Under the pieces are notes generated by a model. That model made no database searches and was not told the DNA's origin. It worked only from the letters and a program-made list of their open reading frames with translations. Position numbers and translations under genes: made by a program. From an uncultured Verrucomicrobiales bacterium (GTDB lineage: Bacteria; Verrucomicrobiota; Verrucomicrobiia; Verrucomicrobiales; DEV007), in contig CALKOM010000001.1 in assembly GCA_938091905.1 (NCBI GenBank), forward strand, positions 32,001 through 96,000: a stretch of 64,000 bases of DNA, read 5' to 3'. This document shows, in pieces, positions 1 to 64,000 of this stretch. Within the stretch, counting starts at the first letter, position 1. The number at the start of each line of letters is the position of its first letter.

Positions 1-229
1 GATAGCCGTCCAGCTTCCTACCAGAGAGATCTACGTAAAAGGGCTCGGCATGGTGTTCAGAGGCAATCCCAAACAGTATGTAACAGAGATTCAACTTCCC
101 GTCTTATGATCGGTAGTCTCTAACCCGATTTCCCATAGCCAATCAATGTAGAGACATTCGTTGGGCTTCTCGCCAGCCACATTAGTAGACCTTGGACGCT
201 ATATTTGTTGTTTCAAAATACTCTAGAAA

Positions 230-3200
230 TCAGCGTAGGCGGACGCGGTAGAAGCGTTCGGGCAGGTTGTCTGACGGTACCGTGGCAGTGGTTGTGGTTG
301 CCGTGCCGACTACTTCTAGAATACTAATAAAACCACGTTCAAGATCATTGCTAGCTTCTATGTCGTAGGTGGCGTTGGCTTCGCTGGAGAACGTGATCTC
401 TAGCATGCCATCTGCCGAGAGCGTGACCGACTCGATCGCGAGGTTGGGATCGACTGGTGTTGGGCCGCGGTCGTTTCCTGGGAACAGTTGGTTCGGGAAG
501 TATTGTAGGCCTTTGGTTACGTTGATCGTTCCTGCGGCGAAGTCGATGCTATCCCCGAGGGCGGTGTTTCCCCCACCGGCGGCGAAGCTTGTGCTCGCGA
601 CTGCGAAGGCGGCTCCGTTAGCGCCCGTCCAGTCAGGATCCATGTTGGCGCTGTCCTCGCCGACCAACTCACCATCTAGATAGAGGGCGATGGTTTGGCC
701 GGTGGCAGGGTCGCCATTGTCTACGTCGAAGGTCCAGATCACTTCTAGTTCACCGGCTGCGATCTGTCCTTCAGTTAGTGCATACTCTACCGTGGACACT
801 GTGTTGCCTCCGTTGCCAGCGGCGCGAAGGACGAGCTTGCTGCCCGTCTCGTAGACGATGGCGAAGCCGACAGTGCCGCCGCCAGATTCCCAGATCATGT
901 CCCGTCCGTCGTCGTCGGTCTTGGCATCGAAATCGATGAAGGCACGGAACGTCACGTCCTGCTTGTCTTCGCCACCGCGGAAGTTATCAAAGGTCGGTAA
1001 CGCCATGGGCTCATTGAAGGTAAGACCAGGTTCACCCAAGCGATCAGCGGGAAGGCTGGCCGGATTATTTGGATCAGAGTTCTGAGCGACTTCGAAACCA
1101 TCGCGGAAACTATCATTGTCCGTGTCTTCGTCCAAGGGGTCACTCGTTGGATTGCCGTTCACTTCTTCGCCGTCTGAGCGTTGGTCGCCGTCGGTGTCTG
1201 CGATGAGCGGCAAGGTCATGGAGGTGTTGACCTCGAAACCGTCGGCGAGGCCGTCGCCGTCCGAGTCCTCGCCTAATGGATTCGTGGACAGCTCTAACTC
1301 GGCAAAGTCGGTAAGGCCGTCGCTATCTGCATCGCCACTGCCGTCTTGAGCAAGGTCTCCAAAGATGGCGTTCTCCCAGTTGTCATCGAGGCCATCGCCA
1401 TCCGAATCCACGGGGATGACGGTCGTGCCGCGGAGCAACTCAAAGCGACTCGAATCAAAGGAATCTAGGGGATCGCCTGGATCTTCATCCCAGAAAACCT
1501 CTACGGCAGAGCCGCCGGTTCCTTCGAAGTAGACGAAATCCACGTCATGAAATCCAGGGAATAGCTGCACAGATCCAATGGTGTCAGCGGTGCCTCGCGT
1601 ACCTGTGAATTCGCCTACGACAATTCCACTCACTGTGAGGCGGGCACCATCGTCTGAATTGAATCCGAGGCTGTAAGTGCCAGCTTCATTCACGAAGATC
1701 TGCGTGGAGGCCACGACGGCGAACTCGTTCACATCTTGTTCCGGAGTGGTCTGGTTGTCGAAAGGAGCATCCTCATCGAAGTTTCCTGCCGAGCCGCCCG
1801 TGCCGAGGAAATTAAGTGCCAGGTGCTGCCCGCCGGTCTCGGTTCCTGTGCCGCCCGCGATCATCGCCTCGGCGTCTGCTAGGCTTCTTAGTGCCGCCCC
1901 AGATCGGATGGTGTGTGTGGTCCAGACTGCGGGATCATCCTCAGCCACGGTGGGATCGCTACCGCCCGCGACTTCGAATCCATCCCAAGCGCCGCCACCG
2001 TCGGTATCTTTGATCAGCGGGTTGGCGTTTGCGTCGACTTCGGCACCGTCTTCAAGACCATCTCCATCAGTGTCTGGCAGCAAGGGATCTGTCATGTGTG
2101 TGTCCACCTCCTCGGCATCGCTCAGCCCATCGCCGTCGCTGTCCACGGCGACGAGATCGCCTAGGGTCTGGGTAGGATTGTTGAAAAGGCTGGTCACATC
2201 GCCTGCGTCGATCGCCCTGTCATAGATCTGAAACTCATCAACACTGCCAACGAGCGCCACGGCTGTGCCGATAGCGCCAATCGAGAGATTGCCTTCAAAG
2301 ACATCCGGCAACGCTTCCGGAGCGTCTTCTTGAGCGACGGCCACGCCATCCAAGTAGAGCACGAGGGCATCGGTGGCGAAGGACACCGCGACATGATGTT
2401 TCTGGCCACTAGTGAGAGCCGGATCGGAAACCAGCCTAGGTTCGCCGTCGACATACCAAGCAACGCCGCCTTCTTGAAGCAGGACGGCCACGTCTGGCGT
2501 GTCGACCCCAATGCCGAACAACGTCTGCGTCACATTGGCATCGTCCAACTGAATCCAAGCAGAGACGGACATGGTCTCGAAGGGATCGAATGGGCCAATG
2601 GGCACGGTGACGGGCCCAGAGCCATTCAGTGCTAAGGCAGTGCCTTTTTCCCCAGCGACTGGCGAGACGCCTAGTTGAGCGACGCCGTCTGGAATCGTAC
2701 CGTGTCTATCAAAACCACTGGTATCCAGGAACTCGGTGCTCCCTTCGGCTTCATCGAAGCGATAGCGTGCGACGGGTCCCTGTTTGTTTATCACCGAAGC
2801 GCTCAAGCGGACTTCTTTCACGGGCTCCTGTTCGCTATTGCTCATGATTGAGAGGACTGATGAGAAGCCGCCAGACTCGCCTTTGGAATCGAAGAGGTAG
2901 GTGACCTCTCCCGATGCTCCGGGCGCTAGGCTGCTTGGGAAGTCCGTAACGGTGAAACGGTCAGGATTCGAACTCGTGATCTCGCTGACAGTTAGGGTTT
3001 GGCCTTCACCAAGGTTTCTCAAGGTAAACGACCCCTCATGCGTGGGCGGGACGCTGGTCACTTGGCCTAACGAAGAGGTTGCGCTGGTAACGAGTGCAGG
3101 ATCGCCTTGGGCGATCGGAATGGCGCCGTCGACGAGGGATTGGATTTCTTCTTGGGACAATTCACGATCCCACATCGCGACGTCGTCCATTGTGCCGACC

Positions 3201-3850
3201 GCCCAACGCTGTGTGGCTGGACTCAGAAAGCCGGTACCAAAGGTGACTGGAACAGCGCCTTCATCAGGATCGGTGGAGGTGTCGACCGTTTGACCGCCGC
3301 TGCCAGAGACTGGTTGCGCCACGCCATCGATGTAGTGAATGACATCGCCAATTGTCGTGCCTCCCTCGGGAAGGACGGACGCCACATGATGCCATTCGTT
3401 GTCATTGATAGGGTCGGCGCCCCAGTTGTTACCACCTTGATTCTCAGTCCGCAGGGTTTTCTCTGCCGTGCCTTCATACTTCACGTGCCAGCGGCGTCCA
3501 CTATCATGAAAGCCAAATCCTACCAACACCGTAGCACCCCCGGCATTGGTCGTCTCATCGGACTTGATCCAGAACGCAATCGTCCGCGGGGTGCTGCCGT
3601 TGATGCCATAGAAATCTGGAATCTCGACCCCGGAATCGCCATCGAAGAAGAGGGCCGAACCTGTTTTCCCGTCGACCCATTCCGGCTGCCCATAGGCAAA
3701 CGTGCCGTTGTGGCCCTGGCCGGAAAGATCGGCTACGGCATCGCCGTTGCCTTCATCGAAGGACCAGTAACCGACCAAGCCATCCTCGATGGCGTGGGCA
3801 AACGTGGCGGAAAGTGAAAGGAGCAGCGCGGCGAGTCGCAGGAATGTCAT
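230..3850 (-). CDS. Large secreted multi-domain protein: LamG/concanavalin A-like domains, Ig-like domain, Ca-binding DxDGDG repeats, PA14 domain, verrucomicrobial-type C-terminal domain
   Basis: 1206-aa ORF with signal peptide; LamG motifs (GLVGYWSFDEG, WHHVA, DDVAMWDRELS); many DSDGDGLSD repeats; PA14-like SDDGARL...YFEGTGG; ends ...FYRVRLR. Confidence 0.85.
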   Translation of the reverse strand: MTFLRLAALLLSLSATFAHAIEDGLVGYWSFDEGNGDAVADLSGQGHNGTFAYGQPEWVDGKTGSALFFDGDSGVEIPDFYGINGSTPRTIAFWIKSDETTNAGGATVLVGFGFHDSGRRWHVKYEGTAEKTLRTENQGGNNWGADPINDNEWHHVASVLPEGGTTIGDVIHYIDGVAQPVSGSGGQTVDTSTDPDEGAVPVTFGTGFLSPATQRWAVGTMDDVAMWDRELSQEEIQSLVDGAIPIAQGDPALVTSATSSLGQVTSVPPTHEGSFTLRNLGEGQTLTVSEITSSNPDRFTVTDFPSSLAPGASGEVTYLFDSKGESGGFSSVLSIMSNSEQEPVKEVRLSASVINKQGPVARYRFDEAEGSTEFLDTSGFDRHGTIPDGVAQLGVSPVAGEKGTALALNGSGPVTVPIGPFDPFETMSVSAWIQLDDANVTQTLFGIGVDTPDVAVLLQEGGVAWYVDGEPRLVSDPALTSGQKHHVAVSFATDALVLYLDGVAVAQEDAPEALPDVFEGNLSIGAIGTAVALVGSVDEFQIYDRAIDAGDVTSLFNNPTQTLGDLVAVDSDGDGLSDAEEVDTHMTDPLLPDTDGDGLEDGAEVDANANPLIKDTDGGGAWDGFEVAGGSDPTVAEDDPAVWTTHTIRSGAALRSLADAEAMIAGGTGTETGGQHLALNFLGTGGSAGNFDEDAPFDNQTTPEQDVNEFAVVASTQIFVNEAGTYSLGFNSDDGARLTVSGIVVGEFTGTRGTADTIGSVQLFPGFHDVDFVYFEGTGGSAVEVFWDEDPGDPLDSFDSSRFELLRGTTVIPVDSDGDGLDDNWENAIFGDLAQDGSGDADSDGLTDFAELELSTNPLGEDSDGDGLADGFEVNTSMTLPLIADTDGDQRSDGEEVNGNPTSDPLDEDTDNDSFRDGFEVAQNSDPNNPASLPADRLGEPGLTFNEPMALPTFDNFRGGEDKQDVTFRAFIDFDAKTDDDGRDMIWESGGGTVGFAIVYETGSKLVLRAAGNGGNTVSTVEYALTEGQIAAGELEVIWTFDVDNGDPATGQTIALYLDGELVGEDSANMDPDWTGANGAAFAVASTSFAAGGGNTALGDSIDFAAGTINVTKGLQYFPNQLFPGNDRGPTPVDPNLAIESVTLSADGMLEITFSSEANATYDIEASNDLERGFISILEVVGTATTTTATVPSDNLPERFYRVRLR

Positions 3851-3979
3851 GAAGTGGCTGAGTTAGGGTGTGCATCACCACCACGTGCAATGTGGAGGAA
3901 ACGCCTCAAGCCTCTTGAAACGACGACCAGAACTCAAGCTTCAAAACGACCTTCTCATCTGTCGATCGCCGAATGGCAG

Positions 3980-4933
3980 TCACTTTTCCAGAGGATTGAG
4001 AGTGACCAACACGGCGCTGTGATCTGAAGGAAAGCGTCGTTGCACCTTCGGGATACTCTCCTCTTCTAACGCAAGTGGAAACGTGATGGCCCCCGTTGGT
4101 TGAAACTGCTCGCCCTTTAAATACAGATGATCGATCCGATCCAGCGGACTCGGTTTGCCTGTCTCCTTGTCCCGCCGGGCGAGCGGCGACCAAGTGATGC
4201 CTGGCTTCTTCAACGGATCGGGATGTACCACCCGAAAGGTATCCTTAAAGCCTGTTTTCTCCAAGGCTTTCGTGGTCGGGATGGGAATCACACGGCCATG
4301 ATGCATCTGCTTTGTCGACTCCACGTAGTCTAAATGTGACGGCGTGTTCCAATCGCCACCCAGGAGTAAAGGCAAGTCGCTGTCCAAATGCCCCAGCGCA
4401 CGTAAACGCTCAATCAAGGCAAGCACCTGCATCTCCCGTCCCGAATGTTTGCGATCGAGGTCTAACAAAGCTTTCATAGGTGCCTCAGGATGTTTGGCGA
4501 GATAGTAAGGCAGGTAGGCCCGGTAGTCTAACCAACACGACCACGCCAGGACCTCGCCGAGCGGGGTGCGTATCCGCGCCCCCACGCCGTGCCACGGCTC
4601 GTGAGTGAAGGTCTCCAAGATTGGGTGCTTGGTGAGGATGCACAAATGGGGGCTCCCCCCCTGGTATGACTTCCAATCCAACTGGGTCGCGATCCAAGCG
4701 CCCAGATTTGGCCGGTCCCCATCGATGTCGTAGCTCTCTTGCATCAACACCAACGTCGCCTGTGACTCTTTGATCACGGCTAAGGCTTTCTCGGGTCCGC
4801 GATCAAAGTGGTTCGCTCCCCGCTCTACATTCCAAATAAGTACGCGCATCTCCGTCTCCGCAGACCAGCCCCATGACCACGGTAGCACTTGGGCGAGTAT
4901 AAGAAAGAGAACCAGTCGGCGATGAAGCATCAT
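3980..4933 (-). CDS. Secreted endonuclease/exonuclease/phosphatase (EEP) family protein
   Basis: Motifs WNV, MQE, GGDWN, DRIDHLY, SDHSAV; signal peptide; start uncertain (4930/4933/4942). Confidence 0.85.
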   Translation of the reverse strand: MMLHRRLVLFLILAQVLPWSWGWSAETEMRVLIWNVERGANHFDRGPEKALAVIKESQATLVLMQESYDIDGDRPNLGAWIATQLDWKSYQGGSPHLCILTKHPILETFTHEPWHGVGARIRTPLGEVLAWSCWLDYRAYLPYYLAKHPEAPMKALLDLDRKHSGREMQVLALIERLRALGHLDSDLPLLLGGDWNTPSHLDYVESTKQMHHGRVIPIPTTKALEKTGFKDTFRVVHPDPLKKPGITWSPLARRDKETGKPSPLDRIDHLYLKGEQFQPTGAITFPLALEEESIPKVQRRFPSDHSAVLVTLNPLEK

Positions 4934-5276
4934 TCCCCACACTCAGCGATGGTGAGGCATCCGCCAGCGTAGAATGACTCAGACCATAGCCGATCAACCA
5001 CCCTTTGTGGATCCCGCCGTCCACAATCGGCTGCAAACTTGCTAGCATGCCGAAGGTCAGACAGCCCATCAGGACAACAAAGAATGTGAGGCGGAAGAGA
5101 ATGATCCGTTTCATAAGAGGCCGAACGAACCACGGCGCATGCATTCCAGGGAATCGATAACCAATTCAAAAACATCGATTTCAACAATGTTGCGATCCCG
5201 TGCTTGACCTACTCGCATCCTTTCAACCATTCCGTAACCAATGGTTTCTGTGTTTCCGTATCGAGGCCAGGCTAGA

Positions 5277-8200
5277 CTAGACTAGGACTTCTTCAAGATA
5301 CGGCGCGCTGCGGCTGGTCTTTGATTTGGCGACTTGCTCTGGGGTGCCTTGGGCGACGATGGTGCCGCCGTCGGCGCCGGCCTCGGGGCCCATGTCGATG
5401 AGGTAATCAGCTTCTGCTAGGATATCCATGTTGTGTTCGATGACGACGACGGTGTGGCCGTCGTCGACTAACTGATGGAGGACATCGACGAGCTTGCGGA
5501 CGTCTTGGAGGTGGAGGCCGATCGAGGGTTCCTCGATGAGGTAGAGGTTGGTCTTTCGGCTGCCGCCGACTTGTTTCAGCTTGGCGTTCTCGGAACGGGC
5601 GACGCCTTTGGTGAGCTGAGTGACGAGTTTGATGCGTTGGGCTTCGCCGCCACTGAGAGTTGGGCTGGGTTGGCCTAACTGGAGGTAGCCGGTGCCGGTT
5701 TCTTTGAGGAGCTTGAGTGAGCGATGGATCTTGGGGTTGGTGGCGAAGAAGGCTTCGGCGTCGTCGATGGTCATTTGCATGACTTCGCCAATATTCTTCT
5801 CGTGGTAGAGCACCTCTAAGGTGGCGGCGTTGTAGCGGAGGCCCTGACAGTCTTCGCAACGGACGTAAGAGGTGGGGAGGAAGGTCATTTCCATCTTGAT
5901 CTGGCCGTGACCCTCACAGGACTCGCAACGCCCTTGCTTAGTATTGAAGGAGAATCGACTCGCGGTGTAACCGCGCATGCGAGCGGTGGGGACGCCGGAG
6001 AAGAGCTTCCTAATTTCGTCGAAGACTTTGACGTAAGTGGCGGGCGTGGAGCGCGAGGTCTTGCCGATGGGGGATTGATCGACTTCGTAGACGGCGGCGA
6101 TGCCGTTGACGCCGGTCACGCTTTTCCATGTCTTGGGTGCGGTGCTGGTCTTCTTGGCGTTGCCTTTCTTCTCGATCTTGCTCTCGACGGCTGGACGGAG
6201 GACACCGCGCATGAAGCTGCTCTTGCCTGAGCCCGAAACACCTGACATACAGACGAGGCGTCCTAGCGGAATGGCGATATCGATTCCGTGGAGGTTGTTG
6301 GTCTCAGCGCCTTTGACCGTGATCCATTCGCCTGCCTTGCCTTTGGCGGGTATGGGACGGCGTTTCTCACGGGAGGGGTGGGTCATCGGATCGCGCAAGG
6401 CTTGGCCGGTGACGGAGTGCTTGAGCTTCTTGACCTCGGCGAGTGCGCCTTGGGCAATGACTTCACCGCCAAACTTTCCGGCACCTGGGCCGAGATCGAT
6501 GATCTGGTTCGAGCGACGCATGGTTTCGTCATCGTGCTCGACCACGACGAGGCTGTTTCCTTGGTCGCGGAGGTTCTCCAGGGTGTCTAACAGTTTAACG
6601 TTGTCGCGCTGGTGGAGGCCAATGGTGGGTTCGTCGAGTACGTAGAGGACGCCGCGCAAGTTGGAGCCTAACTGAGAGGCTAAGCGGATGCGCTGGGCTT
6701 CGCCGCCTGAAAGCGTGGTGGCCGAGCGATTCAGTCCGAGGTAACCGAGCCCGACTTGGTCGAGGAAGAGGAGACGTTGGATGACTTCACGGAGGACGTC
6801 TTTGGCCACGATGGCGTCGCGGCCTTTGAAACACAGGTGCCCGAGAGCCTTGGCGGCATCCTGGACAGCAGCTTCGGTGATGTCCTCGATCGGGGTGCCT
6901 TGGACGAGGACGTTGCGCGCGATGGGGTTGAGCCGGGTGCCTTCACAATCCGGACAGGGCATCATGTCTTCTTTGCTGGCGCGGGCGCGGCGCATTTCTT
7001 CTTGCAGTTCGGCCTCTAACACAGACTCGCCGTGTTCCGGGCCGTGAAAGGCGGTGCGCTTCTCTACTTGGCCATAGCCGCGGCAGGTGCGGCACCAGCC
7101 GTGTGGGGAATTGTAAGAGAAGAGGCGTGGGTCGAGTTCCTCAAAAGCGCAGCTGCACTCTGGGCAGGTCATTTCCGAGCTGAGCACCTGAAACTTGCCC
7201 TTGGCCAGCGCGAGCTTGGCAGTGCCTTTGCCGATATTGAGTGCGGTATCGATCTTGGCGCGAAGTTCTTCGCCGCCGAGTTCGGCCACGGTCTTCTTGT
7301 CGAGGTCGGCGATGACGACATCGATGGTGTGTTCTTTGAAACGGGCGAGTTTCTGAAAACCTTCGACTGCTTTGTACTCGCCATCGACTAATAGGGTGTC
7401 GTAACCGTGTTTGCCAGCCCATTCGGCGACTTCTTTGTGGAAGCCTTTGCGGGCTTTAATCACTGGGGCTAACAAACGCACATTGTCCTTCTTAGCTGCA
7501 TTGACCACGGTGGTGGCTATGGCGCTGCCGCTTTGTTTCTCCACGGGCACTTCGCACTCGGGGCACTGTTGCACGCCAACTTTGGAATAGAGTAATCTAA
7601 GAAAGTGATAGATTTCTGTCACCGTGGCGACAGTGGATTTGCCGCCACCGCGTGAGATGCGTTGTTCGATCGCGACGGTGGGAGGGAGGCCTTCGATGAG
7701 ATCGACTTCGGCCTTCTCCATTTGCTGGGTGAATTGCCTAGCATAAGGCGACATGCTGTCGAGGAAACGGCGTTGGCCCTCAGCGAAGAGAATGTCAAAG
7801 GCGAGGGTGGATTTGCCAGAACCGCTCAGGCCGGTGATGACGACGAGCTGATTGCGTGGCAACTCGAGTTGGAGGTTCTTGAGATTGTTCTCTCGGGCAC
7901 CGTGGATGCAGATCTTGTCGTCCTTAGGCTTGGCGGCTCGGGAAACGACTTGATAGGCAACGGCCTCTTCCGCGACGCGATCCGATCCGAACTCTTTGGC
8001 GAGGTAGCGTCCGGTATGACTTGCGGTTACCCTGGCCACTTCTTCGGGAGTACCTTCTGCGACTAACACGCCTCCGTGTTTGCCAGCCTCTGGGCCTAGA
8101 TCAATGACATGGTCGGCACATTTGATCACGTCCATGTGGTGCTCGATGACCATGATGCTATGCCCGGCGTCGACGAGGCGTTGCATGACTTGGAGGAGGC

Positions 8201-10883
8201 GGGCGACGTCATCAAAGTGCAAACCGGTGGTGGGTTCGTCAAAGATGAGGAGCGCGTGTTTGCCCTGGCTTTCCTTGCTCAGCAGATGGCCGACGAGCTT
8301 GAGACGCTGGGCTTCGCCACCAGAGAGGGTGTTCAATGGGCGGCCCATGGGTAGGTAGCCGAGGCCGACATCGATGAGGACTTGCAAGGCGGCGACGATC
8401 TTCTGGGCCATCTTGGCCTCCATGGTCTGGAAGAAGGTGGCGGCTTGATCGACGGTCATTTCTAACACATCGGCCACAGATTGGCCTAACAAGGTGGTCT
8501 TGAGCGCTTCTGGTTGGTAACGACGCCCTTCGCATTCGGGACATTTGACAAAGAGATCGCTGAGAAATTGCATCTCCACCTTCTCATAGCCAGAACCCCA
8601 GCAACGCTCGCACCGACCCGCGCCGGAGTTGAAACTGAAGTAGCCCATGGTGAGCTTCTTGGCCTTGGCTTCCTCGGTCGCGGCGAAGAGCTTCCTAATT
8701 AGGTCAAACACGCCGAGGTAAACGGCGGGTGTCGAACGCGGCGTGCGCGAGAGCGGCGATTGGTCGACCATGATGACTTCATCTAGGCCACCTACAATAC
8801 GGATATTCTTGACGCGGCCGGGTGGGTCATCGGTGGTTTCGCCGAGTTGCCTTACGATATTGCGATAGAGCACATGGTGCACGAGGGTACTCTTTCCCGA
8901 ACCGGAGACGCCGGTGATGGCGCAGAAGACGCCGAGTGGGAAGGTGACACTGACATTCTGCAAATTATGTTGGCGTGCGCCCTGAACGACGATGGCGGCG
9001 CTCTTCTTGACGCGGCGACGTTTCTCCGGCACGGGGATCGTCTTGCGACCGGTGAGGTAGTCGAAGGTGAGCGAGCGTTCTGGCCCATCGGCCTGCGCGG
9101 GGCCGGCATAGACGAGTTCGCCGCCTTGCAGGCCGCGTCCGGGACCGATATCGATGAGGTAATCGGCGGTGCGGATGATGGCTTCCTCGTGTTCCACGAC
9201 GACGAGCGTGTTGCCTTTGTCGCGCAGCCCGCGCATCACGCCGGTGAGCCGACCGATGTCGCGCGGGTGTAGGCCAATGCTAGGTTCGTCGAGAACGAAG
9301 AGGGTATTGACTAACGAGGCACCTAAGCAGGTGGTCAGATTGACACGCTGGAGTTCGCCGCCAGAAAGCGTGCGGGTGGCGCGGTCCAAGGTGAGGTAGT
9401 GCAGGCCGACGTGGCCGAGGTACTGCAGTCGATTGGTGATCTGTTCGTAGAGGAGTTCGGCGCTGGGATCGGTGGCGTTGGGTGGGTGCTCGTTAAAGAA
9501 CCTGGTAATTTCCTCGACGGGCATTTGCCAGAGCTGAGGCAGGGTGTGGCCTTTGTAGCGGAACTGTAGGGCTTCTGGTTGCAATCGATCGCCGCAACAC
9601 GCGCGGCAGGTCGTGTAGGAACGGAAACGACTGAGAAAGACGCGGACGTGCATCTTGTAAATCTTCTTCTCGATCCAATCGAAGAAGCCTTGCACGCCAT
9701 ACCAATCGCCGCGTTGCCAGGCGTCCTCGGGGTCGCCGTGTTTGCCTTGGTCGCCGAAGAGAACCCAGTCTTGGTGTTTCTTGGGCAAGTCTTCGAAGGG
9801 GATCTCGACATCGATCTTGTGTCGTCGCGCTTCGCGGATGAGATCGAGTTGGCACTCTTGATAGTTACTGCCTTTGAACGCGACGATGGCTTCATCTAAC
9901 AAGCTGACGCCAGGATCAGGAATGGCTTTCTCGAGATCGATACCGATGGTGCGCCCGAAACCCTTGCAAGAGGGGCAAGCGCCTAGGGGGTGATTGAAAT
10001 TGAAGAGGCCCGGGGAAGGCGGGCGGATGCTTTCATCGCAGGGGGCGCAGTGCCAGCCGGAAGAGAACGATTGGTTCTGCCGCGGGGCGTCGGCATCTAT
10101 GGCTTGGAGCTTGCCTTTGCCAAAGCGGTTGGCAGCTTCGATGGCTTCTAACAGACGCCCAGATTGGTCTTTGTCGACGCGGAGCCGGTCTTGGATGACA
10201 TCGACGATGGCTGGGAGCGTGCGTTTCTTGTAGGTCTCGGGTTCGTCGGTGCGGTAGTCTTTTCCGAAGAGGCGGACTCTGACATAACCTTGGCCTTGGA
10301 GGAATTCGAAGAAGGGGCCGGGCTTCGTCTTTTCCGGTACGGGCACACCAAAGGTGATGAGAATGCGTTTGCGGTCGAAGCGTCTCTTGATCTGACGTGC
10401 GATGGTGGTGGGATTGTCCGGCTCTACGTTAGCATCACAGCTCGGGCAGTGGGCCTGAGCGACTTTCGGGAAGTAGAGTTTGAGGTAATCATTCACCTCC
10501 GTGATCGAGCCGACGGTGGAACGTGTCGTTTTGACGTTGTTCACCTGCTCGATGGCGATGGCTGGTGGGATGCCTTCGATGCTATCGACCAAGGGTTTGT
10601 CCATGCGGTCGAAGAATTGCCGCGTGTAGGGCGAGAAGGTTTCGACATAGCGTCGCTGGCCTTCAGCATAGATTGTCTGGAAGGCGAGCGAGGATTTGCC
10701 CGAACCACTCGGGCCGGTGATGACCGTGAGTTCGTTGATCGGGATGTCGACATCAACGCCTTGGAGGTTGTTTTGACGCGCGCCGCGAATGCGAATGGCT
10801 GAAAAGTCAGCTTGTTTCTTTTTAGCCTTCTTCTTCGAAGTCACGCGTTTAGGGCGTGCTGGGGGCTTCTTCCTTGGCGGCAT
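5277..10883 (-). CDS. uvrA: Excinuclease ABC subunit A, double-length (two fused UvrA units)
   Basis: 1868 aa; four Walker A motifs ([36 protein letters not shown]), four LSGGE signatures, CxxC zinc fingers. Confidence 0.95.
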   Translation of the reverse strand: MPPRKKPPARPKRVTSKKKAKKKQADFSAIRIRGARQNNLQGVDVDIPINELTVITGPSGSGKSSLAFQTIYAEGQRRYVETFSPYTRQFFDRMDKPLVDSIEGIPPAIAIEQVNNVKTTRSTVGSITEVNDYLKLYFPKVAQAHCPSCDANVEPDNPTTIARQIKRRFDRKRILITFGVPVPEKTKPGPFFEFLQGQGYVRVRLFGKDYRTDEPETYKKRTLPAIVDVIQDRLRVDKDQSGRLLEAIEAANRFGKGKLQAIDADAPRQNQSFSSGWHCAPCDESIRPPSPGLFNFNHPLGACPSCKGFGRTIGIDLEKAIPDPGVSLLDEAIVAFKGSNYQECQLDLIREARRHKIDVEIPFEDLPKKHQDWVLFGDQGKHGDPEDAWQRGDWYGVQGFFDWIEKKIYKMHVRVFLSRFRSYTTCRACCGDRLQPEALQFRYKGHTLPQLWQMPVEEITRFFNEHPPNATDPSAELLYEQITNRLQYLGHVGLHYLTLDRATRTLSGGELQRVNLTTCLGASLVNTLFVLDEPSIGLHPRDIGRLTGVMRGLRDKGNTLVVVEHEEAIIRTADYLIDIGPGRGLQGGELVYAGPAQADGPERSLTFDYLTGRKTIPVPEKRRRVKKSAAIVVQGARQHNLQNVSVTFPLGVFCAITGVSGSGKSTLVHHVLYRNIVRQLGETTDDPPGRVKNIRIVGGLDEVIMVDQSPLSRTPRSTPAVYLGVFDLIRKLFAATEEAKAKKLTMGYFSFNSGAGRCERCWGSGYEKVEMQFLSDLFVKCPECEGRRYQPEALKTTLLGQSVADVLEMTVDQAATFFQTMEAKMAQKIVAALQVLIDVGLGYLPMGRPLNTLSGGEAQRLKLVGHLLSKESQGKHALLIFDEPTTGLHFDDVARLLQVMQRLVDAGHSIMVIEHHMDVIKCADHVIDLGPEAGKHGGVLVAEGTPEEVARVTASHTGRYLAKEFGSDRVAEEAVAYQVVSRAAKPKDDKICIHGARENNLKNLQLELPRNQLVVITGLSGSGKSTLAFDILFAEGQRRFLDSMSPYARQFTQQMEKAEVDLIEGLPPTVAIEQRISRGGGKSTVATVTEIYHFLRLLYSKVGVQQCPECEVPVEKQSGSAIATTVVNAAKKDNVRLLAPVIKARKGFHKEVAEWAGKHGYDTLLVDGEYKAVEGFQKLARFKEHTIDVVIADLDKKTVAELGGEELRAKIDTALNIGKGTAKLALAKGKFQVLSSEMTCPECSCAFEELDPRLFSYNSPHGWCRTCRGYGQVEKRTAFHGPEHGESVLEAELQEEMRRARASKEDMMPCPDCEGTRLNPIARNVLVQGTPIEDITEAAVQDAAKALGHLCFKGRDAIVAKDVLREVIQRLLFLDQVGLGYLGLNRSATTLSGGEAQRIRLASQLGSNLRGVLYVLDEPTIGLHQRDNVKLLDTLENLRDQGNSLVVVEHDDETMRRSNQIIDLGPGAGKFGGEVIAQGALAEVKKLKHSVTGQALRDPMTHPSREKRRPIPAKGKAGEWITVKGAETNNLHGIDIAIPLGRLVCMSGVSGSGKSSFMRGVLRPAVESKIEKKGNAKKTSTAPKTWKSVTGVNGIAAVYEVDQSPIGKTSRSTPATYVKVFDEIRKLFSGVPTARMRGYTASRFSFNTKQGRCESCEGHGQIKMEMTFLPTSYVRCEDCQGLRYNAATLEVLYHEKNIGEVMQMTIDDAEAFFATNPKIHRSLKLLKETGTGYLQLGQPSPTLSGGEAQRIKLVTQLTKGVARSENAKLKQVGGSRKTNLYLIEEPSIGLHLQDVRKLVDVLHQLVDDGHTVVVIEHNMDILAEADYLIDMGPEAGADGGTIVAQGTPEQVAKSKTSRSAPYLEEVLV

Positions 10884-11012
10884 CTCCTAAGAAACGATCA
10901 TCATCGCCCTATGGGGGCAATTGCTATCGTACGATTCTACTTGGCTGGGAAGTTAGATTCAGGAAGTCAGGCGTTGAAGTCTGTTGGAGCTATCCAAGAT
11001 TGGCGTATCGCA

Positions 11013-11759
11013 ATGCATGGAAAGAGGATGTCGTGGTGGCTGTGGCCGAATGTGCTCAGCTTGGATGCGCCAATCGTCGCCCTGGTTTGGCATCTGGCGT
11101 TCGCCCGGACGTATGAGGTGCCAGTGGGTGAGGTTGAGGCGGCTTTGCTAGGGTTGGCGGTTTGGGTGATCTATGTGGCGGATCGCTTGCTCGATACCGC
11201 CCGGGCGAATGACTCAGAGGAAACGGCGCGCCACGCCTTTCATGGGCGGCATCGGCCTGCCTTTCTAGTGGGGATACTCGTGGCCTTGGTGGTTGCTGCC
11301 GTTTTGGCGATTCAATTGGAACGGCTGCTGCTGATCTTTGGAGCGCTGATGACCAGCCTAAGCGTGGTGTATGGGTGGCTGGTGCATCGACGGGTGGTAC
11401 GTGTCCCGAAAGAAGCCTTGTGTGGTGCGGTATTCAGTGTGGGTGTGCTGGGATCATTGTTTGTCGATCCTGTGCCTTGGGTATCGATGGCGCTCTTTGC
11501 CGCGGTCTGTACAGCGAATTGTGTGGTGATTTCCTTCGTCGAGGGAGAGATTTCGGAAAGTTGTCGGCGTTGGCTTGGATTGGTCTTGTTAGTTTTGGCA
11601 ACGATGAGTGTCATGTTTGGCGGTGTGATTCATTTAGCGATGGCGACTTCGTTCCTAGGACTCCTGGTGCTTCATGTGGCTCGGCTGCCCAAGGAAGCCA
11701 CACGGGTCTTGGCGGATGTGGTGTTGCTAACGCCTTTGTTGGCTTGGTCTTGGTTATGA
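11013..11759 (+). CDS. Multi-pass membrane protein, UbiA prenyltransferase-like
   Basis: About 8 hydrophobic segments; IYVADRLLD Asp-containing motif; start taken at ATG 11013 (alternative 11028). Confidence 0.6.
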   Translation: MHGKRMSWWLWPNVLSLDAPIVALVWHLAFARTYEVPVGEVEAALLGLAVWVIYVADRLLDTARANDSEETARHAFHGRHRPAFLVGILVALVVAAVLAIQLERLLLIFGALMTSLSVVYGWLVHRRVVRVPKEALCGAVFSVGVLGSLFVDPVPWVSMALFAAVCTANCVVISFVEGEISESCRRWLGLVLLVLATMSVMFGGVIHLAMATSFLGLLVLHVARLPKEATRVLADVVLLTPLLAWSWL

Positions 11760-12370
11760 GCTATGACGTCCTTGCCCCTTTCTACGCTACGCTGGAGAGG
11801 CTGACCTTTGGGCGTGCTTTGCAACGGGCGCGTTGTGCTCCATTGCAGACGAACGTAGCTCCCTCTACCGTGTTGGTGCTTGGTGATGGTGATGGTCGGT
11901 TTCTTGAACTAGCGGTGGGGGCGTGGCCAGGAGCGACCTTTGTGGTGGTGGATCAAAGTGCTGCCATGCTGGCATTGGCCAAGAAGCGCGCTGAGGGATG
12001 CTGCATGCGTTTCGTGCAGGCCGATGTGCGCGACGGTTTAAGAGCTTTAGGTGATCACTGCTTTGATGTGGTGGTGAGTCATTTCTTCATGGATTGTTTT
12101 ACCGAGTCGACGCTAAAGCGTTTGGTGTCGGAGGTGGCTGATCAGATGAGCCCGGAAGGATGCTGGTTTGTTAGCGAATTTGCTGCAAAGGCTTGGTGGC
12201 ATCGGTTCTTGCTTAGGCTGATGTATCATTTCTTCCACAACCTGACAGAAACGGAGGCAGGGAGCTTTCCGAAATACGGCGAGGTGCTGTCGCGGGCGGG
12301 ATTCTCTGCCGAGCGTTTGGGCATGTGGCGAGCGGGCTTTGTGGTGGCGGATGTTTGGCATCGAGAGTAA
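11756..12370 (+). CDS. Class I SAM-dependent methyltransferase
   Basis: VLVLGDGDGRF, VVDQSAAML, HFFMDCF; ATGA overlap with upstream stop supports start at 11756. Confidence 0.85.
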   Translation: MSYDVLAPFYATLERLTFGRALQRARCAPLQTNVAPSTVLVLGDGDGRFLELAVGAWPGATFVVVDQSAAMLALAKKRAEGCCMRFVQADVRDGLRALGDHCFDVVVSHFFMDCFTESTLKRLVSEVADQMSPEGCWFVSEFAAKAWWHRFLLRLMYHFFHNLTETEAGSFPKYGEVLSRAGFSAERLGMWRAGFVVADVWHRE

Positions 12371-12451
12371 AGCTTAATCTAAGGAAGGTTTTACAACACT
12401 TTGAGCTTGATGAGCTATCTTTGCAGCGGTACATTCGCTATCTAGTTAGCT

Positions 12452-13006
12452 ATGAAAACGAATCTATCCCGGAGGGTTGGAAGAGCGTTCACGCTCTTGG
12501 AGCTGCTTGTTGTCATGAGCATTATCGCCATCCTAGCTGCGGCTGGCCTGAAGGGCATGGGGGCTGCCAAGGAGTTCGCCCGACGAGCGCACGCGCACAC
12601 GGATTGCCTAAATCTCCAGGCTGCCCTGGATGACTATTTGTTGGATCATTCCTCGTTTCCGTCGGCCTGGTCTGGCCTTCTGGAGACGGAAGGGGACTTT
12701 CTCAACACGCTGATGGGCGAGAAGAATGAGCACAACCGTGCCTCCACGACCTACTTCAACACGCGTCAGGTGAACAATCATCCGAAGGCTCATGGGTATA
12801 TCGTGATCCTGAATCAGTTCAATGATCCCTGGGGCAAGCCTTACCAGATTCGGGTTGATCAGGCATTCGAAGGAGCGGTTCCTTTGCCCAGAGCCTATCA
12901 TGGTCACCTAGGCAGCGAGTTGCTAGGCATGGAGGTGTTCGTTCATTCGGCTGGGCGCGATGGCGATTTCTCGACAATCAAAGATAACATCACGAGTGTC
13001 GACTAG
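12452..13006 (+). CDS. Prepilin-type N-terminal cleavage/methylation protein (GspG-like pseudopilin)
   Basis: RAFTLLELLVVMSIIAILAA leader; DPWGKPY and SAGRDG motifs. Confidence 0.85.
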   Translation: MKTNLSRRVGRAFTLLELLVVMSIIAILAAAGLKGMGAAKEFARRAHAHTDCLNLQAALDDYLLDHSSFPSAWSGLLETEGDFLNTLMGEKNEHNRASTTYFNTRQVNNHPKAHGYIVILNQFNDPWGKPYQIRVDQAFEGAVPLPRAYHGHLGSELLGMEVFVHSAGRDGDFSTIKDNITSVD

Positions 13007-13033
13007 AGGGCGATTGGAGTGTTGCCACGATTG

Positions 13034-13062
13034 CGGAATCCTCACATGGTGGGAGGATTCCG
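13034..13062 (+). promoter_or_regulatory. 10-bp perfect hairpin overlapping the Shine-Dalgarno of the DUF819 gene
   Basis: CGGAATCCTC (13034-13043) pairs with GAGGATTCCG (13053-13062); GGAGG at 13052-13056; ATG at 13066. Confidence 0.45.
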
Positions 13063-13065
13063 GCC

Positions 13066-14301
13066 ATGCCTTACTTTACAAATGATGCCATCGTCCTTGG
13101 TTGGTTGCTTCTTTGTCTAACAGGCGTCTTTGTCACTTCGTCGAGTATGCATCAGTTCTGGCGACGGTTCTACAGTATCTTTCCGCCTCTGCTAGTATGT
13201 TACTTTCTCCCGGCCTTGCTTCACTGGCCACTGGGCCTGGTTTCGGGTGACCAGTCGCAGCTCTACTTTGTGGCCTCGCGCTACCTCTTGCCGGCAAGTT
13301 TAGTTTTGCTCTGTCTGAGTGTGAACTTTCGAGGTCTTGTTAGGTTGGGACCCAAGGCGGTCATCATGTTTCTAACGGCGACCGCTGGAATCATCTTGGG
13401 CGGGCCTATTGCTCTGATGCTGATTAGTAGCATCGCCCCCGATTGGTTGGGTGCGAACCCGACGGAAGTGTGGCGTGGCCTGTCGACCGTGGCGGGGAGT
13501 TGGATTGGTGGGGGTGCGAATCAGACGGCGATGAAGGAGATATACGGCGTGGGCGATTCGCTCTTCGCGACGATGATCATCATTGATGTGGTGGTAGCGA
13601 ATATGTGGATGGCCTTTCTGCTTATGGGTGCGAAACACCAGCGGAAAGTAGATCGGTGGATGAAGGCCGATAGTTCTGCCATTGAGGAACTCAAGACGAA
13701 GGCTGCTGCGTTTCAGGCTCGCGTCAGTCGGATTCCTGAGGCCAAGGACTTGCTCATCTTGCTGACGGTGGCGTTTGTGGCGACGGGCCTTGCGCACTGG
13801 GGTGGCAGCAATTTAGCGGCTTGGTTCCAGGTTAATACGCCTGGGAGCAACTCCTTTCAATCGAGCTTCTTCTGGCTCATTGTCATCGCGACAGCCATTG
13901 GACTAGCGCTGTCCTTTACGCCAATGCGCTCACTCGAAGGCGTGGGCGCTTCGAAGATTGCCTCGATCTTCATCTACATCCTCGTGGCGGCGATTGGAAT
14001 GAAGATGAATTTGAGTGAAGTCGCAAATAACCTTGGCCTCTTTGCGGTGGGGCTTGTTTGGATGCTGGTCCATGTCGTGCTCCTGCTAGCTGTGGCAAAG
14101 ATTACACGGTCACCCTTCTTCTTTGTTGCGGTCGGTAGCCAGGCAAATGTTGGCGGGGCGGCGTCGGCACCCGTGGTGGCCTCCGCGTTTCATCCAGCAC
14201 TGGCGCCTGTGGGTGGCATCATGGCGGTGTGGGGCTATGTGTTAGGAACCTATGGCGCTCTCTTCTGCGCCTATCTCATGCGTGTCGTTACAGGGTCATA
14301 G
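13066..14301 (+). CDS. DUF819 family membrane protein (putative transporter)
   Basis: GSWIGGGANQTAM and SQANVGGAASAPVVASAF motifs; many TM segments. Confidence 0.85.
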   Translation: MPYFTNDAIVLGWLLLCLTGVFVTSSSMHQFWRRFYSIFPPLLVCYFLPALLHWPLGLVSGDQSQLYFVASRYLLPASLVLLCLSVNFRGLVRLGPKAVIMFLTATAGIILGGPIALMLISSIAPDWLGANPTEVWRGLSTVAGSWIGGGANQTAMKEIYGVGDSLFATMIIIDVVVANMWMAFLLMGAKHQRKVDRWMKADSSAIEELKTKAAAFQARVSRIPEAKDLLILLTVAFVATGLAHWGGSNLAAWFQVNTPGSNSFQSSFFWLIVIATAIGLALSFTPMRSLEGVGASKIASIFIYILVAAIGMKMNLSEVANNLGLFAVGLVWMLVHVVLLLAVAKITRSPFFFVAVGSQANVGGAASAPVVASAFHPALAPVGGIMAVWGYVLGTYGALFCAYLMRVVTGS

Positions 14302-14309
14302 TGGAGATG

Positions 14310-15002
14310 TTAGCCTTTGAAATGTTTCAAGAGGTCGGGATCCTCGGCCAAGTCCTTGAGAACGCCGTTGGAGGCGTAGTGATCAAGGAGATAGCCTCCG
14401 GTGTAGACCTGTACGAGGAAACCCGTGATCTTCATGCTGCTTTCCCAGGCCTTGCCATTGCTGAGCTTGGAGGCACGAACTTCGTGCGTAAGAAACTTCA
14501 GTCCCTTGAGGGCCTTGACATTTACCCTCGTCATCTTGGGCTCGAGGGGAAGGAGGTCGGTTGGCTTGGAGGCGAGGATCTTGCTGCTCTTAGGTGGTGA
14601 GGTGTAGAAGACCCAGAGGACTTCGAGTTCCAAGTCTTCCTTGTGCCGATTGGACAAGGTGATTTCTGCACCGAGTCGCCGGGTCTCGCTGCTATCTGAC
14701 CGCACGGCTCTGACGCTGACCTTAGGCAGGTTCCCTTTGGCTAACTTGGTGTTGTTTTCCAAGTCTGGAAAATCCATGACGTAGTTTTGATCTATAGGCG
14801 AGAGTTTGGCTCTCTTGATGGACTTTATTTTTCCTGCCACATCTCTGATTTTCACGTCTATCTTTGTGTAGGCAACGAGTGTGCCTTCTAGTTCATGACC
14901 AGTCGTTGCCGTCCAGGTGCGGGTTTCCTGTGCGAGGAGAAGCGACGGAAGCGTGCTCAACAAGAAGGCTGTGATTCCTAACAAACTGCGTAGAATGTCC
15001 AT
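14310..15002 (-). CDS. Secreted SHD1-like domain protein
   Basis: Signal peptide then RTWTATTGHELEG...KLSPIDQNYV, typical of PVC SHD1 domains; start taken at ATG 15002. Confidence 0.65.
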   Translation of the reverse strand: MDILRSLLGITAFLLSTLPSLLLAQETRTWTATTGHELEGTLVAYTKIDVKIRDVAGKIKSIKRAKLSPIDQNYVMDFPDLENNTKLAKGNLPKVSVRAVRSDSSETRRLGAEITLSNRHKEDLELEVLWVFYTSPPKSSKILASKPTDLLPLEPKMTRVNVKALKGLKFLTHEVRASKLSNGKAWESSMKITGFLVQVYTGGYLLDHYASNGVLKDLAEDPDLLKHFKG

Positions 15003-15236
15003 GAGGAGAGGAATGTCTGCGTGGGCTGGTGAGCTAGCAAGGAAATAGAACAACTCGGTGCTCTACTTCTTCAAGAGATTGGGACTCTCATGCCGACTTT
15101 GCTACGGATGCCGTAGCCCTTGCGCGGGCTTCGTCAATTTTTGAAGGTGAGCCCATCCACAGAAGAGATTGGCTTCCTTCGGAACACGGGCATGGCAGTT
15201 GAGAGGTTCACCCTAGAGTATTGCCGATCGACAGCT

Positions 15237-15689
15237 TTAGACATTGTCAGGCAAATGGCCACTGAGCGTGACCTGAGCGGTCACAAGTTGACGCGTGTCG
15301 CAGGTGACCTCGCCTTCAATCTGGATGAGGTTTCCCAAGCGTCCGGCAACACGGACACTGATGTCGAGGCGTTCGCTGGGGACAGCCGTTCCCATGACTT
15401 TCACATTCCTCATGGCGGTTAGTCGAACATCGTCCAGCGTCGGTTGACTTGGATCAGACTGGGCGACGACTCCCCCGAGTTGTGCGAGCGCTTCCACCAT
15501 GATGACGGCAGGGAGCATGGGGCGACCTGGAAAATGGCCACGGAGGAATTCTGCATCTTCTCGAACGGTGTAGTGAGCGATGCCGCTCAGACCCGGGTCC
15601 AAGGCGCTGAGTTCGTCCACGAACCGAAATTCGTCACCGTGCGGGAGGCTCTTGAGCGATTGAAGAAGGGCGTCTTGAGTGGCAGCCAT
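15237..15689 (-). CDS. 3-hydroxyacyl-ACP dehydratase (FabZ/FabA hot-dog family)
   Basis: LPHGDEFRFVD and GHFPGRPMLPAVIMVEALAQ motifs. Confidence 0.85.
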   Translation of the reverse strand: MAATQDALLQSLKSLPHGDEFRFVDELSALDPGLSGIAHYTVREDAEFLRGHFPGRPMLPAVIMVEALAQLGGVVAQSDPSQPTLDDVRLTAMRNVKVMGTAVPSERLDISVRVAGRLGNLIQIEGEVTCDTRQLVTAQVTLSGHLPDNV

Positions 15690-15728
15690 TTTAAACCCTC
15701 TATGGGGAGGGAGCCGACGCAAGTCCTA

Positions 15729-16697
15729 TCAGGGAACCTTCTTTGGGACTTTCCCTGAAGACAGTGTTAACGTGCTCTTGAAAGGAGCCGTCTCGCCTTC
15801 TGCTGTTCCAGGAAGACCAAGACTATGCAGCGTGCCGTCCAATCTGACAACGGAGCTGACGATTTGTCTCTGCTCGAGATCCACCAAGGTCAGACCGCGT
15901 ATCTTGGACAGCTTGATGGCGAGGCCTGGGCTGTCTTCGACTGTTTCATCCTCATGGAGTGTCATTTCCAGATGACCCTTCAGTTTCACCAAAGCAAGTC
16001 GCTTACCATTGTGCACCTTAAAGCCCGAGAAGTTTCCTGTCATGTCCCAGCTTGCTTGGCCATGGGTAGGAATGAGCATGGTGTCAACGATATTCCATTT
16101 GCTTCCCGTGGGAACAGGTTCGGGCGGAAAGCCTTGGTGGAGCAAGGTTTGTGTTAGTTTGTCTAAGGGGAGTCGTGCTAACGCTGTTTCGGTCTTCGTC
16201 GGAATCTGTTTGACTTTGCCGGTATCCTTCTTGAGTAAGCGCACTCGATGCCTGCCATCTTTTGTTCTCGTCAATTGGTAGCGATGACGCACCAATTGTT
16301 CTGTGTGTTGCAACAGGGTGCCTTGAATGCCCTGACGATCTTGAAATCTTAGTGGAATGATAGGATCAAAGTAGTAGCGGCTGCGATCCCCGCCCACCTT
16401 GAGATCCAAACGGACCTGATCGCTACAAATTTCCCAGCCCAGGTCCCCAGCGGGGATGAGGTGAAAATGTTGGCGCCATTCAAGCGTTTGTTTCCCGAGG
16501 CCTGCCACCGTGGCGACTGCTTCAAAGCGTTGAGTCCAATGATAGCATTCTCCGTCTTTCCAGTCGGGCCTCAAGAAGTAAGTAGGTTCTTCCTCTACCA
16601 CCACTGGAGCAGAGATAATCTCCTCTTGGGCGCATATGGACAGCGCCCAAGCCAGGTAGCCAAAGCAGCCAGTGAGAAAGGGGCTAGGAACGGTCAT
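15729..16697 (-). CDS. Hypothetical exported beta-rich protein
   Basis: Long ORF with signal-like N-terminus and FPPEPVPTGSKW motif; start uncertain (ORF opens at 16760). Confidence 0.6.
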   Translation of the reverse strand: MTVPSPFLTGCFGYLAWALSICAQEEIISAPVVVEEEPTYFLRPDWKDGECYHWTQRFEAVATVAGLGKQTLEWRQHFHLIPAGDLGWEICSDQVRLDLKVGGDRSRYYFDPIIPLRFQDRQGIQGTLLQHTEQLVRHRYQLTRTKDGRHRVRLLKKDTGKVKQIPTKTETALARLPLDKLTQTLLHQGFPPEPVPTGSKWNIVDTMLIPTHGQASWDMTGNFSGFKVHNGKRLALVKLKGHLEMTLHEDETVEDSPGLAIKLSKIRGLTLVDLEQRQIVSSVVRLDGTLHSLGLPGTAEGETAPFKSTLTLSSGKVPKKVP

Positions 16698-16808
16698 TAC
16701 GAACGACGCCGAGGTTCCCATAGGGGGAGCACTGCAACAAGGCAATTCGGTAAGAGACATGTGTTTCTAGGCTGGCAAATCCATACGAGTGTGGGACGGT
16801 GATCTTTC

Positions 16809-17693
16809 ATGAAAGGACTCGCACTTATGGCCACTACTGTCTTGCTGGGTACTCAATTTGTCGCCGCGCAGAAGATTGATTCTAAGGACCTGTTAACATT
16901 TGCAAAGCATACCCTAGACTTTGCCCAAGTTGATGGGCATACGCTCAAGCTTGATCTCTACCTTCCCAAGAATCGTGTGAAGTCACCACTGATAGTTTAT
17001 GTGCATGGTGGAGCGTGGCGTGCTGGGAGTCGAGAGGGCCTGCCACTGTTGGAGCTGTTGAATCATGGATGGGTGATTGCTAGTGTCGACTACCGGCTGT
17101 CTGGGGATGCGAAGTTTCCAGCGCAGGTTCATGATATCAAAGCAGCGATTCGTTTCTTGCGTGCCAAAGAAAGTGCCTATGGCTACGATGCGAAGTCCAT
17201 TGCCATTACCGGGTCGTCTGCGGGCGGTCATCTTGCTGCGTTGGTCGGTGTCAGCAATGGGCATGAGGCTTTGGAAGGAGACATCGGTGACCATTCAGAT
17301 GTCAATAGCTCAGTGCAAGCTATCGTTAGTTTCTATGGGGCTTCGAATTTATCGACAATACTGAGTCAGTCGACGCCGCATGGTTTGAGCGTACGTGTGC
17401 CTGCGCTCGATCTCTTGCTCGGTGGTTCACCCGAAGCCGAACCGGAATTAGCACAACTTGCTAGCCCAGTTGTTCATGTGGATGCCAAGGATCCGCCGCT
17501 CTTGCTCCTTCATGGCGATCAGGACCTTCAGATGCCGATTAACCAGTCTCACGAGCTTGAAGGTGCCTATAAGAAAGCCGGGGCACCTGTTCGCTTTGAA
17601 ATCGTGCATGGCGGGGCTCACGGGGGTGAGCACTTCTACACTTCAGATCAGCTAGAAGGTGTTTCAGCTTTCCTCAGAGAGACTTCTCAATGA
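16809..17693 (+). CDS. Secreted alpha/beta hydrolase (esterase/lipase, BD-FAE-like)
   Basis: HGGAW oxyanion motif, GSSAGG nucleophile elbow, HGDQD, GAHG. Confidence 0.9.
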   Translation: MKGLALMATTVLLGTQFVAAQKIDSKDLLTFAKHTLDFAQVDGHTLKLDLYLPKNRVKSPLIVYVHGGAWRAGSREGLPLLELLNHGWVIASVDYRLSGDAKFPAQVHDIKAAIRFLRAKESAYGYDAKSIAITGSSAGGHLAALVGVSNGHEALEGDIGDHSDVNSSVQAIVSFYGASNLSTILSQSTPHGLSVRVPALDLLLGGSPEAEPELAQLASPVVHVDAKDPPLLLLHGDQDLQMPINQSHELEGAYKKAGAPVRFEIVHGGAHGGEHFYTSDQLEGVSAFLRETSQ

Positions 17694-17792
17694 CTTGGGA
17701 CGCCGTTTCTTGTGAAAAGATGGCTGTATTAGACCTTGTGCGTTTCTGAGATTCCGCTCGACGATGGTCTTGCCTGGGGCAGGATGCTGGCG

Positions 17793-18210
17793 ATGAAGTC
17801 CTCGTTTGAATACCTGGTGACGGGATAGGTGTGGATGTCACGGCGGAGGCTGTGCGCGTCTTGGACGCCGTTGTTGCTGGTAACGACGCGGTCTCACTTA
17901 CCTATCGCGAAGTTTCGGTCTGTGCAGGCGAGTTTCTCCGTAGTGGCGACCCTCTTCCGGAATCAGCGTTCAACGCTTGTCGAGAGGCGGATGCCTTCTT
18001 GTTTGGTGCCATGGGGCTTCCCAGCGTCCGCTGGCCAGACGGTCGAGAAATGACTCCCCAGATAGATCTTCGGGAGCGCCTGGATCTGTACGCAGGCCTG
18101 CGTCCGATCTATCTCTACGCGGCAGAAGATTCTCCCTTGAAGAAACATCAAGCGGGCGACATCGGCTTCCTGTTAGTTCGTGAAAACACCGAGGGCCTCT
18201 TTGCTGCCTG
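17793..18210 (+). pseudogene. 5' fragment of an isocitrate/isopropylmalate/tartrate dehydrogenase family gene
   Basis: IPGDGIGVDV begins at 17810, right after an in-frame TGA and out of frame with ATG 17793; LRERLDLYAGLRP and VRENTEGLF present, then similarity ends near 18208. Confidence 0.8.
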
Positions 18211-18228
18211 TCTCAATGCGACACGCCT

Positions 18229-19140
18229 GTCGAAGGAGGCCAGTGGACGCTGGCTTCGGAGACCCCATTCGCCAAGGGCGCTGTCTTTGGCTTTCGAAAC
18301 TCACATTTGCCCAAATGGGTCGAGGAGAAGACTGCTGGAAAGTGCCTAGCCAGTAACGTAGGCTCGATCGATCTGCCAACCATTCGGCGTGGGCCTGAGG
18401 CGGTAGCTGAACAACTTACTACCTTTGCTCCGGGATCAGTTGGCGTTGTCAATGAACTGAACATGAGCGACATGGAGGTCGTGGTGGCGGCCATTCTGGA
18501 TGCGGAAGCCCAAGGCCAGCGGTTCCTTTATCGCACGGCAGCTTCATTCGTACGAGCCCGAGCAGGGCTACCCAAGAAGCCGTGGCTGGAAGGAGAAGAG
18601 TTGGTGTCGGCAGGTGGGCAAACGGGAGGTCTGGTTGTTGTGGGTTCTTACGTGCCGAAGACGACTCAGCAGTTGGATGTACTCCCAGATTCTAAGGTCT
18701 TGACCCCTGTTGAAATCGATGTGGCCGCTCTACTAGAAGTTGAGTTGCTTGATGCCCTGTTCGCTGAGCTGAACGAACGTCTGGCCAGGGGGGAATCCTG
18801 CGTTGTTTACACGAGTCGCAAGTTGATCACGGGAGAGTCCGATGCCGAGAATCTCAGCATCGGCCAGAAAGTTTCGCAAACGTTAGTTAATCTTGTGAAG
18901 CAGCTCCCACAAGCGCCACGCTACCTGGTGGCGAAGGGGGGAATCACCTCAAGCGACCTTGCTACGAAAGCGCTTGGCATGTGCGGTGCGATCGTCAGAG
19001 GGCAGATCTTGCCGGGCATTCCAGTCTGGCAGCCTGATGAGAAGACGCTCTTCCCAGGATTGCCTTACGTCGTCTTCCCAGGGAATGTTGGCAGTGATAC
19101 TGCTTTGTTAGAAGCCGTTCGCAAACTGGACCATGAGTAA
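18229..19140 (+). pseudogene. 5'-truncated four-carbon acid sugar kinase (DUF1537 family)
   Basis: Frame reads VEGGQWTLASETPFAK...; VGSYVPKTT, AKGGITSSD, VFPGNVG motifs present; N-terminal part of the substrate-binding domain missing. Confidence 0.8.
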
Positions 19141-20196
19141 GAAACTGAAAGGAATGTGCGTGGGACCCGGTTACTTCAGCCGTTTCCAATACGAAGCCTG
19201 GGCTCGGATCCCAGAGGTTGACATTGTCGCGATCTGCAATCGCTCTGCAGAGAAAGCCCAGGAGATCGCCGATGAGCATGGCGTCCCGCGGGTGTCCTCG
19301 GTGACAGACTTTGAGAAGGTCCTTACCGAAGAGAAACCAGACTTTGTGGATATCATTACGCCGCCGGAGACGCATCTCGATCTTTGCAAGATCGCGGTGG
19401 CTCATGGGGGGATGTTATTTGCCAGAAGCCGCTGGCACCCATATACGAGGAAATGTTAGAGCTTGCGTCCTTGGCCAAGGAATCCTCAGGCCGTTTCATG
19501 GTGCATGAGAATTGGTGCTGGCAACCCTGGTATCGCGAACTCAAACGCCTGATCACCGAAGGAACGCTTGGAGAGATCTATCATTTCACCATTCAAACAC
19601 GTCTCGGGGATGGTTGGGGTGAAGATGCCTATCTTGCAAGGCAGTCGTTCTTTAGAGAGTATCCGCGGCTATTCATCTTTGAAACCGGCGTTCATTTCCT
19701 CGACACCTTTCGCTTTCTCTTTGGCGAAGTGAAATCGATCTACGCACGAACCGCACAGCGAAATCCTGTCATCAAAGGGGAAGACAGTGCACGCATCATC
19801 TGCGAAATGGAGAACGGCATCACGATCGTGCTTGATGCCAATCGCTACAACGAATGCGAAGCAGGAGATCCGCGTTACACCTTCGGCCAATATAGTATCG
19901 AAGGGAGCAAGGGCCATCTGGAGATGAACGAAGAAGGGAATATGCGCCTCAAGCTTCTTGGAGAGCCAAGTAGAGAGGACGCGTATCACCATGAGAAGTG
20001 CCAGTTTGCCGGTGATTGTGTCCATGCGCTGCAGCAGCACTTTGTGACCTCGGCGCAGAACAACACCCCCTTTTAAAGCACGCCAGAGGATTATTTGAAG
20101 AGCGTCTTGTTAGTTGAGCAAGCCTACGAGTCGGCTGCCGAGAATCGGGTGGTGACTGTAGACAACTGGACAACCGGGGTGTTACCTGGGACGTAA
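19133..20196 (+). pseudogene. Gfo/Idh/MocA oxidoreductase, frameshifted and with a premature stop
   Basis: GPGYFS Rossmann start; frameshift in G6 run (19405-19410) just before DVICQKP; TAA at 20074 followed by in-frame STPEDYLKSVLLVEQAYES to stop at 20196. Confidence 0.85.
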
Positions 20197-20209
20197 GGTT
20201 GACGACGCT

Positions 20210-20884
20210 ATGGCGACACCAATCATCCAAGCAGAAGGTTTGACCAAGGCTTTTGGCTCGAACGAGGTCTTACGCTCTGTCGACCTCGAGCTAGCCACGG
20301 GTGAGCGGGTGGCATTAATTGGACCATCCGGTTCAGGCAAGAGCACGCTCTTGAACTGCTTGGGAGGGTTGGAGCGTGTGGATGGTGGATCGCTAATCTT
20401 TGATGGTCTGGAGATGCAAGAGATGGGTGGCGATGCTCTGGCCGCCTTGCGGCGCGAGCGGCTGAGTTCGATTTTTCAGTTCTTTCACCTTTTGCCGACG
20501 CTGACGGCGGAAGAGAATGTGGCGTTTCCCTTGCGTTTGTTAGACTTGTCTTCAGAGGAACGCGACCAACGAGTCGAGGATCTGATGGATAAGGTGCAAC
20601 TCACGCCGCGAAAACATGCCTTGCCAGAACAGCTCAGTGGTGGAGAACAGCAGCGTGTGGCCATTGCGCGTGCGCTGGCCATACGGCCGAAGTTGATCCT
20701 CGCAGATGAACCTACAGGAAATCTGGATAGTGTTACGGGAGCTGCCATTCTAGAACTGATCGAGTCGTTGACTGAAGCCTACCAAACAGGGCTTGTGCTA
20801 GTAACGCATAGTCTGGAAGCGACTCGGATTTGTCACCGAACCTTGCGCATGCGTGATGGCGTCATTCTGGAGGAAGGAGTGTAG
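20210..20884 (+). CDS. ABC transporter ATP-binding protein (LolD/MacB-like)
   Basis: [33 protein letters not shown]. Confidence 0.95.
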
Positions 20885-20893
20885 TTCATTTGT

Positions 20894-23485
20894 ATGCGCG
20901 TTTGGTTTGATGAGCTGGTCTTGCTGTGGCGGCAGTTTACGTGGCGTCATTGGTGTGCAGCTCCATGGAAGACCCTGCTACTGACTGGCATTCTCGCGCT
21001 TGGAGTGGCGGTCTTCTTCTCGATCCGCCTAGCGAATCGCGCAGCAGTAGCAGGCTTTCAGCTTTTTTCAGAGAATGTGACGGGCACGAGTGACTATGTG
21101 CTAACCTCAGCGGCCGGTGAGCTTCCGATCGAGTTGTTGCAAGAGATGCGAGTGGCTTTGGGAGACATTCCTGCCGGACTGTTTCCAGTGTTAGAGTCCA
21201 CGGCGATTAAGCCGATGGTTGGCACGGAAGGCTTAGGCGCGACGTCGTTTCAGGTGATCGGAGTGGATCTTGCGACGCTCCCTAACATTACTTATCTTTC
21301 GGAAAATGGAGAGACGTCCATGGTCTCCGATTCTGGCCAGTTGAGCGACACTGAATTGGGGAGCGACTCGGCGTTGTTTATCTCGAGCACGTTGGCTGCC
21401 AAACATGAATGGGAGGAGAGCGACCAAGTCTCACTAATCTTTGACGATCAAATTCACGAGTGTCTGATCGCCGGTGTGCTGCCGGGTGGCGACTTTGCTG
21501 TGCAGCAGCCAGACAATCTTATCGTGATGGATTTGCCGCAACTGCAGTCGATCACGTCGCAGATGGATCGTGTGCACCGAGTGGAAGTTCGAGTGCCAGC
21601 AGGGCAGTGGGAAGTTGCCTGGAAAGGAGAAGCAGGTGAGCGTTTGGAGAGGGCGGCTGACGGGCGTTGGCTTGTTGAGACGCCAGATCAGCGCCGAGAA
21701 ACGGGGAGTACGATGACAAAGGCGTTTCGGATGAACCTCAGCATCCTGTCATGCCTAGCATTGATCGTGGGTATTTATTTGATTTTGCAGGCACTGGACG
21801 CTGCCGTCGTTAGACGACGGCCAGAGATTGCAACCTTACGTGCTTTGGGCGTGTCGCCGAAGCGGATTCGTCAAGCCTGGCAGATGGAGGCTTTTGTGAT
21901 GGGAGTAGTTGGAACGGCGATTGGCCTATTGATCGGTTGGGGCTTGGCGCAATTCACCGTGCGGGCTATTGCGCAGACTGTGAATGCTCTCTACTATAGT
22001 AACACTACAGCTGCAGCGGGGTGGCATTGGGGAGAGGCGCTGATGGCGGGCTTGGTCGGCGTTCTCGCTAGTGGAATTGCTGGGTGGTTGCCGGCGAAGG
22101 ATGCCTCGCAGACGCCGCCAGCACAAATGCTGCAGCGAGGGGCTCGCTCAGACGGTCTCCGCCTTCTGACGAAGCCGTGGCTCGGGGTGGGCTTGTTGGT
22201 CGTGGCGATGCTGGCGCACGTGGCACCACCTTGGCGCGATGCCGCTGGCGGTGTGGTGCCTTTGGCCGGCTACGCGGCAGCGTTTCTTTGGGTGGCCGGT
22301 GCTGGCATCTTGTGTGGTACTCTGTTTCGCTCACTTGCTTGCGTAGGCACGGCTGCAAGTTCAGAGAGACCAGCGATGTTTTATGCAGCGAGCCAGCTGC
22401 GAAAGGCTACGGGTCGGCATCGTCTAGCGACGGCGGGGCTGGTCGTCGCGGTGGCGATGGCTGGCGGGATGAGTATTCTCGTTGGCAGTTTTGAGTCGAC
22501 CGTGACGCGATGGTTAGACAGTGTCATGAAAGCCGATCTCTTTGTGGCCTGTCAGGGCATTGGCAATGCGTCGAGCCGTAACCGTCTTCAGGAATCGACT
22601 TGGCGAGCTCTTCAGAAGGAAGCGTCCGTGGCAAACTGTGAAGTGTCTCAGTTCTATCGCATTCGTTTGGGGGAGAAACTGACGATCTTGGCTGGCGTCG
22701 ATCTAAAAGCTTCCCAGGGTTCATTGGCACCCATCTGGCTGGAGGCACCGCCTGCGGATCTTGCCGAAGTGGAGGGAAGGAGCTGGGGCGTCATGAGTGA
22801 GCCGTTTGCCTATCGGTTTAACACGAAGGTTGGGGATACGGTGGATGTGCCGACGCCGAAGGGGCCGCGGAAGGTGACGTTGGCAGGAATTTTCGCAGAC
22901 TACGGCAATGAATTTGGAAGCATTGTTGTGGAGAGAGAGATTCTCAGCGATTGGTTCGAGGATACTCGGGCCGCGCGTATGGCGATTTCTCTCGACGACT
23001 CGGCGGATCTCTCTGCCATCCAAGCGGATTGGCTCCAGCGCTATCCTGGCATTGTGGTGACAAATAATCGCGAGTTGCGAGGCGAAGCATTGCGCATCTT
23101 TCACCAGACCTTTGCTGTGACCCATGGTTTGAAATGGATCGGGGTCTTTGTCGCGGTGGCGGGTCTCGCGCTTGCGTTAGCGAGCATGCTTGCGGAACGG
23201 CTTCGCGAACTTACAACTTTGCGTGCGCTCGGGCTTGGCCATCGTGAGATTGGTCGCGCCGCGGCCTGGGAGAGCCTTGGGCTGGCGATGGTGGGACTGA
23301 CTGTGGGCATTTCTCTTAGCTTGGTGCTGGGCCACCTCATCATCTTCGTCATCAATCGTCAGGCTTTTGGCTGGACCCTGCTTTTCAAAGTGCCGTGGTC
23401 TGACCTCGCGATTCTGGCAGGCGGCGTGCTGGCGATTTCTGCCATCGTCGGGTATGTGACCGGTGCCCGTGTGGGCAAGGCCTAA
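20894..23485 (+). CDS. ABC transporter permease (duplicated MacB-PCD/FtsX architecture)
   Basis: 863 aa; two RRPEIATLRALG / RLRELTTLRALG motifs with flanking TM bundles. Confidence 0.9.
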   Translation: MRVWFDELVLLWRQFTWRHWCAAPWKTLLLTGILALGVAVFFSIRLANRAAVAGFQLFSENVTGTSDYVLTSAAGELPIELLQEMRVALGDIPAGLFPVLESTAIKPMVGTEGLGATSFQVIGVDLATLPNITYLSENGETSMVSDSGQLSDTELGSDSALFISSTLAAKHEWEESDQVSLIFDDQIHECLIAGVLPGGDFAVQQPDNLIVMDLPQLQSITSQMDRVHRVEVRVPAGQWEVAWKGEAGERLERAADGRWLVETPDQRRETGSTMTKAFRMNLSILSCLALIVGIYLILQALDAAVVRRRPEIATLRALGVSPKRIRQAWQMEAFVMGVVGTAIGLLIGWGLAQFTVRAIAQTVNALYYSNTTAAAGWHWGEALMAGLVGVLASGIAGWLPAKDASQTPPAQMLQRGARSDGLRLLTKPWLGVGLLVVAMLAHVAPPWRDAAGGVVPLAGYAAAFLWVAGAGILCGTLFRSLACVGTAASSERPAMFYAASQLRKATGRHRLATAGLVVAVAMAGGMSILVGSFESTVTRWLDSVMKADLFVACQGIGNASSRNRLQESTWRALQKEASVANCEVSQFYRIRLGEKLTILAGVDLKASQGSLAPIWLEAPPADLAEVEGRSWGVMSEPFAYRFNTKVGDTVDVPTPKGPRKVTLAGIFADYGNEFGSIVVEREILSDWFEDTRAARMAISLDDSADLSAIQADWLQRYPGIVVTNNRELRGEALRIFHQTFAVTHGLKWIGVFVAVAGLALALASMLAERLRELTTLRALGLGHREIGRAAAWESLGLAMVGLTVGISLSLVLGHLIIFVINRQAFGWTLLFKVPWSDLAILAGGVLAISAIVGYVTGARVGKA

Positions 23486-23530
23486 GAATCTTTGGTCGAC
23501 TCCGGTGACCAAGAGTGTCCAAGCTGGGGA

Positions 23531-25111
23531 ATGTTCCGCTTCTTTAGACGCCGACCGATCATCACGGCCTTTCTCTTGCTGCTAGTTGGGGTGGGCATCT
23601 TCGTGAGAGTGCGTATGCACGGGCCTTATCGTGACTACCGTGTGTCCCAGGCCTGGGTTTCTCAGGCTCCGGCGGACGAAGCGCTTTTAGTGGGAGCAGC
23701 CATGCGAGACATCACGCCAGAGTTGGCGGCGTATGATTCATGGGTCGATGCGGATCAGAATTCGAAGTTTGAGCCCGACAAGGGGGATACTTATGAAGAC
23801 CGAAACGGAAATGGCGACTTCGACTTTGTTTGGTTAGGTGGGTTTGATGCAAATAGGCCCGCTCAGGGAGTCAACGACCCGCTCAGTTCGCGAGCCATTG
23901 CTGTTCGGCATGGGGAACGTACCGTAGTATTGGTGAGCATTGATAGTGTGGGATTGACTCATGAGCGGTTTATCAGAATCCGAAAGTCGATCGATCATGC
24001 TGCTTATGGCATCGATCACATCATCTTCTCCAGCACGCATACTCATAATAGCCCGGACACGATGGGCATTTGGAGCTACCGCCGGTTGCCCTTCCGTTTT
24101 GATCACGACTACATTGATTTGCTCACAGTTAGGACACGAGAAGCCATCTTGGACGCGATGAGCAATCTGCAGCCAGCTGAAACGAGCTATGCTTCGTTGC
24201 AAATGGAGCCTGCTGGCTACGTTCGAGATTCTCGAAAGCCTGAAGTGTATGATCGTGTGTTGGGTGCTGTGCACTTCAAGGGAAAGGATACGCAAGAGAC
24301 GATCGCTACGCTCGTAAGTTGGGGAAATCACCCTGAGGCAATGGGTAGCAAAAACCCGCTGGTGAGTTCGGACTTCGTTCACTACTTGCGTGAAGGTGTA
24401 GAGAAAGGGTTGCCTGAGCCTAACGGATGTCGGGGGCTCGGTGGCCTGTGCGTGTTCTTTCAAGGAACCGTCGGTGGACTAATGACCCCACTGGGAGTCG
24501 ACGTTCCTGACCGGGATGGTGTCACCATCCACGAAGAAGATGGTCCAGGAAAGACGAAAGCGCTTGGTGAAAACCTTGCGCTTCGTACAGTGGCATTGTT
24601 AGAAAGCGAATCGACACCTCTGCAATCGAACAAACTCGCTTTGGCTGCCGAAACGATCTTTGTGCCGATTACTGGTACCTACAAATATCCCATTATGCTC
24701 GGTGTCATCCATCCGGGTTGGTACGACGGCAATGCCAAGTCGGAAATCAATGCCCTTCGTCTCGGTGAGGTCGAGATGCTCATGATCCCTGGCGAGATCT
24801 ATCCCGAGATTGTCGATGGCGGCGTAGAGTCCCCTGAGGGCGCCGATTTCCCTGGGGAGCCGATCGAAGCGCCTCCTCTACGCCCTCAGATGAAAGGCGA
24901 GCTCAATCTTGTGATCGGCCTCGCGAATGACGAGATCGGCTACATCCTCCCGAGAACACAGTGGGACAGCAAAGCCCCCTACACCTACGGTCGGGACAAG
25001 CGTCCCTACGGGGAAATCACGTCAGGTGGCTCAGGGTTGGGACCTATTATTTACCAAAAGTCAAAAGCAGTGCTCACCGAGCTCCATAACACTAGCGGGC
25101 CACTCGAATAG
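23531..25111 (+). CDS. Membrane-anchored neutral/alkaline ceramidase-like amidohydrolase
   Basis: GVNDPLSSRA, STHTHNSPD, GNHPE, IPGEIYPE, GLANDEIGYI motifs; N-terminal TM segment. Confidence 0.75.
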   Translation: MFRFFRRRPIITAFLLLLVGVGIFVRVRMHGPYRDYRVSQAWVSQAPADEALLVGAAMRDITPELAAYDSWVDADQNSKFEPDKGDTYEDRNGNGDFDFVWLGGFDANRPAQGVNDPLSSRAIAVRHGERTVVLVSIDSVGLTHERFIRIRKSIDHAAYGIDHIIFSSTHTHNSPDTMGIWSYRRLPFRFDHDYIDLLTVRTREAILDAMSNLQPAETSYASLQMEPAGYVRDSRKPEVYDRVLGAVHFKGKDTQETIATLVSWGNHPEAMGSKNPLVSSDFVHYLREGVEKGLPEPNGCRGLGGLCVFFQGTVGGLMTPLGVDVPDRDGVTIHEEDGPGKTKALGENLALRTVALLESESTPLQSNKLALAAETIFVPITGTYKYPIMLGVIHPGWYDGNAKSEINALRLGEVEMLMIPGEIYPEIVDGGVESPEGADFPGEPIEAPPLRPQMKGELNLVIGLANDEIGYILPRTQWDSKAPYTYGRDKRPYGEITSGGSGLGPIIYQKSKAVLTELHNTSGPLE

Positions 25112-25149
25112 TAGTGTGATTTCTCCTGAGAGTGTGGTAGTCATCGGCG

Positions 25150-25749
25150 ATGAAGCTTCTCCCGTTTCTTCTGATTGTGATCGCTCACACCACTTCATTC
25201 GCTGGGATGATCTTTCAGTTCGACAATCAAACTACCGCCATTGGAATTGCGTTAGACAATCAGACTTCAGGGACTTTCGGCGTGGGTGGCATCCAGATGA
25301 CCGCTACTGCAAGTACTGGTGTTTTCAACACAACCGCCGACAACTTTGGTATCAATCAACAGGCATCTAACGATGACACCGATGGATTTGACTTCACGGA
25401 AGGCGGCGGTTCCGGTGTTGCCGAAGGGCTCACCATCAAATTTGATCAGAATGTTCTCCTTGAGAACTTTGATGTGAGTTCTTTTAATGCTGGAAACGAC
25501 CAGATATCGCTGAAGGTTGGAGCAAGCAACGTTGCAACAGTGACTGGCACTGGCACGACTTCGCTGGGCAACTTTGCGTTGACTGCAAATACTGATTTGC
25601 TGATAAGCACTACGGGAGGAATCTATGGTAACGGCTGGTCACTGGACTTTATCGAGGTCAGCGCAGCCCCCGTTCCAGAACCATCCTCGATGCTTCTTGC
25701 GGGAGGACTCACCCTTCTTCTAATCGGTCATCGCCGCCGCAAAGTCTAG
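25150..25749 (+). CDS. PEP-CTERM sorting domain protein
   Basis: Signal peptide; C-terminus VPEPSS + TM + RRRK. Confidence 0.92.
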   Translation: MKLLPFLLIVIAHTTSFAGMIFQFDNQTTAIGIALDNQTSGTFGVGGIQMTATASTGVFNTTADNFGINQQASNDDTDGFDFTEGGGSGVAEGLTIKFDQNVLLENFDVSSFNAGNDQISLKVGASNVATVTGTGTTSLGNFALTANTDLLISTTGGIYGNGWSLDFIEVSAAPVPEPSSMLLAGGLTLLLIGHRRRKV

Positions 25750-25753
25750 TTTC

Positions 25754-28057
25754 CTAACTCTTCGAGATCGACTCGTCGAGGTTAAGGATTATGGACGCTA
25801 CCGCAGCGTAGGACGCGAGTTCGGCAGGGTCTAGCGCTTTGTTAGTTTTATGTTCGCCTCCGGTAAGGTAGTGGTTAGTCATTTCTTCATCGCCATTGAA
25901 TTCGCGGTAGCGATCGTTGAACTCGGCTTTGAGGATGGTAAGCTCGTCTTTGTTGGGCTTCCGAGAGGTTGCTAGCCGAAAAGCGAAGCTGAGGCGGGCA
26001 TCGAGGTGATCGCCGCCTTCTTGGATCATACGTTCGGCGAGGACGCGAGCGGCTTCGGTGAACTGAACGTCATTGAGGAGGACGAGGGCTTGGAGTGGGG
26101 TGTTGGTTTGTTCGCGGCGCGTGCGACAGGCGATGCGGCCGTCGGCGCCTAAGAGGCGCATGTTGGCGGCGGGGATTTGTCGTTTCCAGTAGGTGTAGAG
26201 GCTGCGGCGATAGAGGTCTTCTCCTTCTCCGACGGCAAACTTGGCTTCGGCAGCGCCGATGGCATTTCTGCCAAACAGTTCGGCGGGTTGGTAGGGGCGG
26301 ACCCCTGGGCCGCCGGATTTTGTGACTAACAAACCGCTGGTGGCGAGTGCGTGATCTCGAATGAACTCGGCGCTGAGGCGTTGGCGAGGCGCGCGTGCGA
26401 GCAGGCGATTGTCGGGGTCTTGATCGTTTGCAGACGTTCGAACACTGGATTGTTGGTAAGCGGTTGAGGTGACGATTTGTCTAATGAGCGCCTTCGTGTC
26501 CCAGCCAGAATCTATGAACGTGACTGCGAGATGATCGAGTAACTGGTGATGGGAGGGGCGTTCCCCTTGGGTCCCGAAATCTTCGGACGTCTTCACGAGC
26601 CCAGTGCCGAAGAGCATCTGCCAGAGCCGATTCACGGCGACGCGGGCTGTGAGAGGGTGGTTAGGATCTGTCATCCACTGGGCGAGGCCGAGCCGATTCT
26701 TGGGCAGGGATTCGTCATAGGGCATGACACTACTTGGCCCGACGGCCTCGACCTCTTCTCCGGGCTTGTCATACTCACCGCGGAGTAGGACGTACATGGC
26801 CCGAGGTTTCTCCGAGTCGGAGGCGATCATGCTGACGGGAATGGTCGTGTCGATCTTGCGTTGTTCCTTTTTGAAGGCTTCGAGTTCCTGATGCTCGGGA
26901 GTGTCCTTCTTGGGCTTGCCTAGTTCGCCGATGGACTTCTTGATTTCTGCCAGGCGAGCGTCTTTCTCTGGCGTGCTGAACTTTAGAATAGGATCAGTGG
27001 CCCCCTTGGTGTTTCCTCTGCCCACGAGATTGTTGAAGAATCCGCCAAACTGATAGTACTCCTTCTGCGTCATCGGATCGAACTTGTGATCATGACATTG
27101 TGCGCATTCCATGGTGAGGCCGAGGAACGCAGTCGAGGTGGTGTTGACGCGGTCGATGAGATACTTGATTCGGTAATCCTCGTCGATTAGTCCACCTTCG
27201 TTCGAGGTGGCGTTGTTGCGGAGGAATCCTGTGGCCAGCTTCTGATCGACGCTCGGTTCAGGGAGAAGATCGCCTGCGAGTTGCCAAGTGAGGAACTTGT
27301 CGTAGGGCAGATTCTCATTGAAGGCCTGAACGACCCAGTCTCGCCACAGGTAGATGCTACGCGGGTGATCTTCAAAGAGGCCGTCGGTGTCGCCATAGCG
27401 AGCGATGTCGAGCCATTCCAAGGCGAGACGTTCGCCAAACGCAGGCGACTCGAGCAAGCGATTGATTGCCTTTGGCCAGGCGGACGCTTGGTCTTCGGCG
27501 AGGAAGGTGTCCATCTCCGCCAACGTCGGAGCCAGTCCGGTGAGATCGAAACTGAGACGGCGTAGCAGGTGTTCTCGGCTAGCGCGTGCAGCTGGTTTCA
27601 TGCCTTTCTCTTCCAAGCGTGCTAGGATGAAATGATCGACAGGGTTCACGTCGTGTGGAAGAGCGGCTTTGCTAGGAGAAATGAAAGCCCAGTGGCGTTC
27701 CCAAGGAGCCCCTTGCTCAATCCAGCTGGTTAAGAGAGCGATTTCCTCCTTGGTCACGGAAGTCTTGGCTTCGGGTGGTGGCATGACCTCGTCAGGATCT
27801 TGGCTGGTGATACGCCGCAAGATATGGCTCTTGTTAGGATGGCCTTCGGCTATGGGGACAAGACCGTCCGCTTCAAGCGCTGTCTTGGCGGCATCCTCCT
27901 GATCGAGACGCAATCCCGCTTTGCGCGAGGCCGAGTCGGGGCCGTGACAAGCAAAGCAGCGATCCGATAGGATAGGCCGGATGTGCTCATTGAAGGAAAC
28001 GGTCTCGGCGTAAGCGGCCAGAGTTGCGAGTAGCAAGGCGAACGAAGCAAGTCTCAT
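25754..28057 (-). CDS. Planctomycete cytochrome c (PSCyt1) / DUF1549 / DUF1553 protein
   Basis: CFACH and CAQCH heme motifs; [29 protein letters not shown]. Confidence 0.92.
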
Positions 28058-29535
28058 ACGAGGATAGGCTTGATGACTTTCCCATGCACATCCGTTAGGC
28101 GGAAGCGTCGCCCTTGGTAGCGGAAGGTGAGACGTTCGTGATCAACGCCCATGAGTTGCATGGCCGTGGCCTGAAAGTCGTGCACGTGCACGGGGTCCTG
28201 CGCGATGTTATAGCCAAGTTCATCGGTGGCTCCGTAGCTGGTGCCGGGTTTGATCCCGCCTCCAGCCATCCAGTAGGTAAAGCAGCGGGGATGATGATCG
28301 CGGCCGTTGGCGGCTTTGCTAGCCTTGCCTTGACTGTAGGTGGTCCGGCCGAATTCGCCTCCCCAGACGATGAGCGTGTTGTCCAGCAGACCGCGTTGCT
28401 TGAGATCGGTGACGAGAGCGGCTTGCGCTTGATCCACATCCTGACACTGTTTCGGAAGAGCTTTCAACAAGTCGCCATGCTGGTCCCAGCCGCGATGATA
28501 GAGTTGAATGAAGCGGACGCCGCGTTCGGCTAAACGACGGGCCAGGAGGCAGTTTGCGGCAAATTTGCCCGGTGTTTGGCATTCGGGTCCGTAGAGATCG
28601 AGGATGGATTTGGGCTCATTGCTAATGTCTGTGGCTTCCGGAACTGACATCTGCATGCGAAAGGCCATTTCGTACTGAGCGATGCGGGTGGCGATCTCGG
28701 GATCATGAAAGGTATCGTGTTGGATCTTGTTTAGAGCCTCGATTCGGTTAATCATGCGTCGGCGACTCTCGACCGATTCTCCTGGTTGGCTATTGAGGTA
28801 GAGCACCGGCGTCTTGCCACCGCGAAACTGCACGCCTTGATGCACACTTGGAAGGAAGCCGCTGCCCCAGAGTTTGGAATAAACGGGTTGGCTGCCGGGC
28901 CGACCCGTGCCATTTGAGATGAGTACCGTGAACGCTGGCAAATTGCTATTCTCTGCTCCGAGTCCATAGCTCATCCAAGCACCCATGCTGGGACGACCGG
29001 GCTGTTGGTGACCCGTTTGAAAGAAGGTCACTCCGGGATCATGATTGATCGCCTCTGTGTGCATGGATTTCACAAAGCAGAGATCATCGGCGATGCGTGC
29101 TGTGTGAGGGAGAAGTTCGCTTAGCCAGGCGCCACTCTTGCCATGTTGTTGGAAGGCAAAGTTAGAACGCGCAATCGGAAACGACGCTTGCCCAGCAGTC
29201 ATGCCGGTGAGGCGTTGAGTTTTTTCAATGAAGCCTTCCTTGCTCCAGGTTTTTGTCTTGGGATCGAAGCGTTTGAAGAGTTCCTTGCCGTGGTGTTCGT
29301 TAATCTTTGGTTTGTAGTCGAACAGGTCTTGTTGGGACGGTGCCCCGTTCATGAAGAGGAAGATGATCCTCTTCGCCTTTGGAGCGAGGTGCAAGCCGCG
29401 ACGTGCCACATCCGAAGCAAACGCGTTGGGCGCTAGTAGGGAATTCAGTGCTAGCGAGCCGATCCCGGCAGATCCTGCGCGGAGCAAGTGACGTCGGGTG
29501 ATGACGTGTTTCAGCAGTTCGGTGGGGGCATTCAT
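28054..29535 (-). CDS. DUF1501 protein (Tat-exported)
   Basis: TRRHLL twin-arginine motif; GAPSQQDLFDYKP, GWDQH, GEFGRT, GRDHHP. Confidence 0.92.
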   Translation of the reverse strand: MNAPTELLKHVITRRHLLRAGSAGIGSLALNSLLAPNAFASDVARRGLHLAPKAKRIIFLFMNGAPSQQDLFDYKPKINEHHGKELFKRFDPKTKTWSKEGFIEKTQRLTGMTAGQASFPIARSNFAFQQHGKSGAWLSELLPHTARIADDLCFVKSMHTEAINHDPGVTFFQTGHQQPGRPSMGAWMSYGLGAENSNLPAFTVLISNGTGRPGSQPVYSKLWGSGFLPSVHQGVQFRGGKTPVLYLNSQPGESVESRRRMINRIEALNKIQHDTFHDPEIATRIAQYEMAFRMQMSVPEATDISNEPKSILDLYGPECQTPGKFAANCLLARRLAERGVRFIQLYHRGWDQHGDLLKALPKQCQDVDQAQAALVTDLKQRGLLDNTLIVWGGEFGRTTYSQGKASKAANGRDHHPRCFTYWMAGGGIKPGTSYGATDELGYNIAQDPVHVHDFQATAMQLMGVDHERLTFRYQGRRFRLTDVHGKVIKPILV

Positions 29536-29635
29536 TCAGGGATATGTTACCCCAACGAGGCGCGTTTGTCCCGGTGGCAAACCAGGGAAAGATTCTTCTG
29601 GGATGCCGCTTGGGTTCAGTCCAAGGTTCACTACC

Positions 29636-32056
29636 ATGTGGAAGACCTTCTGTATCGTGTTTCTCCTAGCTCGAGGATGGCTTTCTGCGGATACGGACCA
29701 TTGGGCGTTTGAGCCTATTGAGGAACCGGAATCCAGACCAATCTCCATTGATACTTTAGTTGGGGAGAAGTTGGTGGAGAAGGGTCTTGAATGGTCTCCA
29801 GAGGCCGATAGGCGGACGCTCATTCGGCGACTCTATTTGGCCATGTTAGGAATACCTCCTAGTGTTGAGGAAATAGAAGCTTTCGTTGCCTATGAGGCAC
29901 CGAACGAAATCGCTTGGTCTCGTGTCGTGGATCGGGTGTTGGCCGACCCGCGCTATGGAGAACGGTGGGCACTGCATTGGTTAGACACCATTCGTTGGGC
30001 GGAGACGGTGGGATTCGAGACCAATGCACCTCGTCCGAATGCTTGGCACTACCGCGATTGGGTCATCGAGTCGTTCAATCGTGACCAGCCCTATGATCAG
30101 TTCATCTTTGAACAACTTGCGGGTGATACGTGTGAGGCGGATGCGGCCCTTGGCTTTCTCGTGGCCGGACCGGCAAATCTGCCGGGGCAGATTGGTCGGG
30201 ATGAATTGGCCATGCGCAGTGCGCGTCAGGATGAACTGGATGAAGTCATCCGGACGGTTAGCCAAACTTTCCTTGGGTTGACGGTGGGGTGTGCACGCTG
30301 TCATGACCATAAATTCGATCCGATTTCGGCGAAGGATTATTATGCGATGCAGGCGGTGTTTGCGGGTCTCCGCTATGGGGATCGGCGTCGACGTGGGCCC
30401 GAGAATGACGCTTGGACTGGTCGCGTCCCTTACATGACGGCGACAGTGCGAAAACTAGCAGCTGAGCTAGAGGCGTTACGGATCAGGCATGGCTTGAAGA
30501 CGCCTCTTGGAAATGTCGAGACTGTGTCGTTTGAACCCCTTCTTGCGCAAACAGTGCGCATGCGGATCAACGCGACTACGAATGGTAGTGCGGCTTCACT
30601 TTACGAGTTCGAGGTTTGGCAGGGAAAGGGTGCAGACGCGATGAATGTGGCGCTCGCTAGCCGGGGTGCCAAAGCCACGGCCTCAAGCTTCGCTTTGGAG
30701 AACCAAACTCGACACCCCGACTGCCTCAACGATGGGAGTGTGGATGAACGTCAGGCCTTTGCCTGGCGTGCAGGCGCAAATGGCCCTGCGTGGGTTCGCA
30801 TCGATCTTGTGGAACCGGCAATGCTCGAACGCGTGGTTTGGCAGCGCGGCTATAGCCAGCCTGCGGACTATGTGATTGAAGTTCAATCACCGGGAACGAC
30901 GACGTGGAATGAACTGGCCCATACTCGAGATCACTTTCCAACTCGAAGTGACACGCGCGCTGCGGCGTCGATTACCTTGGGAGATCTAACAAAGTCCGAT
31001 ATAGCAGAAATAGTCCGCTTGAACGGAGAACTTCGGCGGGCGCAGGCTGAGCTTGCCCGATTGCAAGCAGGCCCGCAGACCTATGCTGCGAGTTTCACTG
31101 ACAAGCCGGACACGACATGGCTATTGCATCGTGGAGATCCGATGCAGCGGAGAGAGGTCGTTGCTCCATCGGTGCCGGTGGCACTGGGGAGCTTGGGGGC
31201 TATCGACGAAGGTCCAGAGGTACGCCGACGGATTCGATTGGCGCGTCATCTTGCTGAGCCTAACCATCCTCTTACCGCGCGGGTGTTGGTCAATCGTGTC
31301 TGGCAATACCACTTCGGCACGGGTTTTGTCGACACGCCGTCGGATTTCGGGAAGATGGGTTCGCTTCCCACCCATCCGAGTTTGCTGGATTGGTTGGCGA
31401 GCGATTTCATGAATCATGGGTGGTCGATCAAGCACCTGCATCGTCGCATTCTCCACTCCCGGACGTTTCTTCAATCGAGCCGCCCGGATGCTCTTGCGCT
31501 TAAAGTGGATGCAGACACCCGTTTCCTCTGGCGCTTCCCCCCTCGGCGCGTGGCGGCCGAAGTTATCCGCGATTCCATGCTTGCTGCCAGCGGCAAGTTG
31601 AACCGGCGTGCGCATGGGGTTGGGTTCGATTTCTTTCGACAACAGGGAGGGCTCTCAGACTATCAGGCGCACGAAACGTTTGAGAGTGATGGTTGGCGGC
31701 GCATGGTTTACGCGCGCAAGATACGCATGCAAGCAGTCGATGTCTTTGGTGCCTTTGATTGTCCAGATGCAGGGCAAATGACTCCCAGGAGAACGCGGTC
31801 GATTACTCCAGTGCAATCGTTAGGGCTGATGAATAGCCCCTTCGCCCTTCGCCAAGCAGGGTTCTTTGCGAAGCGTATCGTGGCCGAGGTGGGAGGTGAT
31901 CCTGAGGCACAGGTGAGCCGTGCGATTGAGATCGCCTTGAATCGTCAAGCCGAGGTCGAGGAACGCAGAACTCTGGCCGCACTGGCTAGAGATCACGGCC
32001 TTGATCAGGTGTGCCGCGTGCTCTTCAACACCAGCGAATTCATCCATTTACCATGA
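29636..32056 (+). CDS. DUF1549/DUF1553 protein with inserted discoidin (F5/8)-like domain
   Basis: [25 protein letters not shown]; central ASSF...NDG...WVRIDL insert; no N-terminal PSCyt1 heme motif. Confidence 0.88.
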
Positions 32057-33495
32057 TTTCTCGCGCCGGCATCGATCTTTTAATGAATCGTCGACACTTC
32101 CTTTCGCGATCGGCAGGAGGACTGGGTGGCATCGCGCTGGCCTCGCTCATGGCAGAGGAGTCTTCACTAGAGATCGACAGCACCGATCCCTATCGACCAC
32201 GGCCGTCACATCACGAAGCGAAGGCAAAGAATGTGGTCGTGGTCTTTTGTTCTGGCGCGTTGAGCCACGTGGACACCTTTGACTACAAGCCGAAACTGAT
32301 TCGCCATCATGGGCGACCACTTCCCGGCCAGGAGAACCTGGTGTCGTTTCAAGGGCCTAACGGAAATCTCGTTCAACCACTTTGGAAATTCCGGCCGCGC
32401 GGACAGTGCGGGAAGATGATCTCTGATCTCGTGCCGCAGATTGGGGAAATGGCGGATGATCTTTGTTTTCTCCATGCCCTGACAAACAAGTCAAACACCC
32501 ATGGCCCGGCCGAGAACGTGATGAACACCGGCTTTGCCTTCGATGGTTTTCCAAGCATGGGAGCGTGGGTCAACTACGCTTTGGGAAGCACGAACGCCGA
32601 TTTGCCAGCGTTCGTCGCCATTGAGGATCCACGTGGGATGCCGCAGTCGGGTCCGAACAACTGGGCCAACGGCTTTCTTCCAGCGGCCTTTCAAGGAACG
32701 CCCTTTAGCACGACGAAGCCTATTCGTTACTTGCCTCGTCCATCTCACATTCATTCGCGGACGGATTCGGAAGCGCGTGAAGCGCTTCGTGCCCTGAACG
32801 AACGGCATGCCGAGAGATTCCCGGGAGACGAAGCCCTGGCGGCGCGGATTGCCAGCTACGAGCTTTCTGCCCGGATGCAATTGAGCGTGCCCCAAGTCGC
32901 TGATGTCTCTAGGGAATCCGCCGCGATGCGTCGTCTCTATGGAGCAGACAGTTCTAACGAGACAAAGGCAGCCTTTGCCGAGAACTGCATGCTGGCTCGA
33001 CGCCTCGTTGAGAATGGCGTTCGCTTTGTGCAATTGTTCAATGGTGCCTACGCCTCCGGGGGGAATCTGAATTGGGACGGGCACAGCCAGCTCAAGTCGC
33101 AGTACGATCGTCATGGTGACATTCTCGATCAGCCGGTCGCAGGCTTACTACAAGATCTCAAACAACGCGGCCTCTTGGAAACCACCTTGGTGGTCTTCGC
33201 CACAGAGTTCGGTCGTATGCCGATGTTTCAGGCGGGCACGTATGGCCGTGACCACAATCCTCACGGTTTCACCTGTTGGCTTGCTGGTGCGGGTGTGAAA
33301 GCACCGTTTAGCTATGGTGCTACGGACGAGTTTGGTTACGCCGCCATCGAGAAGGTTACGACAGCGCACGATTTCCATGCGACTATTCTGCACCTGCTTG
33401 GCTTGGATCATGAAGCCCTCACCGTTTATCATAATGGGATCGAACGACGCCTGACAGACGTCCACGGTCAGGTGATCCAGGAGGTCTTGGCTTAA
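32053..33495 (+). CDS. DUF1501 protein (Tat-exported)
   Basis: [36 protein letters not shown] overlap with upstream gene. Confidence 0.92.
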
Positions 33496-34619
33496 GCCTT
33501 CGATGCGGATAGTACTTTCCGCACAGCTGCGGAGTCCATCTCGTGAACCTCTACTTTCTCACCTAGCTTAGGCACCAAAGTAATCGTCAATTCGCCGCCG
33601 AGGTGTTCACGAAATTCTTCGAGGCCTTTGAGAATTTCTAGTTGGCCCTGATCGTCCTTGGCGTCGAGTTCGGGAGCAGACGTAGCAAATCCCAGATTTG
33701 AGATTAAAGCTAGGATGCGATTGGCGGTGGCTTTGTCGAGAAGCGCGATCTCAACCGAGTAGCGAAGGTCGATGGCTATGCCGATGGCGACGGCTTCGCC
33801 GTGGGTGATCTTGAAATTTGACAGCTGCTCTAATTTATGCGCGGCCCAGTGGCCAAAGTCTAACGGGCGGGCGGAGCCGTATTCAAAGGGGTCGCCGCCG
33901 GTAGCAATATGGTCGACGTGATGGGCGGCACTTTGTGCGACGACTTCGACGAGTGCTTCATGATTGAGTTTCGCTAGCGCAGGGGCGAGTTTTTCGATGC
34001 GTTCGTAGAACACTCGGTCACGGATGAGGGCGACTTTGACAGCTTCAATGAGGCCTGCACGTTTCTCGCGTTCTGGTAGGGTTTTGAGAAAGTCGGTATC
34101 ATTGACCACGGCATGAGGGATGGCGAAGGTTCCGACCCAGTTCTTCTTGCTGAAGAAGTTCACGCCGTTTTTTACGCCCACGCCGCCATCGCCTTGACTG
34201 AGTGTGGTCGTGGGCATGCGCACGTGGCGGATGCCGCGGTGGGCGGTGGCGGCTGCAAAGCCGACGAGATCGAGAATAGCGCCGCCGCCGATGGCAATGA
34301 TGTAAGAGTGGCGGCAGAGCCGATGGTCATGCACGGCTCGCCAGATGGATTCGACGTGTGTCCAGTCGTTCTTGGCAGCCTCGCCCCCGGGGAGTGGAAT
34401 GGGGGCGGTGACGAGTTCCAGGGAGTGCTGAGCTTCGAAATACTTTTGAACGCTGGTGTTGAGCTCTAACTGATCATCGATGAAGACCAACACTTTCACG
34501 ATGTCCTCGTTGTCCGTCGTGAGCACGGAAGCTAACGTCTCATTTGCTGGAGCAAAGGCACCTTGAGTGAAGCGCACATCGTGCGTGTAACTCAGAGTAA
34601 TGTCTCGGCGAATGTCCAT
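33492..34619 (-). CDS. 3-dehydroquinate synthase-like sugar-phosphate cyclase (EboD-like clade)
   Basis: [53 protein letters not shown]. Confidence 0.85.
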
Positions 34620-34629
34620 CCTTGGCTAG

Positions 34630-35250
34630 CTAGGTCGTAATCAACCCCAGGGCTCGCAGTTCGTTTTTGGCAACATCGTGGGCATCTGGATTGTAGTGAA
34701 TGCACTGGAATCCGAGCCGACGTCCGGTCGCGATGTTGTCGGCCAGATCGTCGATATATGCAGTCTTTGAAGGTTCGAGGCCGAACTGTGCGATGGCTTT
34801 CTCAAAGATCATTTCGTCCGGCTTCATGGCCTTGGCCTGATGCGAGAAGATGATATCATTGAATGGCTCCAAGACAGCATAGGCAGTCTCAACGTGACGG
34901 ACGTGGAGGTCGTTCGAGTTGGAGAGCAGGTAGCGAGGGATGCCTCGTGTTTGCAGGTTCCGGAGGAAGTCCACCATCGGTGCGTTCTCTTCGAAGATAT
35001 CTTCCCAGCTTTGCTCGAAGTGCTCCTGTGAACCGTGGTAACCGGAGAGCACTGCTGTGCGCTGATACATCTCCTCATTGCTGATGGCGCCCGTCTCGTA
35101 TTCGATCTTGAGGGCGTCCATGCTTTCGCCCTTTAGCTTGGGCACGTGGGCACCGTGCTCGGCCATCGCCTTGTAGGCGCGATCGAAGTCGAAGCGTAGG
35201 AGGACATTGCCAAGATCGAACAGGACCTTCTCAATCATAGGCTGCACCAT
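34630..35250 (-). CDS. HAD-family phosphatase (YihX-like)
   Basis: FDLGNVL, LLSNS, KPDEMIF, YIDD motifs; start 35250 or 35238. Confidence 0.9.
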   Translation of the reverse strand: MVQPMIEKVLFDLGNVLLRFDFDRAYKAMAEHGAHVPKLKGESMDALKIEYETGAISNEEMYQRTAVLSGYHGSQEHFEQSWEDIFEENAPMVDFLRNLQTRGIPRYLLSNSNDLHVRHVETAYAVLEPFNDIIFSHQAKAMKPDEMIFEKAIAQFGLEPSKTAYIDDLADNIATGRRLGFQCIHYNPDAHDVAKNELRALGLITT

Positions 35251-35284
35251 GGAGGCAACGTGCTGCTTGGCAACGTCGAGTCGG

Positions 35285-37006
35285 TCAATGTCCGCCGGAG
35301 ACTTTGGCGTAGTACTGAGCTTCGACAAGGTCACCGGCTTTCTCGAGGACTTTGCTACAACCAGCATCCAGGTGGGTGAGGTGGAGACGTTTGCCCAGGG
35401 CGCGGTATTTCTCACTGACGCTGTGAATGGCTTCAATAGCAGAGTGATCACAGACTTTGGAACGACGGAAACTGATGTAGACGTCGTCGGGGTCTGCTGT
35501 TGGATTGAAGAGGTCTTTAAACTGCTGAATGGAGCCAAAGAAGAGGGTGCCACGCAGTTTGTAGTGACGCTCATTGTCCTTGTCCTCGAAGAGATCTAAC
35601 TCGATGTCCTTGGAACGTTCCCACGCATAAGTGATGGTCGAGATGACGATGCCGATGCCGACCGCTAGAGCGAGGTTGTGAAAGAAGACCGTGACCATTG
35701 ACACGATGAAGATGACCCAGAGATCGGTGGCCGGCACTTTGCCGATGAGGCGGAAGCTCGACCACTCGAAGGTGGCAATGACGACCATGAACATGACGCC
35801 GATAAGGCAGCCCATGGGGATCATTTCGATGAGCTTCGGTGCAAACATGATGAACCCTAGCAGGAGTACAGCTGCGGAAATCCCGGAAAGTCGACCGCGT
35901 CCGCCAGAGTTGATGTTGATCATGCTCTGGCCAATCATGGCACACCCACCCATGCCACCAAAGAAGCCGGTCACAATGTTGGCGAAGCCCTGACCGACGC
36001 ACTCACGACGGGTAGAGCCACGAGTTTCCGTGAGCTCATCGATTAACGATAGGGTCATGAGAGACTCGACCAAGCCGATGCTGGCGAGAGCGAGCGCGAG
36101 GAAGATGACGGCACTGACGGCTTTGGAATTTCCGAGATCAATTTTCGGGATTGCGAACGTCGGGAGGCCTGCTTTAAGACCTTTAGGGAGCTCATCTATC
36201 CGAGTTTGCTCATCTGCCGTGAGTTCACGGGCGGCCACTTCATTTGCTCGCCTCGCCACATCCTTGACTAACAGATCGTCTTGGACAGCCTCGAACTCTT
36301 TGGTTTTGATTTGCTTCTCGAGCTGAAGCGCTCGCTGGGTATCGACGACATTGGCAACCGTGATGGTTTCTAGAGGGGTAAACTGAATCAGGCAGGTTCC
36401 TAGCACAATGGCCACGAGGGGTGCGGGTATTGCTCGTGTAAACCTCGGAAGAAAGTGCGAGATAAGCATCGTGAGAAGGATGATGCCGAGGGTTACTTGA
36501 AGCGTAGTGGAGCTGAAGTTCATCCAATCACCTTGAGTGACGAAACCCATGCCTTCTTCGTAGATGATGCGGTGATTCGTCTTGAACTGACCGAATTGGG
36601 CGAGTCCGATGACAATGGCGAGGCCATTGACGAATCCGAGCATGACCGGATGCGGTAGGATTCGAATGAATCGCCCCAGCTTGAGTAATCCGGCAAGGAC
36701 TTGGAAGATGCCGGCAACGACCACAGCGGCTAACAGATACTGCAAACCGAACAGGATGACGACCGATGTCATGACGACGGCCATGGCGCCTGTGGCTCCT
36801 GAGATCATGCCAGGACGCCCGCCAATGGCGGACGTGATGAGACCGACAAAGAAGGCTGCGTAGAGTCCGACGAGAGGATCCACGCCAGCGACGAAGGCGA
36901 AGGCGACGGCCTCTGGAACGAGAGCGAGGGCGACTGTCAGGCCGGACAGCAGATCGTCTTTCCAGCGGATTCCCTGGCCATACTTGCGATAGATGAGTCG
37001 AAACAT
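35285..37006 (-). CDS. SulP family inorganic anion transporter with STAS domain
   Basis: DLLSGLTVALALVPEAVAFA, GRPGMISGATGA, GGCAMIGQS; C-terminal STAS (LFFGS, DHSAIEAI). Confidence 0.93.
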   Translation of the reverse strand: MFRLIYRKYGQGIRWKDDLLSGLTVALALVPEAVAFAFVAGVDPLVGLYAAFFVGLITSAIGGRPGMISGATGAMAVVMTSVVILFGLQYLLAAVVVAGIFQVLAGLLKLGRFIRILPHPVMLGFVNGLAIVIGLAQFGQFKTNHRIIYEEGMGFVTQGDWMNFSSTTLQVTLGIILLTMLISHFLPRFTRAIPAPLVAIVLGTCLIQFTPLETITVANVVDTQRALQLEKQIKTKEFEAVQDDLLVKDVARRANEVAARELTADEQTRIDELPKGLKAGLPTFAIPKIDLGNSKAVSAVIFLALALASIGLVESLMTLSLIDELTETRGSTRRECVGQGFANIVTGFFGGMGGCAMIGQSMININSGGRGRLSGISAAVLLLGFIMFAPKLIEMIPMGCLIGVMFMVVIATFEWSSFRLIGKVPATDLWVIFIVSMVTVFFHNLALAVGIGIVISTITYAWERSKDIELDLFEDKDNERHYKLRGTLFFGSIQQFKDLFNPTADPDDVYISFRRSKVCDHSAIEAIHSVSEKYRALGKRLHLTHLDAGCSKVLEKAGDLVEAQYYAKVSGGH

Positions 37007-37107
37007 AAGCAATAGCCCCGAATTGCATGGCGCAATGGGGGCCAGCGACCTAGACGGAGTCCCGGAATAGGGCAAACGATTTCAGCGATAGTTGTGGGAA
37101 ATCTGCG

Positions 37108-38376
37108 CTATCGGCCAGTGGGATGCTGAAGATAGCGCTCCCGCCATTGGGATCGAGAGATCTTTCCTCGACTATTCGGGCGGAGATCCTCGCAGACCCA
37201 CCAGCGGCGCGGGCGTTGCCAGGCGGGAAGGGAAAGCGCTTCTGTAATGGTGTTGAGGCCGGCGCCATCTTCGGGATGAACCACGGCGACAATTTCGTCA
37301 ACGCGCTCGGTGTTTTTGCTAGGAATGCCAAAGACAATGGCGTGAATGACAGTAGGTAGCTTGAGAATAGCCTCCTCTATGATCTGCGGCGAAACTTTCC
37401 TGCCGGCGACATTGATAGATTCACCGTGGCGGCCCTGAAGGTAGACAGCGTCTCGACGTTTGATCAACGCGTGGTCAGTGGTTAGGAACTGACCACCCTT
37501 AAGTGATGGGTCGTGAAGGTCGTCGGCATAGCCGAGACCGACAGCGGGGCTGGTGACCTCGAGGCGCGTGTTTACAATGGCGAGGTTCACACCATCCATG
37601 GCCGTGCCGACGAATGCAGGTTCTGTCCTAGGCAGGGTAGACCGGTCGTAGGCAATGCCACCACATTCAGTCGAGCCATAGAAGTTGTGAACCTTGATGC
37701 TACACTGTTCATAAATGGCTTGTTCCAGAGCAAGTGTGAGAGGGGCTCCAGCAGAAATCGCTAACTGAACCCGTTGATCGAGAATTCCAGCGCCTAACCA
37801 GGCGCGCCACATGGCGGGGACAGCTGGGAGGGTGACGTGGTCGAACGATTGCAGCGCGCTTTTGATCGTAGCGGGCAAGGCATCCTTTACGAGGACAAGA
37901 GGGATGCCGTGAAGTAGGAGTGGCAAGACAAGGTTGGAGAAGCCGTAGGAATGCGCTAACGAGATGATGCCTAGATTAGGCCAGTCGTTTCGAAGGCCCA
38001 TGGTGGTGACGATCTGATGGGCATCTGCAGCGAGTTGTTCTTCGGTAAACCACACGGCTCGAGGTGCGCCCGTAGACCCGGAGGTCCGTTTGACGTGGCA
38101 CGCGTTTGCTGGTGGGGTTAGCGTTGTGGGAATGGGATCATCTTGATTCTCACAAGGGCACAGGATGTTGCCATCGCGCCAACTGGCCAAGGCGGTGATC
38201 AGGAAGTCCACGCCGCGACCGCGGGCTTCGCGGATGGGCTCGCGTGAAACGGGCTCGGCGTTGGCACGAGCGTGCAATTCCGCAAATGTCCAGTGCTGGC
38301 CACTGGCGGCATCGACCAGCGCCAGTGCTGTCGCGTTGGTCGTCGCTATTTGAAGCCAGTGCTCGTAGAGGGTCAC
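37108..38376 (-). CDS. Class I adenylate-forming enzyme (acyl-CoA/acyl-ACP ligase)
   Basis: TSGSTGAPR, SAGAPL, FYGSTECG, GKISR motifs. Confidence 0.88.
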   Translation of the reverse strand: MTLYEHWLQIATTNATALALVDAASGQHWTFAELHARANAEPVSREPIREARGRGVDFLITALASWRDGNILCPCENQDDPIPTTLTPPANACHVKRTSGSTGAPRAVWFTEEQLAADAHQIVTTMGLRNDWPNLGIISLAHSYGFSNLVLPLLLHGIPLVLVKDALPATIKSALQSFDHVTLPAVPAMWRAWLGAGILDQRVQLAISAGAPLTLALEQAIYEQCSIKVHNFYGSTECGGIAYDRSTLPRTEPAFVGTAMDGVNLAIVNTRLEVTSPAVGLGYADDLHDPSLKGGQFLTTDHALIKRRDAVYLQGRHGESINVAGRKVSPQIIEEAILKLPTVIHAIVFGIPSKNTERVDEIVAVVHPEDGAGLNTITEALSLPAWQRPRRWWVCEDLRPNSRGKISRSQWRERYLQHPTGR

Positions 38377-38452
38377 GGGAACGAGAGTTCACCATGTGTG
38401 GTCCTTTGACAACTTGGATACCCTTGAAGGGTTTACAGCCTCAAGAATCCTT

Positions 38453-40762
38453 ATGACCCGATTGCTCCTCATATTTCTTCTTGCCATCGTCACGACCGCG
38501 TTTGGGGACGTGCAATTCGATCGCGATATTCGCCCAATTCTTTCTGATCGCTGTTTCCAGTGCCACGGCCCCGATGAACATGATCGCCGGGGGAAACTGC
38601 GACTGGATCAGACTGGTGGAGCCGACGGCGCCTATACGAAGGGGGCGCTGAGTCCCGGCTCTCTCGCTGATAGCGAATTGTGGCAGCGAATCCACCACCA
38701 GGATCCAGATGAGGTCATGCCGCCCCCGGAGGCTGAGAAGAAGCCGCTGACGAAGACAGAACGTGCTCTGATTAGGCAATGGATCGAGGAAGGGGCCGCC
38801 TACCAAGATTTCTGGGCGTTTGTTCTACCTAAAATACCTGTTGTTGAGGTGGGGGAAGGGCAGCCGATTGATCAGTTGGTCCAGCGCCAGCTCAAGTCGG
38901 AAGGGCGTCAGCTGAGTCCAGAGGCGGATCGTCGTCGCTTGATTCGTCGGGCTACCCTCGACATCACGGGCTTACCGCCCACTCGGAAAGAGATCCGGGA
39001 ATTTCTAGCTGATACCTCAGAGGGAGCTTACGAAGCGCTTGTGGACCGTTTGCTGGCCAAGCATGCCTATGGTGAACACATGACCAAGTATTGGTTAGAC
39101 TTAGTGCGCTTCGCCGATACGAACGGCATTCATCATGATCACTTTCGCGACATGACTCCCTATCGAGATTGGGTGATTCGTTCGTTTAACGAGAATATTC
39201 CTTATGATCGCTTTGTGGTCGATCAGTTGGCTGGCGATCTGTACGAGGCCCCGTCACGCGGTCAACTGATCGCTTCAGGCTTTAATCGGCTCCATCTCAT
39301 TATCGATGTGGGAACGGCGCTTCCTGAGGAGAGTTTTACCAAGAATGTGATCGATCGTGTCACGGCTGTGGGTACGGCGTTCATGGGGCTCACGGTCCAA
39401 TGTGCTGTCTGTCATGATCACAAATATGATCCGATCACGGCGAAGGATTTTTATCAGCTCTATGCGTTTTTTAATAATCTCGATGCGAAGCCAGAGACAG
39501 GAGGTCGGAGTGGTACAGATTTCAAACGCGGCTTACAACCACCTTACATTGATCTGACGTCAACGGCGCAGGAAGCTGAATTGTCTGAACTTGCCCGGAA
39601 GATCAGGTCGGCCGAGACGGGGGAGCAACGCAAGGCTCTGGAGGAGAAGCGTGATGCTCTCCTTATGACGATCCCTGCAGCGATGGTGATGAAGGAGAAG
39701 AGTGAGGTGCGTCCCGCGCACATCTTGGTCAGAGGAGCCTATGACAATCCAGGCGAACAAGTTCAGCGGGGGACGCCGGCCTTTCTTCCACCGATGCGGG
39801 CTAAGGAGGGCAAGAAGACGCGCATGGATCTCGCTGAGTGGTTTGTTTCCAAGGAGAATCCACTGACTGCAAGAGTGGCAGTGAATCGTGTGTGGCAGCA
39901 GTTCTTTGGGGTGGGGTTAGTCAAGACATCAGAGGACTTTGGTAATCAGGGCGAATGGCCGAGTTATCCTGAGTTGATCGATTACCTAGCCGTGACGTTC
40001 ATGGAATCCGGTTGGGATACAAAGTCGCTGGTGAAAGAGATTGTGCTCTCGAAGACCTACAAGCAGGTGTCTGAAGCGAACCCAGAGGTCTTTAGGGCTG
40101 ATCCTGAGAATCGCGCTCTTGCGCGGGGTTCACGATTTCGCATGGACTCCGAGATGATTCGTGATCAAGTTCTTGTCACTAGCGGAATGCTAAATGAGGA
40201 CATGTTTGGCAAGAGTGTGAAGCCGCCGCAACCGAAGGGGCTCTGGAAATCGGTTGGGATGCCAAGCTCCTATCCTAGAGAGTATGTGCCTGATGAAGGC
40301 GACGAGATTTATCGTCGAAGTGTCTATACCTTTTGGAAACGTGGCATGCCTCCTCCGCAAATGACAATTCTCAACGCGCCTTCGCGCGAAGCGTGCATTG
40401 CTCGCCGAGAGCGGACGAACACGCCGTTGCAGGCACTGCTTCTTCTGAACGAACAGGAGTATCTGAAAGCAGCACAGCATCTTGGGTTGCAAGTTCTCGG
40501 CAATTCGAATGCCAAACGCGATGATCGCCTCACGATGGTTTACGAGACGATCACTTCGGCACTGCCGGATGCGCAAGAGAAAGCGACATTGCAAAAAGCA
40601 CTTGCCGATCTCATAGCGCTTTACCAAGGGCAACCTGAACTCGCCGAGCAACTATGTGACGGCGTGGAGTCTCCTCCAAGCGTTGAGGCGCCAGAACTCG
40701 CTGCGTGGACGATGCTAATCAGTTCGCTCTATAACCTCGATATCACCAAGACACGTCAATAG
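38453..40762 (+). CDS. PSCyt1 / DUF1549 / DUF1553 protein
   Basis: [34 protein letters not shown]. Confidence 0.92.
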   Translation: MTRLLLIFLLAIVTTAFGDVQFDRDIRPILSDRCFQCHGPDEHDRRGKLRLDQTGGADGAYTKGALSPGSLADSELWQRIHHQDPDEVMPPPEAEKKPLTKTERALIRQWIEEGAAYQDFWAFVLPKIPVVEVGEGQPIDQLVQRQLKSEGRQLSPEADRRRLIRRATLDITGLPPTRKEIREFLADTSEGAYEALVDRLLAKHAYGEHMTKYWLDLVRFADTNGIHHDHFRDMTPYRDWVIRSFNENIPYDRFVVDQLAGDLYEAPSRGQLIASGFNRLHLIIDVGTALPEESFTKNVIDRVTAVGTAFMGLTVQCAVCHDHKYDPITAKDFYQLYAFFNNLDAKPETGGRSGTDFKRGLQPPYIDLTSTAQEAELSELARKIRSAETGEQRKALEEKRDALLMTIPAAMVMKEKSEVRPAHILVRGAYDNPGEQVQRGTPAFLPPMRAKEGKKTRMDLAEWFVSKENPLTARVAVNRVWQQFFGVGLVKTSEDFGNQGEWPSYPELIDYLAVTFMESGWDTKSLVKEIVLSKTYKQVSEANPEVFRADPENRALARGSRFRMDSEMIRDQVLVTSGMLNEDMFGKSVKPPQPKGLWKSVGMPSSYPREYVPDEGDEIYRRSVYTFWKRGMPPPQMTILNAPSREACIARRERTNTPLQALLLLNEQEYLKAAQHLGLQVLGNSNAKRDDRLTMVYETITSALPDAQEKATLQKALADLIALYQGQPELAEQLCDGVESPPSVEAPELAAWTMLISSLYNLDITKTRQ

Positions 40763-40768
40763 ATCGTC

Positions 40769-42208
40769 ATGTTACACGACATCAGAGAAGAACCTAACAT
40801 GCTGCAGGCGCGGCGGCAGTTTCTGAAGACATCAGGGATGGGTCTAGGCGCGGCCACGCTTGGTTCGCTACTGCCTCAGAATGGCCACGCTCGCGAGATC
40901 AGCGTGGGTTCTGCCAAGGCCAAACACGTCATCTTCCTTTTCATGGCAGGTGCTCCGAGTCAGGTCGATTTGTTCGATTACAAGCCTGATTTGCAGGAAC
41001 GCTTCCGCGAGCCGTTGCCTCCTAGCATTAGCCAAGGGCAACGTGTGACTGCGATGACCAAGGGGCGTCAGCAGTTGGTTGCGCCAACGATGTTTGGCTT
41101 TAAGAAGCGGGGCAAGAGCGGTCTCTGGATGAGCAATTTGTTGCCGCGCCTTGGCGAGGTGGCCGATGAGCTTTGCCTCATCAAGTCGATGCATACGAAT
41201 GCAATAAATCATGACCCTGGCAAAACGTTTATTTGCACGGGAAACGAGCTTCCTGGAAAGGCGAGCATGGGTGCGTGGTTGAGTTATGGGTTGGGCTCGA
41301 TGAATCGAGATTTACCTGATTTCGTGGTGCTGAATTCCGCTTATTGGACAGGGGGAACTCGCAACACCCAGGCGCTTTATAGCCGCTTGTGGGGCAGTGG
41401 GTTTCTGCCTTCGAAGCACCAAGGGGTAGCCTTCCAGACGTCGGGAGATCCCGTGCTGTTCCTTTCTAATCCGAAAGGCGTTGACCAAAGCGTGAGGCGA
41501 AGAATGCTCGATGCGGTGGGCGCATTGAATGAGAAACATTACCGCGAGATCGGTGATCAGGAGATTCAAACGACGATCGCCCAGCAGGAGATGGCTTTCC
41601 GCATGCAGGCTTCCGTGCCTGAGTTGACCGAAGTATCAGGCGAGCCGGAAAGTGTGACGGATCTCTATGGTCCCGAGGTGAAAAAGCCAGGCTCGTTTGC
41701 GAGAAACTGCTTACTTGCGCGGCGCATGGTGGAGCGGGGAGTGCGATTTATCCAAGTCTTTCATCGAGGGTGGGATCACCACACGATCTTGCCCAAGCAG
41801 TTCCCAGGTCAGTGTTTCGACGTCGACCAGCCTTCAGCAGCCTTGATTACGGATCTCAAGCAACGTGGTCTTCTGGAGGATACGATGATTGTCTTTGCCG
41901 GCGAGTTTGGGCGGACGGTGTTCTGTCAGGGAAAGCTGGAGCGCACGGATTACGGTCGTGATCATCATCCGCGTTGTTTCACTGCCTGGATGGCTGGTGG
42001 CGGAATCAAGGGTGGAATTTCTTACGGTGAAACCGATGAGTTTAGCTACAACGTGGCGAAAGATCCGGTCTCGGTGCGTGACCTTCACGCGACGATGCTG
42101 CATCAGTTAGGCATCGATCACGCGAAACTGACCTTTCCGTTCCAAGGGCTGGATCAGAAACTGACGGGTGTCGAGGCGTCGCGGGTGGTGCGAGAGATTC
42201 TGTCCTAA
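40769..42208 (+). CDS. DUF1501 protein (Tat-exported)
   Basis: ARRQFLK; GAPSQVDLFDYKP, GWDHH, GEFGRT, GRDHHP. Confidence 0.92.
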   Translation: MLHDIREEPNMLQARRQFLKTSGMGLGAATLGSLLPQNGHAREISVGSAKAKHVIFLFMAGAPSQVDLFDYKPDLQERFREPLPPSISQGQRVTAMTKGRQQLVAPTMFGFKKRGKSGLWMSNLLPRLGEVADELCLIKSMHTNAINHDPGKTFICTGNELPGKASMGAWLSYGLGSMNRDLPDFVVLNSAYWTGGTRNTQALYSRLWGSGFLPSKHQGVAFQTSGDPVLFLSNPKGVDQSVRRRMLDAVGALNEKHYREIGDQEIQTTIAQQEMAFRMQASVPELTEVSGEPESVTDLYGPEVKKPGSFARNCLLARRMVERGVRFIQVFHRGWDHHTILPKQFPGQCFDVDQPSAALITDLKQRGLLEDTMIVFAGEFGRTVFCQGKLERTDYGRDHHPRCFTAWMAGGGIKGGISYGETDEFSYNVAKDPVSVRDLHATMLHQLGIDHAKLTFPFQGLDQKLTGVEASRVVREILS

Positions 42209-43452
42209 TCCTCGAAGCGGCGCAGGATGATAGAGGCGTTGTGCCCTCCGAAGCCGAAGGAGTTGCTTAACGCGATATCTACTTTTGCTTCGCGCGCTTT
42301 GTTAGGCGTGTAGTCCAGGTCGCACTGGGGATCTTGATCTTCGAGATTGATGGTCGGTGGAATGATCCCATCTCGCATGGCGAGGGCGCAGGCGGCAAAC
42401 TCAACACCACCCGCGGCGCCTAACAGGTGACCGGTCATGGATTTGGTCGAACTTACGATGGTCTTCTTGGCGTGGTCACCAAGGGAGCGCTTGATGGCAA
42501 GTGTTTCGCAAACGTCACCAACCGGTGTGGAGGTGCCGTGAGCGTTGACATAATCGACCTCTTCGGGATTGAGCTTGGCGTGTTTGAGCGCCATGTTCAT
42601 GCAGTTGCTCGCTCCGTGACCTTCAGGCTGAGGTGAGGTCAGGTGATAGGCATCAGCTGAGACACCGTAGCCTGCAAGTTCACAATAGATTCGTGCTCCA
42701 CGTGCTTTGGCGGCTTCCAATTCCTCCAGCATCATGATGCCGGCACCTTCACCCATGACAAAGCCGTCTCGCCCGACATCGAAGGGCCTTGAGGCTCGCT
42801 GCGGGTCGTCGTTGCGTTTGCTGAGGGCCTTCATGTTACCAAATCCTGACAAACCCATGGGGCGAATGGAGGCTTCGGAACCACCGGCAATGAAATAGTC
42901 TGCATCGCCAAATTTGATCATGCGCCAGGCTTCACCGATGCAGTTGTTAGCTGTGGCGCAGGCGGTAACAATGCTCATGTTAGGGCCGCAAAGGCCGTGC
43001 TCCATGGCGATTTGACCGCTAGCGATGTTTGCGATCATCATGGGAATGGTCAGAGGCGAGACGCGGCTTGGATTGCGTTCTAGCAATTTCTTGTGATTGT
43101 CCTCCAGCGTGCCAAGGCCGCCGATGCCGCTACCGGCAATGACGCCGATGCGGTAGGGGTCAATGCTAGAAACGTCTAGCCCAGAGTCGTCGAGAGCGAG
43201 TTTGGCTGCAGCCATAGACAGCTGTGTGTAGCGGTCCATGCGTTTGCCGTCCTTGGGGGTCTTCAGATAGTTGGTCACATCAAAGTCGCGAACCTCGCCA
43301 CCAAAGGTGCAGCTGTATTCAGAAGTATCGAAGGCCGTAATAGGGCCAATCCCGCTTTTCCCGTGAGTGAGATTCTCCCAGAAAGTGCTGAGATCGTTAC
43401 CCACGGGTGAGAGGACACCCATGCCTGTTACCACTACTCGACGTTCGCTCAT
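42205..43452 (-). CDS. fabF: Beta-ketoacyl-ACP synthase II
   Basis: RRVVVTGMG, TACAT, NAHGTST, KSMTGHLLGAAG, NSFGFGGHN. Confidence 0.96.
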   Translation of the reverse strand: MSERRVVVTGMGVLSPVGNDLSTFWENLTHGKSGIGPITAFDTSEYSCTFGGEVRDFDVTNYLKTPKDGKRMDRYTQLSMAAAKLALDDSGLDVSSIDPYRIGVIAGSGIGGLGTLEDNHKKLLERNPSRVSPLTIPMMIANIASGQIAMEHGLCGPNMSIVTACATANNCIGEAWRMIKFGDADYFIAGGSEASIRPMGLSGFGNMKALSKRNDDPQRASRPFDVGRDGFVMGEGAGIMMLEELEAAKARGARIYCELAGYGVSADAYHLTSPQPEGHGASNCMNMALKHAKLNPEEVDYVNAHGTSTPVGDVCETLAIKRSLGDHAKKTIVSSTKSMTGHLLGAAGGVEFAACALAMRDGIIPPTINLEDQDPQCDLDYTPNKAREAKVDIALSNSFGFGGHNASIILRRFED

Positions 43453-43582
43453 TGTCTTAGGAGGCCCCGGAGGGCAGATTTTGGCGCTAAGGAAACCGGA
43501 TCATCCTCCGACGCAATCATTAAATGCCTCTGAATACGAGAGACTTGGGCCTCGTCTACTATGGCGAAAGGAGACATATCCC

Positions 43583-44158
43583 ATGAACAAATCAAACTTC
43601 CTTAAATCAGCGTCAACGTTCGCCATTGCAGCGGGCTTCTTTGTAAACGCGGCCTCTGCCGACCATCGCAAAGACAACGTGGGCAGTACCATTTGGAAGA
43701 TCGAAAGATCTACGGATGCCTTGGCCGAGTGCTTCCGTCATGAGCTGCAGGATCGCGGGCTCTGGAAGCCACGCGGGGCCTATGCCGTCTTGTTCAAGCG
43801 CGTAGCGACCTTGGAGAATCAGGGCGATAATTTGTTGAAATACTATAAGCGCGGTAAGGGTTACGCTTACCTTGCGAAGGCCGTTGCGATCACCGATGCG
43901 AATGCTCATGAAGCGGCTGACTTGGCCCGGCACTTGCGCGTTTCTCGCGTGACGGTCAACGGTATCAACCAAGTGAACGCGATGCTTCACTCGCTGAGGG
44001 GCCTGTGTGGAAACTACCGCGCTCCGAGGGCGCATCACTATGAACAGCGACGAGGTCACTACGATTATGGTCGTCGCGGGCGAGTCTACGACGAACGTCG
44101 TTATCAGAGAGAAGCGCCCATCCGTCATGCCTACCGGGAAATTCGCTGGATCTTCTAA
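43583..44158 (+). CDS. Hypothetical secreted helical protein with Arg/His/Tyr-rich tail
   Basis: AAGGAGA RBS upstream of ATG 43583; signal peptide ending ASA. Confidence 0.7.
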   Translation: MNKSNFLKSASTFAIAAGFFVNAASADHRKDNVGSTIWKIERSTDALAECFRHELQDRGLWKPRGAYAVLFKRVATLENQGDNLLKYYKRGKGYAYLAKAVAITDANAHEAADLARHLRVSRVTVNGINQVNAMLHSLRGLCGNYRAPRAHHYEQRRGHYDYGRRGRVYDERRYQREAPIRHAYREIRWIF

Positions 44159-44164
44159 GTTTGG

Positions 44165-46009
44165 CTACTCTATGGTGACAATGTCACCAAGCTTGAGCAC
44201 ACTGTAGAAGTGCTTTACGTCGGACCACGGCATGCGAACGCATCCGTGAGAGGCGGGGTAGCTAGGCACATTGGGCGAATAATGCAGGCCAAAGTCGCTG
44301 CAACTCAGTCGCATGAAGTATGGCATGGATGAGCCATAGATGGACGAGTTGTGGTGGCGGTGCTTGTTCGTGATTACGTAGGTTCCCTTGGGTGTGCGGT
44401 TTCCGCGTTTACCAGAAGAGACTCGAGATGAGCTGACGGCTTCACCATCCTTGTAAAGCGTGGCGCGTTGGCTTTTCAGAGAGACGGTCACCGTGCGTGA
44501 TTTGTCATTGGCTTCTCGTCCCAAGATCAACTGCATGATAGGAACATTGTGGCGTTCGGCTGCGAGGGCCACTGCATAGCGACGAAAGCGGGCGGAGTAT
44601 GCGTTCCGCTCAGCCCCATGGCTAATGAGATCGCTAACAGTGCTCTGCTGTTCCGTTAGGGCAGCCAGCATGAGGTAGGTGAGATTACGATCACGCTTGA
44701 GATAGTAGGTCGTCTTGGCGTCGCCTTCAAAGTAACCGAGGAAGGCTTTACTTGGCGGATCTTGAAGTCGAAGGTTTGGGTCGGCACCCATTTTTAATAG
44801 ACGTTTGGTCACGCGGTCCTGTCGGGCAGCGATGGAGAGGCCGAGCACACGTTGCTCAATCGAGGTAAATTCGTTCGGATCAGTGCCTTGATCGAGGAGG
44901 AGATTTACGCACTCCGGGCTGCCACTGAAGATAGCGAGTTCTAACAAGCCTTCTTTGTCTGTCCATTCTTTCTGATGATTGTGGTAGTGAGTAGCAATGA
45001 TTTGAGCGCCAGCACCGTGGCCACATTGGATCGCCCGGCGAAGTGTTCCCGTCGGATGAGCTCCTGCTTCGAGTAGCTCGATGACGCAACCCGTCTCAGC
45101 GAGATCCATGGAATGATTGATTAGAGTAATTCCAGATTGAGGATGCTTGGCATTGGCACTCACACCGTGATCCAAGAGGTGCCGAACGGTTTCGGTGTCA
45201 CTTTGTTCGATGGCTGTTAGAAGGTAGAGAGCGTGTTGCTGGATGTCGACTTTGGCCCCGCTTTCTAATAGAAGCTTTACGGATTCCGCGCAGCTGTCCT
45301 TGATAGCGAAGTCTAGGGGTGTTTCGCCCTCCTCTTCACTTGCGATGTTTGGGTTGGACTTGTTCTTTCCGGACAGAAGAGCTCGCGCGACGGTGAGATC
45401 ATCTTGACGGATAGCGTAGTGCAAAGGGGTGCGGCCTGTTTTGTCGCGGACATCAACATCGATGTTGGGGTGAGTTAGGAGAAGCTTTAACAACGTGCCA
45501 TCTCGCTCCTGGGTCGCTTTGAGCAACGCATGAATTTCATTCTCCTCACCGCCCTGCTTGAGTGCGACGTTAGGATTCTGGATGCGGGGAAGTAGTTTCT
45601 TAACGACGTCAAGATTACCTAACTGAATCGCATGGGCGAGTGGGGGGACGCCGTGTTCATCTGTTTGGTCGCAGTCGACGCCTGGCTGTTCCGTGAGAAA
45701 GTTCGTAATGGCTTGCTCTTTCTGAATAATGGACGCGATGAGCGGTGTCTTGCCATCGTCGCTCAGACCATTGAGGGGAACCCTCGCGGTGTGTAAGAGG
45801 GTGACCATTTCCAGGTCCTTCATCTTGATCGCGTTGTGAACACTGCGGGGTATTTGCTCGATCCCCGCTTCCCTGAGTTTTCGCATGGCCTTGTACCTGG
45901 GCATGCTGTCCCACAGAACCATGGAGCCAAGTGGGATCAGAAGACCAGCGACCCAGAAGGCGAAGTAGTGCAGTTTCTTGGGCTGTGTCTCTTGATCAGT
46001 CACGGGCAA
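44165..46009 (-). CDS. Membrane-anchored ankyrin-repeat protein fused to an L,D-transpeptidase (YkuD) domain
   Basis: N-terminal TM; repeats GKTPLI, GVPPLA, GRTPLHYA, GETPLDFA; C-terminal GLHY...ASHGCVRM. Confidence 0.9.
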   Translation of the reverse strand: MPVTDQETQPKKLHYFAFWVAGLLIPLGSMVLWDSMPRYKAMRKLREAGIEQIPRSVHNAIKMKDLEMVTLLHTARVPLNGLSDDGKTPLIASIIQKEQAITNFLTEQPGVDCDQTDEHGVPPLAHAIQLGNLDVVKKLLPRIQNPNVALKQGGEENEIHALLKATQERDGTLLKLLLTHPNIDVDVRDKTGRTPLHYAIRQDDLTVARALLSGKNKSNPNIASEEEGETPLDFAIKDSCAESVKLLLESGAKVDIQQHALYLLTAIEQSDTETVRHLLDHGVSANAKHPQSGITLINHSMDLAETGCVIELLEAGAHPTGTLRRAIQCGHGAGAQIIATHYHNHQKEWTDKEGLLELAIFSGSPECVNLLLDQGTDPNEFTSIEQRVLGLSIAARQDRVTKRLLKMGADPNLRLQDPPSKAFLGYFEGDAKTTYYLKRDRNLTYLMLAALTEQQSTVSDLISHGAERNAYSARFRRYAVALAAERHNVPIMQLILGREANDKSRTVTVSLKSQRATLYKDGEAVSSSRVSSGKRGNRTPKGTYVITNKHRHHNSSIYGSSMPYFMRLSCSDFGLHYSPNVPSYPASHGCVRMPWSDVKHFYSVLKLGDIVTIE

Positions 46010-46203
46010 ATCCTCGCCTGAAATTACACGGTCTATTAGGATTTTTTATAAACCGGATCTTTAGGGATTCAAGAGCTGCTCGAAATAAAAGTGGTGGAAG
46101 GCGAGCTTGAATCAGATGCTGCAACTTGCGGCGTGACATTAGCACACCCACGTTTATTTCTAGCATCTTGAGACGGCGTAGCCTCGTCTCGAAAGCCAAG
46201 CTC

Positions 46204-48006
46204 ATGTCGACCAAATCTGACTCTCCTGATCCCGAGGAATCCCCCGAGAGTATTGAGGATTTACGGTCTGTTCTCGCAGGGCTCGAAGACGAGATGGAGA
46301 CCTTGAAATCATCGCTCACAGACTTTGAAGAGTCTGACGAGGATGTTGATCCTTCGCTTGAAGATTTAGAGGATACTGCGAACCAGACCCGCTCGGCCTC
46401 GCGTCAGCTGGTGCCACGCGAAGCGCCCGAACGTCTCTATGACGAGCTGGGAGAGGAAGAATGTGACGCGATTCCCGGCGCCCGGGTTGTGCTCGATTTG
46501 AACCCCAAGCCGAATCCGGACAAGGTTCGCTCAAGGCGGGAGCCCAAAGTAGACTTGGCTAAGCCTGCTCGGGAGAAGGTCCCCCGCATTTCTAAGCGCG
46601 AACAGAAACGATTGGCACGCGAGGAGAAGGCTCGGGTGAGGGCCAAAGAAAGGGAGGCTGCGGCTGCTGAGCGGCGAGAGATCATCGAGGCGATCGTTCC
46701 GGAGGGTCAGGAGTTTGGCGAGGAACTTGCCGATGAACCCGTTCAGCGAAGCATGGATGAGCTCGATCTTGAGAATCCGTTGCCTGACGCGAGCTTTGCT
46801 CCAAATCGAGAGCACTCCGACTTGGTTATGGATCGTCGGCAACGGCGTCTTGAAGCCTCGGCGATTGCGGCAAAGAGAGAGCGTGAGCAGGACGAGGTCT
46901 GGGACCAGGGCGAGTTGCTGAATGAAGATGGCCTAGGCGCCAAAGAACGTCCGTTCAATCTGCCAATCTATCTGGTTCAGGCCGCGTTGGTATCGATAGC
47001 GGCCCTGCTTATTGTGATGGGCGTTAGGGCAGCCTATAACAGCATGCGCGGTGCCAAGGATGGCGAGGAGGAGCGGGCTCGGTCTGAAGTGCCGAATTTA
47101 CGGGCTTTGGGACTGATTGAGGCCCGTGAAGTTGTGCAGTCTTTCTTCAAGGCGGGCAGTTGGGAGGAGAAATTGGAATTTGTGCGGCAACCTGAAAAGG
47201 CGCGCCCTCGCATGGAGCGGTATTATAGAGATCATCCGGGCGAGGACGCAGCCATCGCTGGCGTCGACGTGATCGATCAGAAATACAACAGTCTGGTAGG
47301 TGGGGAGGGCTTCCTGATCCGATGCCAATTCCCAGATGATGAGGTGAAGCTGGTTCCCACCGTGCGTGTGCGCTCAGAAGCGCCCTTCTTTGTCGTCGAT
47401 TGGGAGGTTTTCGTGGACTATGCTGACGTTGATTGGGCTGCTTTCCTTGAAGCCAAGAAGCCGGAAAGCCGGGGAATCTACCGTATTTATGCCGCAGAGG
47501 ACGACTATTGGGGCCCTCCCTTCGAGGATATGGAGAAGTACCTTCCGGTAAAGATCTACAGTAAGAGTCGGGAGGAATCTGCTTATGGCTATGTCCAGCG
47601 GGGAACCCACGACTGGCGAGAGCTGCGAGGAGCGCTCAATGTGTCCCATTCACGTCTTCAGGGGAAAGCAGCTGGGTCGGGTATCAGCAGGATATTTCAG
47701 AAGATGGCAGCTGAAAGTGAAGATCCAAGGGCAACACTTCGAGCCATGAAGGAGATCCGAGATCTTCCCGAACCGGAGATAGACGAGACGGATTTGTTTG
47801 GAGCAAAGAACTTCATCAAACCCCGGCTATGGCAGCGACCGAAGGACGCCTGGGCTCCGATGACCGTGGAATTGAAGTTTCCAACAAACTCTGGGGGAAA
47901 CGGGTTTCTCCCCCGACTGGAGATTGTGCGGTTTCTATCGCCCAATTGGATTGTGGGCGAATCTCAGCTGGAGTTGGATGCTCAGGCTCCCATTCCTGCT
48001 CCATAG
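46204..48006 (+). CDS. Hypothetical single-pass membrane protein (acidic/charged N-terminus, periplasmic C-terminal domain)
   Basis: Long ORF; low-complexity charged N-half; one TM (IYLVQAALVSIAALLIVMGV). Confidence 0.7.
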   Translation: MSTKSDSPDPEESPESIEDLRSVLAGLEDEMETLKSSLTDFEESDEDVDPSLEDLEDTANQTRSASRQLVPREAPERLYDELGEEECDAIPGARVVLDLNPKPNPDKVRSRREPKVDLAKPAREKVPRISKREQKRLAREEKARVRAKEREAAAAERREIIEAIVPEGQEFGEELADEPVQRSMDELDLENPLPDASFAPNREHSDLVMDRRQRRLEASAIAAKREREQDEVWDQGELLNEDGLGAKERPFNLPIYLVQAALVSIAALLIVMGVRAAYNSMRGAKDGEEERARSEVPNLRALGLIEAREVVQSFFKAGSWEEKLEFVRQPEKARPRMERYYRDHPGEDAAIAGVDVIDQKYNSLVGGEGFLIRCQFPDDEVKLVPTVRVRSEAPFFVVDWEVFVDYADVDWAAFLEAKKPESRGIYRIYAAEDDYWGPPFEDMEKYLPVKIYSKSREESAYGYVQRGTHDWRELRGALNVSHSRLQGKAAGSGISRIFQKMAAESEDPRATLRAMKEIRDLPEPEIDETDLFGAKNFIKPRLWQRPKDAWAPMTVELKFPTNSGGNGFLPRLEIVRFLSPNWIVGESQLELDAQAPIPAP

Positions 48007-48078
48007 CCCCATAATTGAGGAAATTATCGTTGACGGGCAGCCCACTTGTCTGCACCTTTACATTGAGTCAATCATCTT

Positions 48079-48741
48079 ATGAAACATCAACTTACCCTCA
48101 TTCTTGCCGCCGCTGGCCTCGCTATGGGCAACAGCAGCGCTGCAACGCTCGATCTCTCAAGTCTTGGCGGGACGCTTGCTTTGGGCTACACGGATACTGC
48201 TGGCATCGTGGGTCTTAATATTTCTTATACTATCGGTCAGGACCCTGGGACCTCGGAGAGTAGTGGTTTCTCGGAGGATACTGGTGGAATGTCTCTGCCT
48301 GCCACTGGTTTTCCTGATGGTCATCTTGCGGTCGGCCCTGGTGACGTGGTGACGCTTGATTTTTCGGCTACTTCGGGTGTTGGGGAGGTGTTTATCGGTC
48401 TCTTCGATCTAGACAATAATACCTTTGGTGGGGACGAGGGTGTGACGGTGACGTCAGCAGAGGGGTCCGTATTCGAGCCTGGTTTCGGTGCTGACATTGA
48501 TAACGCCCGTGCGATTGATACAAATGTCTTTAACGTTGGGCCAATCACCCCCGATGCCAATGGAAAGATTACGCTAACGGCTTCCACAGCTTTGGAGCAG
48601 GCAGATGGCAGTTTGTCTATCAGCTCGGGTAATGGTTATTTTGCGTTTACCGTCGATAGCAATCCTGTCGTTCCTGAGCCTTCGAGTGCGCTTCTTGGTC
48701 TGCTCGGGCTGGCAAGCTTGGCAATGCGCCGTCGACGTTAG
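48079..48741 (+). CDS. PEP-CTERM sorting domain protein
   Basis: Signal peptide; C-terminus VPEPSSALLGLLGLASLAMRRRR. Confidence 0.93.
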   Translation: MKHQLTLILAAAGLAMGNSSAATLDLSSLGGTLALGYTDTAGIVGLNISYTIGQDPGTSESSGFSEDTGGMSLPATGFPDGHLAVGPGDVVTLDFSATSGVGEVFIGLFDLDNNTFGGDEGVTVTSAEGSVFEPGFGADIDNARAIDTNVFNVGPITPDANGKITLTASTALEQADGSLSISSGNGYFAFTVDSNPVVPEPSSALLGLLGLASLAMRRRR

Positions 48742-48767
48742 TTTCGGTTGCGACAATTGAATTTTGT

Positions 48768-48804
48768 AACGGCCTGCTTCTTCGGAAGCAGGCCGTTGTG
48801 CTTT
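48768..48804 (+). terminator. Probable intrinsic terminator after the PEP-CTERM gene
   Basis: Perfect 13-bp stem AACGGCCTGCTTC / GAAGCAGGCCGTT with TTCG loop, 26 nt after the stop; weak T tail. Confidence 0.75.
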
Positions 48805-49016
48805 CTCGAAGGCTAAACGAGATGTGAGATACCCGTTGGGAGTCCTTCACACAACCCTTGCCAGAATAGAAGTTCCAGATTCGTGTATGACTAGGCTGAA
48901 GCGGAAGAGGTTGTCGCGTTGGCACCTCCTAACGTCCGAGCTACTTGCTAACTTACCGCATCTCGCGCTTGGCGAATCTATGATCATGGGTAGGCTCGCG
49001 CCAACGCATTTCAATT

Positions 49017-50255
49017 ATGGCCCGGATCAACGACAACTACCTAAAGCTTAAGGCTGGCTATCTCTTTCCTGAGATCGGTCGCCGTGTGACTGCCTTTACT
49101 GAATCTCAGCCAGACGCTGCGAAGAAACTGATCCGATGCGGGATTGGTGATGTGACTGAGCCGTTGCCGCGTGCGGTGCGCAATGCCATGCACGACGCTA
49201 TCGACGAGCTGGGTGAACGTGAGACCTTTCGTGGTTACGGTCCCGAACAAGGCTACGATTTTCTACGAAAAGCCATTGCTGAGAATTGCTATCGTCACAG
49301 GGACATCGCTATCGCTGATGACGAGATCTTCGTTTCCGATGGCTCAAAGTGCGACACTGGCAATTTCCTAGACATCTTGGGACCAGGCAACCGCATTGCG
49401 ATCACGGATCCGGTCTATCCGGTCTACGTTGATACTAATGTCATGATCGGCAACACAGGAGAAGCCGACGAGAACGGTGCCTATGAAGGGCTCGTCTACT
49501 TGCCATGTACCGCGGACAATAACTTCGTTCCGGCCATTCCCGAAGAAGACGTCGATCTCATTTACCTATGTTATCCTAATAATCCGACCGGTGCAGCGGC
49601 CACGCGAGAGCAACTCGCAGCCTGGGTGGAGTATGCGAAAGCGCACCAAGCCATTATCTTGTATGATGCTGCCTACGAAGCCTTTATCAGCGATCCTGAC
49701 GTGCCGCACTCGATCTACGAAATCCCAGGTGCCGAAACCTGCGCAGTGGAGTTCCGGAGCTTCTCGAAGAACGGTGGGTTCACCGGTGTGCGTTGCGCCT
49801 TTACGGTTGTGCCAAAGGTCCTGATGGGGATGACAGCTTCAGGAGAAAGCCAAGCGCTGCATCCGCTTTGGAACCGAAGGATGTGCACGAAATTTAACAG
49901 TGTCAGCTATCCTGTCCAACGAGGCGCAGAAGCGCTCTTCTCCGGCGAAGGCAAAGCTGAGGTCGCTGAACTCGTTGCCCATTATATGGGCAACGCGAAA
50001 CTTCTTTCTGACGCCTGCCTCGAAATGGGTCTGTCTGTCTTCGGTGGCGTGAATGCCCCCTACATCTGGGTCGGCTGTCCTCAGGGTATCGACAGCTGGG
50101 GCATGTTTGATAAAATGCTCAACGAAGCCAATGTCGTGATCACGCCAGGATCTGGATTTGGTTCTGCGGGTGAAGGTTACTTCCGTATTTCGGCATTCAA
50201 CAGCCGGGCCAACGTCGAAGAGGTCTGCAAGCGCATGCAAGCGTTAGGTTTATAG
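49017..50255 (+). CDS. dapL: LL-diaminopimelate aminotransferase
   Basis: [49 protein letters not shown]. Confidence 0.96.
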
Positions 50256-50386
50256 GTTTCGTCAGTCTTACTAGTTGTGGCGCTTAAGACGACGCTATGG
50301 TAATTTGATGTGTTGGTTACTGGTTGTAGCATTGTCTTTTTTGTCTTGTCTTTATCGCTGCCAAGGAGTTTTTCAAAAGACTCCCC

Positions 50387-52459
50387 GTGTCGCCTTCGGT
50401 CCATCGGGCGTTGATCAGTGACCTTGGAGATCCCTTTTTAGCTCAGGCCTACCGACCAGAGAGTCTGTGGTGGCCCGGGGTGGATCTACTATTACAAGGT
50501 TACGGAGATGGCCGCATGTCATTTGGGATATGGGATCCCGAGACCCTTTGGGAATCCCGAGACCCGTTGGCGCCGGGAAGACCTCGACACGAGACCGCTG
50601 GAAACCCTTTCTGGTGATGGCAAGCACCTTGCCAGGGCAGTTTATGACGAAAAAGCAAAGAAGGACCCTTTTCAGCTTTACACGTTTCCAGACGGAAAAC
50701 TCTTATGGTCGAAGGCCTTGGGAGCTCGGAGATTCGCCTTTGCCGAAGGGTGTCCCTGGCTTTTTGGAGGGACATCATTTCGTCTAAAGGGCCTGACTCG
50801 CTACCTGGTAAAGAAGATCGATCTTGCAACGGGAGAGGTGCTGGAAGTTGGAAGAACCACAAGAAAGCGGAAAGAGCCACATTGGCCAGATCAATGCCTT
50901 GGGCGCGTCTAGCAGTTCCATTTATGTCGCGACCAAGCAGGAGGCGTTTTCACCCGAACTCTGGAAGGAAGAGCGTAAAGCCCTCACGAGTGTCAGATTC
51001 CTGCGACTTGATGCGACTACATTCGAAGAGTAGCCGGTGCCGCTGGATTGCCGAAAAGCCGAAGCTCGAGGCATTCAAGTTAGTCCTAACGGAAAGTAAC
51101 TTGCTGTCCGCTACATGCACCACACTGGAGTCATGACAGCCGATCTCAAGAAGAGATTCTCTGGCACGGACACTAGCAGTCGAGTGACGTTCTCGCCGGA
51201 TGGCAGTGAAGCCCTTATCCCAGGAAGTAATCGTATTGTGGTAGAGTCTCTTACTGTAAAGTCTGAGCCGCGATGTTTGGACTTTGGCGCGAAGGGAGTG
51301 GCCTATTCGCCGGATGGGTAAGAAGTGGCCTTTTGTGATACAGGTGGAGTCTTTCGATATAGCACCGAGACGTGGGAACTACTCGCTGATTTTGATCCTC
51401 ACCGTACGCACTGTCCGCCCCGTGGTGTTGTCTTTGATCCGGGGGGGCAACTACTCGGCTGTTCTTGATGGAGGATCAGGGCACCTTCGGGATCTCAGGA
51501 GGTTATCATTGTCCTATTCGCTTATCAGTTCGCGGGAATGCGATACCTGTTTCCATGGTCTTGCTATATTGCGAGATGGGGCCACGATCGCTGCCTCAGA
51601 CGGACGCGAGTTGATTCGATGGGATCTTCCAGAGAGCGCCTTTCAAGAAAGTGTAACTTCGCCTTCGATCTTCACAGGACGGCGGTTTACAGCACTGGCG
51701 TGCTGAGGAAGTGATTTGTCACTGCATTGAGTTGGCGCCCGCTGGAATTTTGAAGCAGATGGTGGTTCGTTGGGGGGCGAGTTTCGCTGGCTTATGGATG
51801 GCAAGTTGCATGAGATTCAGCTCGCCCATGCGCGGTTACCGGGCTTGTTGACGTGGGCACTTCACCCAAAGATGAGCGATTTGGTCTCTTTCGGCTGGCA
51901 TTCAGTGCGGGGTGGTTCTGAGAAGGTATTGAGCACCTATGATCTCAAGACGGGAGAAAGTAAGCGCCGATGGAAGGACGGGCCGAAATCGACCATTTTC
52001 AGTCGAGATGGAAGCCAGATTGTGGATGTCGATGGGGCGACGTTCCGGCTGTATGGTTGTGAGCGTCGCGTGGAAACTCAAATGATAGAATTGCCCAAAG
52101 TTGAGGGTCAGAGAAATTCCCTTCGCTGCCCCGCATGGAGCTCCAATGGGCGTCTACTAGCAACCGTGGTGCCGCATAATATGGCCTTTGATAGTGGACT
52201 AGAAGACTATGATCGCTTGGCGCTTTGGGAGGTACGATTACGGAAGTTGCTAGGAGCACTAACTATTCCCAGTAGGGTTCGGCCAAACCAGCTGGTGTTT
52301 GCACCTTCGAATGACGAGATCATTAGTGTGCATTCTGATAAGTTACTCATGCTTTGGGATGCTAAGAAGATTGTTCCCTCGGTGGCAAGACGCCCTAGTG
52401 TGAGAATAAGCCATCTGATCGGTCGGACTGGGTTGACGGGAGGGAAATATGCGACCTAA
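50387..52459 (+). pseudogene. Fragmented WD40/beta-propeller repeat gene
   Basis: Propeller motifs (SGDGKHL, SPNGK, FSPDG, YSPDG, FSRDG, WSSNG, LWDA) spread over several frames; in-frame stops at 51031, 51097, 51319 plus frameshifts; 5' end uncertain. Confidence 0.75.
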
Positions 52460-52467
52460 GAAGTAGG

Positions 52468-53072
52468 ATGGGCGTTCGCTACCCTCTGCAAGTGTCTCTG
52501 GTCGTTGGATTCTTTCCGAGCTGTGCCGTAGTGAATAATGGTCCGAAGGTGTCTAAGGAAACTCTGGTCCACCAAGTGTTCTCGGGGCACGAAGATTATC
52601 CGAAGACGATGGCAGTTTATTCAAACGACGAACTTCTTTCCAAGACGTCGACTGAGAATGCCAAGATCACGATTGATCTCAGCGAGCAGCGAGCACGATT
52701 GCTAGTGAATCAGCTCGTCGCGTTTGATGCCCCCTGCTGCACAGGAAAGGCGGGTAAGCTTAGGCCTACGGGAACGTTCCCCATAAAAGAGAAGATCAAA
52801 GACAAGCGCTCCAACATCTTCGGCAGTCTCTATCGTGGCGGGCGCAAGGTGTTCGGGGTTATCGGCGAAAATACGGTGGTTCCTACGACCGTTATGTGGG
52901 GTCGTCTCTGCCGTGCTGGATGCGGCTGACCGACGACGGGATCGTCCTCCATGGCAGCAAGTATGTGCACCGATATCCAAAGTCGAATGGCTGCATTCGC
53001 ATGCCTCATTCCGCAATTTCAGTGCTTTACGGGGCGGTATAGACGGAGATCCCCGTCCAAGTGGTGCTATAG
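52468..53072 (+). pseudogene. L,D-transpeptidase (lipoprotein), frameshifted
   Basis: IDLSEQR and PTGTFPIKEK in the first frame; after the G4 run near 52855 another frame gives WMRLTDDGIVLHG...SNGCIRMP; TAG at 53040; presumed original stop at 53072. Confidence 0.85.
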
Positions 53073-53132
53073 GCAGAAATTCGCTTTTGTTTTTACGGGA
53101 GATTGAGGACATTCTGGGGTTTCTTCGACATC

Positions 53133-54605
53133 ATGTTTAGAATCCCAGGCGAACCCGGTAAAGATATGTGTGACGGCCATCTTGGCCCCACAAGACGTGA
53201 CGTACTCCGTATCGGCGGTGCGGGAATGATGGGACTGTCGCTAGGGTCGATGCTCCAGCTGAAAGCTCAAGCTGCTGCTGGTGGCGTTCATACGGGTGGG
53301 CCTGGTTGGGGTAAAGCTAAAAGCGTTATCTTGGTGTATCTGCAAGGTGGCCCCAGTCATCTTGATCTTTGGGATCCCAAGGAGAATGTTCCTAACAATG
53401 TGCGTAGTGAATTCAAGTCGATCCCTACAAAGATCCCTGGGACGCATTTCACCGAACTGTTACCCAAGCTGGCTAAGGTCAATGATAAGATGACCATGAT
53501 ACGGTCCATGAGCTACACGCCGAATGGACTCTTCAATCACACAGCTGCCATTTATCAAATGATGACGGGTTACACGACGGATAAGGTGAGTCCGTCAGGT
53601 CAGTTGGAGCCGCCGAGCCCGAAAGACTTTCCTAACTTTGGTTCTAACGTCGTAAGATTGAAGCCCTCTGATGAGCCGATGCTTCCTTTCGTGATGTTAC
53701 CTCGCCCACTCCAGGAGAGCAATGTAATCGGTAAGGGCGGGACGGCAGGGTTCCTCGGGAAATCCTACGATCCTTATACCATGTATCCTGCTGGGGACGA
53801 CATGGACATGACAAAGATGGCGCGCCTCAAGATTGATGACTTGCAGCTTCGTCCAGATGTCTTCTCGGTGCGCCTGCGTCGTCGTGCGTCTCTTCGTGCG
53901 GCGATAAACAAACAGATGCCCATCATTGATAAGGCGGTGGCGGACTACAATTTGAACGAGTATTATGATCGAGCGTTGAATCTCATCGTTTCTGGTCGTG
54001 CGCGGGAGGCATTCAATCTTGATGCCGAATCCGAGTCGCTCCGCGAACGTTATGGGCGGAACACTTTCGGGGACAGTTGCCTCATGGCGCGTCGATTGGT
54101 CGAGGCGGGAACGCGCGTGGTCGAAGTCATTTGGCCGAAGGTCGCGAACTCCGACAACCATTCCTGGGACGTCCATGTGGGATTGTCTAAGCGCATGAAA
54201 GATCAATCCGCGCCGATGTTAGATGCTGGCTTTTCGACATTGATTGATGACCTCGATGAGCGCGGACTTCTGGACGAGACCTTGGTTGTTGGTGTCGGTG
54301 AGTTTGGTCGTAGCCCTGAGAAAGGCGTTTCTACCAGTGGAAATAACAACAGTGCAGATGGCCGTGATCACTGGCCTTACTGTTACACCGCCTGCATTGC
54401 AGGGGCCGGGATCAAGCGGGGCTACGTTCACGGGAAGTCCGACAAGACGGGCTCGGCACCACTAGAAGATCCTGTTCATCCTGGAGAACTTTTGGCAACG
54501 CTGTATCATGCATTCGGGATCGATCCCGAGAGCATGGTGATGAATCACCTCAATCAGCCACGTGAGCTGGTCAAAGCGAAAGCAGTGACCAGTCTGTTCG
54601 CATAG
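53133..54605 (+). CDS. DUF1501 protein (Tat-exported), no adjacent DUF1553 partner
   Basis: [37 protein letters not shown]. Confidence 0.92.
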
Positions 54606-54658
54606 TCACCTTCGACGCTCGCTGGACATCAGCTAGACGGCTCGCCTAAGGTGGCGGC

Positions 54659-56014
54659 ATGAGCACTAGTGCCTCCGAAGAAGTCGAGAATTTCATGGCC
54701 GGACTAATCCGGCGAAATCCTGGTGAACCAGAGTTTCATCAAGCGGTAAGAGAGGTCGTGGAGACGCTCATGCCGGTGGTGTTAGATAATTCCAAATACC
54801 GCGATGCGCAGATCTTGGAACGTCTCACGGAACCTGACCGGATCATCATCTTTCGTGTTTGCTGGGAAGACGATCAAGGTAACGTCCGAGTCAACCGCGC
54901 TTGGCGGGTGCAGTTCAACAATGCCATTGGCCCATACAAGGGGGGACTGCGGTTTCATCCCAGCGTTAATCAGAGCATTCTGAAGTTTCTCGGGTTCGAG
55001 CAGACATTTAAGAATAGCCTAACAGGCTTGCCAATGGGTGGCGGAAAAGGGGGCTCAAACTTTAATCCACGCGACAAGAGTGACCGGGAAGTCATGCGTT
55101 TCTGTCAAGCGCTGATGATTGAATTGCATCGACACATTGGTGAGGACACCGATGTGCCGGCTGGTGATATTGGCGTGGGGTCTCGCGAGATTTCCAATTT
55201 GTTTGGGCAGTACATCCGTTTGTCCAATCGTTACGTTGGCGTCCTTACTGGAAAAGGCCTTTCGTTCGGGGGAAGCCTGATTCGCACAGAGGCCACTGGG
55301 TATGGGTGCGTCTACTTTTGCGAGAATATGCTGAACCATGTCGAGGATGGTCTCGACGGCAAGACGGTTGCCGTTTCGGGATCGGGAAATGTAGCACTCT
55401 ACGCCGCACAGAAAGCGATGAGTCATGGCGCCAAAGTTTTGACAATGTCAGATTCGTCGGGATTCATTCACGATCCCGATGGCTTGGACGTGGAGAAATG
55501 GCAGTTTATTAAGGACCTGAAAGAAGTGCGACGAGGTCGTATTAAGGAGGCAGCTGAAGAGTTCCCAAGCATCACTTACCATGAAGGTCAGCGTCCTTGG
55601 ACTGTGCCAGTTCAGATCGCGCTGCCCTGTGCGACTCAGAATGAGATTAATGAAGTTGAGGCGAAAGAGTTACTCAGCAATGGTGTCATCGCGGTGAGCG
55701 AGGGTGCCAATATGCCCACCGACCTTGCTGGTCTGGATGCTTTTCGTGAAGCGAAGATTCTCTTTGGTCCTGGCAAAGCAGCGAATGCCGGTGGCGTGGC
55801 CGTTTCTGGTCTAGAGCAAAGTCAGAATGCTCTCCGGCTTTCGTGGTCACGCAACGAGGTGGATTCTCGTCTTCAAGCAATCATGCACGACATTCACAAG
55901 AAGTGTGTTGAGCAGGGGACGAAGGAAGATGGCCATGTTAACTATGTTGATGGTGCCAACATTGCTGGCTTTATGAAAGTGGCAGAAACGATGGTGGCCT
56001 ACGGAATAGTTTAA
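54659..56014 (+). CDS. gdhA: NADP-specific glutamate dehydrogenase
   Basis: GPYKGGLRFHPSV, MGGGKGGS, DVPAGDIGVG, EATGYG, GSGNVA, KAANAGGV. Confidence 0.96.
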   Translation: MSTSASEEVENFMAGLIRRNPGEPEFHQAVREVVETLMPVVLDNSKYRDAQILERLTEPDRIIIFRVCWEDDQGNVRVNRAWRVQFNNAIGPYKGGLRFHPSVNQSILKFLGFEQTFKNSLTGLPMGGGKGGSNFNPRDKSDREVMRFCQALMIELHRHIGEDTDVPAGDIGVGSREISNLFGQYIRLSNRYVGVLTGKGLSFGGSLIRTEATGYGCVYFCENMLNHVEDGLDGKTVAVSGSGNVALYAAQKAMSHGAKVLTMSDSSGFIHDPDGLDVEKWQFIKDLKEVRRGRIKEAAEEFPSITYHEGQRPWTVPVQIALPCATQNEINEVEAKELLSNGVIAVSEGANMPTDLAGLDAFREAKILFGPGKAANAGGVAVSGLEQSQNALRLSWSRNEVDSRLQAIMHDIHKKCVEQGTKEDGHVNYVDGANIAGFMKVAETMVAYGIV

Positions 56015-56021
56015 TCTCGTG

Positions 56022-59000
56022 CTAACGCAGAAACGGTTTGCCTTGCTGATAGAGCGATAGGCGGCCTTTCAGCTCCTTTATCAACCTGTCATTACGCTGT
56101 TTCCGTGCCATGGCGAGCGCACGCTGCGTGAGCTGACTGGCCTTCTCAAACTGCTGGTTACTGGCCAGAGCAGTGGCAGCCGTATCGATGGCATGGGGAT
56201 TGTTTGAGAATCGTTGGAGGATCTTCTGAGCCAAGGACAGAGCACGTCTGGGATTGCGGAAAGCCGGGTTGCGACTGGTCGAGAGTACCCAGCAAAGCTG
56301 ATTGAGTGTTTGGAAATCATCGGGCTTCACTTTGAGTGCGAATTCGTAGATCGCGGCTGCTTGATCATCTTGTCCAAGACTCTGGTAGGTGTTCCCCAAC
56401 TGTACTAAGACATCGTGTTGTTTTGGAGCCCGCTTGAGGAAAGTCTGGAGAATGGTTGCTGCTTCCTTTCCGCGTCGGAGTGCGGTAAGCGTGCGGGCAT
56501 GGGCGAGCGTCGCTTTGGAGTGTTGGGGATTCAGCTTCGTTGCCCGTTGGTAGAATGGAAGAGCGATCTTGGGCAAGGCATTCTCCAAGCGATAGGTTTC
56601 TCCTAACATATACTGAATATCGGCCTCTTGATAACGCCGTTTCGCAGCTTCCCCCTCGTCAACCTTGGCGAGCGCCTCTTCGAGATAGCGTCGAGCATGT
56701 TCGTTGTAGCCGCCCTCGAGGTAAACTCGAGAAATGGCCACCGGATGGGTGATAAAGTGATCATTTGACCAGCGACCTGGGAATGGAATGGCATGGTCAG
56801 GATGTTTGGAGACGGGTTGTTGTAGGCGCTGGGTCTGTGCTAGGATCGAGTCTGCCGAGACGGCTCCTTTGGTGAAGCTTACAAGACTTCCACGATGCCA
56901 AAGGAAGCTACTAGGCAGAGGGAGGGCTTCCTGTTTGTAGAGAGTGTTGCGCTGGGCTTGATCGAGAGCCTCGACCATTTCTTGACTGGCACGGCCGGAA
57001 GCGAAGGGCCAATTGAGCTTCCTTAGACGTTGCTCCAGTGCCTTGGGACTTGGGGCTTCCGTACCTTCGATTTTTGACTGAGCCTCTTCGATGTTCAGGG
57101 CGACGACTTGAATACCCGCGTTCTGAATGGCCTTATGTTGCGTTGATAGGAGTTCCATTTCCTTAAGGCAAGGCTGGCACCAGGATGCCCACAGAAGGGT
57201 GAGGGTGAGTGGTTGGGTGTCAATGGTGGCGGTGCTACCTGACCAGGTGCGGTAGCGAAGCGTCGGTGCAGAACGGGGCTCCGATAGATAGGTCTCCATC
57301 GTTGGAGGTGGACTCGGTAGCGTCAACGGTGTTGCTTTCAATGCAATGGCAGCTTGTTTCGCGGCGGTCGCTTTGCCTGTCCCCTGACGAAGGTGCCATC
57401 GGCCGGAGGGTTTCGCTTCGAAAGTCTCGCCTGCCGTCTGACCTGGCCATGTCACCTGAATCTTTGTTGTTGTGGCTTTGCTACCGAGCCCGAAGTGAAG
57501 CCACTTGCTGGACTGGCTTAGGAAGCCATCGCCTGCGGTGACCTGGCGCGTGAGCTTGGTCCTATCCGAAAGAGTTATGGTGGCGATGGCACCGATAGCA
57601 TCGCGTGGCGTCCCTTTGCTGGGATCACCTTCGAGGCGAAGGGCAAGTGTTTTAGCTTTTGTTAGGTAGTCGTTTCGGAGCAGACGCACTCGAGGTCCGG
57701 TGCGATTGCTCACCCAGAGATCCAGATCGCCATCTCGATCCCAGTCGGTGATGGCAAGGGCGCGGCCGTCGTCTGGCAAACCAAAGCCAGACATCAGGGA
57801 GACGTCGGCGAAGCGCTTCCCACGAGTATTGAGAAAGACACTATTTGGTTCGCGACCTGAGAAGGAATTGCCGTTTCGGATGCGCGTGGCGAGATCTTGC
57901 CAGGCATCGAGGTAGCCTTGGCCCGGAGTGGTAGTTTCTTTGCTAGGACTTTGCGACACGACCTGCCGCCAGTAGAAGCCTCACAAATCACCGGTGTCTT
58001 CCTGAGTGATGAAGCCATTGGCCACAATCAAATCTTGCCAACCGTCATTGTTGAAGTCGGCAAAGGCAGATCCCCAGGCCCAGCGTCCTTGGGTGACAGC
58101 AGCGGACACGCTGACATCCTCGAAGCCCTTGCCAGGTCCGAGATTGTGGAAGAGGGAGTTTCCTCTGGCGTGCCGGACAAATAGATCGCGGGTGGTGGTG
58201 TCTTCGTTTGCGAGGAAACGGGCCTGCTTGGCGATTCGATTACCTGCGGAGGAGAACATGTTGCTAACATAGATGTCAAAAAATCCATCGTTGTCGTAAT
58301 CACCCCAGGCGGCGGACATTCCGGCAGCGATGTCGAGCGTACCGCTACTCTCGGCCACGTCAGTGAATCGAATTTGGTCTCGGACCTTGTCTTGGCGGTA
58401 GAGATTGTTGCGACCGAAATCATTGGCGACATAGAGATCGAGATCGCCGTCCCGATCATAGTCTGCCCACGCTGCTGCATAGCTGTAACGCGTGTTGTTC
58501 GCATCGAGCCCCACTCGTTGGGTCACGTGGCGAAAGCGGAACTCGCCGTCATTTCGCAACAGCGAATTACGGCCGCCATTGGTGGCATCTTGATACGGCA
58601 CGGGACGAGCTAGGGCCACGTTTCTATCCACGTGCCCACGACGATCGTAGCAGGCTGCAAAGATGTCTAGATCGCCGTCCTGATCGTAGTCTGCGGCAGC
58701 GAGTGAGTAGGGGACCGCAAAGGGGAGTACCTCGGCAGAGCGCACGGTGAATCGTCCCGAGCCATCGTTCTCTTGGATAACGAGGCCTTCGGCTACGGAA
58801 ACGACAAGGTCCTGATCGCCGTCGTTGTCGAGATCAATGAAGAGGGCACCTCGGCTAGTTTCTAACCAATCTACTCCGGCCGCAGTAGCGACATCGCCTG
58901 CCGTGCCATCGGCGCGTGCAAGGAACAAACGGTTGGGCAAGCCGCCACTCTGACACACGTAGAGATCCTCCATACCATCACCATTGGCATCGCCAACGGC

Positions 59001-59768
59001 CAAGCCGTTCCATCCCCCCACTTTGAGGCCGACGCGCGTATCGAGTCGAGCCAGCCAATGATCCAGACCGTGAGCGAGTTGGTTTTGAAATGCAGGATCG
59101 CGACCGACCACTGTGGCTGTCGCTTCTGTGAAGAGAGCGCCTCGCGTTGATGTGGTGATGACCTCTTCGTAGTCATCGACAATGAAACGTTCCAAGGCGA
59201 GTGACGTTCCCGTCCGTTTCCAGCTGCATGACCAAGTGCTATTGACTTGTAAGTCCTTGCCATCGGAGGTTTCACCATCTAACCGAATTTCTAAGCGGGT
59301 TTCCACCCGTGTTGCGGAAGTTTCCACGCCGACCGTCTTAAACTTTACATTGAGTGGGCCTGTACTTAGTCCCTTGGTTAGACTCAGAACTGCTTGGGTC
59401 CAGCCACTGGGCCCATGAAGCTTGTCCGATGCGTCGCGACCGGCGCGGTGGACTTGCAGGACATCGTCGATGTATGCCTGGTCGCGCTTCGTCGGACGTA
59501 GCGGGGCGCCGCGAAAGTTGTGAGCAGCAATTCCTTCTAATCCGGCTGCTTGAGTGCCAGAGGCGAGCGTTTCTTTGAGGGCTTCAAGGCGCGAGCTGGT
59601 GACTTCGGCAGCTTGTTCGCTATCCCAGCCGCCATGACTAGGATCGTACCTTGGGGTGGCAATACCAGTACCCGGCACTGCAGGGGGGCTTGTTTGTGCA
59701 ACGGCGCTAGGTCCTCCTAGGAGGATCGCGATGAAAGACAGGAGGGGAACGCGCCACATGGTGAACAT
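56022..59768 (-). CDS. Secreted FG-GAP/CRTAC1-like beta-propeller - ASPIC/UnbV - TlpA-like thioredoxin - TPR protein with in-frame TGA at codon 596 (candidate selenoprotein; otherwise two ORFs, 57981-59768 and 56022-57959)
   Basis: Both ORFs share one frame (...EDTGDL*GFYWRQVVSQSP...); DxDxDGDxD repeats on both sides of the TGA; GFLSQSS..LHFGLG; WCQPC; TPR helices; SECIS-like hairpin after the TGA. Confidence 0.75.
57945..57983 (-). promoter_or_regulatory. Putative bacterial SECIS element
   Basis: mRNA reads UGA-GGCUUCUACUG-[GCGGCA GGUCG UGUCGC]-AAAGUCCU: 11-nt spacer, 17-nt stem-loop with a G-initiated loop, and a possible lower stem. Confidence 0.65.
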
Positions 59769-59810
59769 CCTAGAAACAAGGATGTCTCTAAATCAAGCGG
59801 AGAGCTGCCG

Positions 59811-60203
59811 TTACCGGCCCTCGTCCTGAGCTTTCTCAATGGCGCTCATCAATTCCTCATACTCGTCCCGATCCAGCTTCATCTTCTTGTCTGCCAAATG
59901 GGCAGCCAAGGCGCGTGAGAAAGACCCATCGAAGAACGTCTTCACGACATGATTGAGCATCTTGGCACCAGTCTTGGCACGAGCAGGCCGAGGCATGTAG
60001 AGGTAGTTCCTGCCCTCTTTGCGACGCTTCACAAGCCCTTTATCCTCTTCAAGGATTTGCAGCATTCGCCGGATTGCCATGGGCGTTGGAGCCTTCGGCA
60101 GTTTTGATTGAATTTCGAGCACAGAGGCCTCACCTACTTCATAGAGGATATCGAGGATCTGACGTTGTCGCCGAGAGAGATGCTTCTGGAAGTCAGTATT
60201 CAT
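59811..60203 (-). CDS. BlaI/MecI/CopY family transcriptional repressor
   Basis: LSRRQRQILDILY, winged HTH, VVKTFFDGS motif; start taken at ATG 60203. Confidence 0.9.
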   Translation of the reverse strand: MNTDFQKHLSRRQRQILDILYEVGEASVLEIQSKLPKAPTPMAIRRMLQILEEDKGLVKRRKEGRNYLYMPRPARAKTGAKMLNHVVKTFFDGSFSRALAAHLADKKMKLDRDEYEELMSAIEKAQDEGR

Positions 60204-60229
60204 GGCAGCCGAGGAGTTTGAAGGATCCA

Positions 60230-60245
60230 CGCTATGAAAGTAGCG
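60230..60245. promoter_or_regulatory. Candidate BlaI-type operator palindrome
   Basis: CGCTA-TGAAAG-TAGCG, 26 nt upstream of the repressor ATG; matching half-site CGCTACTTT at 60283-60291. Confidence 0.45.
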
Positions 60246-60396
60246 AGACTTATTCGATGGTTCAATGAAAAACCGAGGATGGCGCTACTTTTCTCTTTCC
60301 GCCCTGGAGATGAGAAGATGGCTAAATTCACACAAAGAGCTTGGAGCGGTCACGAGCCACGCTAGAGTCCGTATCTAGGGGCTAGAAGCCACATTC

Positions 60397-61482
60397 ATGA
60401 ATCTTGACGAAACATTTCCGGAAGAACTTTCCCAACAGCAAGTCATGGCCATGGTGGCGGCTGCTGAAGCGCGAAAGTCGAAGATGGTCGCGCTCATGAT
60501 CGCGATTGGTGCCCATGTGGTGTTGATCGGTGGGCTTCTCTTCGTTGTCTTTGGCGAAGTCCTGGAACGTCAGCCTAATCTCATTATTTCAGCGCCCTAC
60601 ACGCCGTTGGAACAGTTGAAACCGGCCAAAAAAGATTTGGTTCAGGTGAAGGCGCAGAAGCCTGCAGCGCCCTCCGCATCCATGAGCAAGGTGATCGTTG
60701 CTCAAAATGTGGTGAGCGCCATTCCAATGCCTATTGTGGAGGAGTTCGACGAGGATACCGTCAACTTCGGGACCGGGTTTGGTGAGGGCATGGGTTCAGG
60801 GATGGGTGGATTTGGTGGTCAAGGTCGAGGCGGTTCCTTCTTTGGGACGCCCGCTGCGGGAAACTCTATCATTCTTGTCATTGATGTTTCTACGAGCATG
60901 GATCGAGAGTGCGGAGAAAGTGGTATCGCGGCGATTCGTGCAGAGATCGAACGGACGATCAACGCGCTGACGCCGTCTTCTCGGTTCAACATTATCTGCT
61001 TTGGTAATCTTGCTGATGGTTTCAAAAAAGGGCCAGTGGGTGCCTCTAGCAAGAACAAGAAAGCGGCCATTACTTTCATGAAAGATTACTATACCCGAGA
61101 AGGGTTCACTCGCTCGCGGACCGGCAACAACTACTCGGATAAAGAAATGCCTTATGTGCCTATCCGGCCTGATGATTTCAAAGCAATGAAAGGCACTTCG
61201 GGTGGCTCCCGATATGACTTGGCGCTGGTTGCGGCCTTTGAGCAGGCGCCGGAGACGATTTTTCTCCTTACTGACGGCCAGCCAAGTACCCGGTTGGATG
61301 GACAGACGCTCTCTGACCGCGATATTCTGAACATCGTTAAAAAAGCGGGCCGTCGCACCGGCGGCAGCAAACGAACTGTGGTCAATGGTATTAGTGTAAA
61401 CGGTATTGCGAAAGGTTTCCTGAGGGACATCGCAAAAGCTTTCCGTGGCACTGTCAAAGTAATTGAGCCAAAGAAGCTCTAG
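60397..61482 (+). CDS. Membrane-anchored von Willebrand factor A domain protein
   Basis: TM anchor, Gly-rich linker, MIDAS-like DVSTSM, FLLTDGQP. Confidence 0.85.
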   Translation: MNLDETFPEELSQQQVMAMVAAAEARKSKMVALMIAIGAHVVLIGGLLFVVFGEVLERQPNLIISAPYTPLEQLKPAKKDLVQVKAQKPAAPSASMSKVIVAQNVVSAIPMPIVEEFDEDTVNFGTGFGEGMGSGMGGFGGQGRGGSFFGTPAAGNSIILVIDVSTSMDRECGESGIAAIRAEIERTINALTPSSRFNIICFGNLADGFKKGPVGASSKNKKAAITFMKDYYTREGFTRSRTGNNYSDKEMPYVPIRPDDFKAMKGTSGGSRYDLALVAAFEQAPETIFLLTDGQPSTRLDGQTLSDRDILNIVKKAGRRTGGSKRTVVNGISVNGIAKGFLRDIAKAFRGTVKVIEPKKL

Positions 61483-61516
61483 AACACCTTAAAATAACAC
61501 TTACCCTGAATTAATC

Positions 61517-62275
61517 ATGAAGCTAGCATCACTTGTTACCACGTTAGGCGTCGTTGGCGCCCTCGCCCTTCCTCTCAGCGCTCAAGATGGGAAGGAAGTT
61601 TCTCACGAAGACGGTAGCTACGCCTTTGGTACTCAATTCGGGGGGCAGTTTAAGGAGGGTGAAGTAAGTATCGATGATTTCGTTGCGGGCTTCCGTGATC
61701 AGCTTTCCGGTAAAAAGACTAGGATCGCTGAGTCGGAGCTTGAGAGTGCATTCCGAGCGTGGCAGAGCGGTCTTCAGAAAAAGCGCAAAGATGCTGCGGC
61801 AAAGGAGGGAGAGGTGAATCTCGCGGCCGCTGAAGCTTTTCTAAAAGAGAATGGAGCAAAAGAAGGCGTGAAGACCACGGCAAGTGGATTGCAATACATT
61901 GTCCTAAAAGAGGGCTCTGGTGTTTCGCCTACGGCGACCGATAAGGTAAAGGCCCATTATCATGGAACGCTGGTGGATGGCACGGTCTTTGATAGCTCAA
62001 AGGAGCGTGGTCAGCCTTTTGAGACTCAGGTGAACCGTGTGGTTAAAGGTTGGATCGAAGGTCTTCAGCTTATGAAGCCGGGTGCTTCCTATCGATTCTT
62101 CATTCACCCAGATCTGGCGTATGGACCTCGTGGGCAGAACAAGATTCCGGCGAACTCGTTACTGATCTTTGATCTCGACCTGATTGAGGTTATCTCGGCA
62201 CCCAAAAAGAAGCCAAAGATTCAAGCGGTGACGCCACCTGTGGCGATTCCGCCGCTAAAGAAGAAGGATAAGTAG
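61517..62275 (+). CDS. FKBP-type peptidyl-prolyl isomerase (FkpA/Mip-like)
   Basis: Signal peptide; SYAFG, TASGLQY, HYHGTLVDGTVFDSS, KGWIEGL, LAYG. Confidence 0.95.
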   Translation: MKLASLVTTLGVVGALALPLSAQDGKEVSHEDGSYAFGTQFGGQFKEGEVSIDDFVAGFRDQLSGKKTRIAESELESAFRAWQSGLQKKRKDAAAKEGEVNLAAAEAFLKENGAKEGVKTTASGLQYIVLKEGSGVSPTATDKVKAHYHGTLVDGTVFDSSKERGQPFETQVNRVVKGWIEGLQLMKPGASYRFFIHPDLAYGPRGQNKIPANSLLIFDLDLIEVISAPKKKPKIQAVTPPVAIPPLKKKDK

Positions 62276-62290
62276 GCCATTGGTTTCACG

Positions 62291-62710
62291 ATGATCGCTG
62301 GGACCGAGCGTTTCACCTTTGGCACGCGTGGGAAGGGCACCTACGAGATCACTCAGGAAGTCCAAGCCTGTGTCGATCGGGCAGGATTAGAGCAAGGGAC
62401 GGCTACTATCTTTGTGCAGCATACGAGCTGCAGTCTTGTACTTTTTGAAAATGCAGATCCCAGCGCTCGCACGGATCTGCATGGCTACTTTGATCGATTG
62501 GTGCCAGAAGATGCGCCCTACTTTGTGCATACTTACGAAGGTCCAGATGACATGCCGAGTCACATTCGCATGGCACTGACACGCTCATCTGAGGTCATTC
62601 CGGTCAGTGATGGTCGTCTTTTGTTAGGCACCTGGCAGGGAATTTTCCTCTTCGAGCACCGGACGGCGCGGCATCAGCGCAAACTTGTGGTGTCGGTCAT
62701 CGGTGTTTAG
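62291..62710 (+). CDS. yjbQ: UPF0047 protein / secondary thiamine-phosphate synthase
   Basis: HTSCSL..ENADP, EGPDDMPSHI, LGTWQGIFLFEHR. Confidence 0.92.
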   Translation: MIAGTERFTFGTRGKGTYEITQEVQACVDRAGLEQGTATIFVQHTSCSLVLFENADPSARTDLHGYFDRLVPEDAPYFVHTYEGPDDMPSHIRMALTRSSEVIPVSDGRLLLGTWQGIFLFEHRTARHQRKLVVSVIGV

Positions 62711-62933
62711 CCTGACGTTTCTGCCTGTTTGCTTTCTTCCTCACGAATTCGTTGTACTAGGCTCTGTGCCCTCTCCACTTCGAGCACGCCAAGCACTGCG
62801 TCTCTTCCCAACACTTGCCGCATTCCGGGCAGGTCTCGTTCAAATCAAACATGTTTCAGAAGCATCCGCAACGATAAGACCAATGGTCGGTCCTATCTGA
62901 TTGTTCATCTCCACTTGGGATAAGAGGAAAGCC

Positions 62934-63395
62934 CTATTTGAAGGCGTAGGCCACAGCCCAGTGGGCTTCCTGTTTGTCCTTGGTCGTGATCTTAAAGGCG
63001 ATGTAATAAGTGCCGGATTTAGGCACAGACACTTGGGCGCCAATCCAATTCGAGCCCTTCTCAACTTTGCCTTCGAAGGACTTGGTTCCTTTCTTGTTGT
63101 AGACCGCGATTGCCATGGTGGAGTCATCAGACTCGGTGCCGACCCAGAACCAGTAAGAGTTTCCCTTAACCAAATGGTGCTTGATAGCGTAGCCTTCGCC
63201 TGAGGCGGAAGAACCTTGCCAGAAGTCTTTGCGAAGAGTGTAGCCGCCTTTCTCTGAGACATGTTTCTCGGCACCCTCAAGGGCGAAACTGAGTGCATCG
63301 ACAACGAATGCTTGCGCCTGACTGAACATAAAAACACATGCTAGGAGGTAGGTGCCGAGCCGGTACAGAGAGGAGTGTGAGCGCGCTGTCGTCAT
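62934..63395 (-). CDS. Hypothetical secreted protein
   Basis: Signal peptide ending AQA; ATGA overlap with upstream gene; small beta-rich domain. Confidence 0.7.
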   Translation of the reverse strand: MTTARSHSSLYRLGTYLLACVFMFSQAQAFVVDALSFALEGAEKHVSEKGGYTLRKDFWQGSSASGEGYAIKHHLVKGNSYWFWVGTESDDSTMAIAVYNKKGTKSFEGKVEKGSNWIGAQVSVPKSGTYYIAFKITTKDKQEAHWAVAYAFK

Positions 63396-64000
63396 GGTGT
63401 CAGGGTCTCCTTTCTCAATTGCGCGCTGATACTCTGGATGTCGGCTACCCGCTGCTTTGAGATGACGCCTTCGTCGGTCATCAGTGGTTGTAGCTTGTCC
63501 AGACCAGCGATGATCTTCTTCATCCGTGGGCTTTTCTGAAAGCTTCGCACTTCTTTAAAAGTGGTTGTGAAATGGTCTAACAACTGAGGCTGATGAAGAA
63601 TTTCTGATTTCTTGGCACTGTAGTCTCGGTTGATGAGCGCGGTGATGATTTCGGTTCCTCGAATCCAGCCTCCTACACTGACGCATTGCGCAAGGTCTTG
63701 GTCGCGACGCTTCTCCATTTCATCGCGGACAGTTTGGCGTGTGGCGTCAAATTCTTCGCGGACGGCGCTCCAGTCGCCATCGTTAGCTTCATCGATGATG
63801 GCCTTTGTGTGCTTGATCACGGCACTCCTTAATCCTAACTCTTCCGCAACTGAAAGCACGGTACGACCGATGGAGCGGATCGCTTCGCGGTCCTGCGCTT
63901 CGACCGCGAGGAACCCCTCGGCCACCACGCGTCCCAGAAAGAGCGCGTACTGATTTCGATCTCTGCAGGTTTCCCTCTCCGGGACCTTGAGCTCATCACG
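63392..64000 (-). CDS. Hypothetical helical protein (5' end beyond the window)
   Basis: Frame is open from the window edge (RDELKVPERE...) to the stop at 63392. Confidence 0.7.
   Translation of the reverse strand, partial: RDELKVPERETCRDRNQYALFLGRVVAEGFLAVEAQDREAIRSIGRTVLSVAEELGLRSAVIKHTKAIIDEANDGDWSAVREEFDATRQTVRDEMEKRRDQDLAQCVSVGGWIRGTEIITALINRDYSAKKSEILHQPQLLDHFTTTFKEVRSFQKSPRMKKIIAGLDKLQPLMTDEGVISKQRVADIQSISAQLRKETLTP

Follow-up and report, generated by a model that had tools for sequence, protein, structure and literature searches.

A long reading frame interrupted by a single in-frame UGA

On the minus strand of the window (the whole 64-kb stretch of DNA that was analysed), an open reading frame of 595 aa extends from 59768 to 57981 and ends in a TGA at 57983-57981. 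Beyond this codon the same frame continues as GFYWRQVV and remains open for 652 codons to a TAG at 56024-56022, such that one recoded stop would give a product of 1248 residues. The whole gene (56022..59768, minus strand) would consist of 1247 sense codons and, at codon 596, a UGA proposed to be read as selenocysteine (Sec). The downstream part is otherwise listed as a separate frame of 645 aa, with a GTG start at 57959-57957. Nowhere else in the window does a single TGA part two open stretches of such length (603 and 652 codons); in the remaining TGA-split cases they span 103-318 codons and look non-coding. The original prediction had described the interrupted 1248-codon frame in these terms, and had expected gene callers to divide it in two; the sequence agrees with the former, and public records indeed carry the halves as a 'VCBS repeat-containing protein' and an 'ASPIC/UnbV domain-containing protein'.

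Comparison with a related locus, L001, shows that purifying selection acts on both halves (pN 0.22 and pS 0.75 upstream of the TGA; pN 0.29 and pS 0.80 downstream), and synonymous sites are saturated between the window gene and its nearest relative. A gene for a BlaI/Penicillinase_R-type repressor (59811..60230, minus strand; Pfam 70.5 bits) lies 43 nt upstream on the same strand. A BlaI-type gene also precedes the copies at L001 and L003, but none of the 15 other copies with an upstream open reading frame that were scanned; it is possible that this repressor regulates the selenoprotein gene in the sub-clade of the window alone. Elsewhere in the window, gene fragments occur at 17831-20076.

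Domain architecture of the joined protein

All domains described here are encoded on the minus strand. The translation begins with a putative signal peptide (residues 1-24; 59697..59768), which has a hydrophobic core and an AVA-Q cleavage-like site; among the 26 orthologues of the Sec form with a complete 5' end, a hydrophobic run is seen at the N terminus in 23 and a lipobox-like motif in 9. The following domain (about residues 45-235; 59064..59636) carries a conserved DGW-[DE]-[ST]-E motif and could be assigned to no known family: it had no Pfam or NCBIfam match, and its matches in the ESM Atlas were unnamed Verrucomicrobiota clusters only. Next is a seven-bladed FG-GAP propeller region (57669..59051; Pfam FG-GAP_3 134.2 bits in 6 stretches, FG-GAP 71.2 bits), in which the D-x-[DN]-x-[DN]-G blade motifs are found at residues 260, 312, 360, 436, 490, 571 and 675. 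Blade motifs 1-6 are upstream of the UGA, whereas the seventh (57749-57702) is at residue 675 and therefore falls after codon 596; the Sec site itself comes after blade 6 and before blade 7, in a conserved DL-U-[SG]-F-[FY]-W-R-Q-V-V segment. An ASPIC/UnbV domain (residues 724-778; 57435..57599) matches Pfam PF07593 with 55.6 bits against a cut-off of 23.4, so that the last blade and this domain both lie 3' of the TGA, as had been claimed. Once the UGA is read through, FG-GAP repeats and UnbV_ASPIC are present in one chain, each above its cut-off.

A putative TlpA/ResA-like thioredoxin-fold domain follows (56889..57380), with a CQPC motif at 57179-57168 (C864 and C867). The WCQPC motif had been predicted correctly, although the coordinates given for it (57168-57179) cover CQPC only because its tryptophan is encoded at 57182-57180. 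Pfam scores for this region were just below the cut-offs (AhpC-TSA, 25.1 vs 26 bits; Redoxin, 20.7 vs 26.6 bits) and those of NCBIfam TlpA/ResA models far below (NF047696, 33 bits vs 230), whereas PDB searches returned ResA (E 7.5e-6) and TlpA (E 9.3e-6). The domain shares with TlpA/ResA-type proteins W-C-x-P-C, a glutamic acid three residues later and a downstream P-[ST]-S-F-L; its motif retains both cysteines, and the Sec is located about 270 residues upstream, in another domain. The protein ends in a TPR array (residues 1016-1224; 56097..56723), for which five Pfam models exceeded their cut-offs (TPR_19, 41.4 bits; TPR_14, 37.8; TPR_8, 34.1; TPR_1, 34.0; TPR_2, 29.6).

Among solved structures, the propeller matched cartilage acidic protein 1 (CRTAC1; PDB 9etn_A, E 3.7e-16), in which FG-GAP repeats are likewise followed by ASPIC/UnbV in one secreted chain. 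CRTAC1 has neither Sec nor a TlpA-like domain nor TPRs. Because the last blade of CRTAC1 aligns to both blades 6 and 7, a Sec-bearing segment of about 85 residues has no counterpart in the alignment.

The UGA is conserved across three phyla

Among shorter homologues, the 120 best (61-100% identical) share one end point, ...DL at the residue preceding the UGA, and some of them are found on contigs of up to 1.9 Mb. In species-representative genomes, 40 further copies of the gene were recovered from 30 loci, each with TGA at the site (57981..57983 in the window) and a continuing frame. Together with the window these make up 41 interrupted copies of the DL-x-SFFWRQVV motif, in which the stop was TGA in 41 of 41 and never TAA or TAG. 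The conservation spans Verrucomicrobiota, Planctomycetota and two Acidobacteriota. In 28 copies the frame runs on past the TGA for 500 codons or more; for the 12 copies with a shorter downstream frame, five loci were checked and have frameshifts elsewhere, and two open reading frames reach the contig end. Up to three copies were found in one locus and four on one contig, and homologue clusters also occur in ocean survey data.

TGA also serves as an ordinary stop in the window, where it ends 7 of the 31 Pfam-supported open reading frames; UGA is therefore not reassigned. Among 5.8 billion clustered proteins, no protein of near full length was more than 54% identical over residues 440-800, and hence the closest relatives exist solely as split records.

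A hairpin of the E. coli fdhF type follows the UGA

Immediately 3' of the UGA is a candidate bacterial SECIS (57953..57980, minus strand), which consists of an 11-nt spacer (57980-57970), a 5' arm GCGGCA (57969-57964), a loop GGUCG (57963-57959) and a 3' arm UGUCGC (57958-57953), the two arms forming 6 bp. The published bacterial SECIS model requires a loop of 3-9 nt whose first two positions contain G, a 4-16 bp stem, a UGA-to-loop distance of 16-37 nt and a minimum free energy (MFE) of -7.5 kcal/mol or lower (PMC13188914, Fig. 2A legend); the window hairpin lies within these bounds, with a 5-nt loop starting GG, a 6-bp stem and 17 nt between UGA and loop. MFE reached -7.5 or lower in 41 of 41 copies for the UGA plus 45 nt and in 25 of 41 for the hairpin alone. 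The loop reads GGUCG in 29 of 41 copies, and GU is kept in every variant.

Across the copies, 98% of 246 cells of the helix are paired, with double changes in 11 cells at two of the six helix pairs (pair 27-37: AU 22, GU 12, GC 4, CG 2, UA 1; pair 29-35: AU 37, GC 4). None of 500 shuffles reached this level of pairing and covariation, slid controls paired in 9-69%, and RNAalifold recovered the same helix. The hairpin also encodes the conserved peptide WRQVVS, so its conservation is in part a matter of the protein; within the helix, synonymous codons are nevertheless pinned (TCG at Ser+9 in 34 of 34, GTG at Val+8 in 32 of 32, no AGR at Arg+5), whereas Ser+11 and Pro+12, just outside it, use all codons. 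The case for the hairpin is convincing only comparatively, because the window's own 91-nt stretch folds no better than shuffles (z = 0.32). The single non-Sec homologue compared at the DNA level (L026, with GGA at the site) keeps a degraded hairpin with 4 of 6 pairs (37 bits).

The element closely resembles that of E. coli fdhF. Aligned at the UGA, fdhF reads UGA-CACGGCCCAUC-GGUUGCA-GGUC-UGCACC and the window gene UGA-GGCUUCUACUG-GCGGCA-GGUCG-UGUCGC; in both, the in-frame UGA is followed after 11 nt by a short helix that closes with GCA...UG on a GGUC loop, and they share a GCAGGUC core. A bulged U is important in the fdhF SECIS, whereas the window helix is fully paired and lacks it. The proteins are unrelated: the Sec of the window protein has no adjacent molybdopterin site, and the product would be exported by a Sec-type signal peptide. 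From these sequence features we identify the 6-bp, GGUCG-loop hairpin as a bacterial SECIS of the fdhF type, and the mechanism of decoding is presumably the same.

Selenium-related genes in related loci

In the 64-kb window, no selA, selB, selC or selD was found: there were no tRNAs and no Rfam hits, and no sel family among the 38 open reading frames scanned. Related loci do carry signs of selenium use. At L078 a tRNA-Sec lies 1.5 kb downstream of the gene (detected by ARAGORN; Rfam 67.1 bits vs a cut-off of 47), and L038 contains selD (TIGR00476, 385.9 bits vs a cut-off of 125). At L013 a DUF3179 gene has an in-frame TGA that would yield U-P-P-C, making it a second UxxC selenoprotein gene. 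Reading through the TGA doubles the Pfam score of this gene, and the loop of its hairpin is GGUCU.

Residues at the Sec site and the CxxC motif

Uninterrupted homologues with the architecture of the joined frame exist. In 93 homologues a sense codon keeps the frame open across the motif, and the residue at the Sec position was serine in 23, glutamic acid in 16, aspartic acid in 14 and cysteine in 12, with other residues in 28 (among them alanine in 9, glycine in 7 and histidine in 5, as well as tyrosine, asparagine, glutamine and arginine). The predominance of residues other than cysteine would be atypical for a catalytic Sec.

The CxxC motif was intact in 28 of 28 full-length Sec forms, whereas only 28 of the 93 non-Sec homologues retained it (3 of 12 cysteine forms and 25 of 81 others). 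Conservation of W863, C864, P866 and E870 is 85% or more among Sec forms and does not exceed 45% among non-Cys forms. A cysteine at position 643 or 644 was found in 23 of 28 Sec forms versus 17 of 81 others; the window protein itself has no Cys643, reading REPNSV, and its clade has an E-P-x-S motif at 640-643 in common with the histidine forms. Corrected for relatedness, the association of Sec with CxxC gave p of about 0.25, and it cannot reach significance because only three independent Sec/non-Sec pairs exist. In raw counts the co-retention of Sec and CxxC is striking, and it may point to a redox relay.

Discussion

We consider it highly likely that 59768-56022 on the minus strand encodes one selenoprotein with Sec at codon 596, and the product is predicted to be an exported protein of about 1220 residues and about 130 kDa. 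The original prediction, a single exported chain reading ...DTGDL-U-GFYWRQ... with a SECIS directly after the UGA, is borne out by the invariant TGA, the common end point of all 120 shorter homologues and the covarying hairpin, and it gains further support from the cysteine homologues, from purifying selection on both halves and from the use of Sec and selenium at related loci. By analogy with bacterial Sec decoding in general, SelB-GTP-Sec-tRNASec would bind the hairpin on the translating mRNA, and Sec would be inserted instead of translation being terminated.

If the UGA were instead the genuine end of a secreted six-blade fragment, with translation starting separately eight codons on at the GUG at 57959, two polypeptides would be made from a conserved split gene, as gene callers and public records have it; GTG is found at that position in 32 of 41 copies. 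A plain stop should, however, drift among TAA, TAG and TGA, and termination here would sever blade 6 from blade 7 of a single propeller. In every case the two parts share one frame and no spacer separates them, and 93 homologues cross the motif on a sense codon. The downstream part moreover has a periplasm-type TlpA-like domain but, as first noted from the translation, no signal peptide of its own, and its GTG, comprising the last loop base and the first two bases of the 3' arm, is buried in the conserved helix with an AGG 2 nt upstream as its sole possible ribosome-binding site, much as the original prediction had it; we therefore regard this reading as very improbable. Downstream hairpins can stimulate stop-codon read-through in some systems, and a near-cognate tRNA could in principle insert an ordinary amino acid (such as tryptophan, cysteine or arginine) at the UGA with the help of the hairpin, or UGA could have been reassigned. 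We give this very little weight, as TGA is an ordinary stop in the window, the spacing and loop of the hairpin are those of a SelB-type SECIS, cysteine occupies the site in 12 homologues, and tRNA-Sec, selD and a second UxxC selenoprotein gene are found in related loci. A nonsense mutation, pseudogene or sequencing error in this assembly might have been suspected, given that TGA is one substitution from the TGC/TGT of cysteine homologues and that gene fragments exist elsewhere in the window (17831-20076). This explanation is refuted, its probability being negligible, by the same TGA in 40 other copies from 30 loci in three phyla, by the shared end point and by purifying selection on the downstream half.

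What the Sec does is far less settled than its presence. In a relay scheme, which we put forward tentatively, Sec596 would act as a redox-active nucleophile outside the cytoplasm and would be recycled by the CxxC of the same chain, with Cys 643 or 644 joining in its recycling in most members of the family, but not in the window protein; a CcdA/DsbD-type thiol reductase of the membrane might in turn return the CxxC to its reduced state, and the TPRs could dock a partner or substrate. Sec could instead be inserted but uncoupled from any relay: it might bind a metal or metalloid, or serve a structural or regulatory purpose, in a CRTAC1-type binding protein whose TlpA-like domain acts on other targets, a role that we judge rather unlikely. 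We know of no enzymatic activity of CRTAC1, the solved relative; in uninterrupted homologues a possible ligand (Asp, Glu, His or Cys) or serine often takes the place of Sec, the E-P-x-S motif of the window's clade recurs in histidine forms, and the window protein lacks the candidate resolving Cys643. Against this, alanine and glycine are unsuited to a ligand site, Sec forms retain every thioredoxin active-site hallmark whereas most non-Sec forms have lost them, and redox proteins make up the majority of known bacterial selenoproteins (PMC13188914, section 7).

The original prediction had considered the architecture new as a characterised selenoprotein family. This holds for the catalogues: the 119 prokaryotic selenoprotein families compiled in 2026 (PMC13188914) do not include this one, NCBIfam has no model for it, and it does not appear in the deep-Sep and BSepDB texts or in those of their supplements that were available. 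Similar genes had, however, already been listed as candidates in Table S9 of Kim et al. 2016 (PLoS One 11:e0151883, PMC4807772). Every entry there stands in the annotation as a pair of neighbouring genes with an in-frame UGA between them, three of four are bSECISearch positive, and the closest uninterrupted match has glycine at the site, as does L026; two planctomycetes (P1 and P2) listed with such genes are reported to have full selA/B/C/D sets. The domain description is the same, and on that description alone these candidates very probably belong to the family of the window gene. In the passages of that paper around 'selenoprotein', most of its S2 Text and Table S9, the genes are listed only, with no discussion, alignment or description of architecture.

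Gene callers split every member of this family, the halves being annotated as 'VCBS repeat-containing' and 'ASPIC/UnbV domain-containing', and yet it is widespread in Verrucomicrobiota and Planctomycetota. The window gene, the first member to be analysed, may represent a large family of selenoenzymes that are exported and frequently encoded more than once per genome in these two phyla and some Acidobacteriota; we hold this possibility with some reserve. Such enzymes would carry Sec between propeller blades, serviced by an in-chain TlpA-like CxxC, and would be extracytoplasmic redox machines complete in themselves, built on a scaffold that in animals is known solely from the matrix protein CRTAC1; the family would have switched repeatedly among Sec, Cys and non-redox residues, with decay of the thioredoxin active site where Sec is absent. 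The likeness of the SECIS to its counterpart in fdhF may be close enough for read-through to be assayed directly in E. coli. With at least 40 copies in 30 loci, the family is a common one. For marine and soil Verrucomicrobiota and Planctomycetota, both the demand for selenium and the selenoproteome have therefore been under-counted. A Sec placed outside the thioredoxin fold, in the propeller of a roughly 130-kDa exported protein that also has a CxxC domain, is an unusual setting, and one that could reveal new extracellular selenium-dependent chemistry.

An in-frame TGA separates two halves of what is very probably a single propeller gene

The ORF of 595 codons at 59768..57981 (minus strand) stops at a TGA (57983-57981), beyond which the same frame reads GFYWRQVV... 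and stays open until a TAG at 56024-56022; recoding of this one stop yields a frame of 1248 codons, as originally predicted. The start codon of the 645-aa ORF, a GTG, was likewise seen to sit within a hairpin. When the joined product was searched against Pfam, FG-GAP repeats were recovered in six stretches (FG-GAP_3, 134.2 bits), along with a UnbV_ASPIC domain at residues 724-778 (55.6 bits), TPRs at residues 1016-1224 and weak AhpC-TSA/Redoxin matches, just under the Pfam cut-offs, around the CQPC at residues 864-867; this thioredoxin-like part was also similar to ResA and TlpA (E ~1e-5). The N-terminus reads as a signal peptide, judging from its sequence, and the N-terminal domain matched unnamed clusters only in the ESM Atlas.

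Seven blade motifs of the form D-x-[DN]-x-[DN]-G lie at residues 260, 312, 360, 436, 490, 571 and 675, which puts codon 596, the TGA, between the sixth and seventh blades of a single propeller; the last blade and the UnbV_ASPIC domain lie past the TGA, in agreement with the prediction. Cartilage acidic protein 1 (9etn) is the sole relative of the propeller with a solved structure; its last blade aligns both to blade 6 and to blade 7 of the window protein, so that the segment bearing the putative selenocysteine (Sec) has no counterpart there. In public records, proteins from Verrucomicrobiales bacteria that cluster with the two halves at full or near-full identity carry the names 'VCBS repeat-containing protein' and 'ASPIC/UnbV domain-containing protein'; their origin assigns the window to that order, and the separate names show that public annotation splits the gene, which had been expected of gene callers.

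The TGA is conserved across three phyla

In order to find near-length relatives, residues 440-800 were searched against 5.8 billion clustered proteins. Thousands of uninterrupted relatives were found, many with the identical FG-GAP, UnbV, AhpC-TSA and TPR order, and among the 120 matches listed identity never exceeded 54%. A search for shorter proteins returned matches 61-100% identical, mostly of 570-660 residues, with FG-GAP repeats only and on contigs of up to 1.9 Mb; all 120 of the shorter homologues listed terminate in ...DL, exactly at the TGA of the window.

At the DNA level, a single genome was scanned for each species; 80 loci were obtained, among which tblastn with residues 521-700 revealed another 40 copies of the gene, spread over 30 loci, that bear the motif DL-stop-[SG]-F-[FY]-W-R-Q-V-V. 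Tabulation of codon 596, which had been proposed as a check on the prediction, gave TGA in 41 of 41 interrupted copies including that of the window, with TAA and TAG in none, and the frame continues past it; the TGA is therefore not peculiar to this genome, and its conservation in relatives indicates that the stop is not an accident. The 30 loci comprise 8 from Verrucomicrobiia/Verrucomicrobiales, 20 from Planctomycetota and 2 from Acidobacteriota (Thermoanaerobaculia and Blastocatellia). Two or three copies occur in nine loci, and two loci on the same contig (L011 and L021) hold four together. A sense codon, GGA (Gly), occupies the site in an Acidobacteriaceae homologue, L026.

In 28 copies the open frame runs on past the TGA for 500 codons or more. 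As to the 12 shorter copies, the five loci checked (all long-read assemblies) are frameshifted elsewhere, and two ORFs reach the contig end. An apparent second TGA ends the ORFs of these five loci (L003, L005, L025, L065 and L078); these stops were rejected as further Sec codons, being products of the frameshifts. In each of the five MAG assemblies the family gene shifts frame once, away from the TGA site, probably through an indel error of long-read assembly.

When the window gene was compared with its nearest relative, L001, synonymous sites were saturated (pS of 0.75 in the N-terminal half and 0.80 in the C-terminal half), whereas non-synonymous differences were only 0.22 and 0.29, respectively, which argues that the part past the TGA is a translated, constrained protein.

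A conserved hairpin follows the TGA

The hairpin GCGGCA-GGUCG-UGUCGC begins eleven nucleotides past the UGA. Across the 41 copies (alignment A1), 98% of 246 helix cells are paired, and two of the six pairs covary, one occurring as AU 22, GU 12, GC 4, CG 2 and UA 1, the other as AU 37 and GC 4. In none of 500 shuffles did pairing or covariation come up to the observed values; with the partner strand slid by 1-3 columns, pairing fell to 9-69%, and RNAalifold independently recovered the identical helix. The helix region also codes for a conserved peptide, WRQVVS, which accounts for some of its conservation. Within the helix, synonymous sites are pinned (TCG in 34 of 34 for Ser+9, GTG in 32 of 32 for Val+8), and Arg+5 is always CGN, with a covarying third base; at Ser+11 and Pro+12, directly outside, all codons are used. 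In the window copy by itself, the 91-nt stretch folded no better than shuffles (z = 0.32).

The bacterial SECIS (bSECIS) model, as described in section 5 of a 2026 review (PMC13188914), calls for a loop of 3-9 nt with a G in its first two positions, a stem of 4-16 bp, a UGA-to-loop distance of 16-37 nt and an MFE of -7.5 or lower. The element agrees with every constraint, with a 5-nt loop starting with GG, a stem of 6 bp, a UGA-to-loop distance of 17 nt and, in all 41 copies, an MFE no higher than -7.5. The formate dehydrogenase H gene of E. coli, fdhF (read from the K-12 genome), has UGA, 11 nt, then GGUUGCA-GGUC-UGCACC; its spacing and its GCAGGUC...UG core are identical to those of the window element. 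When a covariance model of the hairpin was run over 1.05 Mb, the only matches besides the 41 sites used to train it were L026 (37 bits) and one at chance level (E 0.81). In L026, the single sense-codon homologue compared as DNA, the helix is degraded, with 4 of 6 pairs retained. The assignment of the window gene as a real selenoprotein gene is well supported.

Selenium machinery and other selenoprotein genes

The window yielded no tRNA, no Rfam family and, among 38 ORFs scanned, no sel gene. TGA serves there as an ordinary stop, terminating 7 of 31 Pfam-supported ORFs. With the exception of the family gene, TGA sites in the window with at least 100 open codons on both sides look non-coding, and a SECIS-like scan of the window returned only the target and one antisense match at 60798.

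Three independent signs of selenium use are present in related loci. In a Planctomycetia MAG, the family gene is followed at a distance of 1.5 kb downstream by a tRNA-Sec (L078:11221-11320, plus strand; ARAGORN; Rfam RF01852, 67.1 bits against a threshold of 47); the ORFs surrounding this tRNA gene, past the family gene at 9.9-15.7 kb of the locus, include no sel genes. In a Planctomycetota MAG, a Cys-type selD (L038:1588-2919, minus strand; TIGR00476, 385.9 bits against 125) is found ~3 kb upstream of the family gene. In a Pirellulaceae MAG, a DUF3179 gene (L013:8462-9316, plus strand), 2.4 kb downstream of the FG-GAP family gene, contains an in-frame TGA (8687-8689) giving SF-U-PPC, a UxxC motif; read-through raises its Pfam score from 49.9 to 97.8 bits, and a hairpin, GGAGUU-GGUCU-AACUCC, lies 15 nt past the UGA. 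Its sequence marks it as another selenoprotein gene, and its family is catalogued: DUF3179 with UxxC is listed in Table 1 of the 2026 review (PMC13188914). The two planctomycetes for which Kim et al. 2016 (PMC4807772) list genes like that of the window have complete selA/B/C/D sets according to the same paper. A YeeE/TsuA-like ORF in L009 was rejected as a selenoprotein candidate, since the GGCTSGH motif of this ORF contains a Cys and its frame is uninterrupted by TGA.

Elsewhere in the window, two abutting gene fragments at 17831-19140 (plus strand), a 172-aa ORF matching only positions 13-142 of 348 of Iso_dh and a 277-aa sugar kinase ORF with SBD_N from position 151 onward plus NBD_C, suggest a deletion, two paired pseudogenes or a join made during assembly. 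Of a GFO/IDH/MocA oxidoreductase, the ORF at 19384-20076 (plus strand) encodes just the C-terminal domains and lacks the N-terminal Rossmann part. Three PSCyt/PSD1 (DUF1549/DUF1553) plus DUF1501 pairs and one lone DUF1501, a tandem typical of PVC bacteria, occupy 25754-33495, 38396-42208 and 53103-54605, and point to Verrucomicrobiota or Planctomycetota as the source of the window. A UvrA-like protein of 1868 aa (5277-10883, minus strand) contains ABC ATPase modules in duplicate along with a pair of UvrA interaction domains; standard UvrA is about half as long. At 44165-46009 (minus strand), ankyrin repeats are fused to a YkuD L,D-transpeptidase catalytic domain.

Genomic neighbourhood

In the window, a gene for a BlaI-type repressor precedes the family gene by 43 nt. 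L001 and L003 also have this repressor upstream, and it was found upstream of none of the 15 other copies with an upstream ORF scanned. The arrangement of this repressor with an adjoining divergent VWA-like gene is conserved between window 59811-61482 and L001 4221-5913. Other neighbours vary, and include Laminin_G_3 and PEP-CTERM proteins, 2OG-Fe oxygenases, FG-GAP/ASPIC paralogues, two di-haem peroxidase-like proteins and one SCO1; neither a recurrent partner gene nor DsbD/CcdA was found among the neighbours of the copies examined. Uninterrupted FG-GAP/UnbV_ASPIC paralogues adjoin Sec-type genes at L008:484-4290, L011:10096-12507, L022:11826-13172 and L041:11495-13459; these genomes hold an expanded, clustered set of family members. 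Genes for di-haem peroxidase-like (CCP_MauG, DHOR) and SCO1/SenC proteins stand beside three Sec-type genes (L020:2903-4834, minus strand; L023:2967-4352, plus strand; L004:13824-14564, minus strand); such neighbours, which are not recurrent, might point to a peroxide-related or copper/thiol-related setting.

The Sec site and its possible role

Among 93 uninterrupted homologues bearing the motif, the residue at the Sec position is Ser in 23, Glu in 16, Asp in 14, Cys in 12, Ala in 9, Gly in 7, His in 5, Tyr, Asn and Gln in 2 each, and Arg in 1. Such a mix is unusual for a catalytic Sec. The main alternative to the redox relay proposed below is that Sec acts as a metal ligand or in some other non-catalytic role. 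The residue at 596 was also compared with other cysteines of the chain: the CxxC is intact in all 28 forms with Sec at 596, in 3 of 12 with Cys and in 25 of 81 with another residue, and a Cys at 643 or 644 is present in 23, 7 and 17 of these, respectively. Few positions combine conservation of at least 85% in Sec forms with no more than 45% in non-Cys forms, and W863, C864, P866 and E870 belong to these. Position 643 of the window protein itself is Ser, not Cys.

We propose, tentatively and at somewhat less than even confidence, that these conservation patterns reflect a relay from Sec, possibly by way of Cys643, to the CxxC within an exported protein, in which the CxxC would be re-reduced as is usual for TlpA-type domains. 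The Sec forms do not make up one clade, and 3 (well-supported branches only) to 7 changes are needed on the tree (FastTree, 121 sequences, trait column removed). When the association of Sec with the CxxC or with Cys643 was tested by independent pairs, 3 contrasts only were obtained, all in the expected direction or neutral, a number at which significance is unreachable; because there are only three phylogenetically independent contrasts, the relay is something that we infer.

Literature searches on FG-GAP, ASPIC or VCBS selenoproteins and on bacterial UnbV/ASPIC returned nothing relevant, although supplements and other papers may hold more. No such family is mentioned in the main texts of GOS 2008, ISME J 2016 and Biomolecules 2022, in the main texts and available supplements of deep-Sep and BSepDB, or among the 119 families in Table 1 of the 2026 review (PMC13188914), and NCBIfam has no model for it. 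One earlier sighting, very probably of the same family, was located in Table S9 of Kim et al. 2016 (PMC4807772), where Gly is aligned in the closest match and bSECISearch is positive for three of four; the text passages of that paper that were consulted do not discuss the Table S9 entries. The window gene belongs to a family that is uncatalogued and uncharacterised, yet widespread.

Follow-up and report, generated by a model that had tools for sequence, protein, structure and literature searches.

The gene on the minus strand of the window (the 64,000-nucleotide stretch of DNA analysed here) is almost certainly a selenoprotein gene, to judge from its sequence and those of its relatives. Its product is, with high confidence, one exported protein of about 1,248 residues, made through SelB/tRNA-Sec recoding of UGA596 under the direction of a downstream hairpin. 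Our best explanation as a whole joins this recoding to a redox relay between the selenocysteine (Sec) and a thioredoxin domain further along the chain, and we give it a probability of roughly 0.6. The features of the gene are collected in Table 1.

One reading frame with a single in-frame UGA

Translation of positions 59768 to 56022 (minus strand) with TGA read as U yields 1,248 residues with a single recoded codon, U596, in the context DTGDL-U-GFYWRQVV. Under genetic code table 11 the same frame becomes two open reading frames (ORFs) of 595 and 645 amino acids. Both observations agree with the preliminary description, which had reported one TGA in a 1,248-codon frame and had anticipated that standard gene calling would split it. 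The downstream ORF shows no hydrophobic N-terminal stretch, consistent with the earlier view that it lacks a signal peptide (a judgment made on hydrophobicity only), and its GTG (57959-57957), said to start within a hairpin, indeed lies partly in the hairpin loop and partly in the 3' arm. A search of a protein database returned 120 matches, 87 of which carry the site motif; 86 of these 87 run as one chain across both halves, as expected if the product is a single chain. This database holds called proteins only, so sense forms alone can appear in it.

The codon at 57981-57983 is covered by contigs of DNA runs from three other studies (X7, X9, and X13), with no differences listed there, and a read error is therefore excluded. 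An RNA run (X15) produced four short contigs, none of which bridges the TGA, and these are not counted as transcription. Strain differences within the gene amount to 10 synonymous and 11 non-synonymous changes, and a plasmid collection gave zero matches at E 1e-20. The TGA is family-wide rather than private to this gene: ten paralogs in the source genome, including the query gene, have TGA at the aligned column, the eight other near-full-length TGA paralogs being 33 to 41% identical to the query, and TGA occupies the column at 72 of 79 aligned genome sites (confirmed only for matches whose locus was fetched). UGA596 is almost certainly a selenocysteine codon.

Table 1. Features of the candidate selenoprotein gene, in window coordinates
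Feature	Position	Strand	Basis
Single gene	56022..59768	-	1,248 codons with TGA as Sec; one-chain homologs cover both halves
Probable signal peptide, about residues 1-24	59697..59768	-	Basic residue followed by a hydrophobic segment (Kyte-Doolittle peak, 2.8); cleavage site inferred
NTF2/SnoaL-like domain, residues 40-215	59124..59651	-	Structure model, pLDDT 91.9
FG-GAP beta-propeller, blades 1-6	57984..59141	-	Six DxDxDG motifs, Pfam, model
In-frame TGA, codon 596, putative selenocysteine	57981..57983	-	Translation, paralogs, aligned sites, other-study contigs
Two-helix insertion, residues 595-631, between blades 6 and 7, opening with the Sec site	57876..57986	-	Secondary structure of the model
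SECIS hairpin	57953..57969	-	Stem 57969-57964 with 57958-57953; loop GGUCG, 57963-57959
Seventh propeller blade, about residues 643-699	57672..57842	-	Model and motif
ASPIC/UnbV domain PF07593, residues 724-778	57435..57599	-	Pfam, E 4.8e-15
TlpA/ResA-like thioredoxin domain, WCQPC and conserved Pro952	56901..57197	-	Profile and structure matches
TPR repeats, about residues 1043-1223	56100..56642	-	Pfam/profile matches

A conserved hairpin follows the UGA

Downstream of the UGA, positions +12 to +17 pair with +23 to +28 to form a 6-bp stem whose loop starts at +18, and the 41-nt hairpin segment folds at -9.7 kcal/mol. The bacterial SECIS (bSECIS) model allows a loop of 3 to 9 nt with G in its first two positions, a spacing of 16 to 37 nt, a stem of 4 to 16 bp, and an energy of at most -7.5 kcal/mol (PMC13188914). 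The hairpin satisfies all four of these constraints. Folded alone, it is not more stable than its shuffles (z from -0.69 to +0.88), and a search of Rfam found no SECIS match, the sole hit being a chance snoRNA (E 4). Its significance accordingly lies in its conservation and not in its stability alone.

All six pairs are formed at 66 of the 72 genome TGA sites, and sliding the partner strand by 1 to 3 bases lowers pairing over these 72 sites from 0.95 to 0.20-0.69. At +15:+25, five pair types occur, with the synonymous third base of an Arg codon tracking the first base of the codon four codons on (Ser, Ala, Pro, or Thr). As a control, metagenomes were searched with a fixed protein motif, DL-x-SF[FY]WRQVV, with any codon permitted at x; this gave at least 120 loci, from which one duplicate was dropped to leave 119. 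Among the matches listed, 37 of the 119 have TGA at x and 82 have a sense codon; TAA, TAG, and codons for Trp or Cys do not occur there. A complete stem follows 35 of these 37 TGAs versus 1 of the 82 sense codons; since the protein motif is fixed, the difference reflects a constraint on the RNA that is tied to the UGA.

Further, the exact hairpin geometry was found at only 13 of 1,726 TGAs with long open flanks in the source genome, and nine of the 13 belong to the FG-GAP/ASPIC-UnbV family. The tenth TGA paralog of this genome has a 4-nt loop and so falls outside the exact-geometry set. Judged by sequence, the hairpin is a SECIS element.

Selenocysteine machinery and distribution of the UGA forms

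The preliminary description had named the sel genes and the conservation of the TGA as checks on a selenoprotein reading. The source genome contains selA, selB, and selD, all over curated cut-offs, and a tRNA-Sec (selC) with anticodon TCA; an fdhA-type gene with one in-frame TGA (SRA-U-HAP) serves as a positive control. In a set of 41 genomes, made up of the source genome and 40 relatives, the family occurs in 17, with 137 matches, of which 133 have a TGA inside and 4 have no stop. It is found in 16 of the 21 genomes with a selA match versus 1 of the 20 without, counts that overstate independence because the genomes are related. The lone family-bearing genome without a selA match (G016) has selB and tRNA-Sec.

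Two other phyla give a similar distribution. Among 119 Acidobacteriota genomes (a sample that omits two unpublished genomes), 14 carry the family. Eleven of these have TGA forms, 13 matches in all, and there are 3 sense matches. A selA gene is present in ten of the eleven, against a background of 94 in 119, and the remaining one, G121, has selB and tRNA-Sec; a genome of the same sample with a sense form, G139, has no selA, selB, or tRNA-Sec over cut-off. In Planctomycetota the family is present in 22 of 151 genomes, through 30 TGA and 5 sense matches; selA occurs in every one of the 22, compared with 110 of the 151 overall. UGA forms are confined to Sec-using genomes apart from one TGA-bearing metagenome-assembled genome, G041, which has no selA match, a selB score below the cut-off, and a marginal tRNA-Sec score.

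A scan of genome contigs, which met mostly generic FG-GAP proteins, kept 80 loci, four of them with TGA sites. One locus (L044, in G008) was considered as a true loss of the codon; the codon is absent and the locus is 3 nt shorter, but the assembly has other broken copies, and it was not counted.

Domain architecture and predicted structure

The TGA lies within a propeller. Six DxDxDG motifs are upstream of it, and the seventh (D675, DWDRDGDLDLWVSN) is downstream together with PF07593, in line with the earlier assignment of the last blade and the ASPIC/UnbV domain to the part beyond the TGA. Only given read-through are a seven-bladed FG-GAP propeller and an ASPIC/UnbV domain found in one chain. 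A structure model of residues 45 to 830, with Cys modelled in place of Sec, has a pLDDT of 94.1, and its propeller best matches murine CRTAC1 (9etn; Z 40.6, rmsd 2.3, 456 aligned), the next entry having a Z of 28. The preliminary description had put Sec in a propeller loop. The model instead places U596 at the start of a helix (residues 595 to 606), the first of the two helices inserted between blades 6 and 7. Residues such as D450, R511, N537, W563, W600, R601, D667, and R669 are near-invariant in Sec and non-Sec forms alike, suggesting a putative conserved binding site.

Modelled alone, the N-terminal NTF2/SnoaL-like domain has LinA (3a76) as its top match (Z 13.4, rmsd 2.8, 139 aligned), followed by many NTF2-like chains; this is a likeness of fold only, from which no function is drawn. 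We infer that the protein is exported.

At the other end of the chain, CQPC lies at 57179-57168, where the preliminary description had placed the WCQPC of a thioredoxin domain, and an AhpC-TSA Pfam match spans residues 858 to 956. NCBIfam scores of 33 bits against a cut-off of 230 for TlpA and 31 against 170 for ResA make the domain TlpA-like without being a member of either family. Similarly, no NCBIfam model exceeded its cut-off for the query protein or three relatives. Complex prediction for the propeller-ASPIC part with the thioredoxin domain, carried out on a natural Cys homolog (P0009), scored 0.28 (mark, 0.32) and is counted on neither side.

Residues that stand in for selenocysteine

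Cys or Ser had been expected at the Sec position in homologs from genomes that do not use Sec. In the 87 one-chain proteins, the column instead holds mostly Asn (24), Asp (19), or Glu (13), with Ser in 9, Cys in 8, Ala in 7, Arg in 3, and Gly, His, Gln, and a gap in 1 each. Cys is thus present in 8 of the 87 proteins, and in none of the 82 metagenome sense sites among the matches listed. Because Cys is so seldom found at the column, published searches based on Sec and Cys may have missed the family.

The prevalence of Asn, Asp, and Glu also counts against Sec being essential to every role of the family. Many members have neither Sec nor CxxC (82 of the 119 metagenome sites among the matches listed) and keep the same invariant propeller residues, indicating that the family has a role for which Sec is not needed.

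The thioredoxin motif and a proposed mechanism

No positions in the whole chain are linked to Sec more clearly than the pair of cysteines in the thioredoxin motif, C864 and C867. These are present in 97% and 99% of Sec forms, respectively, versus 15% and 35% of forms with neither Sec nor Cys at the column (Sec forms more than 75% identical to the query are omitted from these percentages). Among rows that include both the propeller core and the thioredoxin region, 63 of 65 Sec forms have CxxC, compared with 1 of 7 forms with Cys at the column and 8 of the 70 remaining forms (63/65 versus 9/77). Two distant paralogs in the source genome have Cys at the column and no CxxC in the thioredoxin domain. 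The propeller of Sec forms has no second fixed Cys, the best position reaching 55%; this, the lack of CxxC in 6 of the 7 scored Cys forms, and the rarity of Cys at the column weigh against our best explanation.

We built a tree with the Sec and SECIS codons left out, and on it the Sec state switches about 10 times. Well-supported branches provide five independent pairs for comparing Sec with CxxC, of which 3.6 change in the same direction, about 0 in the opposite direction, and 1.4 are equal. The trend is consistent across these pairs, though not significant (median p 0.125).

The co-occurrence of Sec and CxxC favours a Sec-thioredoxin redox relay within one chain, which on these sequence patterns we consider probable. 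In this proposal, the protein would be a redox enzyme working outside the cytoplasm, with the selenol of Sec as its reactive group. Sec would open the helical insertion carried by a seven-bladed, CRTAC1-like propeller of the calcium-binding type, and would become oxidised on reaction with a substrate bound at the propeller. The CxxC in the thioredoxin domain of that chain would then return Sec to its reduced state. DsbD/CcdA-type carriers supply electrons to TlpA/ResA proteins; a DsbD/CcdA-type domain is present in the source genome, and a membrane carrier of this type could pass electrons to the CxxC. Peroxides, or oxidised sulfur groups of envelope proteins, would be candidate substrates. 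Where Sec is lost from a lineage, CxxC would tend to disappear as well, leaving a non-redox version. The preliminary description had raised the possibility of a redox enzyme; the joint occurrence of Sec and CxxC lends this support, and the enzymatic activity itself is retained as a proposal.

Alternative readings of the UGA

The alternative that survives best, although we think it unlikely, is that Sec is inserted and is not catalytic, serving as a soft metal or metalloid ligand, or that the UGA and SECIS act as a selenium gate on full-length synthesis. At the helix start, Asn, Asp, Glu, Ser, Ala, and Gly substitute freely for Sec, and family members adjoin Sec genes in two genomes, two of them flanking a selD-selB-selA-selC cluster in G033 and one, in G065, lying on the strand of selA and ending 415 nt upstream of it. 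A gate is plausible because a chain that ended at residue 595, lacking blade 7, should not fold. However, a pure gate leaves unexplained why the distant CxxC persists where Sec is present and erodes where it is absent, and why the codon is retained in each of ten diverged paralogs.

It is highly improbable that the TGA is a true stop, with the second half restarting at the GTG and the two chains assembling. Such an arrangement would fit the two long ORFs given by table 11 and the GTG or ATG found at codon +8 in 61 of the 72 sites, but the other 11 sites have no start codon there, and the amino acids encoded between the TGA and the GTG are conserved through synonymous codon changes, with zero stops (the W is present in 72 of 72). 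Moreover, the stop is never TAA or TAG, either at the genome sites or among the metagenome matches listed; the first half has a probable signal peptide and the second has none; and the family tracks Sec genes.

Marginally less credible again is read-through of the UGA as some other residue, for instance Trp by leaky decoding, or a genome-wide reassignment of TGA. In E. coli, an A directly after UGA makes a leaky context, and 66 of the 72 sites have A in that place. Trp, however, is absent from the column in all 87 proteins and in the 82 metagenome sense sites among the matches listed, and the hairpin fits the bacterial SECIS model. Reassignment is further opposed by the use of TGA to close 296 of the 1,103 long open frames with a stop in the source genome, and by the lack of any internal TGA in selA, selB, and selD. 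A nonsense mutation or sequencing error, for which we found no supporting point, is refuted by the contigs of three other studies, the ten paralogs, and the occurrence of the TGA in three bacterial lineages.

Significance

Recoding of UGA596 combined with a relay to the same-chain thioredoxin domain is therefore the reading that we carry forward. Opinion could fall on either side of the wider proposal, that these genes form a much-duplicated family of exported selenoenzymes in which a CRTAC1-like propeller bears Sec on a helix, the chain's own thioredoxin domain regenerates it, and its usual replacements are Asn, Asp, or Glu rather than Cys. If it is correct, a class of selenoproteins has been largely missed by searches for Sec/Cys pairs, the ten copies may make up the largest part of the selenoproteome of the source genome, and bacterial ASPIC/UnbV proteins would have a first catalytic role. 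Bacterial selenoproteins would gain a new fold and an exported location, and the rule of conserved Cys homologs, on which published search methods are based, would be challenged. A family that reaches up to 15 matches per genome is cut in half by a table 11 reading. U596, together with C864 and C867, offers a testable handle on the function of bacterial CRTAC1/ASPIC-UnbV proteins.

Comparison with known systems

The conserved UGA, the sel genes, and the bSECIS geometry are shared with bacterial selenoprotein genes of the SelB/SECIS type, of which the E. coli formate dehydrogenases are the archetype. Nearly all selenoproteins are described as having Cys homologs (PMC13188914); in contrast to such catalogued proteins, Cys is a minority substitute in the query family. 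The preliminary description knew of no characterised selenoprotein family with this architecture, and the family is indeed absent from the catalogues checked. The 119-family inventory of 2026 has no FG-GAP, ASPIC/UnbV, or CRTAC1 entry in its Table 1 (PMC13188914), and terms for the family do not occur in the portion of BSepDB searched (PMC13326102), in a term search of the main text and four supplements of deep-Sep (PMC12013277), or in a term search of the main text of PMC13745706. The portion of PMC4807772 consulted does not include it either. A CRTAC1-family gene has been described beside hydrazine synthase homologs, with no mention of selenium in the part of that paper covered (PMC12758564). 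A literature search, mainly of openly accessible papers, found no bacterial report of the family, and an earlier listing is possible.

Murine CRTAC1 (9etn) and the query protein have in common a seven-bladed DxDxDG propeller followed by ASPIC/UnbV. The query adds an NTF2-like N-terminal domain, the Sec site, a thioredoxin domain, and TPRs, and identity over the structural alignment is 21%. With the extracytoplasmic thiol-disulfide reductases TlpA and ResA it shares WCxxC and a thioredoxin-like domain, for which models and structures match, whereas its scores lie far below the NCBIfam cut-offs and the domain is one part of a large protein. Unlike known UxxC selenoproteins, the query would carry its Sec about 270 residues from the thioredoxin motif and on another fold.

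Neisseria PilB (Trx-MsrA-MsrB) is an enzyme fused to its own thioredoxin. The logic proposed here would be alike, in that the chain carries its own thioredoxin domain, which would recycle an active-site chalcogen; the catalytic parts have no likeness in sequence or fold, and the parallel is one of analogy only. The recoding system itself is already known, and what is new here is the fold that carries Sec, the scarcity of Cys homologs, and the thioredoxin domain linked to Sec.

Codon usage around the in-frame TGA

Across the family, the leucine codon that precedes the TGA is mostly TTG, which is used in 45 of the 58 genome sites with leucine at this position. Among the metagenome sites, TTG precedes the site in 29 of 37 loci with TGA, whereas it does so in only 19 of 82 with a sense codon. 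Downstream, glutamine at codon +10 is encoded by CAA in 41 of 52 cases. The leucine codon and UGA (UUGUGA) could pair with UCGCAA, overlapping the 3' arm of the SECIS hairpin, and such pairing would possibly create an RNA fold alternative to that hairpin.

Divergent family members

The source genome (G000) encodes distant paralogs on contigs C179, C36, and C167; these proteins of 750 to 850 aa end after the ASPIC domain, lack the thioredoxin domain CxxC, and carry Cys (two) or Asp (one) in the Sec column. In another genome, one paralog (L044, on G008:C14) is missing the TGA codon and its length is reduced by 3 nt, although the hairpin bases are retained; this is either a real loss or an assembly error. 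A Blastocatellia MAG locus (L066) contains two more divergent FG-GAP genes less than 3 kb apart. In each of them an in-frame TGA stands between DL and LP, and the pair possibly represents a subfamily with a different hairpin register.

Genomic context and other likely selenoprotein genes

The propeller gene starts 42 nt downstream of the end of a BlaI/MecI-type repressor gene on the same strand. The repressor gene also lies upstream of the family gene in all four same-genus relatives fetched and was not found in the upstream stretch of the one other genus fetched. The repressor may regulate the propeller gene or be a mere neighbor.

selD lies in a long open frame in each of two genomes, at L052:11905-14244 and on G000:C162; the selD of genome G033 carries a fused pyridine nucleotide-disulfide oxidoreductase domain. 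Four further G000 genes with a hairpin after TGA are likely selenoprotein genes.

Repressor gene and likely selenoprotein genes (protein classes given with a motif are presumed from it)
Feature	Location	Strand	Evidence
BlaI/MecI-type repressor gene	window 59811-60230	-	PF03965 match
Peroxiredoxin-like, TGGU motif	G000:C29:33068	+	hairpin 3' of TGA
SelW-like, CSQU motif	G000:C28:6111	+	hairpin 3' of TGA
Thioredoxin-like, WUAGC motif	G000:C117:63101	+	hairpin 3' of TGA
fdhA	G000:C167:19582	-	hairpin 3' of TGA
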